From Octopus sinensis (taxonomy: Eukaryota), in the NCBI RefSeq assembly GCF_006345805.1, contig NC_043015.1, forward strand, positions 14,198,001 through 14,262,000: DNA of 64,000 bases. Direction: 5' to 3'. The stretch's first letter is position 1; every line of letters starts with the position of its first letter. A program made the translations under genes and the position numbers. Below, piece after piece: positions 1 to 64,000 of the stretch. The notes beneath the pieces were generated by a model. The model searched no databases. It saw nothing but the letters and a program-made list of their open reading frames with translations, and was not told the DNA's origin.

Positions 1-236
1 TATTACACAACCCTGCATATTGCCTGCAATATTTAACTTTTAGTGAATTTTTCAATGTGCAAATGCCTGGGAAACCAAATTCATTTTGCAGTTTTTAATT
101 TCTGATGGTAACCAACCATTTCACTGTACATTGTTCTTGAGAAAAGTATGAGTGTTACAGTATGAGTGTTACAGGCTCTTTAAGTCTCTGACTTTTTGTA
201 CCTATGTAATTAGTCAACATTTCTGTATTTTCCAAG

Positions 237-362
237 GAACTCCGTGATGGCTACAATTATGGATTGTATTGTCCTCCCCAAAATGGTAAAGCTGGGAAAT
301 TTCTTGATGAAGAAAGATTACTCAGAGAATACCCTTTGTCAGGTCCTATTGGGTACCTGGAA
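237..362 (+). CDS. Shank: Shank exon, C-terminal part of SPN (ubiquitin-like) domain; upstream exons outside window
   Basis: tccaag|GAA...GAA|gtaagt; 126 nt, phase 0/0; ELRDGYNYGLYCPPQNGKAGKFLDEERLLREYPLSGPIGYLE matches the Shank hallmark NYGLxxP..NG..GKFLDEERLLREYP. Confidence 0.97.
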
Positions 363-484
363 GTAAGTTTGTACACTTTTCTTGTTTTATTTTGATTGTT
401 CTTTTTCTAAAACCATTCATCTTAACATTGTAATCTTTGTTAAGATTTGGAGATTTATATTCATATTCTTTCTGGATTTTTCAG

Positions 485-556
485 TTCAAATTTAAACGTC
501 GTGTTTACAGAAGTATGGAACTCAACACAAGGAAACTAAAGCAAATACATAATAAA
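485..556 (+). CDS. Shank: Shank exon, SPN-ANK linker
   Basis: tttcag|TTC...AAA|gtaagc; 72 nt; FKFKRRVYRSMELNTRKLKQIHNK, cf. vertebrate FRYKKRVY...KQLAKLHTK. Confidence 0.95.
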
Positions 557-2040
557 GTAAGCATAAAGCATTAAAGTAATTATTTATTCCTAATAAATTC
601 ACAGTTTAGAGACTTTCGTTTGCCAGTAGATGTTCTGAATCCTTCCCAATTTTAGCAAAACATTATGTACCTTTGACAATGACATTTCATTCAATTTTGG
701 AGAATTATTCTATTCTCCATTCTTCAAGACAGGTGTTTTGTATTTGTTTTTAAACAGTACATAAAGTTTCCTCCTTAGCACTGAACCTCACTTTTGATGC
801 ATGTAATGATTCTCTCCTAGATATTCCATTCCTAGCTCTCCTTCTCTGTTCACAGCCTTAAGTATTTGCACCCTCAAATACTCTAACTAAATAGTTTGCC
901 TTGATGGTATGGTATCCAGCTCAAAGAAAATAAACGTTCTTTAGTTGGTCCTTGTCATCAGAATACTCTTACCTCTCTCTAATATACCATCTCTTTCTGT
1001 TTTCTTCAACCATCCCAACTACAAGCTTTTCAGATCTTATGAGAATCCATGCTAACTACCTCACTTATCTTATAAACTAGAGATGGCTTCCTCTTGAAAG
1101 TTTTGATGAAAGCACAGTTGTGATTCTTGCCAGTCTCACAAAAGACTTCAAACATGTCTAATAAGAATCATTTGGCAAAGGTGCCTCACCATAAGTTCTA
1201 TCAAACACTAACCGCTTGTGTAACCTTTTTGTATCTTATTAACACATATATTTCTATACTGAATATATTGATAGTCTACACTTCTCTTTGATCTTCTGCT
1301 TACATGCTTTATTCATACACATATTTTATCATCTCTTATTAGCCCTGCTAATAAGAGATGATAATGTTCTCCATTAAATGCATCCAACAATAGGGACTTG
1401 ACAATTTAATTTTACTCTACAACATCAAAACGCAAACTTTATTCATCTCCAGGAAATAAACCATCAACATTGCATTTCTACTTGTGAATAATTCAAAACC
1501 GAAACTATTACATTTCATCAAAATGCCATTCTTCACAACTTCTGATACCTTGTTATGGCAATCACATCTTTTATAACATATCCCAAGTTACACACCAAGG
1601 ACCAAGCTCTCTTTGCAGAACAAAGAAATATTTTAACCTTGAACAGCTTTTGACCTTTTACAATATATGAATATGCCTTACACCTGAATAATATCCACAT
1701 TCTGAAACGGCAACCACCACATTTTCAATTATAATGCAACAAAACACTTTGAAGCAATCTTCCATTTACCTTCAAGTTCAAACATGCCCTATCATTTAGC
1801 ATTTTTTTCTTTGTATTTATTTTATTGCCTCTGCATCCTCTTCTTCTGTTAATGAACTTGCTTTTGTTTATTTATCCCCATTTAATAGATTATCCAACCA
1901 CTTCTTTTGCATCCCAATTCTTACATTCTATCTCAATATTTTCCTCATTTCTTCTCTAAAATTTGATACATGTGAAACTGACCAATTACTTGCTTTTCTT
2001 ATTCAGCCACTCACCTGTTACAATATTTCTCTTCCATTAA

Positions 2041-2257
2041 GGCAGCAAGCTGGCAGAATTGTAAATACACTGAGCAAAATACTTAGTGGCATTTCATCCA
2101 TTTTTATATTCTGAGTTCAAGTTCTGTTGAGGTTGACTTGCCTTTCATTCTTTAGGGGTTGATAAAATAAGTACCAGTTGAGCACTAGTGTCAATATAAT
2201 CAACTTCCCCTTCCCCTCATAATTGCTGGCCTTGTGCCAAAATTTGAAATCAATATT
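2041..2257 (+). mobile_element. SINE-like repeat family D
   Basis: ggcagcaagctggcagaa...gagttcaa (B-box-like)...gataaaataagtaccagttg...aatttgaaatcaatatt; copies at 10557, 10798, 20890, 22455, 33985, 39812. Confidence 0.75.
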
Positions 2258-2796
2258 TCTATCTTCCCATAGAATGCATAGAAATATTTTGACCCAAATC
2301 CCTCCCTACAAAAAAAAGTTAAAACGTTAATGTTTTCCTTAATTTTCTTAGACACCTTGACTGTGCACCACACTTTCATGCTGTGTATCAGGAAACGTAT
2401 ATATTTCATTTTTGTCGAGCATTTAACTTTGATATGGTTTCAGATCCTACCAAATAGAATCAAGCTCATAGTCTGATATTAATAAGGTTGATAGGTAATT
2501 TAGTGGGGACTAGTAAGAAAATGAAGAAGGTTGTAATTTTGTGAATCCATTCTATTTGTATTAACAGGTAAAAGTGAAGACATAAACCTGTTTAACCTAT
2601 GGTGGTGACAAAACCTGAAGCTTGAGCCAATAAAAATTATTTTATGATTCATCAGATAAATTTAAATTATTGAAACTTAAATGTTGATTAAAAATAAATG
2701 GGAGTGAAAAATAACCCCATGAATACTAGATTTAGGATTATATTTTATTTACTGCTCTATAATATTTGCTGTTATTATTTTATGTTATTCTTCCAG

Positions 2797-2905
2797 GCTA
2801 ATTTGAAACAATTTATAGATGCTGTTAAACATGGAAATAAAGAAAGAGTGGATAAATTTCTCACAAAAGGACTTGATCCAAATTATATTGATAGAGACAG
2901 TGGAG
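2797..2905 (+). CDS. Shank: Shank exon, ankyrin repeat region
   Basis: ttccag|GCT...GGA G|gtaag; 109 nt, phase 0/1; ANLKQFIDAVKHGNKERVDKFLTKGLDPNYIDRDSG. Confidence 0.97.
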
Positions 2906-3842
2906 GTAAGAAATTTCAAATAAGTTACTACCTTAATTTAATTTAGAGTACAAAATTGTATTACTTTACAAATATTTTATTTACTAAACAATTAGATCCA
3001 ATTCTGGGGATATTTTCAGAATGCTCTCTACTCCTTCTAGTCTGGTTGTGACAGAACAGTTTAATTCAGTCAATAGTTAGGCCTAGCTTGATTTACTAGT
3101 CTGCTATCAGACAGGTAAAATATTGAACCTGACCGAACTTCTATTTTTTTTTTTATTCTGTAACCCTTGTGTAATTCAACAAACCTGTGTAGTTTTCATT
3201 TCTAAAATGTTCAAGTTGACTGACCACTTACCATGTATACAAAATATACTGTTTCAGCGTGTGTAATCTTAGTGTTTTTAAAAGTATACTTAATGAGTAT
3301 TTGACTATTTCCATATTTATCATTTTGTCATATTCATGTATTTTTTCTCTGTTCTCTAAGTTTTAGATTAAAAATATATTTGTCTTAAATAATTTAAGGA
3401 CATCACTTGCCAAAAAAATCTAACAAACCCCTGAATAACAAATGATAAATTTTGATGTTGAAAAACTGGTTCCTTTCTATGACATTGCTATTAAATATCA
3501 TCAAATACAGTTATAACCAGACATGACAGAACTAGCAGTTATAGAGCTTATTTTTAATCTATACCATCTTCAACAATCTCTGTTGACTACCTTCATACCT
3601 GACTAGTGTTGAAGAAGTATATTTGTTTTGTTTTGTTTTGTTTTTTTGTTTTGCTTTTTTTATTCCCTCATTTTCTGGAATCTTCACTAATTTCATTGCA
3701 CATACAGGTACAGGCATGACCATATGGTTAAGAAGTTAGTTTCCCAACCACTTTGTTTTGAGTTCAGTCCCATTGCTGCAAGGTGGGAAAAAGCATCCAG
3801 TCAATTGTAGTAAATCTGCCTCAACAAATTTTCATCTAAAGA

Positions 3843-4092
3843 AGTGTTCTCAATTATTTTTAACCTCCTTTGAACTCCCATTTTACTTGCGTGGGACTTC
3901 ACAGCCATTTGATGTTTAAAAAAATCCTGTCGTATTTTTATAATTAGATATTGTTAAGAATTGTATAAATAAAAATAGTTAAAATATTTTAAGTATTGAA
4001 GTATTATAACTAATTTATTGCAAATAAAATTTAATAACAAAATCTTGTATGGACCGCTATGGGGTCATATGAACCCCGGTTGAGGACCACTG
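3843..4092. mobile_element. hAT-type MITE
   Basis: ends agtgttctcaa...ggttgaggaccactg; internal similarity to 6905-7067 and 18596-18915. Confidence 0.6.
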
Positions 4093-4367
4093 ACCGAAAC
4101 CACACCAGCATGGAAAAAAAGAATGGACATGAAAATGATGATGGAGAGAGTATCAGAGGCAGATCCTACTTACTCTTCCATTATCATTTTATGTTCATTT
4201 TTTTTCTCCATGCTGGTATGGATTAGATGAAGTTTTGTTTAGCAGCATTGGTGATGATGATGACAGCCCAAATGCTGATGACAATCTATTTCTAATTTTA
4301 TTGATTTAAACATTGTACCAAATACTAGCAGTGTTTTAGAGTTTATAGATTCATCATAGTTATTGAG

Positions 4368-4692
4368 AGAAGGCACATTGCTTAGTGGCTACGGTATTTG
4401 GCTGACGGTTGTAAGGTCATGAGTTTGAAACCCAGAGGCATGTTGTGTCCTTGACCACGACACTTTTTTTTTCTCATTGCTCCAGTCCAATTAACTGATA
4501 AAAATGAGTTGTACCAGTAATTCAAAGGGATCAGCCTTGTCACATTCTGTGTCATGCTGAATCTCCCTGAGAACTATGTTAAGCGTATGCACATCTGTGA
4601 AGTGCTCAGCCACTTACACGTTAATTTCACAAGCAAGCTGTTGGTTGATTGTATCAGCTGGAAAACTAGTTGTCATAATTGATGGAGAGCCT
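4368..4692 (+). mobile_element. tRNA-derived SINE family B
   Basis: A/B-box-like head, tgtgtccttga..acac central block and 3' part shared with 14729, 18142, 36493; ends ~95 nt upstream of an exon. Confidence 0.8.
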
Positions 4693-4786
4693 TGCCATAG
4701 TTACTGAGAACATTCCAATTGTTTTTGAATTCATGATTTAAATTCAACTTTGTTTTTCTTTTTTTTTTTCTTTTTTTTTTTTACAG

Positions 4787-4944
4787 AAACTCCTTTGACA
4801 TTATCATGTACCCTTGGTTCAGATAAGTCTCGCAGTATGATTATTACTTTGGTCAGTGGAGGAGCTCATATGGATTTTCGCAATAGACATGGTTTCACAC
4901 CTATGCATAAAAGTGCCATATGTTCTAACCGTGAATCAATAAAG
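4787..4944 (+). CDS. Shank: Shank exon, ankyrin repeats
   Basis: long poly-T tract ttacag|AA ACT...AAG|gttggc; 158 nt, phase 1/0; ETPLTLSCTLGSDKSRSMIITLVSGGAHMDFRNRHGFTPMHKSAICSNRESIK. Confidence 0.97.
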
Positions 4945-5093
4945 GTTGGCATCTTTTCTTAATATACATGCAAATCTCAAGTGACAATTGTTTTTTCTTG
5001 TTTCATGCACCTAAAATAAAAACTATAAATTTTAGTGAAATATAAAAGCATGAGATTGTTCAGAATGATATGATAGATTACTTACTGATTTTA

Positions 5094-5314
5094 TACGAGT
5101 GGGGTGCTGAAAAGTTCCTGGCTTTAAGGGTGCCACAAAAGGCCTGGTTGGTGGCTCAACCTTCTGGGTTCTTTTACAGGGCTTAGAAAAACTGAAGGAC
5201 TGCTGCAAAAAGTGTGTGAATCTGTGAGGGGAATATATTGAATAAAATCATAATTAACTGATCTTCTATATTTTCTTTTACCCAAAGCCAGGAACTTTTC
5301 AGCACCCACTCACA
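5094..5314. mobile_element. mariner-derived MITE
   Basis: TIRs TACGAGTGGGGTGCTGAAAAGTTCCTGGC / GCCAGGAACTTTTCAGCACCC; interior encodes mariner C-terminus GLEKLKDCCKKCVNL*GEYIE*; second copy at 34827. Confidence 0.85.
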
Positions 5315-5614
5315 GTGTTACTTTTGAAATTTGTTTTTAAATATGGAAAATGTTTCCAAATCTCTGAAAGATGTATAACCAATAACTTATAATAAACTGA
5401 AAATATAAAACCAGTATATTTTGTAAGCTGCATTTATACAAGGTTAAGTGAAAGCTAATAATACAGTAGTACATTTGAAATCATCTAGATTTCCAGATAT
5501 GTGGATTTATGAATATAGATAATTCTAACATAACACTGAAAATTAGAGATGATGATGATTTGTAAATATGAATATCCAGCAACGAAATCATAAAAGTAAG
5601 CTATAAATTTCTGA

Positions 5615-5815
5615 GACACATACGTTCTGTCTGTCTGTGTGTGTGTCTTCTAAGATCTCGGGCATCCTCCATCCGATTGCGCTCAAATTTGATATGTAGA
5701 TACCGACGGTATCAGGGCGTGTATAAGTCTTGAAAAAATTACAAAAATCAATTCCAGGTGAGAATGTGATCGATAAAGCCATGGGAACGTGCATTTGTAC
5801 GTACAATAAAATCGT
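5615..5815. mobile_element. possible DINE-1/Helentron-like non-autonomous element fragment
   Basis: ctgtctgtctgtgtg...atctcggg..catccgattgcgctcaaatttg; CpG-rich; similar architecture at 55880-56010. Confidence 0.3.
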
Positions 5816-6427
5816 TTTTCTTTAGAACAGAAAAAAAGTCTATCTTTATTTCTTCTTTTGCTGGTTTCTCAAATTTAGGTTAAATCAGTGTTTCTTAAAG
5901 GGGAGGCCTATGGGACGGTTGGACAAGTTGTTTTGAGAAAATTTGGTTTAAACATTTGACAACTCAGCACTGTCCATTGGATGGAGGGGGGCGCGTTTTG
6001 CTTGTATATATATATATATACATATATATATAACATATCTGTAATATTTATCAGAAGGCTTGTAGTATGCATTGGTAACCTAAGCAACAAATCCTATGGT
6101 TTTATTTGATATTGCTCATCATATATTGGGCCATACCAACCATTAAAACATTTAATTTAATGAACCACATGTGTAGTATCCAGTAAACCATATACTACAC
6201 TAAGCAAATCATAGAAATTTGATTGAAAGTGTGAGTGAATGAGAAATAGAAACAAACTATTTCAAATCAACTGAGTTGAACCTAAAGAATGCCACAAAAT
6301 GTTATTAAAAAGTTGGGTTTACATAAACATGCTATTATTCATGTCAGAAAGGGTCACATGTCACTGGAGTTCCCAAGGGTACCCAGTCCTGGTTTATAGT
6401 GATATATCTATCTCTTCTTATATATAT

Positions 6428-6775
6428 ATATTTACTTGTTTCAGTCATTTGTCTGCATCCATGCTATGGCTCTGCCTTGAAGGGTTTTAATCGAACAAAT
6501 CAACCCTTGAATTGTTTTTATTGTAAGCTTGGTACATATTTTATCAGTCTCTTTTGCCGAACTGCTAAGTCATGGATATGTAAGCACACCAACACTGCTT
6601 GTCAAGCAGTGGTGAGGGACAAACACACACACACACACATATTTATACAATGGGCTTCTTTCAATTTCCATCTACCAAATCCACTCACAAGACTTTGGTC
6701 AACCCAAGGCTAAGTAGAAGACACTTGCCCAAGGTACCATGCAGCAGGAATAACCTGAAACTATATTGTTGCAAT
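6428..6775 (-). mobile_element. tRNA-derived SINE family A
   Basis: reverse complement of the family A consensus (see 7476). Confidence 0.8.
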
Positions 6776-6904
6776 TATGTTAAAATGTCGTATGTCCAAA
6801 TTTAGCCAAATGCATTTTTTTTTTTCAATATCTAATTTTGTTGCAAAAGCTGATTCTGTTGGTCAAACTATCGTATCTCCGGCTGCTTCAGATTGAAAAA
6901 GTGC

Positions 6905-7067
6905 AATAAATTAGTTATAAAATACTTTAACAATATTTTTTAATACAATTCTTAATAATTATAAAAATGCAATGGGATTTTTTAAAACATTGAATGGCTA
7001 TGGGGATCCACCCAAGTACGGTAAGAATCAAAGGGGTCCATAGGCAAAAAGTGATTGAAAGCCATTG
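6905..7067. mobile_element. hAT-type MITE remnant
   Basis: caaaggggtccataggcaaaaagtgattgaaagccattg is the reverse complement of the left end of 18596-18915. Confidence 0.5.
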
Positions 7068-7475
7068 CTTTGAAATGATTTGAGTGAATTATCAGAATAA
7101 CTAGTAAATCATTTCATGATTGACTGTCATACATCAAAGACAAAAAGATAGAAAAGAAAAGAATCAAAACAAACATTTTTGTGAATAAGTATAACAGGTA
7201 TTCAAAATGATTGTAAATTTGCTGCACAGATGTATAAAAGTGTGAATGTGAGAGCTTAATATTCATCAATATAGCTTTATGTTCTTGAGGTGTTAATAAT
7301 AGAAAAGTGAAGCCAACCCCATAAGTCATATTTTCATTAGCTTTGAACTTGCTTTGTATATATCTACAGAAAAAACACTTGGTTAAAAAATGTAAAATGA
7401 AATAAAATCTAAATTCAAAAGTGAATTCAAGAGTAATACATATTGTATTACTTTTATACATCTGTGCAGCAAAAA

Positions 7476-7875
7476 GGCGCAGGAGTGGCTGTGTGGTAAG
7501 TAGCTTGCTTACCAACCACATGGTTCCGGGTTCAGTCCCACTGCGTGGCACCTTGGGCAAGTGTCTTCTACTATAGCCTCGGGCCGACCAAAGCCTTGTG
7601 AGTGGATTTGGTAGACAGAAACTGAAAGAAGCCCGTCGTATATATATGTATATATATATATATGTGCGTGTGTGTTTGTGTGTCTGTGTTTGTCCCCCTA
7701 GCATTGTTTGACAACTGATGCTGATGTGTTTACGTCCCCGTCACTTAGCGGTTCGGCAAAAGAGACCGATAGAATAAGTACTGGGCTTACAAAGAATAAG
7801 TCCCGGGGTCGAGTTGCTCGATTAAAGGTGGTGCTCCAGCATGGCCGCAGTCAAATGACTGAAACAAGTAAAAGA
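7476..7875 (+). mobile_element. tRNA-derived SINE family A, young copy
   Basis: A box TGGCTGTGTGG, B box GGTTCAGTCCC, CORE-like accttgggcaagtg, internal (TA/TG)n, tail gtcaaatgactgaaacaagtaaaaga; CpGs retained. Confidence 0.9.
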
Positions 7876-8407
7876 GAAAAAAAGAGAGAGAGAGCTATCT
7901 CTGGAAACTGCCTTATATTGAATCAGCTATGCGTTACAGAAATAGTTTGTAACCTATTTAGAATTAAATAAGAAGGACCCTTAAAACTCAGTGTGCGTTA
8001 GGTTTACAGTCATTAATTATTTTATAAGAGTGTAGATAATTTGAGTTGATAAGGTTTTGGACAACCAGCCAAGAGTCGGATAATTTATATTTATTGGTAT
8101 CAGCATGGAATAGTGTCTATGGCCAAGACACTCAGTTTTTAAATAATTCAATCTATCTAGATGGATATGAATACAACTGGAGCCACTGACTGCAGTAAAC
8201 AGTAGGAGCATTGTAAAACTGATGAGTGGTTTGTTAATTTGCAATGCAGAACCATCTCCAGTGTTCACCCATTTATGTCAGTTTGTCTTGCCAATGGATC
8301 CAGTCAATAGTTTATATTGAAACATTCACAATATTTGATGCAAGATTTTCCTAAGTTCAAATTATTAAATCATATTGAAAAAAAGTCCCACGCATGTATA
8401 TACATAT

Positions 8408-8795
8408 GCAGGAGTGGCTGTGTGGTAAGTAGCTTGCTTACTAACCACATGGTTCCGGGTTCAGTCCCACTGCATGGCACCTTGGGCAAGTGTCTTTTAC
8501 TATAGTCTCAGGCCGACCAAAGCCTTGTGAGTGGATTTGGTAGACGGAAACTGAAAGAAGCCTGTCGTATATATGTACATATATATATGTATGTGTCTGT
8601 GTTTGTCCCCACCCCCCAACATCACTTGACAACTGATGCTAATGTGTTTACGTCCTCATAACTTAGCAGTTCGGCAAAAGAGACCGATAGAATAAGTATT
8701 AGGCTCACAAAGAATAAGTCCTTGGGTCGATTTGCTCAACTAAAGGCAGGACTCCAGCATGGCTGCAGTCAAATGACTGAAACAAGTAAAAGAGT
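8408..8795 (+). mobile_element. SINE family A
   Basis: near full-length match to 7476-7875. Confidence 0.9.
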
Positions 8796-9036
8796 AAGAC
8801 ATATGTATGATATATGTGTCTCCACTGCCACAGGTTCAACCATAAACCTGTCAGAGAGCTAATGGCAAAAATGATCAAGTATCAAATAATAGATTGCTTT
8901 CTTTGGACATAGACCTTACTTTTATTAACCCTTTTGCTTTTTTTTTCAAGCTATTTATTTAACTAAACCAAGTAAGAAAGATATTTTCAACACAGCCTAC
9001 ATATTATTTTATTGAGATCATACTTCTATTACACAG

Positions 9037-9201
9037 ACGCTGTTGGATTTGGGAGCTTCTCCCAACTATAAAGACTTGAGATATTTAACACCATTGTACT
9101 ATGTTGTCAGCAAAGACGATCCTGTTTGTGCAGAGCTGCTTTTGAATGAAAGGGCTATAATTGGAACCACAGATGAACAAGGATGGTTTGAGATTCACCA
9201 G
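9037..9201 (+). CDS. Shank: Shank exon, ankyrin repeats
   Basis: acacag|ACG...CAG|gtaaat; 165 nt; TLLDLGASPNYKDLRYLTPLYYVVSKDDPVCAELLLNERAIIGTTDEQGWFEIHQ. Confidence 0.97.
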
Positions 9202-9799
9202 GTAAATATAGAGTCATGCTAAACAGAATAAAACCTACTTTGCAATTTACACACCTACCTTAAACTATATTTTAAACCAATTACATTTCTTTGAAATCAT
9301 CTTAAATACACCTAAGTGTCAAATCCAATTCTTTGATTCTGTGACTTGTATGTTCTTTGAATTTTATGGTATTTGTTTATGAGGCTCCTAAATTTATTTC
9401 TCACATCCAGTTACATCACACTACTACAGTTATTCAGTTGTCTCTTTTATAATTAATATCAAATATTTGTTATTTATAGAAGTTTCTTATTCAACATCTC
9501 CATAAAGTCGACAACGTAGAGACAAACATTTTAAGCTGTATATTTTGATGTACAGTTGGTTACTGCTATTCTGATTTACTTTTGATGTCTTGGGTGTGAG
9601 AAAACCTACTCAGCTGGGTTTGCAGGTGGTAAAATGGCTTCTAGATAAGGATTAACACTGAATATGGATCACACATAGATTTCCCTTTGGGAAAACATAG
9701 CACCCAACAGCCACCCTGACTAAAGATACAGAAGCCATGGGAAGCAGCATGGGAGATGTGCAGATTAGACAAAAGAACCAATGGTGATGCAGACAAATT

Positions 9800-10195
9800 G
9801 CTGGACAGAGGAACCAGACCACCACATTTCTGAAGTGTGTTGCATGTCTGTACCAGTGCAGTCTTTTCACTTGAATACTGCATCTGATTCCTCTTGTACC
9901 AAGCCTTTCTCTCAGTCCATTTTTCTCTCATCCTTCATGCACACAAACATCCATTGGCATATGCTCACTTTATTTCTTTCAAGCCTTCATACATCCCCTA
10001 CATTCAATACCCAGGTCTTGCTACCATGCATCATTGAATTTTGTACACAAACATAATCTATCCTTCAGTCAAAGAGAGAATCCTTTTGTTGCCAGCAGAG
10101 GTAGTAGTTCCCAGAACTTTCTTTAAACCTGTTTTTATTCTTACTATGCTTTTGAAACACCTTCTACTTTTGGTTTTGGCTACCTGGGTTATAAA
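9800..10195 (-). mobile_element. RTE-clade LINE fragment (ORF C-terminus), degraded
   Basis: minus strand reads LLPLLATKGFSL..KG.....VQNSMMHGSKTW; same family as 23067 and 36917. Confidence 0.75.
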
Positions 10196-10556
10196 TGCTT
10201 CTAAGTAATTCCGTGAAGTCTTCTAAGCATTAGAAAGAATTTTTTCACTGGTGCTCTTCATGCAAACTATTCTTGTGCATCTGCCAGAATGTCAACTGGC
10301 CTCTAATCTTAGTACAGCCTTTGTGTGCAATTATAGTTTACATAAGGCACACCATATGGAATTTTTATTTACTCCTTTTCTATACATCAGCCATTTCCCC
10401 AATGGGTGTAGAAAACTTTACCTTCATATATTATGTATTATATGCAGTGCTTTTTTTAAATCTTGATTTGGGTAGGAAAATCTGAAATTGCAGTTACACA
10501 TGGTATTTAAGAACACACAAAAAAACTGTTATATTCACTTTTCCTTTATAAACAAT

Positions 10557-10765
10557 AATATTGGTTTAAAATTTTGGCACAGAGCCAGTAACTTCAGAGA
10601 AGGGGTTAAGTCAATTAGGCCAACCTCAGTACTCAACTGGGACTTATTTCATCAACCAACAGCAAAATCAACCTCAGTGGAATTTGAACTCAGAATGTAA
10701 AAGATAGACGAAATGCCACTAAGCATATTGCCTGGCATGCTACCACTTCTGCCAGCTCATCACCT
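10557..10765 (-). mobile_element. SINE-like family D
   Basis: reverse complement of the 2041-2257 consensus. Confidence 0.75.
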
Positions 10766-10797
10766 TTTTATAGACAGTAATATTAAAAAGGTTCTTA

Positions 10798-10985
10798 GGG
10801 CAGTAGCTGGCAGAATTTTTAGCACATCAGGCAAAATGCTTAGCAGCATTTCGTCTGTCTTCACGTTCTGAATTCAAAATCCACCGAGGTCAACTTTGCC
10901 TTTCATCCTTCCAGGTTTGATAAAATCAGTACTAATTGATCCCTCGAAATTACTGACTTTGTGTCAAAAATTTGAAACCAATATT
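10798..10985 (+). mobile_element. SINE-like family D with ~18-bp TSD
   Basis: flanked by aatattaaaa(a)ggttctta at 10779-10797 and 10980-10997. Confidence 0.8.
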
Positions 10986-11109
10986 AAAAGGTTCTTAAAT
11001 GGCTTATTAACTCAATTAACGCATAACTTCATTTTTGTATCTGACTCTCCCCAGACACAATATAAAGCATAACTGTTAATTCACAAATACATTTCGATTT
11101 ATATTTTAG

Positions 11110-11226
11110 GCCTGCCGCAGTGGCAAAGTTCAGATTTTGGAACATTTAATATATTATGGAGCTGACATGGATGTGCAGAATGCAAGTGGAAATACACCAT
11201 TGCATGTTTGTGCAGTTACAAATCAG
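11110..11226 (+). CDS. Shank: Shank exon, ankyrin repeats
   Basis: ttttag|GCC...CAG|gtttgt; 117 nt; ACRSGKVQILEHLIYYGADMDVQNASGNTPLHVCAVTNQ. Confidence 0.97.
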
Positions 11227-11404
11227 GTTTGTGATTTCAGAATAAAATTAGTTTATAATTTTGTCAGCTTAAGCACCATTAATTCATTCTAAAAATGATT
11301 TTCATTTATTGAATATCGAAAAGTTTTATACAGGTTTATGTTTCCCATTTAAAAAAGAAAATTTTGGCTTAATATTACTGATTATTACTAATCCCTGTGT
11401 GTGT

Positions 11405-11630
11405 ATAAACCACCACCATCATCATCATTGTCATCAACATCATCATTTTCATTGTCGTCATCATTTTCATCATCTTGATCATCTTTGTCATCACCTTCAT
11501 CATCATAGTCACCATTATCTTCATCATCATCATTATTATCGTCTTCATCAACATCCTCATAACCATTGTCATCATCATCTTCATCATCATCATCGTGATC
11601 AGGAGCAGCATGATTATCATCATCATTGTT
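11405..11630. repeat. degenerate (CAT)n trinucleotide tract
   Basis: CAT/CAC-rich low-complexity block; expanded tail of an adjacent minus-strand LINE-tail element; source of spurious His-, Met- and Ile-rich ORFs. Confidence 0.9.
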
Positions 11631-11974
11631 TTAATGTCTACTTTTCCATGCTTGCATGAGTCAGAAAACTCTGACCCATGCAACCAGAGTTTTCTTTGAC
11701 TGGATACCCTCCTTGCCATCAACACTTGGCTTCCAAATGAGGTAATATTATTCCAGCCCATCCAACAACAAACATCTCAGACATATTTATAAGGAGAAAG
11801 AACTGCAAACAAATGACATCATGTGAAGGAGGCTTCTGTTTAGAAGAATCTTGCAACATGTCAAGACATCTCAAGAAACTTGGACAAACAAATGCACTAT
11901 TTACAAACAGCAAAGAACACACATGTAGATGAGGGAAACTCACTTAGGCATAAAAAACACATAGAGATAAATAT

Positions 11975-12330
11975 CATTCATCATCATCATCATCATCATC
12001 ACTGTCATCATTTAACATCTATTTTCCATGCTGTCATGGGTTGGATGGTTTGACAGGAGCTGGTAAGGGCCACACCAGGCTCCATTGCCTGTTCTAGCAT
12101 GGTTTTTATGGCTGGATGCCCCTCCTAACACCAACCACTTTACAGAGTGCACTGGTGCTTTTAACATGATACCAGTATCAATTCTGCTATAGTGGATAGG
12201 TCTTCTTGAGAACAGCAAGGTGCCAGACACCTCAGTCCTTTGTCATCTCTTTCATAAGGTACAGTGTCTTGAGATCAGCTTTCAACACTTCGTCCCATGT
12301 ATATATACAAATATATAAGGGACTTTGTCT
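11975..12330 (-). mobile_element. LINE 3' tail fragment ending in (GAT)n
   Basis: catcatcat..tttaacatctattttccatgc..gggttggatggtttgac..gctggatgcccctcctaacaccaacc; matches the 3' end of the LINE at 38600-38803. Confidence 0.75.
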
Positions 12331-12940
12331 TTTATATATTTAAGAGAGATAGGTAGTTAGGTACTTCTCAAAGCAGCTCAACCTGGAGAGACACTCTGAT
12401 CTTCAAGTTATCCATTCTGTCAAGTAACATTATGCCAGAAATCTTTCAGTGGATCCCCATTTTGGCCCCTTGTATGTATTCATGATTGTACACTTTCAGT
12501 CATTACTCAACACACATAACTATAGGTGGGGACAAGTACAAAAGCCAAACTAAAGATAACAAATTTGGCTTTTTATTTGCTAAAACCAATAAAATATTAG
12601 TGACAGGGCTATTGTTTCTTCTTGTTCACTGCAGAAGTATTTCTGATTAAGTATTTATTACTCATTACATTAAGTATATCAAAACTATCTTAACTATTAA
12701 TTTGAACAGCTTTGTCTCTGATTGCTTGTGCTTTATTACGCTTTATTTACTTTTCCTGTAGAAATATGACAGCTAAAAATAGTGGTTGCGTAAATCTTTT
12801 ATCTTGAAGTAAATATGACCACATTATCTAAGTTCTATTGAGAAATTGAATGGAAATAGCTAAGTAATGGCATTGATTAAATTAATGATATTCAGTTTCA
12901 AAACATTGTTTGTATATGATGTGTGTTGTTTATATTGCAG

Positions 12941-13085
12941 GAGTCTTGTATTCGTGTCCTGCTTTTCCGTGGTGCTAACAAAGTCATTGTAAATCTAAAC
13001 AATCAAACACCATATGAGGCTGCTATTATTGCCGGTAACTTAGATCTTGCTGAAATTATCAAAGGATACAGTTCTGCTGATATAG
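12941..13085 (+). CDS. Shank: Shank exon, last ankyrin repeats
   Basis: ttgcag|GAG...ATA G|gttagt; 145 nt, phase 0/1; ESCIRVLLFRGANKVIVNLNNQTPYEAAIIAGNLDLAEIIKGYSSADI. Confidence 0.97.
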
Positions 13086-13418
13086 GTTAGTGTTTTATTA
13101 TTGACAAGTTTTAATAAATGTTTAAATGTAATTTACTTAATTTTCCAGCTTGCATTGTATCTGTATTGTTATGAAACATGCGTAACTTAACAATAGACTT
13201 ATAAACATCGCAGTGCGGTTAAAGAAAAGAAAACCCATTTTCAATCATATTGTCTCTCGTTTACCTTGGGTAAATGTCTTCTCGCACAGTGTCACATTAA
13301 TCAAAGTCTTGTAAGTGGAATTAAGCAAACAGAAGTTGTGTGGATCACCATCAGAAGTACTTTTGCCTGTGCATATGCCCATATATATGAATATTATATA
13401 TTTCGGTGGGGGGAAGGG

Positions 13419-13890
13419 GGGGACTATGTGGTTATAAGTTTGCTTTACAACCACATAGTTCTGGGTTCAGTCCCATTGTGTGGTACCTTGGGCAAGTGTT
13501 TCTACTATAACTTCTGGCTGACCAAAGCCTTGTGAATGGATTTTGTAGATTGAAACTGAAAGAAGCCTGCTGTGTATACATATGTGTGGATGTGTGCGTG
13601 TGTGTGTGTGCATGCACGCACGCATATGTTTGTGTGTATATATGTGTGTGTGTATGTGTGTTTGTATCTTTGTGCATGTGTTTGTCCCTCAACACTGCTT
13701 GATAACCAGTGTTGGTGTGTTTATGTCCTCATAACTTAGCAGTTCAGCAAAACAGAACAACAGAATAAGTACCGGCCTTTACAAGAAAAAGTAATATGTA
13801 CTGAGGTCAATAAATTTGACTAAAAGTCTTCAAGGTGGTGCCCTAGCATGGCCACAGTTTAATCACAGAAAGAAGTAAAAGATAAAAGAC
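13419..13890 (+). mobile_element. SINE family A, diverged
   Basis: head, CORE-like block, TG microsatellite and tail recognisable. Confidence 0.8.
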
Positions 13891-14465
13891 AAAAAATATG
13901 CTGTTAAGGGACAGCAGAATTGAAGTATTGAATAAAGATACCTTAGTGGCATTTGGTCCTCTACGAAGGACTTCCCATTATGCTTAGATTAACTTTGTCA
14001 TTTTCCCTTATCAGATTGATAAAATAATTCAAGGCAAAGTGACCAAAACTCTTGAAGGCACACCATCAGCTGTAGCCCCCTCCCCCTTAAGCCCTTCAAA
14101 CCATGGGGCTGCTAGTCAGTCCCAACCCCCTATTCTAGGAAGTCACTTAATGTTGGGTATCACGTGATCATACAGTTACCATATGTATCATAAGACTTGA
14201 ACTACCCTCTCTTCATCATGTGGGATTTGTACCTTGTGCACCATATATCTGGACTTTGCCACCTTGAGCTGCTCAGCACAAACCCTCACCCTCATTAAGC
14301 CACTGGTATCATTGTTAAGGATGTCCTGACCTGCTGGATGAACCCAGTCATCTTGATAATGTCTGACCACTGAGAATGTCTCAGATGACACATTCCCACC
14401 AAAGACATCTCAACCTTAAACAAGAAGGATTTAGCCATGCTAAAAAGCTGATAAACTTCAAATGT

Positions 14466-14712
14466 AAACACACCAGCATCAGTTGTCAAGTGATGTTGGG
14501 GGGACAAACAGAGACACAAACATATACACACACATACATATATACACGACAGGCTTCTTTCAGTTTCCGTCTACCAAATCCACTCACAAGGCTTTGGTTA
14601 GCCCAAGGCTATAGTAGAAGACACTTGCCCAAGGTGCCACGCAGTGGGACTGAACCCGGAACCATATGGTTCATAAGCAAGCTACTTACCACACAGCCAC
14701 TCCTACACCTAT
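14466..14712 (-). mobile_element. SINE family A, 5' two-thirds
   Basis: reverse complement of 7476 head and body. Confidence 0.85.
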
Positions 14713-14728
14713 GGGTGTATAAATCTAG

Positions 14729-15018
14729 TTAATCTGGTCAACAGAACAACCTGCTTGTGAAATTAATGTGCATGTGGCCAAACACTCCACAGACACATGT
14801 ACCCTTAACGTAGTTCTCAAGGAGATTCAACATTTCACAGAATGTGACAAGGTTGGCCCTTTGAAATACAGGTACAATTCATTTTTGCCAGCTGAGTGGA
14901 CTGGAGCAATGTGAAATAAAGTGTATTGCTCAAGGACACAGTGCGTCACCTGGAATTGAACTCATGGCCTTGCAATCATGAATTGAATACCCTAACCACT
15001 AAGCCATACACATTCACA
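14729..15018 (-). mobile_element. SINE family B
   Basis: matches 18142-18470. Confidence 0.8.
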
Positions 15019-15025
15019 TGTGTAT

Positions 15026-15160
15026 ACCAAATTCACTCACAAGACATTGGTCAGCCCAAGGCTATAGTTGAAGACATTTGCCCAAGGGGTTGCACTATGG
15101 GACTGAACCCAAAATCATGGCTGCAAAGCAAGCTTCTTAACCAAACAGCCATACCTGCAC
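15026..15160 (-). mobile_element. SINE family A head fragment
   Basis: reverse-complement head ending ~50 nt upstream of the exon 15212 acceptor. Confidence 0.75.
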
Positions 15161-15211
15161 TTAACAATTTTACATTTATTTTATTTCTATTTTGTTTTCT
15201 TTTTTTACTAG

Positions 15212-15454
15212 TTCCTTTTCGAGAATTGCCTCAATATAGCAGTCGCAGGACAATCAAGTATTCAACAAACTTTCGATTGAGTAAATGCCGCAGCGAAACT
15301 CGTCTCAACTTGAGTATGATGGATAGCAATTTCTTTAAGCCTGATGGAAGTTTCCACCGTTACAGTATGAGCTCTGATTGCTATTCAGTCACCAATTCTG
15401 ATTCTCCTCGTTCTATAAGCTCATCAAGTACTTATTCAGGACATATCAATGGAG
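15212..15454 (+). CDS. Shank: Shank exon, post-ANK Ser-rich linker
   Basis: ttttttactag|TT CCT...GGA G|gtatga; 243 nt, phase 1/1; VPFRELPQYSSRR (cf. Shank VPFRETPxYxxRRR) then a Ser-rich tract. Confidence 0.92.
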
Positions 15455-15925
15455 GTATGAAATTGTTTTTCTTTAATTAGTCACTTCACATCTTCAAAAT
15501 CATCATAAGTTACTAGAGATAAGAATTACAAGAAGATATATTTATAAGTAGGTACCATAAAATAGCACATATTTCACATTATAAACAGCAAAAACATTTC
15601 ATTTTTGTTTTCGATTTGCAAGATTCTTGATGTGCATTCAGGTGTTGTCACATATTTCATTGTTTCTCAGGAGAGTCATTCTGCCAACAAGCCAGAGGAT
15701 TGCACTGAGCTCCAATGTCTGCTTTGGCATGGTATCTACAACTGGTTGCCCTTCTTAATGCCAAGCACTTACAAAACAAGACCTCACTCAACTGAGTGGG
15801 GTATAATACTGATGGAATTGAAAGTATGACAAAGGGATGGGAACAGAAAGGGTGGATGAATAGGTAAAAGTGTAAGTGTGTGTAAGGAGTGTGACATGTA
15901 GGTATGTGAGTGTGCATTATATATA

Positions 15926-16803
15926 TATTTGGTCTGATCAATAAGTATCCGGACTGTTACCATAGTAACAAAACTAAAACATGCAGAGTGAAGCTGCTTG
16001 TCACAGATTGATCTTGTACTCTGCTGTGCATGCACACTAAGTTTTAACATTCTAGCTCACTTCCGTTGTTTACAGCAGTGCTTGGAAGGAATCATCACAT
16101 TGACCATGGCAGAGGAAGTTGAGCAGAGAATCTGCATCAAATTTTGCCAAAAGCTTGCCAATACCTGCTCAGAGGCCTATGTAAATTTTTCACAAAGTTT
16201 TTATCGTTCTCAACACAATCAAGCAGATCTTATGTGACTGAAACCCAAGTGTATTTTTGGTCAGCTGAAAGCAGTTTTGGCACAAACTTGGCAGACATAT
16301 GTCTCATACCCAAATCTTCAGTGATAACAGACTGAACTGTAATTAACCTGCACATCCTCTGATAACTCACAGATGATGATTTGACAATTTTCCCCCACAG
16401 CTGCATGCATATCTGTGATGTTTTTCTCAGTTCTGCTGGTTGTGGGTCTCCCAGAATGTTCATCAATATCGACATTTTTTCAGCCATCTTTGAAACATCT
16501 GAACCACTTGTAGACTTGTGTGTGACTCATACACTCCTCTCCATACACTTTCTGCAACTTTGCGCATGTTTCTGAGCAGGTATCACCATGACAACTTACT
16601 CTGCTATGATCAATGTGATGATCATGTGTTATACACCTTCCTTCCAAGCATTGTTGTAAACAGCAGAAGTGAGCTAGAACATTAAAACTTAGTGTGCATA
16701 CACAGCAGAGTTCAAGGTCAATCTCTGTTAAGTGGCTTCACTCAGCATGCTTTAGCTTCATTACTATGGCAACAGTCCGGATTCTTATTGATCGGACCTC
16801 GTA
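15926..16803. mobile_element. mariner derivative made of two 5' ends in inverted orientation
   Basis: ~170-bp inverted arms, TA ends; + arm encodes MAEEVEQRICIKFCQKL, - arm encodes VYGEECMSHTQVYKWF...HSGRP...EDLGMRHMSAKFVPKLL; no catalytic DD34D region. Confidence 0.85.
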
Positions 16804-16809
16804 CATATG

Positions 16810-17410
16810 AAATCATAGTCGAGGCCGATGCCAGTGCCATCTGGCTGACACCTGTGCTGGTGGCACATAAAATGCACCGTTTGAGCATTGGGCCTCATGG
16901 AGGCAGTGACATCAAACCAAGTGAGATCATAATCATGGCTGATGCCAGTGTCGCATAACTGGTATGCTAAAAGCATCCTTCAATTGTTGGGCAATATGCT
17001 GTGCTTGTGAAGACCTGTTGAACCAAGTGAAACTGTAGTTATGGCCAAGGCCAGTGCCATCTGACTAGCACCCATGCCGGTGGAATGTAAAAAGCACCAT
17101 TTGATCATTGGGTCTCATGGAGGCAGTGACAAGTGACCAAGACCCTTGGCAATATACCGTGCCTGTGCCGAAAGCAATGTGGTGGACAACGAAAAACCTG
17201 GCCCCCATATCTATGGCGTTCGCCGCTGGAATAAGGAGTGGTTGGCGATCATGTGGTCTTTAGCTTCAAATCGCCAGGTCTGGTCAGTGTTTGTAAGAGA
17301 TGCAGCATTGAGGATGAATGAAGCCAGCTCAACCCACCCTGGGTGAATACTGTCTGAAGACAAGAAAGAAGTGCCTGTGTAGACCTGTCAAGCCAAGTGA
17401 GACTGTAGTC
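16810..17410 (+). mobile_element. LINE 3'UTR-like fragment with internal repeats
   Basis: repeated ggtggcacataaaa(a)gcacc.tttgagc units shared with 38230-38600. Confidence 0.6.
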
Positions 17411-17606
17411 ATGATCTCACGAGCGTGAGTTCAACACTCTAACCAATAGGCCTGCACCCTCACATATGTGTGTGTGTATACATGTATACACACACACATC
17501 ATCATCATCATTTTTGTCATTGTTGTTTAATGTCCTTCTTTCCATTATGCCATGGGTTGTACAGAAAGGGTGGTGGGGAGGTAAAGCTGTGAAAGTGTGA
17601 CATCTA

Positions 17607-17975
17607 GCTGTGTGGTAAGAAGCTTGTATTCCCAACCACATGGTTCCAGGTTTGGTCCTAGTGCATGGCACCTTCGCTAAGTGTCTTCTACTATAGCCTC
17701 GGGATGATCAAAGCCTTGTGAGTGGACTTGATTGACAGAAACTGAAAGAAGCCCATCACGCGAGTGCATGTGTGTGTGTGTGTTTGTACCCCACAAATGC
17801 TTGACAACCAGTGTTGGTGTGTTTACATTCCCATAACTTAGCGGTTCAACAAAAGAGACTGATAGAATAAGTACCAGACTTAAGAAAAGAAAATACACTG
17901 GGGTTGATTCATTTGACTAAAAGTTCTTGAAGGTAGTGCCACAGCATGGCCACAGTCTAATGACTGAAACAGGTA
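17607..17975 (+). mobile_element. SINE family A
   Basis: head through tail ...gtctaatgactgaaacaggta. Confidence 0.8.
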
Positions 17976-18141
17976 TATATTTAGCTAAATGCTAAATTCA
18001 TGATCTTCTACTACTGACCCAATCTACCATAATTTTACTGCCATCTCCTATCATCTGCAATTAATTTGCATTTTACAAACCAAAAAAATGATATAAAGAA
18101 ACTCTAGCACAATTGTTTCTAAAGGTTAATCTGAAAATATA

Positions 18142-18470
18142 GTAGGAGCACTCCGTTGGTTACAACGACGAGGGTCCCAGCTGATACGATCAACAGAACA
18201 GCTTGCTCGTGGAATTAACGTGCAAGTGACTGAGCAATCCACAGACATGTGTACCCCTAACGTACTTCTCAGGGAGATTCAGCGTGACACAAAGTGTGAC
18301 AAGGCCGGCCCTTTGAAATACAGGTACAACTCATTTTTGCCAGCTGAGTGGACTGGAGCAACGTGAAATAAAGTGTCTTGCTCAAGGACACAACGCATCG
18401 CCGGGAATCGAACTCACTACCTTACAATCGTCAGTCGAATGCCCCAACCACTAAGCCACGAGCCTTCACT
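18142..18470 (-). mobile_element. tRNA-derived SINE family B, full length with 12-bp TSD
   Basis: TSD tctgaaaatata at 18130-18141 and 18471-18482; minus-strand head GTGGCTTAGTGG...GAGTTCGATTCC. Confidence 0.92.
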
Positions 18471-18595
18471 TCTGAAAATATATGCATATTTTCAATATTC
18501 TCTTTGGGCAAAACGCTAAGTTCATAATCTTTGCATTTCAAGAGAGATAACTCATCCCTAAATGAATTTGAAGTTTCCAAGTTGTTGGGTTAAAG

Positions 18596-18915
18596 CAGGG
18601 ATTCTCAACTGATTTTTACCTATGGATCCCTTTGATTACCATTTTATCATAGCCGTTCGATATTTAAAACTAATTTTATAGATACTTCTTTCAAAATTCC
18701 TTCTTTGTTTATGCATACATTAACTTGTGTAGGTTGAATTATGTAAAACATTAGAGAAAGAAACCTAGCTGTTTCTTGCAATACATACCAATATACACAT
18801 CTGAAGCAAATTTTTTTCAAGGGGGCCCTTAAAATACTATTGTGGATCCCTAATTTACTATTTTGCTAGCGTGGACCCTAAAAAATCCTATATGGTCCCC
18901 TGTTCAGAACCACTG
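18596..18915. mobile_element. hAT MITE with 8-bp TSD
   Basis: TIRs CAGGGATTCTCAAC / GTTCAGAACCACTG; exact TSD GGTTAAAG at 18588-18595 and 18916-18923. Confidence 0.9.
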
Positions 18916-19154
18916 GGTTAAAGTCATTAACTCACATTTGCTATCATTCTACAAAGTAAGATATTAAATAAAATCAGAAATCTATTGCTTTTGTATTAAG
19001 AACACTTCTACAAGTGATTTCAACACTTTTTTAAAATATATCAAGCTGTTGAAATCAAATCTAAGTCAATTTTGTCATTTTTATTCAAAAATACTTCACA
19101 TATATTACATTAATCTAACTGCCCCCACTTATAGCCTGTGAACAATTCTTTCAG

Positions 19155-19175
19155 ATTTAGGCTTGGATATAAAGG
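19155..19175 (+). CDS. Shank: candidate 21-nt frame-preserving Shank microexon (D)LGLDIK(G)
   Basis: attctttcag|AT TTA GGC TTG GAT ATA AAG G|gtgaga; phase 1/1 like both neighbours; CTAAC branch-like motif at 19115-19119; no transcript evidence. Confidence 0.5.
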
Positions 19176-19938
19176 GTGAGATTGGAAGTAGACTTCATTG
19201 GTTGCTGGTTTAATACCATTACTATTTGATTGCCTCTGGAAGATTTAGTTTTGTTGCAAGTATTTGGACCAGGTCTCTGGTTTGTGGTCTTACTTCAATT
19301 TCTTAGAAACACTGGAAAAAGTCATGGCACTTATCTTTCTTCCTGTGATTAATCTATTAAAAAAATAATTTTAAGAATATAGAATTCTATGTTATTTAAT
19401 AATATAGGTCAGAAAAGCTTTCTAGAATGATCGACTATTGCAAAGTGTTAATACAGTTTTAGCACAGACACCAGTTGTGTACCAAGAGTTTAGGTGATAA
19501 GAAAAAGAAATGTTAGGTTCCAACAAGGTCAAATTATGCTAGTGCAAGGCCTGAAATATATGTTACAAAGGGAGTCTTAAATGAAAACCAGAGCTCTTTT
19601 ATCAAATTATAATTAGCAGAATAAGGAAGGAGAACACAAACCAGTTACTATCAGTTTGCTGGTTGTGCTTTCTGCCAGAAAATTTTTATTGAAGTTGGGT
19701 ATTTTTTAATGAATCAAACTACATGTTTGAAAGATTAATACAGATAGATCAGTTATTGTGGAACTGGATATTGAATTAATTAATACAAGGTATCCACTAT
19801 TCATTATTTTACCTAAAGCTTCATATTTACTTGCTGGCTAATGTGTTCAAGATAATTAGAAGTTTAATCCTGGAAAACAACAGCTTAGATATAGTTAATT
19901 ATGTGGTAATATTAAATGGGTGGTTCTTTCTTCTACAG

Positions 19939-19967
19939 ATCTTGGTTTAGATGTAAATCAAACCTAA
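19939..19967 (+). CDS. Shank: candidate alternative terminal Shank exon (D)LGLDVNQT*
   Basis: ttctttcttctacag|AT CTT GGT TTA GAT GTA AAT CAA ACC TAA; phase-1 acceptor; same DLGLD peptide as 19155 via different codons; AATAAA at 20323-20328. Confidence 0.35.
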
Positions 19968-20082
19968 AAATACAGAGCTTAAATTGCTACAATATTACAA
20001 TGTAAATTGGATTTTCTGGTCTGACATTGAAAATGTAACGATGTGAAATTAAGCTTCTTCTATGTGTTATTGTTTTGCTTAA

Positions 20083-20299
20083 CTCTTTAACATTCAGATT
20101 ACTCCGTCAAATACGATGTTTGTTTATTCACATTATTTTGAATTAATTGTGCATTATCTCATAGCTTTGAGATTTGATGATTTGACTCTGTTTTCAGAAT
20201 GACATTTTAGGGTAGGTATTAGAGGCCAGATTTGGTCAGTTTGAATATAAAACTGGTAGAATATTTGGGCCAGATATGATCAGTTTAAATGCAAAAGGG
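20083..20299. mobile_element. piggyBac-type MITE
   Basis: TTAA|CTCTTTAACATT...AATGCAAAAGGG|TTAA; family copies at 30876 and 31819. Confidence 0.8.
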
Positions 20300-20889
20300 T
20301 TAAGATTCACATAACTATATGCAATAAAATATTTCTTGCCTATTTAAAAAAAAACTGATTTCACTGAATGAAGATAGTAAGTTTTGGGATGTCTATGGCA
20401 CATAAGAGATAATCTGATATAAGTAATAATCTGACTCATTCAACCACTATTATTTATGAGAAAAATGATAAAGTTCAGTGATTGTATGATGCCTTTAGTG
20501 CAGCATAATAGAGAAATAGAATGGCAACTCTATTAATTATATTAATTAGTATAGTTATATTTGCTAATGCCTCTCAATTTGATAATTATAATTTGTTTAA
20601 CATAAAGTATGTTGGATTGCAAATGCATTCTAAGTTGACTGCGAAACAGTATTGTAGTAATGAAACATTGAGCATGTATAATATATATTATATAGCATTA
20701 CTGTAATAAAGATTTTAGTAAATGTAGTATAATACTAGTTGTATAATATAGTATTATAGTATAGTATTGACGTATAATATCATACTAATATAGTGTTGTA
20801 TTATAATAATATACTATAATAGTAATATGCTATAATATAGTAATGTAACATTTAGGATGTTTAGTTTTGTTGAAATATAATATAGCATT

Positions 20890-21098
20890 ATATTAATTTC
20901 AAATTTTGGCTCAAGGCCAGCAATTTTGGGGGAGGGAATAAGTCAATTACTACGACCCAGCATTCAACTGGTACTTATTTTATTGAACCCCCAAAAGGAT
21001 GAAAGGTAAAGTGGGCCTCAGTGGAATTTGAACTTAGAACATGAAGAAGGATGAAATGCCGCTCGATGTGTTAACAATTCTACCAGCTCACTGCCTTA
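20890..21098 (-). mobile_element. SINE-like family D
   Basis: reverse complement of family D. Confidence 0.75.
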
Positions 21099-22454
21099 GT
21101 ATAGTTTTGTATTAATAAAAACGTTTAGCATGTACTGTTTTATAGTAATATAGTATAGTATAAAACATTTCTTAACAGAATTTGCTCCAGGCCCCATGAA
21201 AATGTGGGTTCTGATGTGTTTGCTAGTCTTGGTTGTTGTAAGTTAATTCAGTGCTGAATACTAAAAATAATTTTGAGTGGAAATGAAAGATGCTTAAATG
21301 TTCAGCAATATATTTTATTTTTAAAATTAGAACATAATGAGGCAAGAGTCATTAAAATGCATTTTTCTTATCCTTAATGTGAAAATGGAACTTTATATCA
21401 GTGAGTATCTAGAACATATTAACTGAGGTACTCCAGGATATCTTTACTGTAGAGTAATTTTCAGAAGATACAGTGAGTCAGTGGGTTGTAGTACAAGTTT
21501 GTTAGCAGGATGTTAATTGATTGTTCAGTAGTTCGTTAACAGAAAATATATTTACCCTAAGCAATGAAGCTAGTGGTAATCCATGCAAAATGCTTCATGA
21601 AAGAAAGACAAGAGTTGCCTCCCTTGTTCTTAATGAATGAATTTAGACACTTCCTTGAGAAAGTTTTATTGTATGGTTACTTGGATAATCTCGACAGGTC
21701 GAAGTTTTCAGGGCCCTGTATGTGTTGTGGTCGCACCATATTTATCAAAGTGATTCATTTGATATATTCTATCAATATACCATTGACGTACTACACTTAT
21801 TAAATTACTGTCGGTAATTATTCCATTCTGGAACTAATTCGCCAACACTACACCTGATTTTCTCCCCTCCATACACACACAAGCATGTATCTGACTCATA
21901 CATTGTTCGCTTTCCAGACATTTGTACATTACTGCATATACTCTATACGCACTTTCTGACAAGTTGTGGTGCACCTCAGCACTGTATACAATAATTTCAT
22001 TATTATTATATAATACTACTGATGGCTGCTGAGGAAGGTATAAAGTTATAAGATGTTCATTCACATCCATCACCTTGGCAACAATAAAGTTAAAAGATAT
22101 TAGTTATTGGAACCATTTGTAGAAAATCATCTTAAGAATGAGGAACCTATGAGTTGGTTCTAAACATTCTTTCATCTCTGGAAGCCAGTGGCCACATGCA
22201 GGACTCTCAAAATTTTATGTTCACTGAGAACCGGTCACAAACAAAGGGAGATGAGGACATGACTTTATGTACCAGCTGATAGAGTAGCCTCATGAAGTGT
22301 TACCCTTCAGGATAATTTGGAATTGGTTGTTGTTAGGCCTTTAACAGCAGTTTCATTGAAGTGGGAATTTCTTTTCAATATGTATATAGAAAAAGGGAAT
22401 ATTCTAAAGAATTCATTTTATCACACGTCAGATTAATGTAGCATTATTGCTTCT

Positions 22455-22670
22455 AAGATGGCAAGCTGGCAGGATTGTTCACATGATTGACAAAATGTTT
22501 CATTGCATATCTTCTTGCTCTTTACATTCAGAGTTCAAATTCCGCTGAAGTCAACTTCGTCTTAGGGTCCCTAAAATGAGTACCAGTTGAAGACTGGGGA
22601 TTGATGTAGTCAACTTACCCCTTCGCCTAAAATTGATGGCATTGTACCAAAATTTTAAACTATAATAATA
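22455..22670 (+). mobile_element. SINE-like family D
   Basis: ggcaagctggcagga...gagttcaaattccgc...gtaccaaaattttaaac. Confidence 0.7.
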
Positions 22671-22759
22671 TTAATTATAAATATATATATTGTAATCATC
22701 ATCATCATTTAATATCTGTGGTCCATAATACAGTTCTATATTTAAGAGATGCGGAATTA

Positions 22760-22946
22760 TGTATGTATATATATATATATATATGTATATATATGTATAT
22801 TTATATGTGTGTATGTATATTTATATGTGCATATATATAAGTATATATATGTATATTTATATGTGTGTATATATATGTATATTTATATGTGCATATATAT
22901 ATGTATATATATATTTATATGTGTATATATATATGTATGTATATAT
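22760..22946. repeat. compound (TA/TG) microsatellite
   Basis: direct inspection. Confidence 0.9.
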
Positions 22947-24225
22947 CACCCTTACCCTTGTAGCAGTTGACAATGGTGCTGATATGCCAGTCATTGGGTA
23001 TGACTCCATTATGAACTACCTGGTTTACAATGCGAGTGACTAGGCCATAGCCCACATAACCAGCTGATGCTTAAAACAGCTGGTTATGTGGGCTATGGCC
23101 TTGTCACCTGCATTGTAAACCAGGTAGTTCATAATGGAGTCATACCCAATGACTGGCGTAGCAGCACCATTGTCAACTGCTACAAGGGTAAGGAAGATGC
23201 TCTAGATAGAAATAACTACAAGGGTATTAAACTGTTGGATCAGGTGATGAAGGTCACAGAGAGGGTCATAACCCATCTCATTAGGGAGAGAATTTGCTTA
23301 GATGAGATGCAGTTTGGTTTTGTGCCGGGTAGAAGCACCACTGGTGCTATATTCCTGGTCCGACAACTGCAGGAGAAGTACCTAGCTAAAGATAAACCCC
23401 TCTACATAGCTTTTGTGGACTTGGAGAAAGCCTTTGACAGGGTCCCCCGATCCCTTATCTGGTGGTCGATGCGGAAACTGGAGATTGATGAATGGCTAAT
23501 AAGGGCTGTACAGGCCCTATACAGAGAGGCTGTCAGCAAGGTTAGGATTGGCAATGAATATAGTGAAGAATTCCGGGTAGAAGTAGGTGTACACCAAGGC
23601 TCAGCCCTCAGTCCCCTTTTATTCATCATAGTCCTCTAGGCAATAACAGAGGAATTCAAAACAGGTTGCCCCTGGGAGTTCCTCTATGCTGATGACCTGG
23701 CTCTCATAGCAGAATCACTACCGGAACTAGAAAAGAAATTTCGGGTGTGGAAGCAAGGGTTAGAATCAAAGGGCCTTAGAGTAAATGTAGCAAAGACCAA
23801 AGTTATAGTAAGCAGAAAGGCGAACTCAACACACACACACTCAGGCAGGTGGTCCTGCTCGATCTGTAGGAAAGGTGTAGGTAGAAACTCCATAAGATGT
23901 ACCCAGTGTAAGCTATGGATGCATAAGTGGTGCAGCAACATCAAAGGGAAATTAACTGATAAGATAGCTTTCATGTGCGGCAGATGCACAGGGATAATAG
24001 ACACCACAGATAGTCAGAAAACAGATTCACTCACACTCCAGGGGGAGAAACTAGAAGTAGTTGATAGTTTCCACTACTTGGGTGACCAAGTTAGTAGTGG
24101 AGGTGGATGCTCAGAGGGTGTCACCACTAGAATACGAATAGCCTGGGAAAAGTTTAGAAAGCTCCTACCCCTACTGGCAACAAAGGGTCTCTCGCTCAGA
24201 GTGAAAGGTAGATTGTATGATGCAC
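22945..24225 (+). mobile_element. RTE-clade LINE reverse transcriptase fragment with 5' fold-back duplication
   Basis: QFGFVPGRSTT, FVDLEKAFDRVPR, GVHQGSALSPLLF, LYADDL motifs; one in-frame stop (TAG at 23637-23639); 3'-truncated; 22950-23066 is an inverted copy of 23077-23193. Confidence 0.95.
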
Positions 24226-24491
24226 ATTAAAAACAAACAGTAATGGTTGTTAAGCCATAACAAGTTAAAGTGGTGAATGCTGGAGAAATTAGCTTTGGGA
24301 AGACAGGCAAAAGTAGATCTTGTCTTTAGGAAGGAAGTGGAAGGAAAGATAGATAGCTGTTGGTCACGTTTGAACAACGAGAGAGTCAAGGAGGAAGAGT
24401 GAGAGAGAGATAGGGAGACAGTGAAGGAGAGAGAAGAAGAATTAGAGAAAGGGTGGGAGAGAAAAACAGAAAGGAAGAAGAACAGGGGAGG

Positions 24492-24588
24492 GAGATAGAA
24501 TAGAGATAGGTTGTAGAGTGCAAATAGAGATAGAATAGAGATAGGTTGTAGAGTGCAAATAGAGATAGAATAGAGATAGGTTGTAGAG
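24492..24588. repeat. 35-bp tandem repeat, ~2.8 copies
   Basis: unit gagatagaatagagataggttgtagagtgcaaata. Confidence 0.9.
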
Positions 24589-25249
24589 ATAAAACTTACT
24601 TGGAAATGGATGTGTGGTGTTTGATCACATAATAATATAAATAATATATATATATGCATATATATACATACATATATGTGCATACCTACATATATATGTA
24701 TATATACATGCACATATGGATACACGACATCAAAAAAACGAGAACATAAAAAACAAAAACATGGAAAACAAACCTATTTTTCAAACAACAAAAGAAACAA
24801 CTAGAGAAACGAGACAGGCAACATAAAGAACATTCCCTTCATCAGTTGTCCCCTGTTTTATCTACTCCACGTTTCGAACATAGGGATAAGATGCGACTTC
24901 ATTAAAGCAGTTATTCCTGCAAAGCAAATTTTTAAAATTTGGGATTTGTGGAGGGTTAAAGTGGAGACAAAAACAGGACAGTGAGAACAAAGCAATAAAA
25001 ACAAATGGTAACGGCTGTTCAGCCATAACGAGGTGAAGTGGTGGACAAAATTAGATTCTGTGCCCAATGTAGGACTTGAACGCACAACATTCACGTTATT
25101 AACATGACACTATTCAACAATTTTGTTGTTAAGTAATTTATTAGCTATGCTTACCTATTAAGTTTTAACATTACAGCATAAATTTCTGAGTATTTGCAAT
25201 AAAATTGTATAATTCTTATAAATGATCCATTTTCATCAATTCCTTTTAG

Positions 25250-25357
25250 GACTTCATATGACTGATCATGATTACTATGATGGAAGACGAGAAAACTATG
25301 AAGAAAACTGGTACCCTTATTCTGTGGAAGAAACAAACTTAAATAGTCGCAGGAGAA
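25250..25357 (+). CDS. Shank: probable Shank linker exon
   Basis: tccttttag|GA CTT...AGA A|gtaaat; 108 nt, phase 1/1, open in the required frame: GLHMTDHDYYDGRRENYEENWYPYSVEETNLNSRRR; no homology recognised. Confidence 0.75.
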
Positions 25358-25676
25358 GTAAATATTTTGATTTCTTTAATATTGTACATTTTACTTCAGT
25401 TTGCAAATATTGTTTGTTAGTTTAAGGTGGAGCTGTCTATATATGACAAGAAACAGAAAATAAAAAGCTTTCTTCTGTTTCTGTTTACATTTCCAGTTTC
25501 ATTTCATGCTTTAAAGAGATTTACTGCTTTGTATTTCATTATATTTTAAAAGTATGAACCAATATGTCATTCAAATTTTGCTTTGTTGATTGTTTTGTGT
25601 TGTTAAACGAGTCATTCTCCTTGTCTCAGTCTACCTGATGAAAATATACATCACCTGCACTTTACAGCTGAGTGGC

Positions 25677-26790
25677 TACGAGGTGGTATTAAAAAGTTCC
25701 CAGACTAGTTCTGTAGATGGCAATACAAGGTTGTGTGTGCAGTGAGAGCTGGCAGTGACCTTCATGAGGCAGTGTGCCTGTTGAGGTCGCTGTGTTTATT
25801 TTGCAAGTGAAATTTGTGTTTTTGTGATCACATGTATGCTGTTGTTCATAATTTTGTCATGGTTGGAACAAAGTGCCAATGTGAAATTTTGCATTAAACT
25901 TGGAAAGTCTGCCACAGAGACATTGAGCATGCTTTGGCAAGCTTACAGCAGTTGCCACAATGGAAGAGCCCTTCATCTCCATGACCGAAGAAGGCATGAC
26001 AGAGCTGCAGTTCAATCAATAACATGCTCGTCGTTTTTCTCAACATCCGCAGTATTGTGCATCAAAAGTTCATTTCAGGGAAGACATTCAGCGAAAGCAA
26101 CCGGATCTTTGGAGCATGAAGAATTGGATCCTTCATGATGACAATGTACCCTGTCACCAAGCTCTCCTCAGTCATGAGTTTCTCGCTAAAAACAACATGG
26201 TATCACTTCCGTACATCTCTTCTCCAAGATGAAAAGGCAGCTCAAAGATCACTATTTTAACACTGTCGTTGAAATCCTGAGTGAATTGCAGAAGGTCCTT
26301 AACCTCATCATCATCATCATCATCGTTTAATGTCCACTTTCCATGCTAGCATGGGTTGGACGATTTGACTGAGGACTGGCGAACCAGATGGCTGCACCAG
26401 GCTCCAATCTTGATCCGGCAGAGTTTCTACTGCTGGATGCTCTTCCTAATGCCAACCACTCCGAGAGTGTAGTGGGTGCTTTTATGTGCCACCAGCATGA
26501 GGGCCAGTCAGGCGGTATTGGCGACGGCCACAACATTTTTTTTTTTACGTGTCGCCTGCATACCGGCACAAGTGCCAGTAAGGCGACGTTGGTAACAATC
26601 ATGCTCGAATGGTGCTTTTACTTATGGAAAACGAATTCCAGGCCAGATTCAAAAAAGTGGCTGAAACTCTGGGGTCAGTGTGTTGCTGCGGAAGGTTACT
26701 ATTTCGAAGGAGATAATGTTAAAACTTAAGTAAATAAGTTATTTTTAATTAAACATAACTAGACCTGGACCTTTTTGATACCATCTTGTA
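25677..26790 (+). mobile_element. internally deleted mariner element with nested LINE-tail insertion (~26305-26620)
   Basis: TIRs TACGAGGTGGTATTAAAAAGTTCCCAGACTAG / CTAGACCTGGACCTTTTTGATACCATCTTGTA; EQSANVKFCIKLGKSATET and WLKLWGQCVAAEGYYFEGD remnants. Confidence 0.9.
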
Positions 26791-28560
26791 TTTTCTTTAA
26801 GAATATTCAGTTGTAAAATTATTTGGAGGACAATGAAAATGCTTTGAACATCCTCCTGAAAAACTTCATCACCAAAACAAACAAGCATAGAAACAGTTTT
26901 GGACTGATTTGAAACATTACTTTTCCATTATTGGATTTGTTTGATTTGATTTATGTAGAAACATAATTAATAATAACAATAATTATCATAACTGTCTTGG
27001 TTTTGAGGTTAAGATTGTAAAAATTAACCTGGGTTTGCACGCGCTAAACAAATTTTGTTCCCGTGTTTATTATTGGCTCCATCAATATACAGATTATTAT
27101 GAAAAGTGGATGTAATAACGTATTTATAAAAAGGAAAATTGTATCATGCAGTAACCAACACTCTGAAAAGTACAGGGGTCAATGAAATAAATCCCAATAA
27201 AATGTAAAATTCTAGGATTTTCACTACAACTGGGATCCCTTTAAAATAGATTGGCAGCGATTTTCTCAAGCCACCCCAGAAATTAAATTTGCAAGAGGGA
27301 TATTTTACATAGACAAACTGAGCTTTCTATAAAACATATATGAAATTATTTCATCTCCACAGAGATTTGTGTTTGTTGTTATGATTCTTGATCAACACCA
27401 ATTTTTGCACTGTGGAAAAGACAATTTTTTAATCATATTCTGAATCTGTTAAGAATGTGTAGTAAGTCCCATAACCTATTGTGTACTATAATGGCATCAC
27501 TTGATGATTATATATTCTTATAGTGTATCTAGGGTGAGTGAGTCTAGTAATGCCTAGACAGCACAGAACATTGTGTACTCTGAGTCCATAGACAACTTAT
27601 GTTGTTGTTTTTGCTGTTGTTGGTGGTGGCGGCAGTTGTCATGATGGTGGTGGTGGTGGTGGTGGTGGCGGCAGTGGTGGCACCAGGATAAAACACCATG
27701 GCCCCCTTTTATGTGTATGTAGGATAGGTTTAACATGCCACCTGGTTCTTTGGCAAAATTGTAAACATTTAAAACACTCCTCCATTGTGAAGGTGATGTA
27801 ATATTTTGATGTTAAGCTTTTAACTGCATCTTTCTTTGCCTAATATCACTTTTTGCTAGTGAAATAGGTTCCCAGTGGAATCCCACCACCATATAGGACA
27901 GGGCCTATCCTGAAGAGTTACACTTCATGAAGCTACTTTGTCAACTGGCACATAGTCATATCCTCACCTCCCTTAGTTCATAACTGGCTGCCAGTGAACA
28001 CAGAATTTTGAGAATTCTGCATGTGGCCACTGGCTTCCAGAGATCAAAGCATTGTTTAGAACTAACTCATTGGTCATGGCTGCCTCTTCCCATTGAAACT
28101 ACTTCACAAATATCTGCATACTTTAGCCTGATCAGGACCTCAACTAAGGGCATGTCTTATTCCTCTCTGAAACCCAAATCTCTTATCAATTCTACTAAGT
28201 GTTGCTGCTACATATAGCAATGTTCTCTACCTACACATGGTTTCATTTAACAGTTAGAAAGATTGAGTTTAGTGTGCCTTTGCCATGGGCATGATGAATA
28301 TTTAACACATTCATGGCTACATGTACCACTAGTGGTTCATCACAAACTTCACACAATCCCCATATGTACCACTGGTTATGCACCTATACTATAATGGAGA
28401 AAGCTGCTTATTAATTAGGTATGTAACAATTACTAAAAGTGCTAAAAGAAAGCAATAATTAAAGGGTTGACCATCTGGAAATATTTTTATAAATTCATGT
28501 TCTAAGAAATTCCCTATAATTTCGATTTCTCAAGTTTATTGAATTTTTTTTAACTTCAAT

Positions 28561-29307
28561 TTCTCACAAATTTAAATATTCATTGCATTCACTGCATCCA
28601 ATTCTTCAAAAATTTAAATATTCATTGCATTCACTGCATCCAATTCTTCAAAAATTTAAATATTCATTGCATTCACTGCATCCAATTCTTCAAAAATTTA
28701 ATATTCATTGCATTCACTGCATCCAATTCTTCAAAAATTTAAATATTCATTTCATTCACTGCATCCAATTCTTCAAAAATTTAAATATTCATTTCATTCA
28801 CTGCATCCAATTCTTCACAAATTTAAATATTCATTGCATTCACTGCATCCAATTCTTCAAAAATTTAAATATTCATTGCATTCACTGCATCCAATTCTTC
28901 AAAAATTTAAATATTCATTTCATTCACTGCATCCAATTCTTCAAAAATTTAAATATTCATTGCATTCACTGCATCCATTCTTCAAAAATTAAATATTCAT
29001 TGCATTCACTGCATCCAATTCTTCAAAAATTTAAATATTCATTTCATTCACTGCATCCAATTCTTCAAAAATTTAAATATTCATTTCATTCACTGCATCC
29101 AATTCTTCAAAAATTTAAATATTCATTTCATTCACTGCATCCAATTCTTCAAAAATTTAAATATTCATTGCATTCACTGCATCCAATTCTTCAAAAATTT
29201 AAATATTCATTTCATTCACTGCATCCAATTCTTCAAAAATTTAAATATTCATTGCATTCACTGCATCCAATTCTTCAAAAATTTAAATATTCATTGCATT
29301 CACTGCA
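28561..29307. repeat. 42-bp minisatellite, ~18 copies
   Basis: unit aatattcatt(g/t)cattcactgcatccaattcttcaaaaattta; only a G/T variant, one A/C change and a few 1-bp deletions. Confidence 0.97.
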
Positions 29308-30726
29308 GAGTATTCCATTTTCATTTGCAAGGTCTCTCACTTTCTCTTTTAAGTTTAAATTTGCTATTTGGAAAATTGATAGTTTATACTATTAATGTAT
29401 ACATAATGTAAAAACGTTATTTATTGAATGAAAATTTTTTTAAATATTCATATAATTTTTGAACACGGGATAGCTTTGAGAAGAGCCTAGAGTACCAACA
29501 AGTACTCAAAACTTGCACCTTATTTACAGTTTCCAAATACTCTGTACCACTAAGCCAATATATAAACAAACAAGTTGCATGAGTGACTTCAACAGTAACA
29601 CACACACACACACACATCAACACACACACTCACACTTACACATAGATACACACACACACAAATGAAAGGCAATGAATGCGTGTGCATGTGTGTGCTGTTC
29701 ACTGACAAAACTTCAGGCTGCATCACTTTTAATTTTGAAGAGAAACTAATGGTTTTTGCGTGTTCTTGAATGGCTTACAAACATCTTCCACACTGCAATT
29801 GTTTTTGTTTCAGCACACAACTTCAGATCAAGTCACTTGCTATGCAAGTACATCTCCATAATTTTTTTAAATCACCTTGGACAAATGCCAGCAATGACCT
29901 TCTCAGGCTCTCCAATATTTTTATTTCTAAACAGAAGTAATTGGGGGCGGGGAGTGGGGTTGCAAAAAATTCCTAATTTCTCAAATTTTCATTTTTGTAG
30001 CATATAAATGTAATTGGGGGGAAAATATTGAAAAATATCAATACATGCAAGAGTGAAAAAGAAACGAGGAGGGTTGTCTTTGGATGTGCCGCAAATCATA
30101 CTTAAATCACTCACTTTTCCCTCTGAAAATATTAACAATTTAAAAATTTTTACCAAAGATGCTCTTTCCATGGTTTTGAAGTGCCGAAAAAAAATTAGCC
30201 AAAATAGGTCTGGAGTGAGATGATGAGGGAGCGGGTTGTTAAAAAAAAGAGTTTTCAAAACTTTTTCATATAAAGATGCTCCCCCTGTCCATCCTCCATC
30301 GTTTCGAAGGCTGTGGTTTAAAAACAAAAATGGGGAAAATTCCCAAAAACATTTTCCCCACAAATTTCTTTATAATCGTAATCTATGCTGTTTGACAGGG
30401 ATTTGTATAAAATTTCATTAAAAGATACCCATCTTCCTGAAAGTTATAAGGGGAAAAGTCAGATTGTGTGAATTTTCTGAAACTCCTCTATCCACCCCCT
30501 TGCAAAAATTCTTTCTCATAAATCCCTATATACTCTGAAGCCACAACATCTAAGCAGTATTTATAGAAAATTTTGCTAAAAAGTATCCATTTTCTAGATG
30601 TTATGAGGCAACAAAGTTGGGGGCATATACATCTGTAGTAATGCCCATTTATTTGTAAGATTTTTTTTATTTCATGTTTATTTCATTCATTGTTTGCAAT
30701 ATTCTCTCTCTCTCCCCCTCTCTCTT

Positions 30727-30760
<34 letters not shown>

Positions 30761-30875
30761 TGCAAAGCTTACAGATGGGCTGCTGAATTGAAATCTCTAT
30801 GTTGCTTTGAGGGAAAGGTAAAACTTGACAAACTGCTTCTCCCTCTGTTGTTGGACTACCATGATGTTTGTTTAA

Positions 30876-31085
30876 CCCTTTAGTGTTTAATCCGGCCCAA
30901 ATATTCTATATGTTTTATATTCAAACTGGCGATATCTAACCTCTCACACCTAACCTACATTGACATTCTAAAAATAAACAATCACATCATTGAAACCCCA
31001 AAGCTATAAGATAATGCTTTATTAATTCAAAACAATTTGAGTAAAAAAATATTACATTTAACTGAGTAATCTGAATACTAAAGGG
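30876..31085. mobile_element. piggyBac-type MITE, inverted relative to 31819
   Basis: TTAA|CCCTTTAG...CTAAAGGG|TTAA. Confidence 0.85.
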
Positions 31086-31818
31086 TTAAAAAAGAGAGAT
31101 TATGACTTTGATAAAATAATGAAAGCAATATTTACTAAGCAAGTGAGCACTATTATACAAATAAATAATTTGACGTGAAATATGAAAATTATTACAATTG
31201 GGAATCAAATGTGAAAATATTACCAAGGAACTAGTTTTCATAATTTGAGAAAATATTTTATTCTGTATTTTTGACATGGTTTCAAGGATATTTAAATAAC
31301 ATGAGTGCTAAATATTAAAGTTTACTTATGAAATATTGTAAAAATACAAAATAAATTACATTTCATTGTAATTAAATGATATGCTGTGTGACTAGAATTA
31401 CATGGCATCATCTTTAAGTTCCAGTAATAGGTTGTGGCAGTTAATGTGTTAATACATCATATATATGCACTTTGTGGTCTCAGTATGACTACTCTGATTA
31501 TATAAGAAAATTTTACTTTGTATATTGATTCCTCTTTGAAAAGACTGACAAATCAGTTTTACTCTTAGGCAATAGTGTAAGACCACTTTTTTAACTGATT
31601 AACCCTTTCACTGTGAAATTAAATTTAATAGTTATTCCAGTAAGGATATTAAATGTCTATCCAAAGTAGAACTGGTATTTTCCATGAGTCAGGTTGCTTC
31701 AATAAACTCAACATGTCTCAACAGAAAACAGCTTCAAGCAAGACATTCACAACAAAAGATAGATTGGTATATAAAACCACTTTCCACAGATAAGCACTCT
31801 CCACTGTAAAAGGTTTAA

Positions 31819-32088
31819 CCCTTTAACATTCAAATTAATCTGTCAAATGTAATCCTTATTTATTCAATTCACATTATTTTGAATTAATCATCCATTATCT
31901 CATATCTTTTATACTTCAATGAAGTGATTGCTCTATTCTCTGAATGACATTGTAGGCTAGATGTGAGAAACCAGATCTGGCCAGTTTACACATAAAACAA
32001 GTAGTATGTTTGGGCTGGATATGGCCAGTTTGAACATAAAACAAGTAGAATATTTGGGGCGGATATGGCCTGTTTAAATGATAAAGAG
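31819..32088. mobile_element. piggyBac-type MITE with internal ~50-bp duplication
   Basis: TTAA|CCCTTTAAC...GATAAAGAG|TTAA; ggccagttt..cataaaacaagtag occurs twice. Confidence 0.85.
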
Positions 32089-32214
32089 TTAATTTTACTC
32101 TTTATTGCTTTCAGTTCTAACATTAACCTTATTAAGACCCAAATATATCTCCATAAGAACTTGAATTCTGCACTCCACTATTCGATTCATTTCATTGGCT
32201 TTGTTTTGTTTCAG

Positions 32215-32314
32215 CCTGTTCCCTTGGTGATCTTGATGCTGACACTGAGTATTTTCAACGGAAAACTATAAAACAACGAGCTTTGTTTAATCACTTGGGA
32301 AGGCATTTTATCAA
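32215..32314 (+). CDS. Shank: probable Shank linker exon (phase 1 to 2)
   Basis: ctttgttttgtttcag|CC TGT...ATC AA|gtaagt; 100 nt; only the phase-1 frame is open: TCSLGDLDADTEYFQRKTIKQRALFNHLGRHFI; donor phase 2 equals that of the 50551 exon. Confidence 0.7.
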
Positions 32315-32519
32315 GTAAGTAGCTAATTTTATTACCTCTGAAGTATTTATTTACTTAATTGTGTGTCTATGCTATAAAACAAGATTTTAATTATTCTATT
32401 AAGGAAACATTTTATCAAACAAGTAACTAATTTTATTGGACAACCTATGAATTTACTAGTCAACTCAAGCCCAAAATGACTATTTTCACTCCTATTCATT
32501 AGATAAATTATCTCTATGG

Positions 32520-32553
<34 letters not shown>

Positions 32554-32594
32554 ACATGTGTGTTTACATATGTATATATATATATATTTATTTA

Positions 32595-32725
32595 TTCTTA
32601 AAAAGAATGGTGTTGACAGTGACTTCAAAGTGTTGGCCAGCTAAGCCAGTGTCAGACTGCAATCCAACAATGGCTTAGCTAGCCAAAACTTCGAAGTCAC
32701 TCTCAACAACGTTCTTGTTTAAGAA
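32595..32725. other. isolated long hairpin (~54-bp arms, 22-nt loop)
   Basis: ttcttaaaaagaatggtgttgacagtgacttcaaagtgttggccagctaagcca pairs with tggcttagctagccaaaacttcgaagtcactctcaacaacgttcttgtttaagaa. Confidence 0.8.
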
Positions 32726-33984
32726 TGATGAATATTTACTCTACAACAATATAGAGTAATCAATCAGATTTATGTAAAATTGTTTTTTGATAACTGAATG
32801 TAAAAGCAAACATTGATATATATATAGAGGGCGTCAAAATAAATCAACATTACATTTTCTTATCTTTGGAAACAAATTAAATGGAAAATACGTGAAGAAA
32901 ATTCTGGAAGATTGTTATTAAAAGTATCACAATGGGAAGTTATTTCACCTATATATATTAGTAATCATGTAAAATATAGTGTTGAGAGGTTCTTATCACA
33001 CTGTTATAGCTTCTTCCTAGTGTGTATAAGTTTACAATTAAGCTTCTTTTTTTTTTTTTCTTCATAGAATAGCTCAACATTCATGTAGTTACTCTTCTGT
33101 ATCAATAAATACATGCTAAGATGAGTGGATGATAGTGACGAAGGCCTGTGGCCAGTTCTGAGGTCACCCCTGGAGGCTGTCATTGAGATCAAATGTGGAT
33201 TTGTCATGAAAACAAACTGACCCAAATTTGATGAATAAATCTCAAAAACTAAAAACACTGTTTTAGTTTTTCCTGAGATAGTCAATGTGGATGGTTTTTA
33301 TGGTTGGATGCCTTTCCTAATGCCAACCACTCCACAGAGTTTACTGGGTGTTTTTAATGTGGTACCATAACCAGTGCTTTTTATATGGCACCAGCTACCA
33401 CACAAATGCTTTTTATGTGACATCTTGGTTTGAGGATCTCAATTCTGTTGTGGTGGGTAAATTGACATGATATGAAAGTTCTTAAAGCATAACTGAAATC
33501 AGCTCCCAAAAGGTAGAAAAGATAGATACCTTTCATGTAAAAAAAAAGTTCTTTTTTTGCCAAATGCAGCTCAGTGTTGTCAGTATGATTTGATTAGCTG
33601 ACTGTTATTCTTATCTAAAAATGTCTTTCATTCATTCATTTTTTTCATGTCCCATTCTATTGTGGACCTTTCTGTTGACACAAGCTAGGGAGGAGAACAT
33701 TTTTTTCATTCTATTCTTGTTTTTATTTAGAAACCTCTCCCTATGACATTAAAATATTTTATTTCTAGTGAGATTGTTACTGAGAGTGTGGGAATTCTTT
33801 TATAGGTTTTTCTAGACTTACTGGAGTGTATATCATTTCACACAAGCCAAGTTTCATTATTGTTTGCAGAGCGTAATCTTTGTTGTTTTGCTGTAAATAA
33901 CAGCTATAACTAAATTATTTAGGTTTATAACAGTTATTGGCAGTAAAATAACAAAGAATATACTCCATAAATAATAATGTTTTC

Positions 33985-34420
33985 TTATTTAGTCACAAGG
34001 CCAGCAGATTTTTGGGTGGGGTAATAGTTGATATCATCAACCCCCATACTTGACAGGTACTTTATTTTATGGACCTGAGAGAATGAAAGACAAAGCTAAT
34101 CTGAGTTGGAATTGAACTCAAAATGTGAAGAGCTAAAATGAATGCCATAAAGCAATTTTGTCTGATGCTTTAATGATACTGCCTGTTCAGTAAATAATAA
34201 TAGTTTCTACTGTAGAAACAAGGCCTGAATTTTGGCGGGAGGGAAACCAGTCAATTACATCCATTCTAGCACTCAATTGCTACTTTATTTTACCAAAAAA
34301 CTGAAAGGCAAAGTATACCTTGGCAGTATTTGAACTCAGAATGTAAATCTGAAACAAATGCCATTAAGCACTTTGTCTGATGTACTAACAATTCTGCCAG
34401 CTTGCCACTTTAGTTAACAA
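33985..34420 (-). mobile_element. two tandem family D copies
   Basis: two successive reverse-complement family D bodies. Confidence 0.65.
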
Positions 34421-34826
34421 TAATTCAAAATAAATGAAATTATATGTGCTCCCCTCAGTTTGTTGTTATTTCTCTGATGAATTCTAACAAATTATTCATG
34501 GAAGAAAATAAATAGAATCCTGTTCACAAATTATCTACAGGGGATTTAAAATTTAAAAACATTTACAAAATTTACTTATGTTTATACATTTATATATACC
34601 TACATTTATTCAAGTCTATACATTCATTTATACCTACATTAAATATGAGGACTTAAATTTTACAATAATTTCTATTATACTGAATTTAAACTAATCCAAG
34701 TAGAATTTTTCCTGCATTATTCAATTATTAGCATATCTGTGTCGTCAAAAATGCTGACAGTTTTATTGGTAATAGGAAATGGCACATCAACACAATGGGA
34801 GAAACCATTGATGAGTTTCAGCAATA

Positions 34827-35052
34827 TACAAGGGGATGCTGAAAAGTTCCTGGCTGTGGGTAAAAGAAAATTCAGGAGGATCAGTTTAATTAGGATTTTA
34901 TTCAATGTATTCCGTTCTCAGATTCGCACACTTATTGCAACAGTCCTTCAGTTAGTTGTAAGCTCTGTAAAACAACGAGGAAGGTTGAGCCTCCACACAT
35001 GCCTTTCGTGTTACCCTTGAAGCTAGGAAATTTTCAGCATCCACCTCATGTA
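34827..35052. mobile_element. mariner-derived MITE, same family as 5094 in opposite orientation
   Basis: TACAAGGGGATGCTGAAAAGTTCCTGGC...AGGAAATTTTCAGCATCCACCTCATGTA. Confidence 0.85.
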
Positions 35053-35334
35053 TGTATTCACAGAACTGAAGCACTTGAAGAATCAGATATGGTTGTAATG
35101 TCTCAGTTGAAAATATTGTCTACATAATGCATGTGTGTGTACACATACGCACACACACACGTGTGTGTATATATATATATTTATATATATATGCATGCAT
35201 ATATATGGAGGTCTTCTTTCAGTTTCATACATATATAAATATGTATGAGTGTGTGTGTATAATATATATATATATATATAAGGAAAATAAGACAAGGTAG
35301 AAAATGCTAAAATAATTTTATCATGAAGAACATT

Positions 35335-35372
35335 TTAGTACCGGTTTCAGCCTTTGCGACTTTTTCAACTTA
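35335..35372 (-). ncRNA. minimal hammerhead-like motif, U3-A8 core, in a PLE-type remnant
   Basis: minus strand TAAG TTGAAAA AGTC-GCAAA-GGCT GAA ACCGGT A CTAA; palindromic stem III ACCGGT; weak stem I. Confidence 0.5.
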
Positions 35373-36492
35373 GAGAGTAAAGCATGAAAAGCAATTAAAT
35401 TGTGGAAAAATTAAATGAAATGTTTTTTAAAAATATCTCTGTAGTTTTCAAATGCAAGGGACATTTTCCATTTTTCTGTCTGTCTCTGTCTCTCTTTTTT
35501 AATCTTGTGGGTTCTTGGTAGTTAGCAGCAACTAGTTTGATATGGATTCTTGTCTTTGATTGTTTAAGCAGCAGTATTAGTAGAGAAAGGAGGTGGCAAA
35601 GAAGAAGAAGAAGGAAGAAGGGAAAGAACAATAAAAATGTGGGAGTGGTATGACAGTAGCAGGATGTTGGTGGAGTCCTCTTAAATGGTCAAGTGACGTA
35701 AAAGTGAACCGTTGTGGTTGTAATAGTAGTGATTGGAATTGTTCAAATTAATTAATGTGAAATGACTGGTTTGAATATATCATTTTCAATATTTGCATGG
35801 GTGTTATTCTAAGGCCCTGGTGATAGTGTCATTTGTGGTGGATGCATTCAAAAGGGATTTATATTTTGTAATAAAGAATGACTCTTTACTAATGCGCTGA
35901 CTACAGGTTTGTCGTCCCTGAATTGATAAAAGAGAAAAATTCTGAAGCTGGGTAGTTTATTATTGGCACAAATGTCGATGTGTTCGCTGAATGCTATTTT
36001 ACTGTTTTTCAGAATTTTGATCTGGGATCTGTACAGAGCCATCCTTTGATATACACTGATTTTGGCTTGGCCTACATATTGCTCTCAACACCCAGAGCAG
36101 GTTAATACATATATCAGGTTTTCCAAAGCAAATGTGAAATTGCTTTTCACTGTGAAACGTTGACCTGGTTTGAAAGCGAACTCTAATTCCTCAATTAGGT
36201 TGACGCACATACTGCAGTTAGGTCTTCCACATTTTTTTACTCACGGCTTCAGTGTTGTTATTGAGCACATTCGGACTTGTGCTAGGAGACTTTTCATAGA
36301 TTTGCGGTGTCTTTTACTCTTTATGATGGTGTGCATTTGGAGGATTAAATTCATTCTGGGGTCGTTTTTAGTAGGGGAACGTTTTGGAGGATGGTGTCTA
36401 AGGTTTCATTGATCAGAGAGTTGTATGTGGAGATGCTTGTGTGTGGAAATGTAAGTATGTATATATGTATATATATATATATATATATGTAT

Positions 36493-36876
36493 GTGGAGGC
36501 GCAATGGCCCAGTGGTCAGGGCAGCGGACTCGCGGTCGTAGGATCGCGGTTTCGATTCCCAGACCGGGCGTTGTGAGTGTTTATTGAGCGAAAACACCTA
36601 AAAAGCTCCACGAGGCTCCGGCAGGGATGGTGGTGATCCCTGCTGTACTCTTTCACCACAACTTTCTCTCACTCTTACTTTCTGTTTCTGTTGTACCTGT
36701 ATTTCAAAGGGCCGGCCTTGACACTCTCTGTGTCACGCTGAATATCCCCGCGAACTACGTTAAGGGTACACGTGTCTGTGGAGTGCTCAGCCACTTACAC
36801 GTTAATTTCACGAGCATGCTGTTCCGTTGATCAGATCAACCGGAACCCTCGTTGTTGTAACCGACAGAGTGCTTCC
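36493..36876 (+). mobile_element. tRNA-derived SINE, family B variant, young
   Basis: A box TGGCCCAGTGG, B box GGTTTCGATTCC; CpG-rich; 3' ~190 bp shared with 18142-18470; inserted in (TA)n. Confidence 0.9.
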
Positions 36877-36880
36877 TATG

Positions 36881-36911
<31 letters not shown>

Positions 36912-36916
36912 GTCTA

Positions 36917-38803
36917 CAGGACAACCTGCTGAGGACTACTGACCAGATCTGTGGATGGTGCAAAGTCCTCTCTCAACCCAAAATAATGTGATGGTGGAAC
37001 AATGTTGTCGACTGGGATATTAGAGCAAAGAAACAGGCTTGGAAGGATTGGAAGAACGGTGGTAGCTGGGGATTATATCAGACTGCCAGAAAGAAAGCTA
37101 GGAGACAGGTTTATTTAGCCAGAGGGGAAGCAGATAAGAAAAAATTTGCCATGGTTCTGTGCCTTGAGGACCAAAGACTTGAGGTATTTTGTGTTGCAAG
37201 ACAGTGTGTGAGAGAGAATCATGATGTGGTAAGAGAGAAATATGACTGCAGGGATGATGGTTCACTTGCTGATGGCCTTGCTCTAATTGCTGAGTCACTA
37301 TCAGAACTAGAGAAGTTTCAGATGTGGAAGCAAGGATTAGAATTGAAGGGCCTTAGAGTCAACCTAGCTAAAACCAAAGTCCCAATAAGTAGGAAGGCAA
37401 ACAAACCATAAATCATTTCAGGTAGATGACTCTGCTCGATCTGTAGAAAAGGATAGGTAGAAACTCTATAAGATATACCCAGTGTAAGCTATGGACACAT
37501 AAGAGGTGCAGCAATATCAAAGGAAGGCTAACTGGGACGATAGTTTTTGTATGTGGCAGATGTTCAGGAGCAATAAACACTGAAAATATGCAGAGAACAA
37601 CTTCCGCCACATTCCAGGGAGAAAAACTAGAAGTAGTTGACAGCTTCTATTACCTAGGTGACCAAATCAGTAGTGGGAGTGGGTGTGCTGAAATTGTAAC
37701 TGCTAGAGTAAGAATAGCCTGGGCAAAGTTCAGAGAGCTCTTGCCTCTGCTGGTGACAAAAGGCCTCTCGCTCAGAGTAAAAGGTAGACTGTATGACGTA
37801 TGTATATGAACAGCCATGCTACATGGCAGTGAAACATGGGCTGTGACTGCTGAGGACATGCATAGGCTCACAAGGAATGAAGCCAGTATGCTCCAGTGGA
37901 TATGTAATGTCAGTGTACATACTCGACAGGGTAAGTATCATGAGGGAAAAGTTGGACCTAAGAAGTATCAGATGTGGTGTGCAAGAGAGACGACTGTGCT
38001 GGTATGGTCATGTGGTGAGAATGGATGAGGACAGCTGTGTGAAAAAGTTCCACACCCTAGTGGTTGAGGAAACCTGTGGAAGAGGTAGACCCAGGAAGAC
38101 CTGGAATGAGGTGGTGAAGCATGACCTTCGAACATTGGGCCTCACCAAGGCAATGACTAGTGACTGGGACCTTGGAAATATGCTGTGCTTGAGAAGACTC
38201 GGCAAGCCCAAGTGAGACCATAACCTCATGGCCTATGCCAAGGGTGTAACCAGCCCACTTATGTGTACCTTTCCTTCATTGGGCACTAAACTCTGCTTGC
38301 GAAGACCTGTTGATGCAAGTGAAATCAAAATCAATTTGATGACTGGCATCCATGCAAGTGGAGCGCTAAGAGTACCATACAAGTATGATTGTTGCCAGAG
38401 CAACAAACTGGCCTCTGTGCTAGTGGCACGTAAAAAGCACCATTCAAGTATGATTGTTACCTGCGTCGCCTTACTGGTACTTGTGCTGGTGGCATGTGAA
38501 AAAACATTCAAGCGAGGTCGTTGCCAGTGCCGCTGGACTGGCTCCTGTGCAGGTGGCACATAAAAAGCACCATTTGAGCATGGCTATTGCCAGTACTGCC
38601 TGACTGGCCTTCATGCTGGTGGCACGTAAAAGCACTCACTACACTCTCAGAGTGGTTGGCGTTAGGAAGGGCATCCAGCTGTAGTAACTCTGCCAGATCA
38701 GATTGGAGTCTGATGCAGCCATCTGGTTCACCAGACCTCAGTCAAATCTTCCAACCCATGCCAGCGTGGAAAGCAGACGTTAAACGATGATGACGATGAT
38801 GAT
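36917..38803 (+). mobile_element. RTE-clade LINE, internally deleted, with complete 3'UTR and (GAT)n tail
   Basis: WWNNVVD..IRAKKQAWK, ADGLALIAESLSELE, LVTKGLSLRVKGRLY, LRWYGHV-like RLCWYGHVVRMDE, GRGRPRKTW; ends gacgttaaacgatgatgacgatgatgat. Confidence 0.92.
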
Positions 38804-39409
38804 ATGTGAACAATATATTCAAAACAAGGGTTGGATATTTAATTTCATTTATATACTTATATATGTGTATTTGAAACAGATAAACCAAAACTTTGCAGTC
38901 TGTTTTGAATAGAATACCAGATTTTTCAGAACAAAACCTTTTTATTACAGTTCATCTGCATTTAGCATCTCTGACTTTCACTCACTCAAGGCCCATTTGT
39001 TGTTTTACTCTTCTGATTGACAAAACATGTATTGCGTTTTATTATATCAAAGATTTTTACGTCTTAATCTATATTTTCTTTATTAAGTTGTGAATCTAAT
39101 ACTTTGAAAACATATACTTCATCTCAGAGGAAGGATTAAAGATCCAATTTCACATTTCTGTTAGTAATACTTGCATTTCTCTCATAAGTAAAATAATTAA
39201 CGAAGTGGTATTTTGATCTCAACAAGTGTCCCAAATACAGCAACAAAATTCCGAAAAGTATTTCAAATACCTGAGTCATTAGCCACCATATTGGTTAGTC
39301 TCAAAGTTTACATCTATACTAAATCCCATGACAATCTCTTTCTCTTTAAAACAGATAAAGTGGCTCAGCTAATTCTCTTGATTCTGAGTATCAAAAGTAT
39401 CAATTCTTT

Positions 39410-39800
39410 TCTAAGACTTTTGCTTCCCAACCACATGGTTCCAGGTTCAGCCCCACTGTGTAACACTTTGAGCATGTGTCTTCAACTATAGCCTCGAGCT
39501 GACCAAAGCTTTGTGAATGGATTTGGTGGATGGGAACTGAAAGAAGCCTGTTGTGTGTGTGTGCACGTGTGTGCGCGCGCATGTGTGTATCTTTGTGTCC
39601 ATATTTGTCCCCTACCACTGCTTGACAACCAGTGTTAGTGTGGTTATGGCCCCATAACTTAATTTGGCAAAAGAGATTTATAGAATAAGTACTAGGCTTT
39701 AAAAAATAAGTCCTGGGGCTGATTTGTTCAACTAAAACTCTTAAAGGTGGTGCTCCAGTGTGGCCACAGTCAAATGACTGAAACAAGTAAAAGATAAAAC
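39410..39800 (+). mobile_element. SINE family A
   Basis: body and tail match 7476. Confidence 0.8.
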
Positions 39801-40059
39801 ATAATAGCTAAAAAGTCTACAAATTTTCAGAGAGGGAAGAGTCAATTATATCAACATGGGTAAATTACTGGTACTTATTTTAATGTTTCCTGGAAGGGTA
39901 AAGGACAAAATCAACCTGAGCAGGATTTCCATTCAAAATATAAAAGATAAAGTCTACTTACCACAAGATATTTTGTCTGCTGCTCTATGGATGGTAACCC
40001 TAAGACCCTGTTTCTCAACCATTTCTTTTTTTTTGTTTTTTATGTATGGACCCCTTTTT

Positions 40060-40430
40060 CCTTTTACTTGTTTAAGTCATTAAACTCCAGACATGGTGGG
40101 GCACTGCCCTGAAGAATTTTTAGTCAAATGTACCAACCCCAGCACTTATTTCTTTTAAAGCCTGGTACTTATTCTATCAGTCTGTTTTGCCAAACTGCTA
40201 AGTTATGGGGATGTAAGCGCACCACACCAGTTGTCTAGTGGTGGAGAAGGGGTAAACACAGACACAAAGACACACATACATATGTATACATATATATGAT
40301 GGGCTTCTTTCAGTTTCTGTCTACCAAATTTACTCACAAGGCCTGAGGCTATAGCTGAAGACAATTGCCCAAGGTGCCATACAGCAGGACTGAACCTTGA
40401 ACTATGGGGTTGGGAAGCAAACTTCTTGAT
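40060..40430 (-). mobile_element. SINE family A
   Basis: reverse-complement copy; forms an inverted pair with 39410-39800. Confidence 0.8.
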
Positions 40431-41849
40431 TTCTATTTTATTATTGTGAAACCCCATAGCTATTCAATGTCTAAAAACAAGTTTTAGTGATATTTCTTTT
40501 AAAGTTCCTACTTTTACACAACAAATCCAGCTGCAACACAAAGGACGAACTGAGAGCTAGGATCATCAGGGCCTTCAGGGGCCTAAAATGGGAGATAGTG
40601 ACGAAGGCCTGTGGCCAGTTCTGAGGTTGCCTAGAGGTGGGCATTGAGGCCACAGATGGATTTGATGAGTGAGATTGAGAGAACATGTCAGGAAGACAAA
40701 CTGACCCAGATTTGAGGATGTGAACAGTATTCATTCACATAAAAACCAAACCAAAACAGACTATGGAACCTAGTGCTGTCCCTGGGCTTACCAGTTGCTG
40801 TCAAGCCATCTAACCCATGCCAGCGTGGAAAACAGACATTAAGTGATGTTGATGGTGTTTTCAAATTTTAGCTCCAAAGTATATAAAAAATTTAGTGTAA
40901 TCATTTTAACTAGTTTATCTAACCCATTTCACCTACATTTAGGTTCTACATTAGATTTATATTCATAAAGATTAGATATTTTTTGTGAAAATTTATTAAG
41001 AATTGGCATATTTATTACAAAGTTGTAGTTACTCATGCACTATCTAGCCACCAAGAGACAGTATTATTATCACTGAAATCACACACATAATAGCAAAAAG
41101 TGCTATATTATAGGAGGAAGTGCATCACCCAATTAACAAATTCGTACCTGTTGTAGAGAAACAAAATCAAAATTAGTCCAGCAAGTTAACTCTTTGAGAA
41201 AACAGGTTTCTGTTCTTGGATTGCTGAACCTGATTACTTCTGTTTTGTCCCCTTATAAGGCCCCAACAATAGTCTACCATCATATTTATATTCCACCAAC
41301 CCTGGTATCTTTTAACCATAGATTAACTGTCCTGTTTCCTTTTTCATATTCATATTACATTCTAGTTTCTGGAAGAGAAAGAGTAACTTATTCACCAGGT
41401 CTCAATACTCTCAAATTTGCCATTGTTCAAAACATTTTCCACAACTTCTATGAATGCTACCCAGGCACTTTTCACTAGTAAATCATTAGCATAACTGAAG
41501 GGTTGGGAAGGGGTGGTCCACCCTAGGCAATTATTTTTGTGGAGTTGGCACTTTTGGGTATGTTGTATAGGCTTGGGGGCTCAAGGGTGAGGGATGTGGT
41601 GAACTCAAAGGCTGTCCTGACAATACACACTGTAGTTAAATCACTGAAGTAAATTCATAACTATGTTATACTTTATTTAGGTTCTTATCTTAGATCCATC
41701 AAAGATAGCTACCTACGAGCAAGAAATTTCCCCCCAAATATTCAAGTCACCTATTTTAAGCAAAGCTTTAATAGATTGCTTTCATCAAGTCTAATTTGAT
41801 ATGAAATGCTAGGAACAAAGTGTTTTCTGGTTTTATTAGGAGTATCTTT

Positions 41850-42476
41850 TATCTTTTTCTTGCTTGAAACAATATCAGATTTTCCTGTGATGCAATCAGC
41901 TTGGTGCGCTTTTAATCAGGTGTCAGAAGATGTGGCACCCACCAAGCTGAGACCTTCATCTTGTATAGTTCCTTGTGTAGAATATTCTCAACTCTCTCAC
42001 AGAATACACTAATAGCATTGGCTATTTGATTTATAGTCAGTCACCTGTCATCCATCACCATGTGGTGAACATGATCAATGTTTTCCTTGGTGGTGGCAGT
42101 TGCAGAATGTCCAGACCTAAGGTCATCTTCAAGACTCTCCCTTCTCCTCCTAAATTCAGTGACCCACTTTTGCATTGTTAATAGAGCTGGAGCATCACCC
42201 CCTGATGTAGCAACTATGTCCATCGGGGACTAAACCAATTTTTGTGCAGTTACTTAAATAACCACTGATGCCAAATTTTGTCCATTTTCAAGTGAAGTCA
42301 AGACTAGTTACTTTTTAAGTGTTCTTTGAACAGTCAGGTGTGAGTTTACATGGAAAGAAACAATGTAATTATTAATAAGAAGAGTTGAAATTAATTGAAA
42401 TTAATGCATGCAAGATTTCACTAATGTAGCATCACTCCTTCCTAGTCAGCTTATGAACTTTTCTGTTCACCTGTGT
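41850..42476 (-). mobile_element. mariner 5' half fragment
   Basis: TIR-like TACACAGGTGAACAGAAAAGTTCATAAGCTGACTAG; QKWVTEFRRRRESLEDDLRSG..ATATTKENIDHVHHMVMDDR. Confidence 0.8.
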
Positions 42477-43625
42477 ATGTGTGTATGTTTGTGTCCCTTT
42501 GTCTAGATATTGTGTCATTGTTATAAATGAATATTATTCATTTCAATTATTGTGTGAAAATATGTCTGGCTATAGGGAAATATTACCTTGCTTGGAAACA
42601 AGTAAAGGTTAGTAACTGGCAGGGCATCCAGCTATAGAAAACCCACCTCTATAAATTTTGTTTGACCCATGCAAACAGGGAAATGTGAACATTGAAATGT
42701 TATTGTGGATGATGATGATGATATATGACATATCAGATAGCAATGTGAATTTCATTCAGACAGACTGTACAGATAAGACGAGAATGTGATTATATATTTA
42801 TATGTTTTACACCACAATTTCTGGACAATAATATCATTAGTTACAGAATTCCAGCAAGTTAATTATTGGTTCAGTGCATTTCTAAAAGCAAGAGGGTCAA
42901 GAGAGTGTCAGCACTTCCATTTTTTTTTTTTTTTGGTCTCTCATCAGTATTTATAACCCTTTGTCAATATACATTGATGAATCACACACACATACATACA
43001 GGAGTAGGTATGGCAGTGTAGTTAAGAAGTTTGCTTCACTACCACATGGCTCTGGTTTCAGTTCAGATGTGTGGTACCTTGGGCAAGTGCCTTGTGAATG
43101 AATTTGGGAGATGAAAACTGTACAAAGCCCATCATACACACGTGTGTGTGTGTGCGTAGTACACATGAGAATATGTTTGTTCTATGATTTGGTAGTCCAG
43201 TGGCATCACTTGGTGTTCTGCCTGATGTGCTTTTACAGCCAAACTCCTGCTTCAAATGCCTTTTACGTTAAAATGTACAAGAACACGTTAAAAATAACAT
43301 CAAGAAAGGCATTTGGCATTAGGAAGAGCATCCAGCTGTAGAAACCGTGCCAGATCAGACTGGAACTTGGAGCAGCTCATCAGCTCCAATCAAACCATCT
43401 AACCCATGCCAGCATGGAGAGCAGACGTTAAATGATGGTGATGATGACCATGATGTATACATCTTTATGTGTTTGTTTATGGCTTGGATTATAACCCCTT
43501 ATATACACTAAATATTCATCATCATAAATCTGCTTTTCCATGCTTAACAGGTTTTCTGATGCAACGTATTATGGCTCCATGCCCTTCCAGTCACCATCCC
43601 TTATGCCTTTTAGTCACTTCTTATG

Positions 43626-44252
43626 TTGGTTCCAATGGGTCAGGACGCAGCCGAGGTTGAGCATCACATAGGTGCTGCCAGATCTGCATTCGTGCGCCTC
43701 CAGCGGTGCCTGTGGGAGAGAAGAGAGATCTCCTCGGTGACCAAAGGGCAAATCTACCAGGCCGTCATTCGTACTATCCTCCTCTATGGTTGTGAAACAT
43801 GGCCTATGAGGGTAGTCGATCAGCGAAGGCTGGAGGTGTTCGACAATGACTGTCTCCGCCGCATTGATCAGGATCCTACAGCCGGTCTTCATCGTCACCT
43901 GAATCTCCAGCCCCTCCCTTCAGTGCTTCTACAACAGCACTTAAGGTGATTCGGTCATGCGGCCCGGCGTCCAGAGGGTGAGCTGATTCACGATGTCCTC
44001 CTTCCACCTCCACTTCCCAACTGGTGCAAACGCACAGGCGGGCAGTTGAAAACCTGGGCAACGACGATAAAGGAGGAACTCTCTGAAGTCTCAGGTCCGC
44101 AAGTGGTTGGTCTGCGCAGATGGCTTGCTATCTCCAGTGACCTCGCACAGGACTGTCGAGCGTGGGCCGCCATGGATCATGATACCGTCAGGACCTTAGA
44201 AGAAGCCGGCTCAACCTGCCCTGGGTGAACGCTGTCACAAGTACAAGTAAGT
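43626..44252 (+). mobile_element. 5'-truncated GC-rich RTE-type LINE with (CAAGTA)n tail and 10-bp TSD
   Basis: TSD acttcttatg at 43616-43625 and 44253-44262; IYQAVIRTILLYGCETW, FGHAARRPEGELI, GGQLKTW. Confidence 0.92.
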
Positions 44253-44516
44253 ACTTCTTATGACAAATACAGACATGGTATGCCTATTCTAAAACCAAGA
44301 TGTACATCATATATCTCCCTCTTTACCCCTCTAGATACTGATATTTCCCATCGTATGCATACCCACTCACTACATTAACCTTTACTTACACCTCACACTC
44401 TTATGAGAGCATCCACTCTCTCATCCCCTCCCATGATCCACCTGCCCTGTCCTCTCTTATGCTCACTTTGTTCCCTGAGAGTTTGTTCTAGCACCCTATT
44501 ACTATCTTACTTTGTA

Positions 44517-44701
44517 GTAGAAAAGTGAAAACTGTGCAGAAGCCCATGGTATGTGTGTATGTGCAAGCTTGGCTGTATAGGCACAGGCGTGGTTGTGTAG
44601 TTAAACAGCTTGCTTCCCAGCCATCTGGTGTAGGATATAGTCCCATTGCACAGCACTTTGGGCAAGTACCATCTCTATTATAGCCCTGGGCTGACCAATA
44701 T
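44517..44701. repeat. 185-bp inverted copy of 46065-46248
   Basis: identical to the reverse complement except for one extra A. Confidence 0.95.
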
Positions 44702-45119
44702 TTTATATCCTTCAGCCATATATTTCCTCTATAGCAAGACATTTGTTCTTGTCCTTCTATCATACTTTAGCCTTTCAACACCTGGCTTACAACCACCCAC
44801 CTCTGCCTTCCTCTCCCAAATACTTCCTTAAGTTGTGAGAACTTTTTCCGTTTTCTTTTTACTCTGTCTTTTCTTTCATACAAGTTTCATAGCAACCACA
44901 CTAGTGGCCATGGCACTAAAAACACGCCCATTGCATTCTGCAAAGTGGTTGGTGTTAGGAAGGCCATCCAGCTGTAGATACCATGCCAAAGATGACATTG
45001 CGGCTTACCCAACACAGTCCCGGCAGCTTGCTGGTTCCCTGTCAAACATTCCTACTCATGACAACATGGAAAACAGACATCCAATAATGATGATGATGAT
45101 ATATATAAATATGTATGTT

Positions 45120-45168
<49 letters not shown>

Positions 45169-45171
<3 letters not shown>

Positions 45172-45311
45172 TTCTTAAAATTAAATATGTGTGTGTATGT
45201 GTATATATACATACATACATCATCATCATCGTTAAACGATGATGATGATGATGGTGATGATGTATGTATGTATATATACACATACACACATATATTTAAT
45301 TTTAAGAATCT
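45169..45311. repeat. near-perfect palindrome centred at 45234
   Basis: 65-bp left arm, 77-bp right arm (12-nt GAT-repeat difference, 1 mismatch), centre cgtt-a-aacg. Confidence 0.9.
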
Positions 45312-45385
45312 TTTAGAAAAATAGGCAGTTGTATAATTGTGACTAGAAAGGATATATCAAAGTAAACAGTATTCTAGAGTCATTA

Positions 45386-45760
45386 GGAGTGGCTGTGTGG
45401 TAAGTAGCTTGCTTACCAGCTGCATGGTTCCAGGTTCAGTTCCACTGTGTGGCACCTTGGGCAAGTGTCTTCTACTATAGCCTCGGGCTAACCAAAGCCT
45501 TGTGAGTGGATTTGGTAGACGGAAACTGAAAGAAGCCCATCATATATATGTGTGTGCATGTCTGTGTTTGTCCCCCAACATCGCTTGACAACCGATGCTG
45601 GTGCATTTATGTCCCTGTAACTTAGCAGTTCAGCAAAAGAGACTGATAGCGTAAGTGCTAGGCATATAAAGAATAAGTCCTGGGTTTGATTTGCTCGAAT
45701 ACAGGCAGTGCCCCGACACGGCCACAGTCAAATGACAAACAAGTAAAAGAATAAAAGAAT
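45386..45760 (+). mobile_element. SINE family A
   Basis: near full-length match to 7476. Confidence 0.88.
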
Positions 45761-46344
45761 ATATATGTAAACACACACACACACACACATGCATATATGC
45801 ACACACACAAACAGTGAGTGAATAAACAAAAGTATCACTCAACACTTTTGATTGTGTCCTCACCTTTTCTAAGCAAGGTACAATTTCCACATGACTAAAC
45901 ATTTTTCATGGAGGACTAGAAGCATACAAACCTCATTTGTATGTCAGTGATACACATTTACAACCATCACACCAAGGTAAGGGTACACTCAAACACAAAA
46001 ACACACTCACTCATAAACACAACAGACTTTGTTCCTGTTTCTGTCAATCGAATCCACTCACAGGATATTGGTCAGCCCAGGGCTATAATAGAGATGGTAC
46101 TTGCCCAAAGTGCTGTGCAATGGGACTATATCCTACACCAGATGGCTGGGAAGCAAGCTGTTTAACTACACAACCACGCCTGTGCCTATACAGCCAAGCT
46201 TGCACATACACACATACCATGGGCTTCTGCACAGTTTCACTTTTCTACCTCAAATTTCTATCATAAAGTAATGTTCAGTCCTAGGATGTAATAAAAACAC
46301 TTGTCCAATGTGAAACAGTGGTATTGAATTTAGAGTGGCATTCT

Positions 46345-46555
46345 TTGTCTTTTACTTATTTCAGTCATTTGACTGTGGCCATGCTGGGGCACTGCCTTGA
46401 AGGCTTTTAGTCAAACAAATCAACCCTAGGAATTACGTTTTTTTTAAGCCCAGTATTTTATCAGTCTCTTTTGCTAAACTACCAAGTTACAGAGACGTAA
46501 ACACACCAATACCAGCTGTCAAGCAGTGGTGAAGAACAAACAGACACAAAGAGAT

Positions 46556-46597
<42 letters not shown>

Positions 46598-46960
46598 CAT
46601 CATCATAGATTGGTAGCCACTACACACATTTTTTTCTCTCCTTGTTTTTTTCTGTCTCCGTTTCTGTAGAAGAGCGTAGGCTCAAAACATAAAAGACTTT
46701 TTCAATTCCTGAGCATTATACTAATACATCTGTTTGTTTTCTACACCACCTGTCTTCGTCTTTTGTTTCTTTCGTGAACTCTCCCTATATATATAAATAT
46801 ATACGACAGACTTCTTCCAATTTCTGTCTACCAAATCCACTCACAAGGCTTTGGTTGGCCCAAAGCTACTGTAAAAAGCATTTGCCCAAGGTGTCACACT
46901 GGGACTGAACCCAGAACCATGTGGTTGGGAAGCAAACTACTTACCACATAGCCATGCCTA
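46345..46960 (-). mobile_element. SINE family A interrupted in its microsatellite by a short PLE-type repeat (~46597-46790)
   Basis: tail at 46345-46560, head at 46800-46960; insert matches 61860-62050. Confidence 0.8.
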
Positions 46961-48179
46961 AACACAAATTACCACTCTATATTTGATAACAAAAAATGTA
47001 TGACTAAAGATAAGATACTTTTTATTTATTTATTTATTTAACTCTGATTACTTTATTCATGAGAACGAAATATTTGGTGGGGAGGTGGGAGCAAAATGAG
47101 TAACTTCTGATTTTTACTTTCCCCCTACCTGTTTGAAATCATTACGTCACAAGTATTTCATCATCATTTTGTATTGCTACATCATATTTAGAAGTGAAAC
47201 TTGGTCAGCAAAGTTGTTGAAGTTGAGGGTTCCAAAACAGTCTGGTGACAGGTCCTCTTTTTTCAAGAAATTCTTCAACTTTGACCTAGTTGTAACTGAG
47301 GTTGCTAATAAGATATTTAGATAATTTTTGGTGTTTAACAATCAATATTCTTTTCCCTGTTGGATTCCAAGTCATTTTTGTCCTACATCAATGTCTAATT
47401 TGATCATTTTCAAGTTTCAAAAAAAAAAAATGATGTCTAAAATGGAGTAAAATGAGTAATAACTAATTTCGGTAATTTCTTTCTTTTACTGCATGGTGTA
47501 TAAATCAGGGACATGCTGCCAAGGTAGGCAGTGCCTACCTTGAATAAAGTAGATTGATAGCAACATTTTCCTCTCATGGCAAAATATGCACCTAATTCAA
47601 TAAACTTATAAAGGTTAGTCTGATTGCTCTGCATAAGATGCAAAATATATTTTTTTTTTGTAGATTAGGCTGGCATAATTTGCTCCTGCCTTCCAATCTC
47701 AGTATTCAAACTACGCACAGTACTGCTGTGGTACATGTGCCACCTTACACACCTACAACATTTTCTTTACAGGCTATAAAGGCAGTAAATTGCCTTCAAC
47801 TCAGTCGTGCGCCTGTGTTTCACTTATTTTTTTGTCGTTTTATTACATAAAGCTCACCAACTGCCTACCCTGAATAATTACTGGTGGCATGTGCCTGGTG
47901 TAAATAGATCATGAAGAGGACACTCCAGCAGATTGTGAAGAAGTTATAGAGAATTTTTTATTTAGTCAAGTTTCATCAATTTTATATTATGTGCCATTTT
48001 TCCCTCATTCTCTTTCATTTGACCTCTATATTTGAATCTAAAATTTTTTTTTTTTTTGGCATTCCTGACCTTTCTGATGTCTAAGGATGAATATTGATGT
48101 GTTTGAGACTGTTTTCTGGAGGATTGAAGAGGCAAATTTACATTATCTTGTCTTACTCATTTTGCCCCAGCGAAATTTG

Positions 48180-50550
48180 TCTTTTATATGCTCAAAGAGA
48201 ACGATAATTTTCTTAAATAGTGATCAAATTACGTTATAATGCTTTTAATACATTTAGGGAAGGCCATTTGCTTAGCTGATATAGTTTTTGGGAGGTAGTG
48301 AACATTTGTAAAAAATATGTTTTGTCTCGGTCAAACATGCAATAAAACACCTCATTTTGCCCCCACCCCTATACGTTGCTGAACTGATTTTCTGTCCAAT
48401 TTCAAGTGGTACTAAATATGAATAAAACCGAATTTTAATTCGAATTATTTTGAAATTTAATTCGAAATATTTTGAAATTTTAGTATAAATATGCGAAAAA
48501 TGTAATGAATAAATTTAGAAAATGTTCAATAATTCACTTGTGTTGCAAAAAAAAAAGGAAGGGAGAAAAGAAAGATAAAAGTTTTATATAATATAAAATG
48601 TGGTATTTTATCAAATGAGTAGTTGATTAAATGGATGGCAGCAGTTAATTACGAGTTGTAGAACAAACGTTTTTTTTTTTACAGTTAATAACTGGTTTGA
48701 GAATGAAATCAAAATTGTAAGTCAAAATGTTCGCTCTATCACCTGTCTAGCCTAACACGTTATATAAAGGAGATAAAGAATAACTTTCGTTAGAGCTGAA
48801 TAGTGTCTGTTGTCAGTACCAAATTTTATGGATGTCAGCCTTTTTATTATACAGGCAGACATCTACTGTTTCTGAAAATAAAAGCAAAATACATCAACAA
48901 AAATATCCTCCCAGCTTGAACAATATGAATTATCAAATGTCTCGACTTCTCACTAGTAAAATTCAGGGCAACTATCTTTTGATGTTGTCGTTAATCGACA
49001 TTTTAGAATTTAAAACTTTTAAAATTTATTTTACTCTTTACCGTTGTTTTCTTTCACTACTTCAACTATGCCTATATATATATATCTTTATTAGATACAA
49101 CATTTAATTATTATTATAAAACTTTAGTTCTTTTCGCGTTTAAAAAAGCAATGAATGTTCTGTATACAATCTTTTTTTATTGTCTAAACGCATGCATCTT
49201 GTATTAAACTTAATATTTTAAATAAAACGTCTCGGTGTAGTTGAGAATGAAATTGTGTTCGGGATGTAACTGGATCCTATACCTTTTAGAAATCAAGCGT
49301 CATTTTAAAAACAAAGTTACTTTAAAATCGATATGCTTATAAGCAGCATAAAGCTATTGGAGAGTGTGATACCGTTAAACTAAGAAGAACATTTATAGTA
49401 TCCCGTTAATCCTAATTAATAACAAAAATCAGTTGCAGATAACGTGTTATCTAAGAAAGGATTTAATGCTTGGCAACAGAGGTGGATGGTTGTGAAAGGG
49501 TTGTTTGTTAGCTTTCTGATAATTTAGTCTAATTTTATTTTTAGTATTGATAATTTATACTTTGAAACAATATCTGCTAGCAAAAGTTGACAAAAATAAA
49601 ATTAAATAAAACATTTGACACGTCATGCTGCAAATTGGTTACAGGTGGCTAATTAGTTTACCTAGCCATGGCAGTTGCTGGCCGCTGAAGCTGCCATCCA
49701 CTAAACTGGAGAAACTGCAACATATTGGTTAGGACAGGCTTTATGAAAAATTTCCAGCTCCTTTTAAATATGTAGCTTATACTAAGTATAAGAACATTTA
49801 ATATGTCCTCAAAGCTAAAGCAGTGGAGCGCTAAAGAAAGTATAATGATAATTTGGAAGTTTAAAAAAACAAATACTGACTTGCTACTTGTAACTGATTT
49901 ATTTATTACCCTAGCAACAAGTAGCTGTTTCGCCATCTATCTACCTTCACCCTTTCTTTCATTGATATGGTTTCGTCAAACATCTATTTCACGGCTGCTT
50001 TTCTGTTGCAGGTCTCCCTTACCTTTTGCTGATTATTTTAACTCGGAAATAACTTACATTGTTAACATTTGATGCCATTAATCACCCACTCTTCTCTCTC
50101 TTTCCTTTACAATACTACCTGTCCATTTACTAATCGTTAATAACAAACTTGTTCCATAGAGCTCTGGACCTGTATATTGACATTTATTGATTACTTTCAC
50201 TCAGGACTTCGTTTCGAGGTCGGAAAAGAAAATTCATCTAAGAAGGATACTTAGGTGAAGCTTCAAGAATATTCTCGTTTTACTTTTTTTTTCTTTTTAC
50301 TTTCAAAATAATCATATTTGGTCGATATTTAGATGAAAGTTAACTACAAAAGTTTTTTTTTCTTTTGCTCCTTCCCAGAGGAACTTTCGACTTTCATTCG
50401 TTAAAATATTTATTGGTAGTATTGGTACTTGTCTTTGAGTTCTGTAATAGATGAAGAGACTAGTAATTAATAAGAGAGGAAAATGGTGTGGGATAAAAAA
50501 GCAACTATAACTAACGAATAGTTATTGTAGTCGATGTTTACATATTTTTA
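48180..50550 (+). promoter_or_regulatory. putative intragenic promoter / 5'UTR region (CpG-retaining, repeat-poor)
   Basis: Roughly 40+ CpG in ~2.4 kb by eye versus about 2 in 18950-20050; no SINE copies; directly upstream of the 50551 exon; TSS not identifiable. Confidence 0.45.
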
Positions 50551-51788
50551 ATGAAAATGACTCAAAGGGCTTTGAAGAAAAAAAATGTGGGGGGAAAATT
50601 AATTGTAAATTCTCAGGAGGACGATTTACCAGTAGATATTTCCAATTATAATTTTGAGAATTCGCCGAAGCTAACAAATGGTTTAAACTCGAATACACCA
50701 TCATTCCGAAGTGATCTCATTCATCCAGGGTTTGCATTTTTAAAATCTCGATTGAAAAAGAAATCTGTGATTTCTAAAACTGATACAAATGAGAAAATTC
50801 AGGCAGATCCATGTCGTCCATTGTTTCAACTAAAGAAAAAACCGAGTCCTGATTTGAATGGAGAAGATATTTTCGTGATCACACCAATCGATGTTGAAAA
50901 TAATGTAAACAACAACAGATCTTCTGAAAGTTTCGATTCATTAAAAGAACAAACAGCTAACGATTGTAAATGTCCTGACTCGAAACCTTGTACCTTAGAT
51001 GATAGAGTTACCAGGTATATTCTACCCGAAAATGTGGAGGAGGAAGATTCTGGGAGGGGAGTTTCTGAAAATTCCGTCTCTGACACAGATTGGCAAGATA
51101 AGACGACGTCACACGGAGAAACAGCGACGTCACGTCAGGTAAAAAACGACACACCTATTAATTACTTTTCAATCACTAACAGGCCGTCAACTGAACACGA
51201 CCCACCTGTAACTTCACATCGGAACTTTTTTCACCAACAACAACCACACATGTCTCCTTGGCCACTTTCAAGCCAACCTTTAAAAATATCAGCACAACGT
51301 AAAATTTCGAAGCCTTCAGGGGAATTTATTTTAGTCGGACCCTATGAATCCAGACATGAACCGTTACAATATGCTCCATCACCTTTAAGTGATTCCAGGG
51401 GCAAATATTCCAGTATGCCTTCGTTGGCGATACTTGGAAATAATTCTAAGGAGGAGAAAAAATTAAAAAAGATATTGAAGAAAGAAAAAAAGAAAGAAGA
51501 AAAAAGGATGAAAAAAGATATGAAAAACAACGATTCATATCCAAGTTATAGTTTACCTCACAAAACGAAAATTCACAGACCTCTTACAGTTTATGAGAAA
51601 CCAAGGCCTGGATTGAAATTAACCCCTGTCCCTATCTCCATAGAAGAGCCCTTGTATGCTGTCCCCATCATTTATGACAAACCTAAATTAGACCATTATG
51701 CTAGTAGCCCCGATTTATTAAGATTACAGCAGATATATAACATTGGGTCACCAGAATGGTTACCCCAACCTGTTGATAACAACAACAG
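50551..51788 (+). CDS. large coding exon, probable intragenic alternative first exon of Shank encoding a novel ~413-aa disordered N-terminus
   Basis: Longest ORF in the window, non-repetitive and protein-like; in-frame stop at 50512-50514 precedes ATG 50551/50557; ends AAC AG|gtgagt (consensus donor, phase 2) where the stop TGA is part of the donor; attribution to Shank inferred from strand, position and phase. Confidence 0.72.
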
Positions 51789-53144
51789 GTGAGTATTTTT
51801 TTTTCCCTCCATTCTTTTGGTCCCTTAGTTTTTTTATTAAAACCTCTCTGTCTGTTTGTCTCTCTCTCTCTCTCTATTTATCTATCTATCTATCTTTTTT
51901 ATACTGAATGTGTGTCTTTGTGTGTGTGTTCGCCCTTATTGTACATTCTCACGTGTATATCTTTCACACAAGAAGATACAGGTGGCTTGCTAAGTTCTGT
52001 TCCAACCTAGTTCACCTACTAATGTTTTTTTTTTTTTCTTTTCTAACTGCTATAATTACTTCCAGTTGTTAATTGTGTAATGTTAATGTAAAAGACAATT
52101 TCCCTAAACTATCAAAGTATTGCTTTACTAACAATTAAACGGTATAAGATTGGTAGGACAACATTTAATTATTAGAATTGCAAAGTTTGCGTTAAAACAC
52201 TCATCATAAAAATGGCTCGAAATTCAGAATGATGATAATATGACCTAAATTAGTTTCGGTTCTAAAATCTTTCTCTTTTTAGTACCAGAACAACATTAAC
52301 TAGATGGTTAATAATTAGCTCTATTTCGGCTCTGATGGAGCAGAACTGTAGTCGAAATCACCCCTGCGTTGTCTCACCTGTTTGTTGTTGTTGTTGTTAT
52401 TGCTTAAGCCCTGAGTTGGTCATTATTTAGACTTGACGTACGATCAAAGGCATTCTTACCATGACTATCCCAGCTATTTTCAAGTTTGCCAAATGCTTAG
52501 TTATTCTGAGACAGTATAGGTGTGGTGTGAGGTTAGGTCGACTGATTGTCATAGTTTGTCTTGTGAATAGGAGCGGCGATGTATTTTAAAAATACATAAT
52601 GAGTAAATATTATGTATGAGTGAATAGATATTTGGGCGTAAATTGGTGAATGGGAGCAGCTTTTTGTCAACAAAAAACTGATTACCATGAGGCAAAGAAT
52701 TTAAATTATGAGAGCAAAAGATATTTAATAACACACACACACCTATAATAACAGTTTGACTCAGCTTCTTATGAATGTTTTGAGTGTCACATTCTTTCGT
52801 TTGTTCACTCATTCGTGTGTGTGTGTATGTATGTATATATATATATATATACATACATACATACACACACAAGTTTGATGATGGGACCACCTTAATCTCG
52901 AAGTCTCTTAAATAAGGAGATACACAGAATAGCGCAAATATAATTGGTTTAGAGTAAAATATTTGTTTAAAAACAAAACGTCCAGTTGTTGTCTAGAGTC
53001 TAGACTGTAGACGTTTCAAAACCTCTAGGTACAAGCTTATTGATTTCTCATCCAGGCTCTGATCAGGAATTGTGGTGCTTCAAACCTATTCGTTTACAAA
53101 CTTTGGGGTAATAGTTGGATGGTCTAACGCGCGCACATATAAAC

Positions 53145-53405
53145 ACACCTGTGTGGCTGTATGGTAAGAAGTTTACTTCCCAACCACATTGGTTCTGTGT
53201 TCAGTCCCACTGCGTGGCACCTTGGGCAAATGTCTTCTACTATAGCCTCAGGTCAACCAAAGCCTTATTGTTAGACGGAAACTGAAAGCAGCCCATCGTA
53301 TATACATTTATATAAATGTATACGCTTGTTTGTTCCCCACTAACACTTGACAACTGGTGTTGGTGTGTTTACATCCTTGAACGTAGTTGTTCAGCAAAAG
53401 AAATA
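53145..53405 (+). mobile_element. SINE family A, 3'-truncated
   Basis: tggctgtatggtaag...gttcagtcccactgcgtggcaccttggg. Confidence 0.8.
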
Positions 53406-54212
53406 CTAAGTATAGATACATATATACACGGCCATGTATAGTCCAAGAAAAAAAAGCTTTTCTTGGACTATACTTTTCCTTCTCTCCGGACCATTCTTTC
53501 TGACCAAGAGCCATACTCTAAACGTCACACACCTTTTTCCATCTTAACCTGATCGTCGACCTAACATATTCATTGTAAATCGTTTTGACTTTTGTTGTTC
53601 TTATTTTTGATCTGCCGACACGCACACACACAAAAGACAATAATAAAGGGACAAGTTAGATAGATAGATAGATAGATAGATATTAAAAAGAACAATGCAG
53701 AAAGTTATACAAATATAGTATTAGTTTAATACTTGAGATGATAGTCTCTTACCAGAAAAAAAATAAATAAATACAAAGAGACAAAAATAATTGAGGAAAT
53801 TGATTTTTTTTTTTTTTTACAAAATTACTTTTTTAAAAATTCAAGGGGAATGGAGGATGATAGAGGAAGGTAAAGGTCGTCAAACGAGGTTGACTGCCAT
53901 TTTATGGGTTGGGATGAGAAGGTAATAAGGGGCTTGTTTTTGTATGGATACATGTATCAGAATGTTTCTGTACATGGAAACAAGCAAAGGGAACAACGGT
54001 GCGTGGTGTAGGTATGTGTGGGTGCAAGTGTGGTTGTGGTGGTTGGTGCGGTGGTGGATGTTGGTGCAGATGTCTTTTTAATTTTTTGAGTGGGCAATGT
54101 GAAAGGTGTATATGCAAAGCTGTGTGTGTGTATGAAAATAAAGATTATTGAAATACTCATATATTATATATACATATGTGTACACAAACACGCACGCACA
54201 CACACACACACA

Positions 54213-54331
<119 letters not shown>

Positions 54332-54624
54332 GTATGTGTATTTATATGGCAGAAAGAGTTAATGAAACCAAAGCTATGCACACTATGAGGCACAAGATAG
54401 CAATTTTGCGTGTGAATACTTCTATTTAATCTTTCTTTAAAGTCACCCATATTTATTACACACACAACCGTGTGTGTGTGGTAAGGAAGGACTGAGAAAA
54501 TGCAGATGGATTCTTGTCAACACTACATCCGAAATCTGTGTGTGTGTGTGTATTTATATAGATATTAAAGTATATACATACATACATACATACATATATA
54601 TATATATAATATATATATATATAT

Positions 54625-54805
54625 AATGTGACCGTGTGTGTACCGTTGGCGATTTTTTTTCCTCTGTCTTTCCCTCTCCTATGTTCCCGACGAAGAGCTC
54701 CGCTCGAAACGTTAAACCCTCCTTCTTTCCTGAGCGTCCAATAATACTATATTTGTTCCACGTCCTTGCGTTGTTGTTTTTTTGTGCTTTCTTGTTTGGA
54801 TTAAC

Positions 54806-54810
<5 letters not shown>
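54625..54810 (+). mobile_element. short Penelope-like terminal-repeat element with hammerhead-like motif
   Basis: CCGACGA A GAGC-TCC-GCTC GAA ACGT T at 54687-54713; inserted in (TA)n. Confidence 0.6.
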
Positions 54811-54836
<26 letters not shown>

Positions 54837-54932
54837 AATAATGAGTGGAGATTTTTTCACATCCATAAATTTTAACTGTTATTTACAGCATATTCTCCAG
54901 ACCTACACGTGTTTCATCAGCAGCGAATGCAC

Positions 54933-54994
<62 letters not shown>

Positions 54995-55398
54995 TATTAA
55001 TGTACCTTTAAAGTCTAAAAAGTATAACCACATTCCATAATGTAGCTCTCAGTGCACAATTGATTGTGTATTTAAAAGATGTCCTAAAATGGTTGTAGCA
55101 GGAGTGCCTTGTGTTACAAGTTTTCTGCATCATGAATGAGCTCTTCAGCATATCTCATGTTTACAAAAGTTGTGAGTTCATGTTCTGTGGCTAGCTGTCA
55201 GCATTTTTCCATCCACAGGGTTTTGTAACTCAATTTTCAATGCCCTATTCACTAGCATAGCTAGAGTGCGTGCCGCTCAGGGTGGTCCTTCCGTTTTCCG
55301 CCTCCCACCCCACAAAAAACATTGCCCACAACAGAATGAAAAGTACCGCCCCTACCACTCCCCTCCACTAAGCTAGTAGCCCCATTATTTATAGCTTT

Positions 55399-55803
55399 GA
55401 ATCTTTTCGGTTTGAACGGCAGATTTTCTAGCAGTGTCATATGAAATTGTCACCCATAATTATGACCCTAGTATCGATCTATTGCATTTCAACCTGTTTT
55501 ATGGTTAGGGGTGGGGGGAAGGGTATCTTTTTTACTTCAGAAATGTAAATAAGCCCAATGTTTCTTAAACGAGGGACATATTCATACAGCACAGAATGTT
55601 TTCACCTCAATAGACGTCATTGATTGGTTGAAATTGCAGAAATTGAAGAAAAAAAACAAATACCTTACAAACTATAGAATTTTCTCAATAAAGCCAAGAG
55701 AAAAAGATGTTTTATAAACACATTCTACCAGTATATGAAGTTTAAAAGTGTTTAGTTACGTGGAAATTATTTTAAAAAACTGCCGTTCAAACCAAAAAGA
55801 TCC
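55399..55803. mobile_element. MITE with ~29-bp TIRs and 8-bp TSD (Merlin- or MULE-like)
   Basis: GAATCTTTTCGGTTTGAACGGCAGATTTT / AAAAACTGCCGTTCAAACCAAAAAGATCC; TSD ATAGCTTT at 55391-55398 and 55804-55811. Confidence 0.85.
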
Positions 55804-56204
55804 ATAGCTTTATCTTTTTATAGCTCCACAACTAAAAATAATTTATGTATTTATAACATGTGTATCTATATATACAAAACTGGGAATGTGTATCCGTCTG
55901 TCCGTACGTGTGCATCACTAAAACTCGAGAACTACCCAATGGATTTCATTCAAATTTTATACATGCCTTACTTTGATTTCATGTAGTATCATGGGCCAAA
56001 AGTATTTTCAACTTCTTGTCTAATGTGAGTCTGCGGCAATCTCTTATACTGTTTCCGTATCACATGTCAAAAGTGAAACAATAACATCACTATTAATACT
56101 TTCATTATTATATGTTTTCATTTTCACTTACTTTCATTATGTATCTATATGTATATATATTAGTTTCATTTCTATTACTTTCAATATGTATTTACATACA
56201 TGTT

Positions 56205-56290
<86 letters not shown>

Positions 56291-58036
56291 AGAGAGAGAG
56301 AGAGAGATAAAACACATCATTAAATGTCCATACTGGTTTTGATTAGGCAGTCGAAGAGGAGCTTGCAAACTACAGGACTGCATTAAGTTCTAATGTCTGC
56401 TTTGGCATGGTTTCTATGGCTAGATACCCTTTCTAACAGTTTGTTAATTCCCATTCTAATGGACCAAAGGAACACAACTCTTACCTCCCCTCACTCCTTT
56501 TCTCTTTTTTGTTTTTCATTTAATTTTTATTCTCTCTGTGTTTCTGACTTTTTCTCATAGAGCAGCTATGATTTTATTTTGAGCCTGAAAGATTACAGGA
56601 TAGTACATGGCACACTATACAAGCTCATCTGACTACTGTGACTGTTGTACTGTCAGAGCATGAAACTTACAGTTGCTCACATTTAAACCGTTTGTTTATT
56701 AAAGTATATATATGTGTGTATGTATGTGAATTTACATAGTAAGTACATTGAATTTATTTTCTTTGCCAAAGTTCTACCTCATATCTCCTCCAACGATGGA
56801 ATAGGTCACTACTATATGGATAGTTACTGTTTGTTTTGAATAAGGTGTGCTATCTGTGCATCTGTTCTTGAAACAGCTGTAAGAGACCATCTGCACATCT
56901 TATTACTTCCTTCCTTCTTATCATGTCTAAAGATATAAATGCCACAATTGAACCTGATACCAATTTTTTATACTCTTATGTATTATATATATGTTTATAT
57001 TTGCATGTATGTGTCTGTATATCGGTGTGTATATGTGTGTATAGTTGGCCCCTTCCTTCATATTGTAACCTTTCACCGTTGAATATAAAGCTCCCCACTC
57101 TATTGTAACCCCATTCAGCTGACAAAGGTTCTTAGTCTTGCAAACAACATGGCAACCTCACTAGTGCTGGTGCCATGAATATAAACACAGTACACACTGT
57201 AAAGGGGTTGGCTTAAGGATTGGTATCAAGCAATAGAAACCATGCCAAAGTAGACACTGCAGCATGACACATTCCTCTCATTCATTGGATTCTGTTAAAC
57301 CATCCAACCTATGCCAGCATGGAAGATGAATGATGGATGATTTACTTATAAATTCTACACTCAGTTACTTTGTTATCAGTTGACCATTCTCTTTCCTCAT
57401 CCACTAGTTTCTTTGAATATTCTTCTACTACAGACTGACCAGCAAATAAAGTTGTCAGACAGTTGTAATTTTCCCTAAGCTACATTCTCACAGACTAACA
57501 CACTCTAATACTTGGTCATGTCTTGACCTCCCAGTACTGTGAATTTGGCAAATATATAGTACATCAGAGAAGGTAATTTGATGTATGTGTTATCTACAAT
57601 CCCACTTTTGCTAGTTTTTGTAGCAAAATCTGAAAATCTACCATTATAACTTCAAAACTTATTCTCTGTAGAGGCTGATTAGAGGTTAACTATTCCATTA
57701 AGTAATTCATTAATTGATTGATTTATTATGCATACAAGCCATTGTACAACATGGAAATAGTTTGTAAAGCCATTTAAAATGTTTGTAGGTGAATAAAGTT
57801 AGATAAGAATATAATTTTTCATTGTTTATCTGACTGCTGTTATTCTCTATGATTAATGTACCAACCTATTGATTGGTGATTAACCTTGGATTTACAGTTT
57901 GTACATATTGCTGTGTGTTTAACCTATATGGATTACTATATGCTTCACTGGACATTCTGCTAGCCAGGCTTATTGTATGGAGTATTGACTCAAGTATTCA
58001 CATGGATTTCTTCAATTCCTATTTTCCTTCACTGTG

Positions 58037-58076
<40 letters not shown>

Positions 58077-58079
58077 ATA

Positions 58080-58279
58080 TATCTCACATCTGTTTTCTTT
58101 CCTCCACTTCACTCTCTATTTTGTATCCCATCTAAATTGATTATTACTTAACCATCCTCTCACACCATCTCCGATGAAGAGATATAATTAATATATATCC
58201 TGGAAACAGCTGTAAGACCTATCTATAAATGTTCTACTGTCTACACAGCCTTGGTTTTTATCTCATTATGCAAAAAATT

Positions 58280-58280
<1 letters not shown>
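58080..58280 (+). mobile_element. Penelope-like pseudo-LTR copy with hammerhead-like motif (58166-58219)
   Basis: similar to 61630-61820; CCGATGA...GAA ACAGCTGT A AGACC. Confidence 0.7.
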
Positions 58281-58331
<51 letters not shown>

Positions 58332-59329
58332 ATAAAAGGAAATGAAGAAAATGCTGACAAATAATTGAAGTAATTTAAGTAATTTAATTAGGTGAAAGTT
58401 CTTTTTACCGGTTGCGCATTTGTTATGCTTATCAAAATATATACATACATACACACACATATATATATATAAGAAGTTGAAAATGTGCTGGGATTCATAG
58501 ATCTTCTATTAAAAAATTTTAATGACTTGACCAGTTTCACATAATTCTCTGATTTTCAAAAGCTGAGATAGAAAGACATGAGGCTATGTCAAAAGTGTCT
58601 TGCTTCTGACTGGAGTTCAAAATTTCTTTTGTTTTTATAGAGAACATGGCACAAATTAGTATCTGGTTTTGATACAGTTTCATTGGCCGAAGATGATCTT
58701 GTTATTAGGTTTAGAAATGTTTGTAACTATCTCGCTACATCCATTCTTTAATGTCATGTGTCAACATATTAGGTGCTGTAAGTTAAAGCTATCACAGTTG
58801 ATTGAATATGTCTAGTAATAGTCTCAAACAATCAAGGCTCCCTGAATTTAATCTGTCAAGTGCAGTAGAGGATGTCCACATGATTAGGCTTAGAAAGTTT
58901 TGTAGGTTCCCAGCTCAGTCCATGCATCAATATCATGTGACAAATTTGCTGGCCTTGTGCCTAAATTTGAAACCAATATCATGTGAGAATATTTTTGCAC
59001 TGAAAACTAAAGCTGACCCTGTTGGGTGAACATATCTAATGACAGTCCCTATCTATCAAATCTCTAAATTTAATCTGTCATGTGATAGAGTGGACAAGAG
59101 TTGTTTCTATGTAGCCTAGTGGCTGAGTATTTATGCTTTGTATCTTATATATGTAGGCATAAAATTTTGTTCTCCACTATATTTGTGCATTAGTGTCACA
59201 TGAGAAAAAGTTGTGATTGTGTCCAAAGTATAGATTGTTAGCTGTATAAATTCAACATGTTAAATGGTAGAATGAGTTTGTGTGTAAATAGATGTTGGTG
59301 ATTTAAAACTATTAGGAAATGCAAAACAA

Positions 59330-61025
59330 CTTGAAAATGCATGCACACAGGTTTAATTGAAGAGTGAAATTAGTTCAGTCTTGGTTGTATTTTTGTATGA
59401 ATATATATATTTGTTTATTTGTACTTGATCTGTGGTTGTGCTTGACTGAACAATTGTAAAATGAGAAGACTTGGAATTTGGGAGAATTATTTTTTGCACA
59501 TATGTCTATGTGTCCTCTCAATGGGATCTGTTTAGTACTGGGGTATTGTATTTGTTGAGATAAATAGTTAGTTTATTTCTGAGAGTGGGTTTTATTCGAC
59601 CTGTGTAACATCCTTTACATTAAATAACATATATTATATTTCTTGACAAACAAGTTAAATGATTGTTTTTAATGATAAAAATCTCTCATGATTTCAGTTC
59701 ATGTCTTTTGTCTTCAATGAGATTGCCACAAGAGGGTCTACACTTTTTGATTGTTGGTGTGGGATTTGTGGAAGGTAATTTAGTGCTGAGTAGTAGTTTT
59801 TTTTAAGGATTTTGAGTTGTCTTTTGATTATGGTTATTTTGTATATTTCAAGTGTTTGTTTCATTCTTGGGTCTTGTCTCAGTAGCAAAATGTTCTGGTG
59901 GATGTGTTTTGGGGGTTGTGTGTTGTAATAAGAGTAGAGTATTGGGTGTATCTGAAGTGTTTTTTGTTTTTCATAATTCTTCAATATTTATTGCGTTGGC
60001 ATGTTGGTTTGTAATGAATGTCTGTTTTGATTATTAGAATGTCCAAGAATGGTAGTTGAGTTTTACTGTCTTCCATTGTGAAGTTAATACTATTGTTTAT
60101 GCAGATAATTAGGCTTTTGAAATCAATAAGCTGGTCAAAAGTGTGTGTCCATAAAATCACTCAGTCATCTAAGTAACATTTCTAGTTTTCTAGTAAAGAC
60201 TTATGGAAGTTGAAGCCATATTTTAACTTAGATTGTTCATATATCTGAACCTCCATATATACCATGACTTCATTGGCCTAAGTTGTAACAACTTTTGTAT
60301 CCATCACAATCCAAGATATTTGCTTGTAAATATTGCCGTTAAAGTCAAAAAAGTTATTTCCAAGGATGAATTATAGTCTTTCAATGATGAAACTTTTTCC
60401 AGTTCTGTCTGGGATTTCATGAGGGAGTTTTCAAGCCAGAAACTTATTGCCTCTAGTCCATGTTGGTGCAGGATCGTGGTACAGAAGTTTACTACATCAA
60501 ATAGTACAATAATGGTATCTTTGTAGACAGCTTTTGAGGGGTGGTTTAAGAAGTCTATGTCATCTTTTACAAGATTCGGTATGTATTTTAAGATAAGTTT
60601 CAGTAATATATCTAAAATACTTTTGAGTCAGTGTGTTTCACACTTAGGACCTGGTACAACTGATCTAAATTTCAGGTCAGTGAGATGTTGCATGTTTATA
60701 CAATTAGAAATTGATTCTTTACAGATTTGGTTCTTAAGGATTTTAGGGAGACTGTAGAAGTAGCTAGTTTTGCATTCAAAATGAGTTATGTAGTCACATT
60801 CTTTGTTTGTTAAACCATTTTGGTGTTGGTGAATGAGTGTTGAGTTTTGTCATCGTCTTTGATCTTTGGTAAATGTTTACCTTTTCATAATAGGTTGTAT
60901 CATGTAGCAGAGATAATACAGCACTTTTGTAGCATTCAGCATCCATAATATTTACAGCAGTTCCCTTATCTGCTTCCTTAGTTATAATGTTGTTATTGTT
61001 TTTGAGTTCATATATAATTCCCTAT
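59330..61025 (-). mobile_element. Penelope-like element: degraded RT plus GIY-YIG endonuclease
   Basis: minus strand ELKNNNNIITKEADKGTAVNIMD, FYSLPKILK, LFDVVN, CYLDD, INFTME...LPFLDILI, SRNIIYVI*CKGCYTG; many stops and frameshifts. Confidence 0.92.
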
Positions 61026-61334
61026 GCCTTTCGACTGGTATTGAGCTTAATTTTAGGGTGTGGTAGTTCTTTGTATGGGAAAGTGAAAAATATATATATA
61101 TACATGCACATGCTTTCCTCTGTGTGTTTGTGTGTGTGTGTTTATGTCACTCCATAAGGAGCATAGGGCAAGTTTCCCCAGTTTCTCTGGCATATATATA
61201 TGTATGTATGTGTTATGAGAGGTAATAGTGTCAAGAAGACCCAAAGGTGTCAGGTAATGTTGAGTAAGTGCTATGGACAGACTATAGTTAAGCGAATGAG
61301 GAGTCCAATGTAGGTCATATGTCAGCATGTGTAT

Positions 61335-61820
61335 ATATATATAAAAAAATTGACAGAATGAGATAAAAATCCAAGGCTGTAAAGATTTCAGAACATTTAT
61401 AAATAGAAGGTCTTACAGCTATTTCTGGGATATTTTATATCTCCCTTCATCAGAAACCGTGTGAAAAAATGACTTCAAAATAACCCTCGATTCAATAACA
61501 CCATTTGCAAACTCTATGCTTGGAATGAACAATTTTAAATACTATTGGAACTTAATCACAACGTACAGGAATCTTATATGTATACCATTTTGCCTAAATA
61601 ATGGAACTGAAGATACAACATCCTTGCATATCTCACGTCTATTTTCATTCCTCCACTTCACTCTCTATTTCATATCTTATCTAGAATAACTATTGCTTAA
61701 CCATTTTCTCACGCTGTCTCCAATGAAGAGATATATAAAATATCCCTGAAACAGCTGGAAGATCTATTTATAAATGTTCAGAAATCTTTACAGTCTTGGA
61801 TTTTTATCTCATTCTGTTAA
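61335..61820. mobile_element. inverted pair of Penelope-like pseudo-LTRs
   Basis: 61335-61470 (-) is the reverse complement of ~61690-61820 (+); each carries a hammerhead-like motif. Confidence 0.8.
61409..61458 (-). ncRNA. type I hammerhead ribozyme motif with intact core
   Basis: GGTTT CTGATGA AGGGAGATAT-AAA-ATATCCCA GAA ATAGCTGT A AGACC: 5-bp stem I, stem II, quasi-palindromic stem III, GUA cleavage triplet. Confidence 0.7.
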
Positions 61821-61859
61821 TGTGTGTGTGTATGTATATATATATATATATATATATTC

Positions 61860-62050
61860 GCCATGATAGATTGCTAGCCACTTCACATTCTTTATTTTCT
61901 CTCCTTGTTTCTTTGTGTTCCTTTCTGTGGAAGAGTGTAGGCTCGAAACGTTAAAGACTTTTTCACTTCCCGAGCTTTATACTAATACATCTGTTTGTTG
62001 TTTACACCACCTGTCTTCGTCTTTTGTTTTTTCTGTGAATTCTTCTCCTA
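61860..62050 (+). mobile_element. short PLE-type repeat with variant hammerhead-like motif (61921-61957)
   Basis: CTTT CTGTGGA A GAGT-GTAG-GCTC GAA ACGT T AAAG; matches 46597-46790; adjacent to (TA)n. Confidence 0.65.
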
Positions 62051-62111
62051 CATATATACACACACACATATATATATTTCTCCCTGAATGGGACTCTGGC
62101 TTGTTGCAGGA

Positions 62112-62259
62112 TTACTCATTTTTACTAGCTGAGTGGACAGGAGCAATGTGAAATTAAGTATTTTGCTCAAAAACATAATGCATTGCCTGTTCCAGGAATC
62201 GAAACAACAATCATGATCATGAGTCCAACACCCTTACCACTAACCCATGTTCCTCCACA
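62112..62259 (-). mobile_element. SINE family B head fragment
   Basis: gctgagtggacaggagcaatgtgaaatt...ggaatcgaaac. Confidence 0.7.
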
Positions 62260-62281
62260 CATACACACATGCATGCATATG

Positions 62282-62384
<103 letters not shown>

Positions 62385-62689
62385 CAACAAATGAACTGAA
62401 GTAGCACTCAGCTCATATAGTTGGATTTGTATTTATTAACAAGTTGTCTTATCTCCTTGTGTTACTTGAAGTTATGAGAATGTGAAAAATACTTGACCAG
62501 CTATGTGTGTCATCTGATAGCAAATACTCTAAGCAGACTGGTGGAGGTCTACTCATAGTTTTTTAATATTTCAAGAAATATTTTGAAATTACTGTGGGGA
62601 GTATTCAAGTGTTCAGATTGTTATTTTTTTCAGAGTTCATGGATAGGGGGCAAAGAAAGACAATGGAGTTTTATATCATTTATATTTAG

Positions 62690-63700
62690 TGATTTAAAAC
62701 TTTATGAAATGCAAAACAACTTGAAACACACACAGGTTTAATGGAAGAGTGAAATTAGTTTAGAGTGGGAGAAGGAAAGATAAATGGAAAAAAAGAAGAG
62801 TAAGGTGGAGGGATAAAATAAGGTAAGAGGGAGCAGATGAGGGATTAACATGCTAATACTGAAATAAGAGAGGTCAGTGTGTTAAAGGGGAAAAATGTTC
62901 ACTTTTAATCATTTCTGTCATGGTTCTGAAACTGAATATGAAATATTTTTCTTTGTTTCTTTGAGTATGCATATCCATTATGTGCAGAGATGCTGCACAT
63001 TGATAAATATGTAATGAAATGGCCAATTTCGTTGAAATTGGTATTGGCCGGCTGTCCCTGCATATGTAGAAATATGCTTCAAGTATATTTGCAAAAGTGA
63101 TCAGCAAGGCAAAGTTTCTCTCTTTTGCCCAGTGTAAATACCATCACAAAGTTTGAAGATGGTGCAATGTTTTAGGTTGGAAGATTTGCAGCCTAAGTTT
63201 TGGGTGATGTGGTACTGTGACTTATGCCTAGTGATGGTTGTAGTGTTGCTAATGTTGGGAAAAGAGTTGCTATAATTTAAAAGTTCCTCATCGTGTATAA
63301 TTGGTGCTGTGGAGCTTTTAACTAGGAATTTGCTTAAGCTCCTATTTTTCTTGAAGGTGAGGAGAGGTGATGTGGGTAAGATCAGAGAGTAGGATTTTGA
63401 AGCTGCAGATGTGTTCCAATGGGTGGGAAGTGAGAGCAGGCGGAATCTGATTTGTTGGAGAGTGGTGGCATAATAAATGGCCTTGGCTCAGTGGAATGTC
63501 GAGTCTACAATTGATCAAGTGTACTATCCCTACATTAAGAAATTTCATGTTCTCACATTCTGATTTGAAATTTGAAACAATGCTACACAGCTGACATGAC
63601 CAAAGGCAGATTTAGTACGCTCAGAGTGAAAGGAAGAATGGTGGAGATTGGAGTAGGGTTCTGGAGGTTTGTAGTGGCCAGAGGTGGGCTGGTGGATATT
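62690..63700 (-). mobile_element. second Penelope-like fragment (RT C-terminus plus GIY-YIG)
   Basis: minus strand CENMKFLNVG...INCRLD and HITQNLGCKSSNL...CDGIYTG; 62690-62760 repeats 59300-59380. Confidence 0.65.
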
Positions 63701-64000
63701 GTTAATATCTATACATGTATCTTTGTATGTGTGTATATATATTTTTCAGTTGCATTGAATTACTTTTTCCTTGTATTGACTTACTTTATCTCTAGATTTT
63801 TTGATACACAATTTATATTGTATTTCCTTCACACACACGCAGCACTTTGTCTAGATTTTTGATGCAATTTGTACTTCTTTCATGCATACACACACACACA
63901 TAATATCTCCTCATAGCTAGACATGCTTTCATGGAAGGCTGAACATAAAGAACACTACTTCAATGACAGTAGCGTTTCTTTACAACCATCATGTGATGTC

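Follow-up and report, generated by a model that had tools for sequence, protein, structure and literature searches.

Shank proteins are core organizers of the postsynaptic density at excitatory synapses, and the diversity of their vertebrate isoforms stems largely from internal promoters. The window analyzed here, a 64,000-nucleotide stretch of Octopus sinensis DNA, holds exons of a Shank gene and, 18 kb downstream of the last of these assigned to the long isoform, an open reading frame (ORF) of 413 amino acids. We asked whether this ORF belongs to Shank and, if so, whether it opens an isoform of its own. A sequence-only reading of the window had proposed that it is an intragenic first exon that replaces the SPN domain and ankyrin repeats (ANK) of Shank.

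All features described here lie on the + strand. A combination of tblastn, Pfam and splice signals places the SPN and ankyrin-repeat exons of the long isoform at approximately 219–13081. The individual exons, located by tblastn with mollusc Shank models, lie at about 219–362, 479–571, 2797–2907, 4786–4944, 9034–9204, 11110–11226 and 12938–13081, and they align to those models at 45–85% identity. When joined, they match Pfam ankyrin families, and their best relatives are Shank N-terminal models with FERM_f0 and Ank domains (58% identity to Lottia over 97% of the query). Both the SPN domain (talin F0-like) and the ankyrin repeats that mark a Shank/ProSAP gene are thus present in the host gene. 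A post-ANK linker exon with approximate borders at 15211–15450 (VPFRELPQYSSRR...NSDSPRSISSSS; tblastn) matches gastropod VPFRE[IV]PKYS[DE]RRK...YNSDSPRSLSISS. It is followed by an SH3-like exon at 25250–25357 (ttttag|GACTT...GGAGAA|gtaaat, entered and left in phase 1), identified by tblastn against Haliotis, Nucella and Batillaria, that covers only the C-terminal half of the domain (LHMTDHDYYDGRRENYEENWYPYSVEETNLNSRRR). A Pfam search of this exon (...YYDGRRENYEENWYPYSVEE) gives no SH3 match, and we found no exon for the N-terminal half of SH3 in the window.

The last long-isoform exon in the window, a post-SH3 linker at 32215–32314 (cag|CCTGT...ATCAA|gtaagt), ends in phase 2 at AA|GTAAGT. It is homologous to gastropod RRAGSMGxL...NRNTLAAL and to rotifer ...SRDALSALMINNDTY, which in the rotifer continues directly into the PDZ domain; the long Shank proteins of rotifers and annelids both have this linker joined straight to PDZ. 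Because the linker adjoins PDZ in those proteins, the downstream exon shared by 32314 and the end of the ORF at 51788 is probably the PDZ exon, for which the two donors would presumably compete. No PDZ exon lies within the 64-kb window, and the PDZ exon and the rest of octopus Shank are expected beyond position 64000.

The ORF (50551–51792) follows an in-frame TAA at 50512–50514, as had been claimed. Counted from 50551, it comprises 412 codons plus 2 nt up to position 51788, where it meets a 5′ splice site, AG|GTGAGT (51787–51794), in phase 2. This site is identical in a sister-octopod contig (L001), and both it and the phase shared with exon 32215–32314 can be read in the sequence, as the earlier note had stated. 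The TGA that would terminate the unspliced ORF (51790–51792) is embedded in the donor GTGAGT itself (51789–51794). The product length of 413 residues given in that note is correct for the ORF, but its terminal Arg results from reading on past the donor into intron sequence; at the junction, spliced orthologues carry Ser.

Chance origin of the ORF can be excluded. No stop-free stretch in the window is longer than its 425 codons, and the runner-up (291 codons) lies within a minisatellite. In block-wise shuffles the maximum stop-free stretch had a median of 135 codons and never exceeded 231, and at the observed stop-codon frequency (0.058) ~1.4e-6 stretches this long are expected per window. The sequence-only reading had suggested dN/dS and a search for mollusc homologues as checks. 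The exon has a dN/dS of 0.47 (95% CI 0.32–0.75) against the sister octopod L001, and a second pair of relatives (orthologous exons in L006 and L007) gives 0.29 (0.22–0.37). The ORF is under purifying selection, and its frame is still open in a relative that shares only 31% amino-acid identity.

Homologues were found in other molluscs. A profile search of 1.84 billion representatives (E ≤ 0.001) returned 16 proteins, with E values of 7e-245 to 5e-106 for the closest relatives and 1e-13 to 1e-4 for other molluscs. Fourteen of these begin with an MTQRA-type N terminus and 15 share a C-terminal motif block. The six with a source name (in 90% clusters) are all mollusc Shank relatives, no vertebrate protein appears among the matches, and one match (P0011) is an unrelated G-patch protein. 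The earlier impression that the product resembles no recognized protein did not survive this search, as the product is homologous to the N termini of RefSeq Haliotis Shank isoforms.

These homologues define the start of the protein. All of them begin M[TSA]Q[RK]A[IL]KK, three cephalopod-type sequences share MTQRALKKK unchanged, and conservation begins at this Met in all 13 aligned homologues. In the octopus the conserved Met is the second ATG of ATG AAA ATG (50551–50559), and the coding part of the exon accordingly spans 50557–51788 (410 codons plus 2 nt), as supported by the ORF, dN/dS and homologues. The context of the window ATG is aaaATGa. The upstream ATG at 50551, from which the ORF had been counted, is present but common only to this octopus and the sister octopod, and the conserved start is Met3. 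In-frame stops precede the ATG in the relatives: a TGA immediately 5′ in L001, a stop 14 codons 5′ in L006, where the sequence is A-rich, and stops 12 and 30 codons upstream in the RNA contigs L007 and L008.

The other end of the exon is conserved as well. The MTQRALKKK start and the phase-2 AG|GT donor are retained in octopods, a distant cephalopod-like relative, gastropods and bivalves; in L006 the donor reads GAA AG|GTGCGT at the homologous place and in the same phase. Four RNA contigs from four sequencing runs of the distant relative, apparently another cephalopod (L007–L010), are spliced exactly at the homologous donor (...GACGAAAG|TGATTATGCTCC). Each carries one ORF of 1794–1809 aa that begins with the homologous exon, passes through ...DDDE-S-DYAPRAVVLRKGPNGFGFVLRG (also given as ...DDDE-S-DYAPR...) into PDZ and later reaches SAM. 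In other molluscs, genomic ORFs end in R or VR at the donor, and in spliced proteins a Ser precedes [DE]YAPR, a junction present in P0003, P0006 and P0030. The octopod contigs L001–L005 continue through the donor into the intron and represent either genomic DNA or unspliced RNA. We found no transcript of this species or of any octopod, and splicing at 51788 is inferred from the orthologues.

The proteins of the distant relative (P0003, P0019, P0020, P0022 and P0024, with L007–L010) share with the octopus the first nine residues, the donor position and the phase. Their homologous exon is spliced to the PDZ exon, and the full protein of ~1805 aa runs from the N-terminal region through PDZ and a proline-rich region to SAM, without SPN, ANK or SH3. 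The exon is longer than that of the octopus (~550 codons) and only 31–37% identical to it. RefSeq contains predicted short Shank isoforms of the same kind in Haliotis rufescens (XP_046359234.2, LOC124137107 isoform X4), H. asinina (XP_067674842.1, SHANK2-like X3) and H. cracherodii (XP_071112288.1, SHANK2-like X4). They start MTQRAIKK where the octopus has MTQRALKKK. All pass through the Ser junction into [DE]YAPR and PDZ and then SAM, with SPN, ANK and SH3 absent. The Haliotis exon sits after the post-SH3 linker and ahead of the PDZ exon, matching the octopus position, and the order of KFSSMPSL, a Lys/Glu helix, ...VY.RP..L..VPI... and Y/H-x-S-x-PDLLR-x-Q-x-Y is common to both, although identity is only ~26%. 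In the octopus the region is shorter, its charged helix is reduced in length and its LPRNWxYVxKPIE motif is degenerate, and it lacks the KF[IM]ALP[DN]G and YxKRSxSTPPD blocks found in non-cephalopods. These Haliotis isoforms are computer predictions, and a literature search found no paper on them. The octopus exon is an orthologue of isoforms already predicted in other molluscs, a solid if unsurprising assignment.

Taken with the contiguous upstream UTR, 50557–51788 is in our reading the first coding exon of a short Shank isoform, to which we assign a probability of roughly 0.85. The conserved start, the upstream stops, the donor and the splicing of orthologous RNA to PDZ bear out the intragenic first exon that had been proposed. 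The replacement of SPN and ANK also stands, but it understates the loss, as the SH3-like exon 25250–25357 is absent from the isoform too. Transcription would start within the intron downstream of the post-SH3 linker exon 32215–32314, and translation either at the Met that opens MTQRALKKK (50557) or at the octopod-specific ATG that lies two codons earlier. The phase-2 donor 51788|51789 would then join the PDZ exon, the junction codon AG+Y encoding Ser ahead of DYAPR.... The predicted product has an extension of ~411 residues, PDZ, a proline-rich region and SAM, without SPN, ankyrin repeats or the SH3-like piece, whereas in the long isoform that PDZ exon would be joined to the donor at 32314. 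Because 32314 and 51788 share their phase and the PDZ exon, the two N termini would be alternatives set by promoter choice. Judged by the RNA junction of its orthologues, the octopus exon would be a unique first coding exon downstream of ANK and SH3 that is joined in frame to PDZ, and it is probably transcribed and spliced in this octopus as it is in them.

Transcription probably starts inside the Shank gene, upstream of the exon. The candidate 5′UTR and promoter region (48761–50550) is proposed from colinearity with the sister-octopod contigs L001–L003, which begins at 48761, from CpG content and from the 5′UTR of the distant relative. That 5′UTR contains in-frame stops and follows the genome colinearly over as much as ~1.4 kb (1388 nt for L008 against L006), unjoined to upstream exons; it has no detectable nucleotide similarity to the upstream region of the window. 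Within the window, sequence conservation and a raised CpG observed/expected ratio are seen at 48.8–50.5 kb. Blocks at 49901–50350 are 92–97% identical to the sister octopod, against ~0.77–0.93 elsewhere upstream, and CpG observed/expected is 0.7–1.2 across ~48.0–51.5 kb, against 0.32 for the whole window. The region had been called a CpG island, which holds only in a weak sense, since GC content is merely 28–41%.

Among the alternatives, the one that survives best, although improbable, holds that the locus comprises two transcription units, one for a short SPN-ANK-SH3 protein and one for an MTQRA-PDZ-Pro-SAM protein, with the exon opening a separate gene and the full-length isoform rare or absent. 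Independently annotated SPN-ANK(-SH3) models of Lottia, Patella, Nucella, Batillaria and Lymnaea do end a few residues past the post-SH3 linker, and many genomic and RNA ORFs begin at the MTQRA exon. We also found no cephalopod ANK-to-PDZ transcript, a result of little weight given that the word-indexed search returned nothing above 800 aa and missed known members. Exon 32215–32314, however, has no stop and closes with a consensus donor (AA|GTAAGT) in a phase that fits PDZ, the same linker is joined directly to PDZ in annelid and rotifer long Shank, and RefSeq labels its Haliotis entries as isoforms X3/X4 of a single locus. A broader proposal, speculative and unlikely, is that the 400–650-residue MTQRA[IL]KK extension is an unnamed, mollusc-wide module that is now the main N terminus of neuronal Shank, the gene working as two units, SPN-ANK-SH3 and extension-PDZ-Pro-SAM. 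If true, such a two-unit Shank would mean that a core postsynaptic scaffold was rewired in a lineage-specific way in the phylum to which cephalopods belong.

Less probable still is that the ORF serves the long isoform as an internal cassette exon, entered through an acceptor shortly before or inside the ORF (for example at 50530) and yielding an SPN+ANK+region+PDZ protein. Two predicted proteins do hold the region between the SH3 part and PDZ, Tegillarca KAJ8314594.1 (2166 aa) and H. rubra XP_046581760.1 (2679 aa). The exon order of the H. rubra model is ANK, SH3 part, post-SH3 linker, MTQRAIKK exon and PDZ, but it reads non-conserved sequence into the ATG, as is typical of a merged prediction. 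The 50530 acceptor, which the sequence-only reading had offered as an alternative, is contradicted by the sister octopod, in which a frameshifting 2-nt indel and an in-frame TGA separate the 50530-type site from the ATG. Purines dominate the tract ahead of 50530, an AG lies 9 nt upstream of the site, and the phase of the acceptor (1) does not match the phase-2 end of the exon at 32314. The A-rich stretch and stop ahead of the L006 ATG, the onset of homology at Met in 13 of 13 aligned homologues and the unjoined, genome-colinear 5′ ends of the RNA contigs likewise argue against an internal exon. The third possibility, a free-standing nested gene for a 413-aa protein that truly stops at TGA 51790 beside a coincidental GTGAGT, is barely credible: the ORF does come with an ATG and a stop of its own and L001–L005 are unspliced at the donor, but the stop position is not conserved (L006 reads three codons further and other species differ), whereas AG|GT is conserved together with its phase, four RNA contigs are spliced at this site and the RefSeq isoforms run on into PDZ.

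Vertebrate Shank2/ProSAP1 forms exist that begin at SH3 or PDZ, and the known unique N termini of vertebrate Shank proteins are short peptides. The unique part of the mollusc form differs in comprising 400–650 residues and in being found across the phylum. In the Shank3 gene, multiple intragenic promoters give rise to Shank3a–f, which have differing domain combinations (PMC4113141). The truncated vertebrate proteins and the proposed mollusc short form follow the same logic, in which a promoter inside the gene and a first exon of its own yield a protein that keeps PDZ, the proline-rich region and SAM and dispenses with the N-terminal domains. To judge from the profile search, the likeness lies in mechanism and not in exon descent. 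The short-isoform reading would mean that a PDZ-start Shank isoform is produced from within the gene in cephalopods and other molluscs too. Its N-terminal extension, in contrast to the vertebrate forms, is long; it is conserved throughout the phylum, and no function has been described for it. In gene annotation, the exon would belong to Shank as an alternative first exon, neither a separate 413-aa gene nor part of the long isoform. Through isoform-specific probes, antibodies and proteins that bind the conserved motifs, it would offer a handle on whether octopus synapses mainly use the short or the long scaffold.

The extension matches no Pfam family, and its homologues place it as a mollusc-wide region that is not unique to the octopus. 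AlphaFold2 models the exon product with a mean pLDDT of 47 and a pTM of 0.18, which is in line with the disorder that had been expected and indicates a mostly intrinsically disordered region; the basic clusters quoted earlier are present in the translation. The only confidently modelled element is a helix at residues 297–325 (pLDDT ~88–89), in a Lys/Glu-rich segment encoded at 51445–51531 (KEEKKLKKILKKEKKKEEKRMKK) and predicted to form a long charged α-helix, which is conserved in other molluscs and longer there. Alignment of 13 sequences shows 23 invariant columns, and the family has a fixed motif order of K[FY]SSMPSL, the Lys/Glu-rich helix, ...VY.(K)P/RP...L..VPI... and Y-x-S-x-PDLLR-x-Q-x-Y, which the window protein follows with GKYSSMPSL, KEEKKLKKILKKEKKKEEKRMKK, TVYEKPRPGLKLTPVPIS and HYASSPDLLRLQQIY. 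An extension composed of short conserved motifs and one long helix probably supplies isoform-specific docking or targeting sites and not a folded domain. TRF flags A-rich DNA at 51465–51527, within the part that encodes Lys and Glu; apart from this patch, the ORF is non-repetitive, as originally described.

The forward (+) strand of the window holds the 5′ portion of a Shank gene, with SPN and ankyrin (ANK) exons at 219–13081, a post-ANK linker exon near 15.2–15.45 kb, an SH3-like exon covering the C-terminal half only at 25250–25357 and a post-SH3 linker exon at 32215–32314. When joined and used as a query, the window exons retrieve Shank N-terminal proteins across animals, the best being from Lottia (58% identical across 97% of the query). 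The peptide encoded at 32215–32314, CSLGDLDADTEYFQRKTIKQRALFNHLGRHFI, is the counterpart of the gastropod post-SH3 stretch RRAGSMGxL...NRNTLAAL and also matches a rotifer sequence (...SRDALSALMINNDTY). Because the rotifer counterpart leads directly into a PDZ domain, the expected splice partner of 32314 is a PDZ exon. No PDZ exon was found anywhere in the window by motif scans or by tblastn with orthologues and a vertebrate sequence (serving as a lead only), which places the PDZ exon beyond position 64000; the same searches found no SH3 exon in the window except the half exon at 25.25 kb. Apart from this half exon, YYDGRRENYEENWYPYSVEE, nothing SH3-like was found in the window. It reads WYP instead of the usual WFP and has no Pfam SH3 match, and no candidate for an exon encoding the N-terminal half turned up in the region from 15.5 to 50 kb. 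Half-SH3 sequences also occur in Lottia, Patella and Haliotis models, and full ones in Nucella and Batillaria. SH3 could be degenerate, or some molluscs could carry its first half on an optional exon.

Downstream of these exons, an in-frame TAA (50512–50514, +) precedes a 413-residue ORF (50551–51792, +) with ATG codons at 50551 and 50557, which ends in ...AAC AAC AAC AG|GTGAGT. Its TGA stop is part of the consensus 5′ splice site GTGAGT, and the predicted exon end at 51788 lies two bases into a codon (phase 2). The 32215–32314 exon (cag|CCTGT...ATCAA|gtaagt) has the same end phase. Reading 50200–52100 and the ORF list thus bears out the TAA, ORF, donor and phase described in the sequence-only reading. 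At 425 codons, the stop-free stretch holding the ORF exceeds every other in the window, compared with a maximum of 231 codons in shuffled sequence and an expectation of ~1e-6 such stretches per window. The surrounding 'CpG island' is valid just as a CpG-undepleted patch (observed/expected 0.7–1.2 at about 48.0–51.5 kb versus 0.32 overall), because its GC content is low. The start codon implied earlier also needs revision: the nonapeptide MTQRALKKK, with which both relatives of the ORF described below begin, matches Met3 of the ORF, and the true start codon is probably at 50557. Once spliced, the last residue would be Ser, contrary to the earlier reading.

We examined conservation with a word-indexed protein search, in which the window ORF has two relatives, P0001 from a sister octopod (81% identical) and P0002 from a distant relative (31%). 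P0001 is encoded by five short contigs (L001–L005) that are colinear with window positions 48761–51840 at about 86% nucleotide identity, continue past the donor into the intron and have AT microsatellites at both ends; they are either genomic DNA or unspliced RNA. P0002 lies on a 133-kb genomic contig, L006, where the exon ends in GAT GAA AG|GTGCGT, equal in place and phase to the window donor. The open frame of L006 ends three codons past this donor, at a different stop codon from that of the window. Judged from these alignments, the splice site is conserved and the stop codon is not. The dN/dS ratio is 0.47 between the window exon and L001 (bootstrap 95% interval 0.32–0.75; dS 0.16) and 0.29 (0.22–0.37) between L006 and the exon in L007, an assembled RNA contig of the distant relative; these values fit a constrained yet fast-evolving disordered region. 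We also observed a non-coding block upstream of the ATG (49901–50350, +) that is 92–97% identical to the sister octopod, which equals or exceeds the coding exon (83–96%) and is above the adjacent upstream sequence. This block is a candidate 5′UTR or promoter element. Comparison of the upstream region between octopods and the distant relative revealed no deep nucleotide conservation.

For the splicing partner, a profile built from these three sequences (the window ORF, P0001 and P0002) gave 16 matches among 1.84 billion representative proteins. The third, P0003 from the distant relative, has 1805 residues, with the homologous region at residues 1–543 followed by Pfam PDZ (560–646) and SAM (1735–1795) domains and with neither ANK nor SH3. 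Contigs of 5.7–8.1 kb encode P0003 and four near-identical proteins, and they are interpreted as assembled mRNAs because each has a single 5.4-kb ORF. The conserved donor is precisely where the exon is joined in these mRNAs (...GAT GAC GAA AG|T GAT TAT GCT CCG, DDDE-S-DYAPRAVVLRKGPNGFGFVLRG). The 5′UTRs of these mRNAs contain in-frame stops and are colinear with L006 throughout (about 1.4 kb in L008), so the exon of the relative is at least 3 kb long and has no entry from upstream coding exons. In L006 itself, a search reaching 10 kb from the orthologous exon found no PDZ or post-SH3 exon. We regard this relative as apparently cephalopod-like by exon closeness only, because its exon is much nearer to that of octopus than gastropod and bivalve exons are and has the first nine residues in common. 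At positions 1–40 of one of the RNA contigs, L010, the A-run for KKK just past the start differs in length from that in L007 and L008 and moves the called ORF start to VRPFQQ; a misassembled homopolymer is the probable cause, not a biological difference.

The fourth large match, P0006 (RefSeq XP_046359234.2), is isoform X4 from Haliotis rufescens and clusters with isoforms X3 and X4 of 'SH3 and multiple ankyrin repeat domains protein 2-like' from H. asinina and H. cracherodii. All of these isoforms start with MTQRAIKK, followed by PDZ and SAM. In a merged H. rubra gene model, the genomic order is ANK, SH3 part, post-SH3 linker, MTQRAIKK exon and PDZ, which agrees with the exon order in the window. 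The N-terminus that seemed to resemble no protein is therefore not unique, being homologous to that of Haliotis RefSeq isoforms. Some variant of an M[TSA]Q[RK]A[IL]KK-type N-terminus is found in 14 of the 16 matches, the exceptions being P0016, which still has the C-terminal motif block in common, and P0011, an unrelated G-patch protein. Besides P0016, 11 of 12 genomic-ORF matches have an M[TSA]Q start more or less close to this pattern; the exact fit is limited to P0001, P0002, P0004, P0005, P0008, P0012 and P0014, with departures in P0010 (MSGRAIERR) and P0007 (MTKKSEKQ). In most genomic ORFs the stop comes no more than a few codons from ...R or ...VR, residues produced by reading through the AG|GT donor, and spliced family proteins have Ser and then [DE]YAPR at this position. 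In a 13-sequence alignment, the motif order is the N-terminal nonapeptide, E[FV]I..[LM][VM]G.Y, K[FY]SSMP[ST]L, a Lys/Glu-rich stretch, LPRNWxYVxKPIExVYxRPxLxLxAVPIDFEDG (degenerate in octopus), a proline run and YxSxPDLLRxEQxYG. AlphaFold2 run with this alignment gave a mean pLDDT of 47 and is confident only for a charged helix at residues 297–325. A Pfam scan of the window ORF found no family, and a PDB profile search with 13 homologues found no meaningful relative. Named family members are all from molluscs. We considered whether the C-terminal block (HYASSPDLLR...) is a copy of the ancestral SH3–PDZ linker (vertebrate RHYTVGSYDSL...) and rejected this idea at an hhalign probability of 0.06%.

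Overall, the octopus exon is the orthologue of an exon in predicted abalone isoforms and cephalopod-like assembled transcripts, and the proposal that it is an alternative first exon of Shank is supported by the orthologous mRNAs, the Haliotis isoforms and the conserved start and donor. On the pattern of the relatives' transcripts, transcription in the octopus would start at about 48.7–50.5 kb, or farther upstream but downstream of 32314, and 51788 would be spliced to the PDZ exon with the expected junction ...AACAACAACAG|YGAYTAYGC...; the acceptor beyond 64000 would take one base (Y) before GAY TAY GCN CC. The SH3-like exon would then be skipped too, besides the SPN and ANK exons to which the sequence-only reading confined the replaced part.

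In P0034, P0035, P0037, P0038 and P0039, proteins found in database searches, the N-terminal half is in effect predicted as a gene apart from the PDZ–SAM half. The SPN-ANK-SH3 and PDZ halves might accordingly behave as separate units of a split gene: several gastropod annotations among these five end the SPN-ANK(-SH3) model a few residues past the post-SH3 linker, and no cephalopod transcript joining ANK to PDZ was seen in searches that are unreliable for long proteins. However, the exon ending at 32314 lacks a stop codon and closes with a consensus donor whose phase is the right one. The word-indexed search listed no protein of more than 800 residues, and a PDZ-region query missed its own source protein, so its silence on annotated octopus isoforms is no evidence. 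Exact look-ups of the window ORF for octopod transcripts in a gene-position collection gave no match.

The alternative that the ORF is an internal exon of the long isoform entered at 50530 draws on Tegillarca and H. rubra gene models, which place the homologous region inside a long protein. These models look like merged predictions, however, and entry at 50530 is contradicted by a purine-rich preceding tract, a phase incompatible with 32314, conservation that starts at the Met in every species and, in L001, a 2-nt deletion between the corresponding AG and the ATG together with an in-frame TGA directly before ATG AAA ATG. A free-standing nested gene, also raised earlier, is contradicted by the relative's mRNAs, which are spliced at the donor, and by the unconserved position of the stop codon.

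Vertebrate Shank genes use intragenic promoters to produce isoforms with different domain sets (PMC4113141). The proposed mechanism is alike, but the profile search found no vertebrate counterpart of the octopus exon itself. Our literature search found no paper describing this exon or any mollusc Shank short isoform, and we consider the octopus exon a sound annotation-level finding.

Elsewhere in the window, an intronic retrotransposon fragment (23040–24227, +) comprises two adjacent stop-free segments matching Pfam RVT_1 (E=1.5e-16 and 1e-5), the second with a weak, sub-cutoff PHD finger match (E=7e-5, 23.2 versus 24 bits). Retrotransposon-like ORFs at about 36.9–38.2 kb and 43.6–44.2 kb have no Pfam match. 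The second-longest stop-free stretch (291 codons) is produced by a minisatellite at 28557–29307 (a 42-bp unit in 18 copies that match at 97%). A non-coding CAY/CAT-rich simple repeat (11309–11761), which closely follows an ankyrin exon on its downstream side, yields His-rich (+) and Met-rich (−) pseudo-ORFs. Finally, a short dispersed repeat, probably a SINE-like element, occurs on both strands at many sites (for example, 7406–7573, 8311–8502, 13197–13532, 39201–39488 and 45343–45477) and translates as ...LLTNHMVPGSVPLxGTLGKCLLL... or, on the other strand, ...RRHLPKVPRSGTEPGT...
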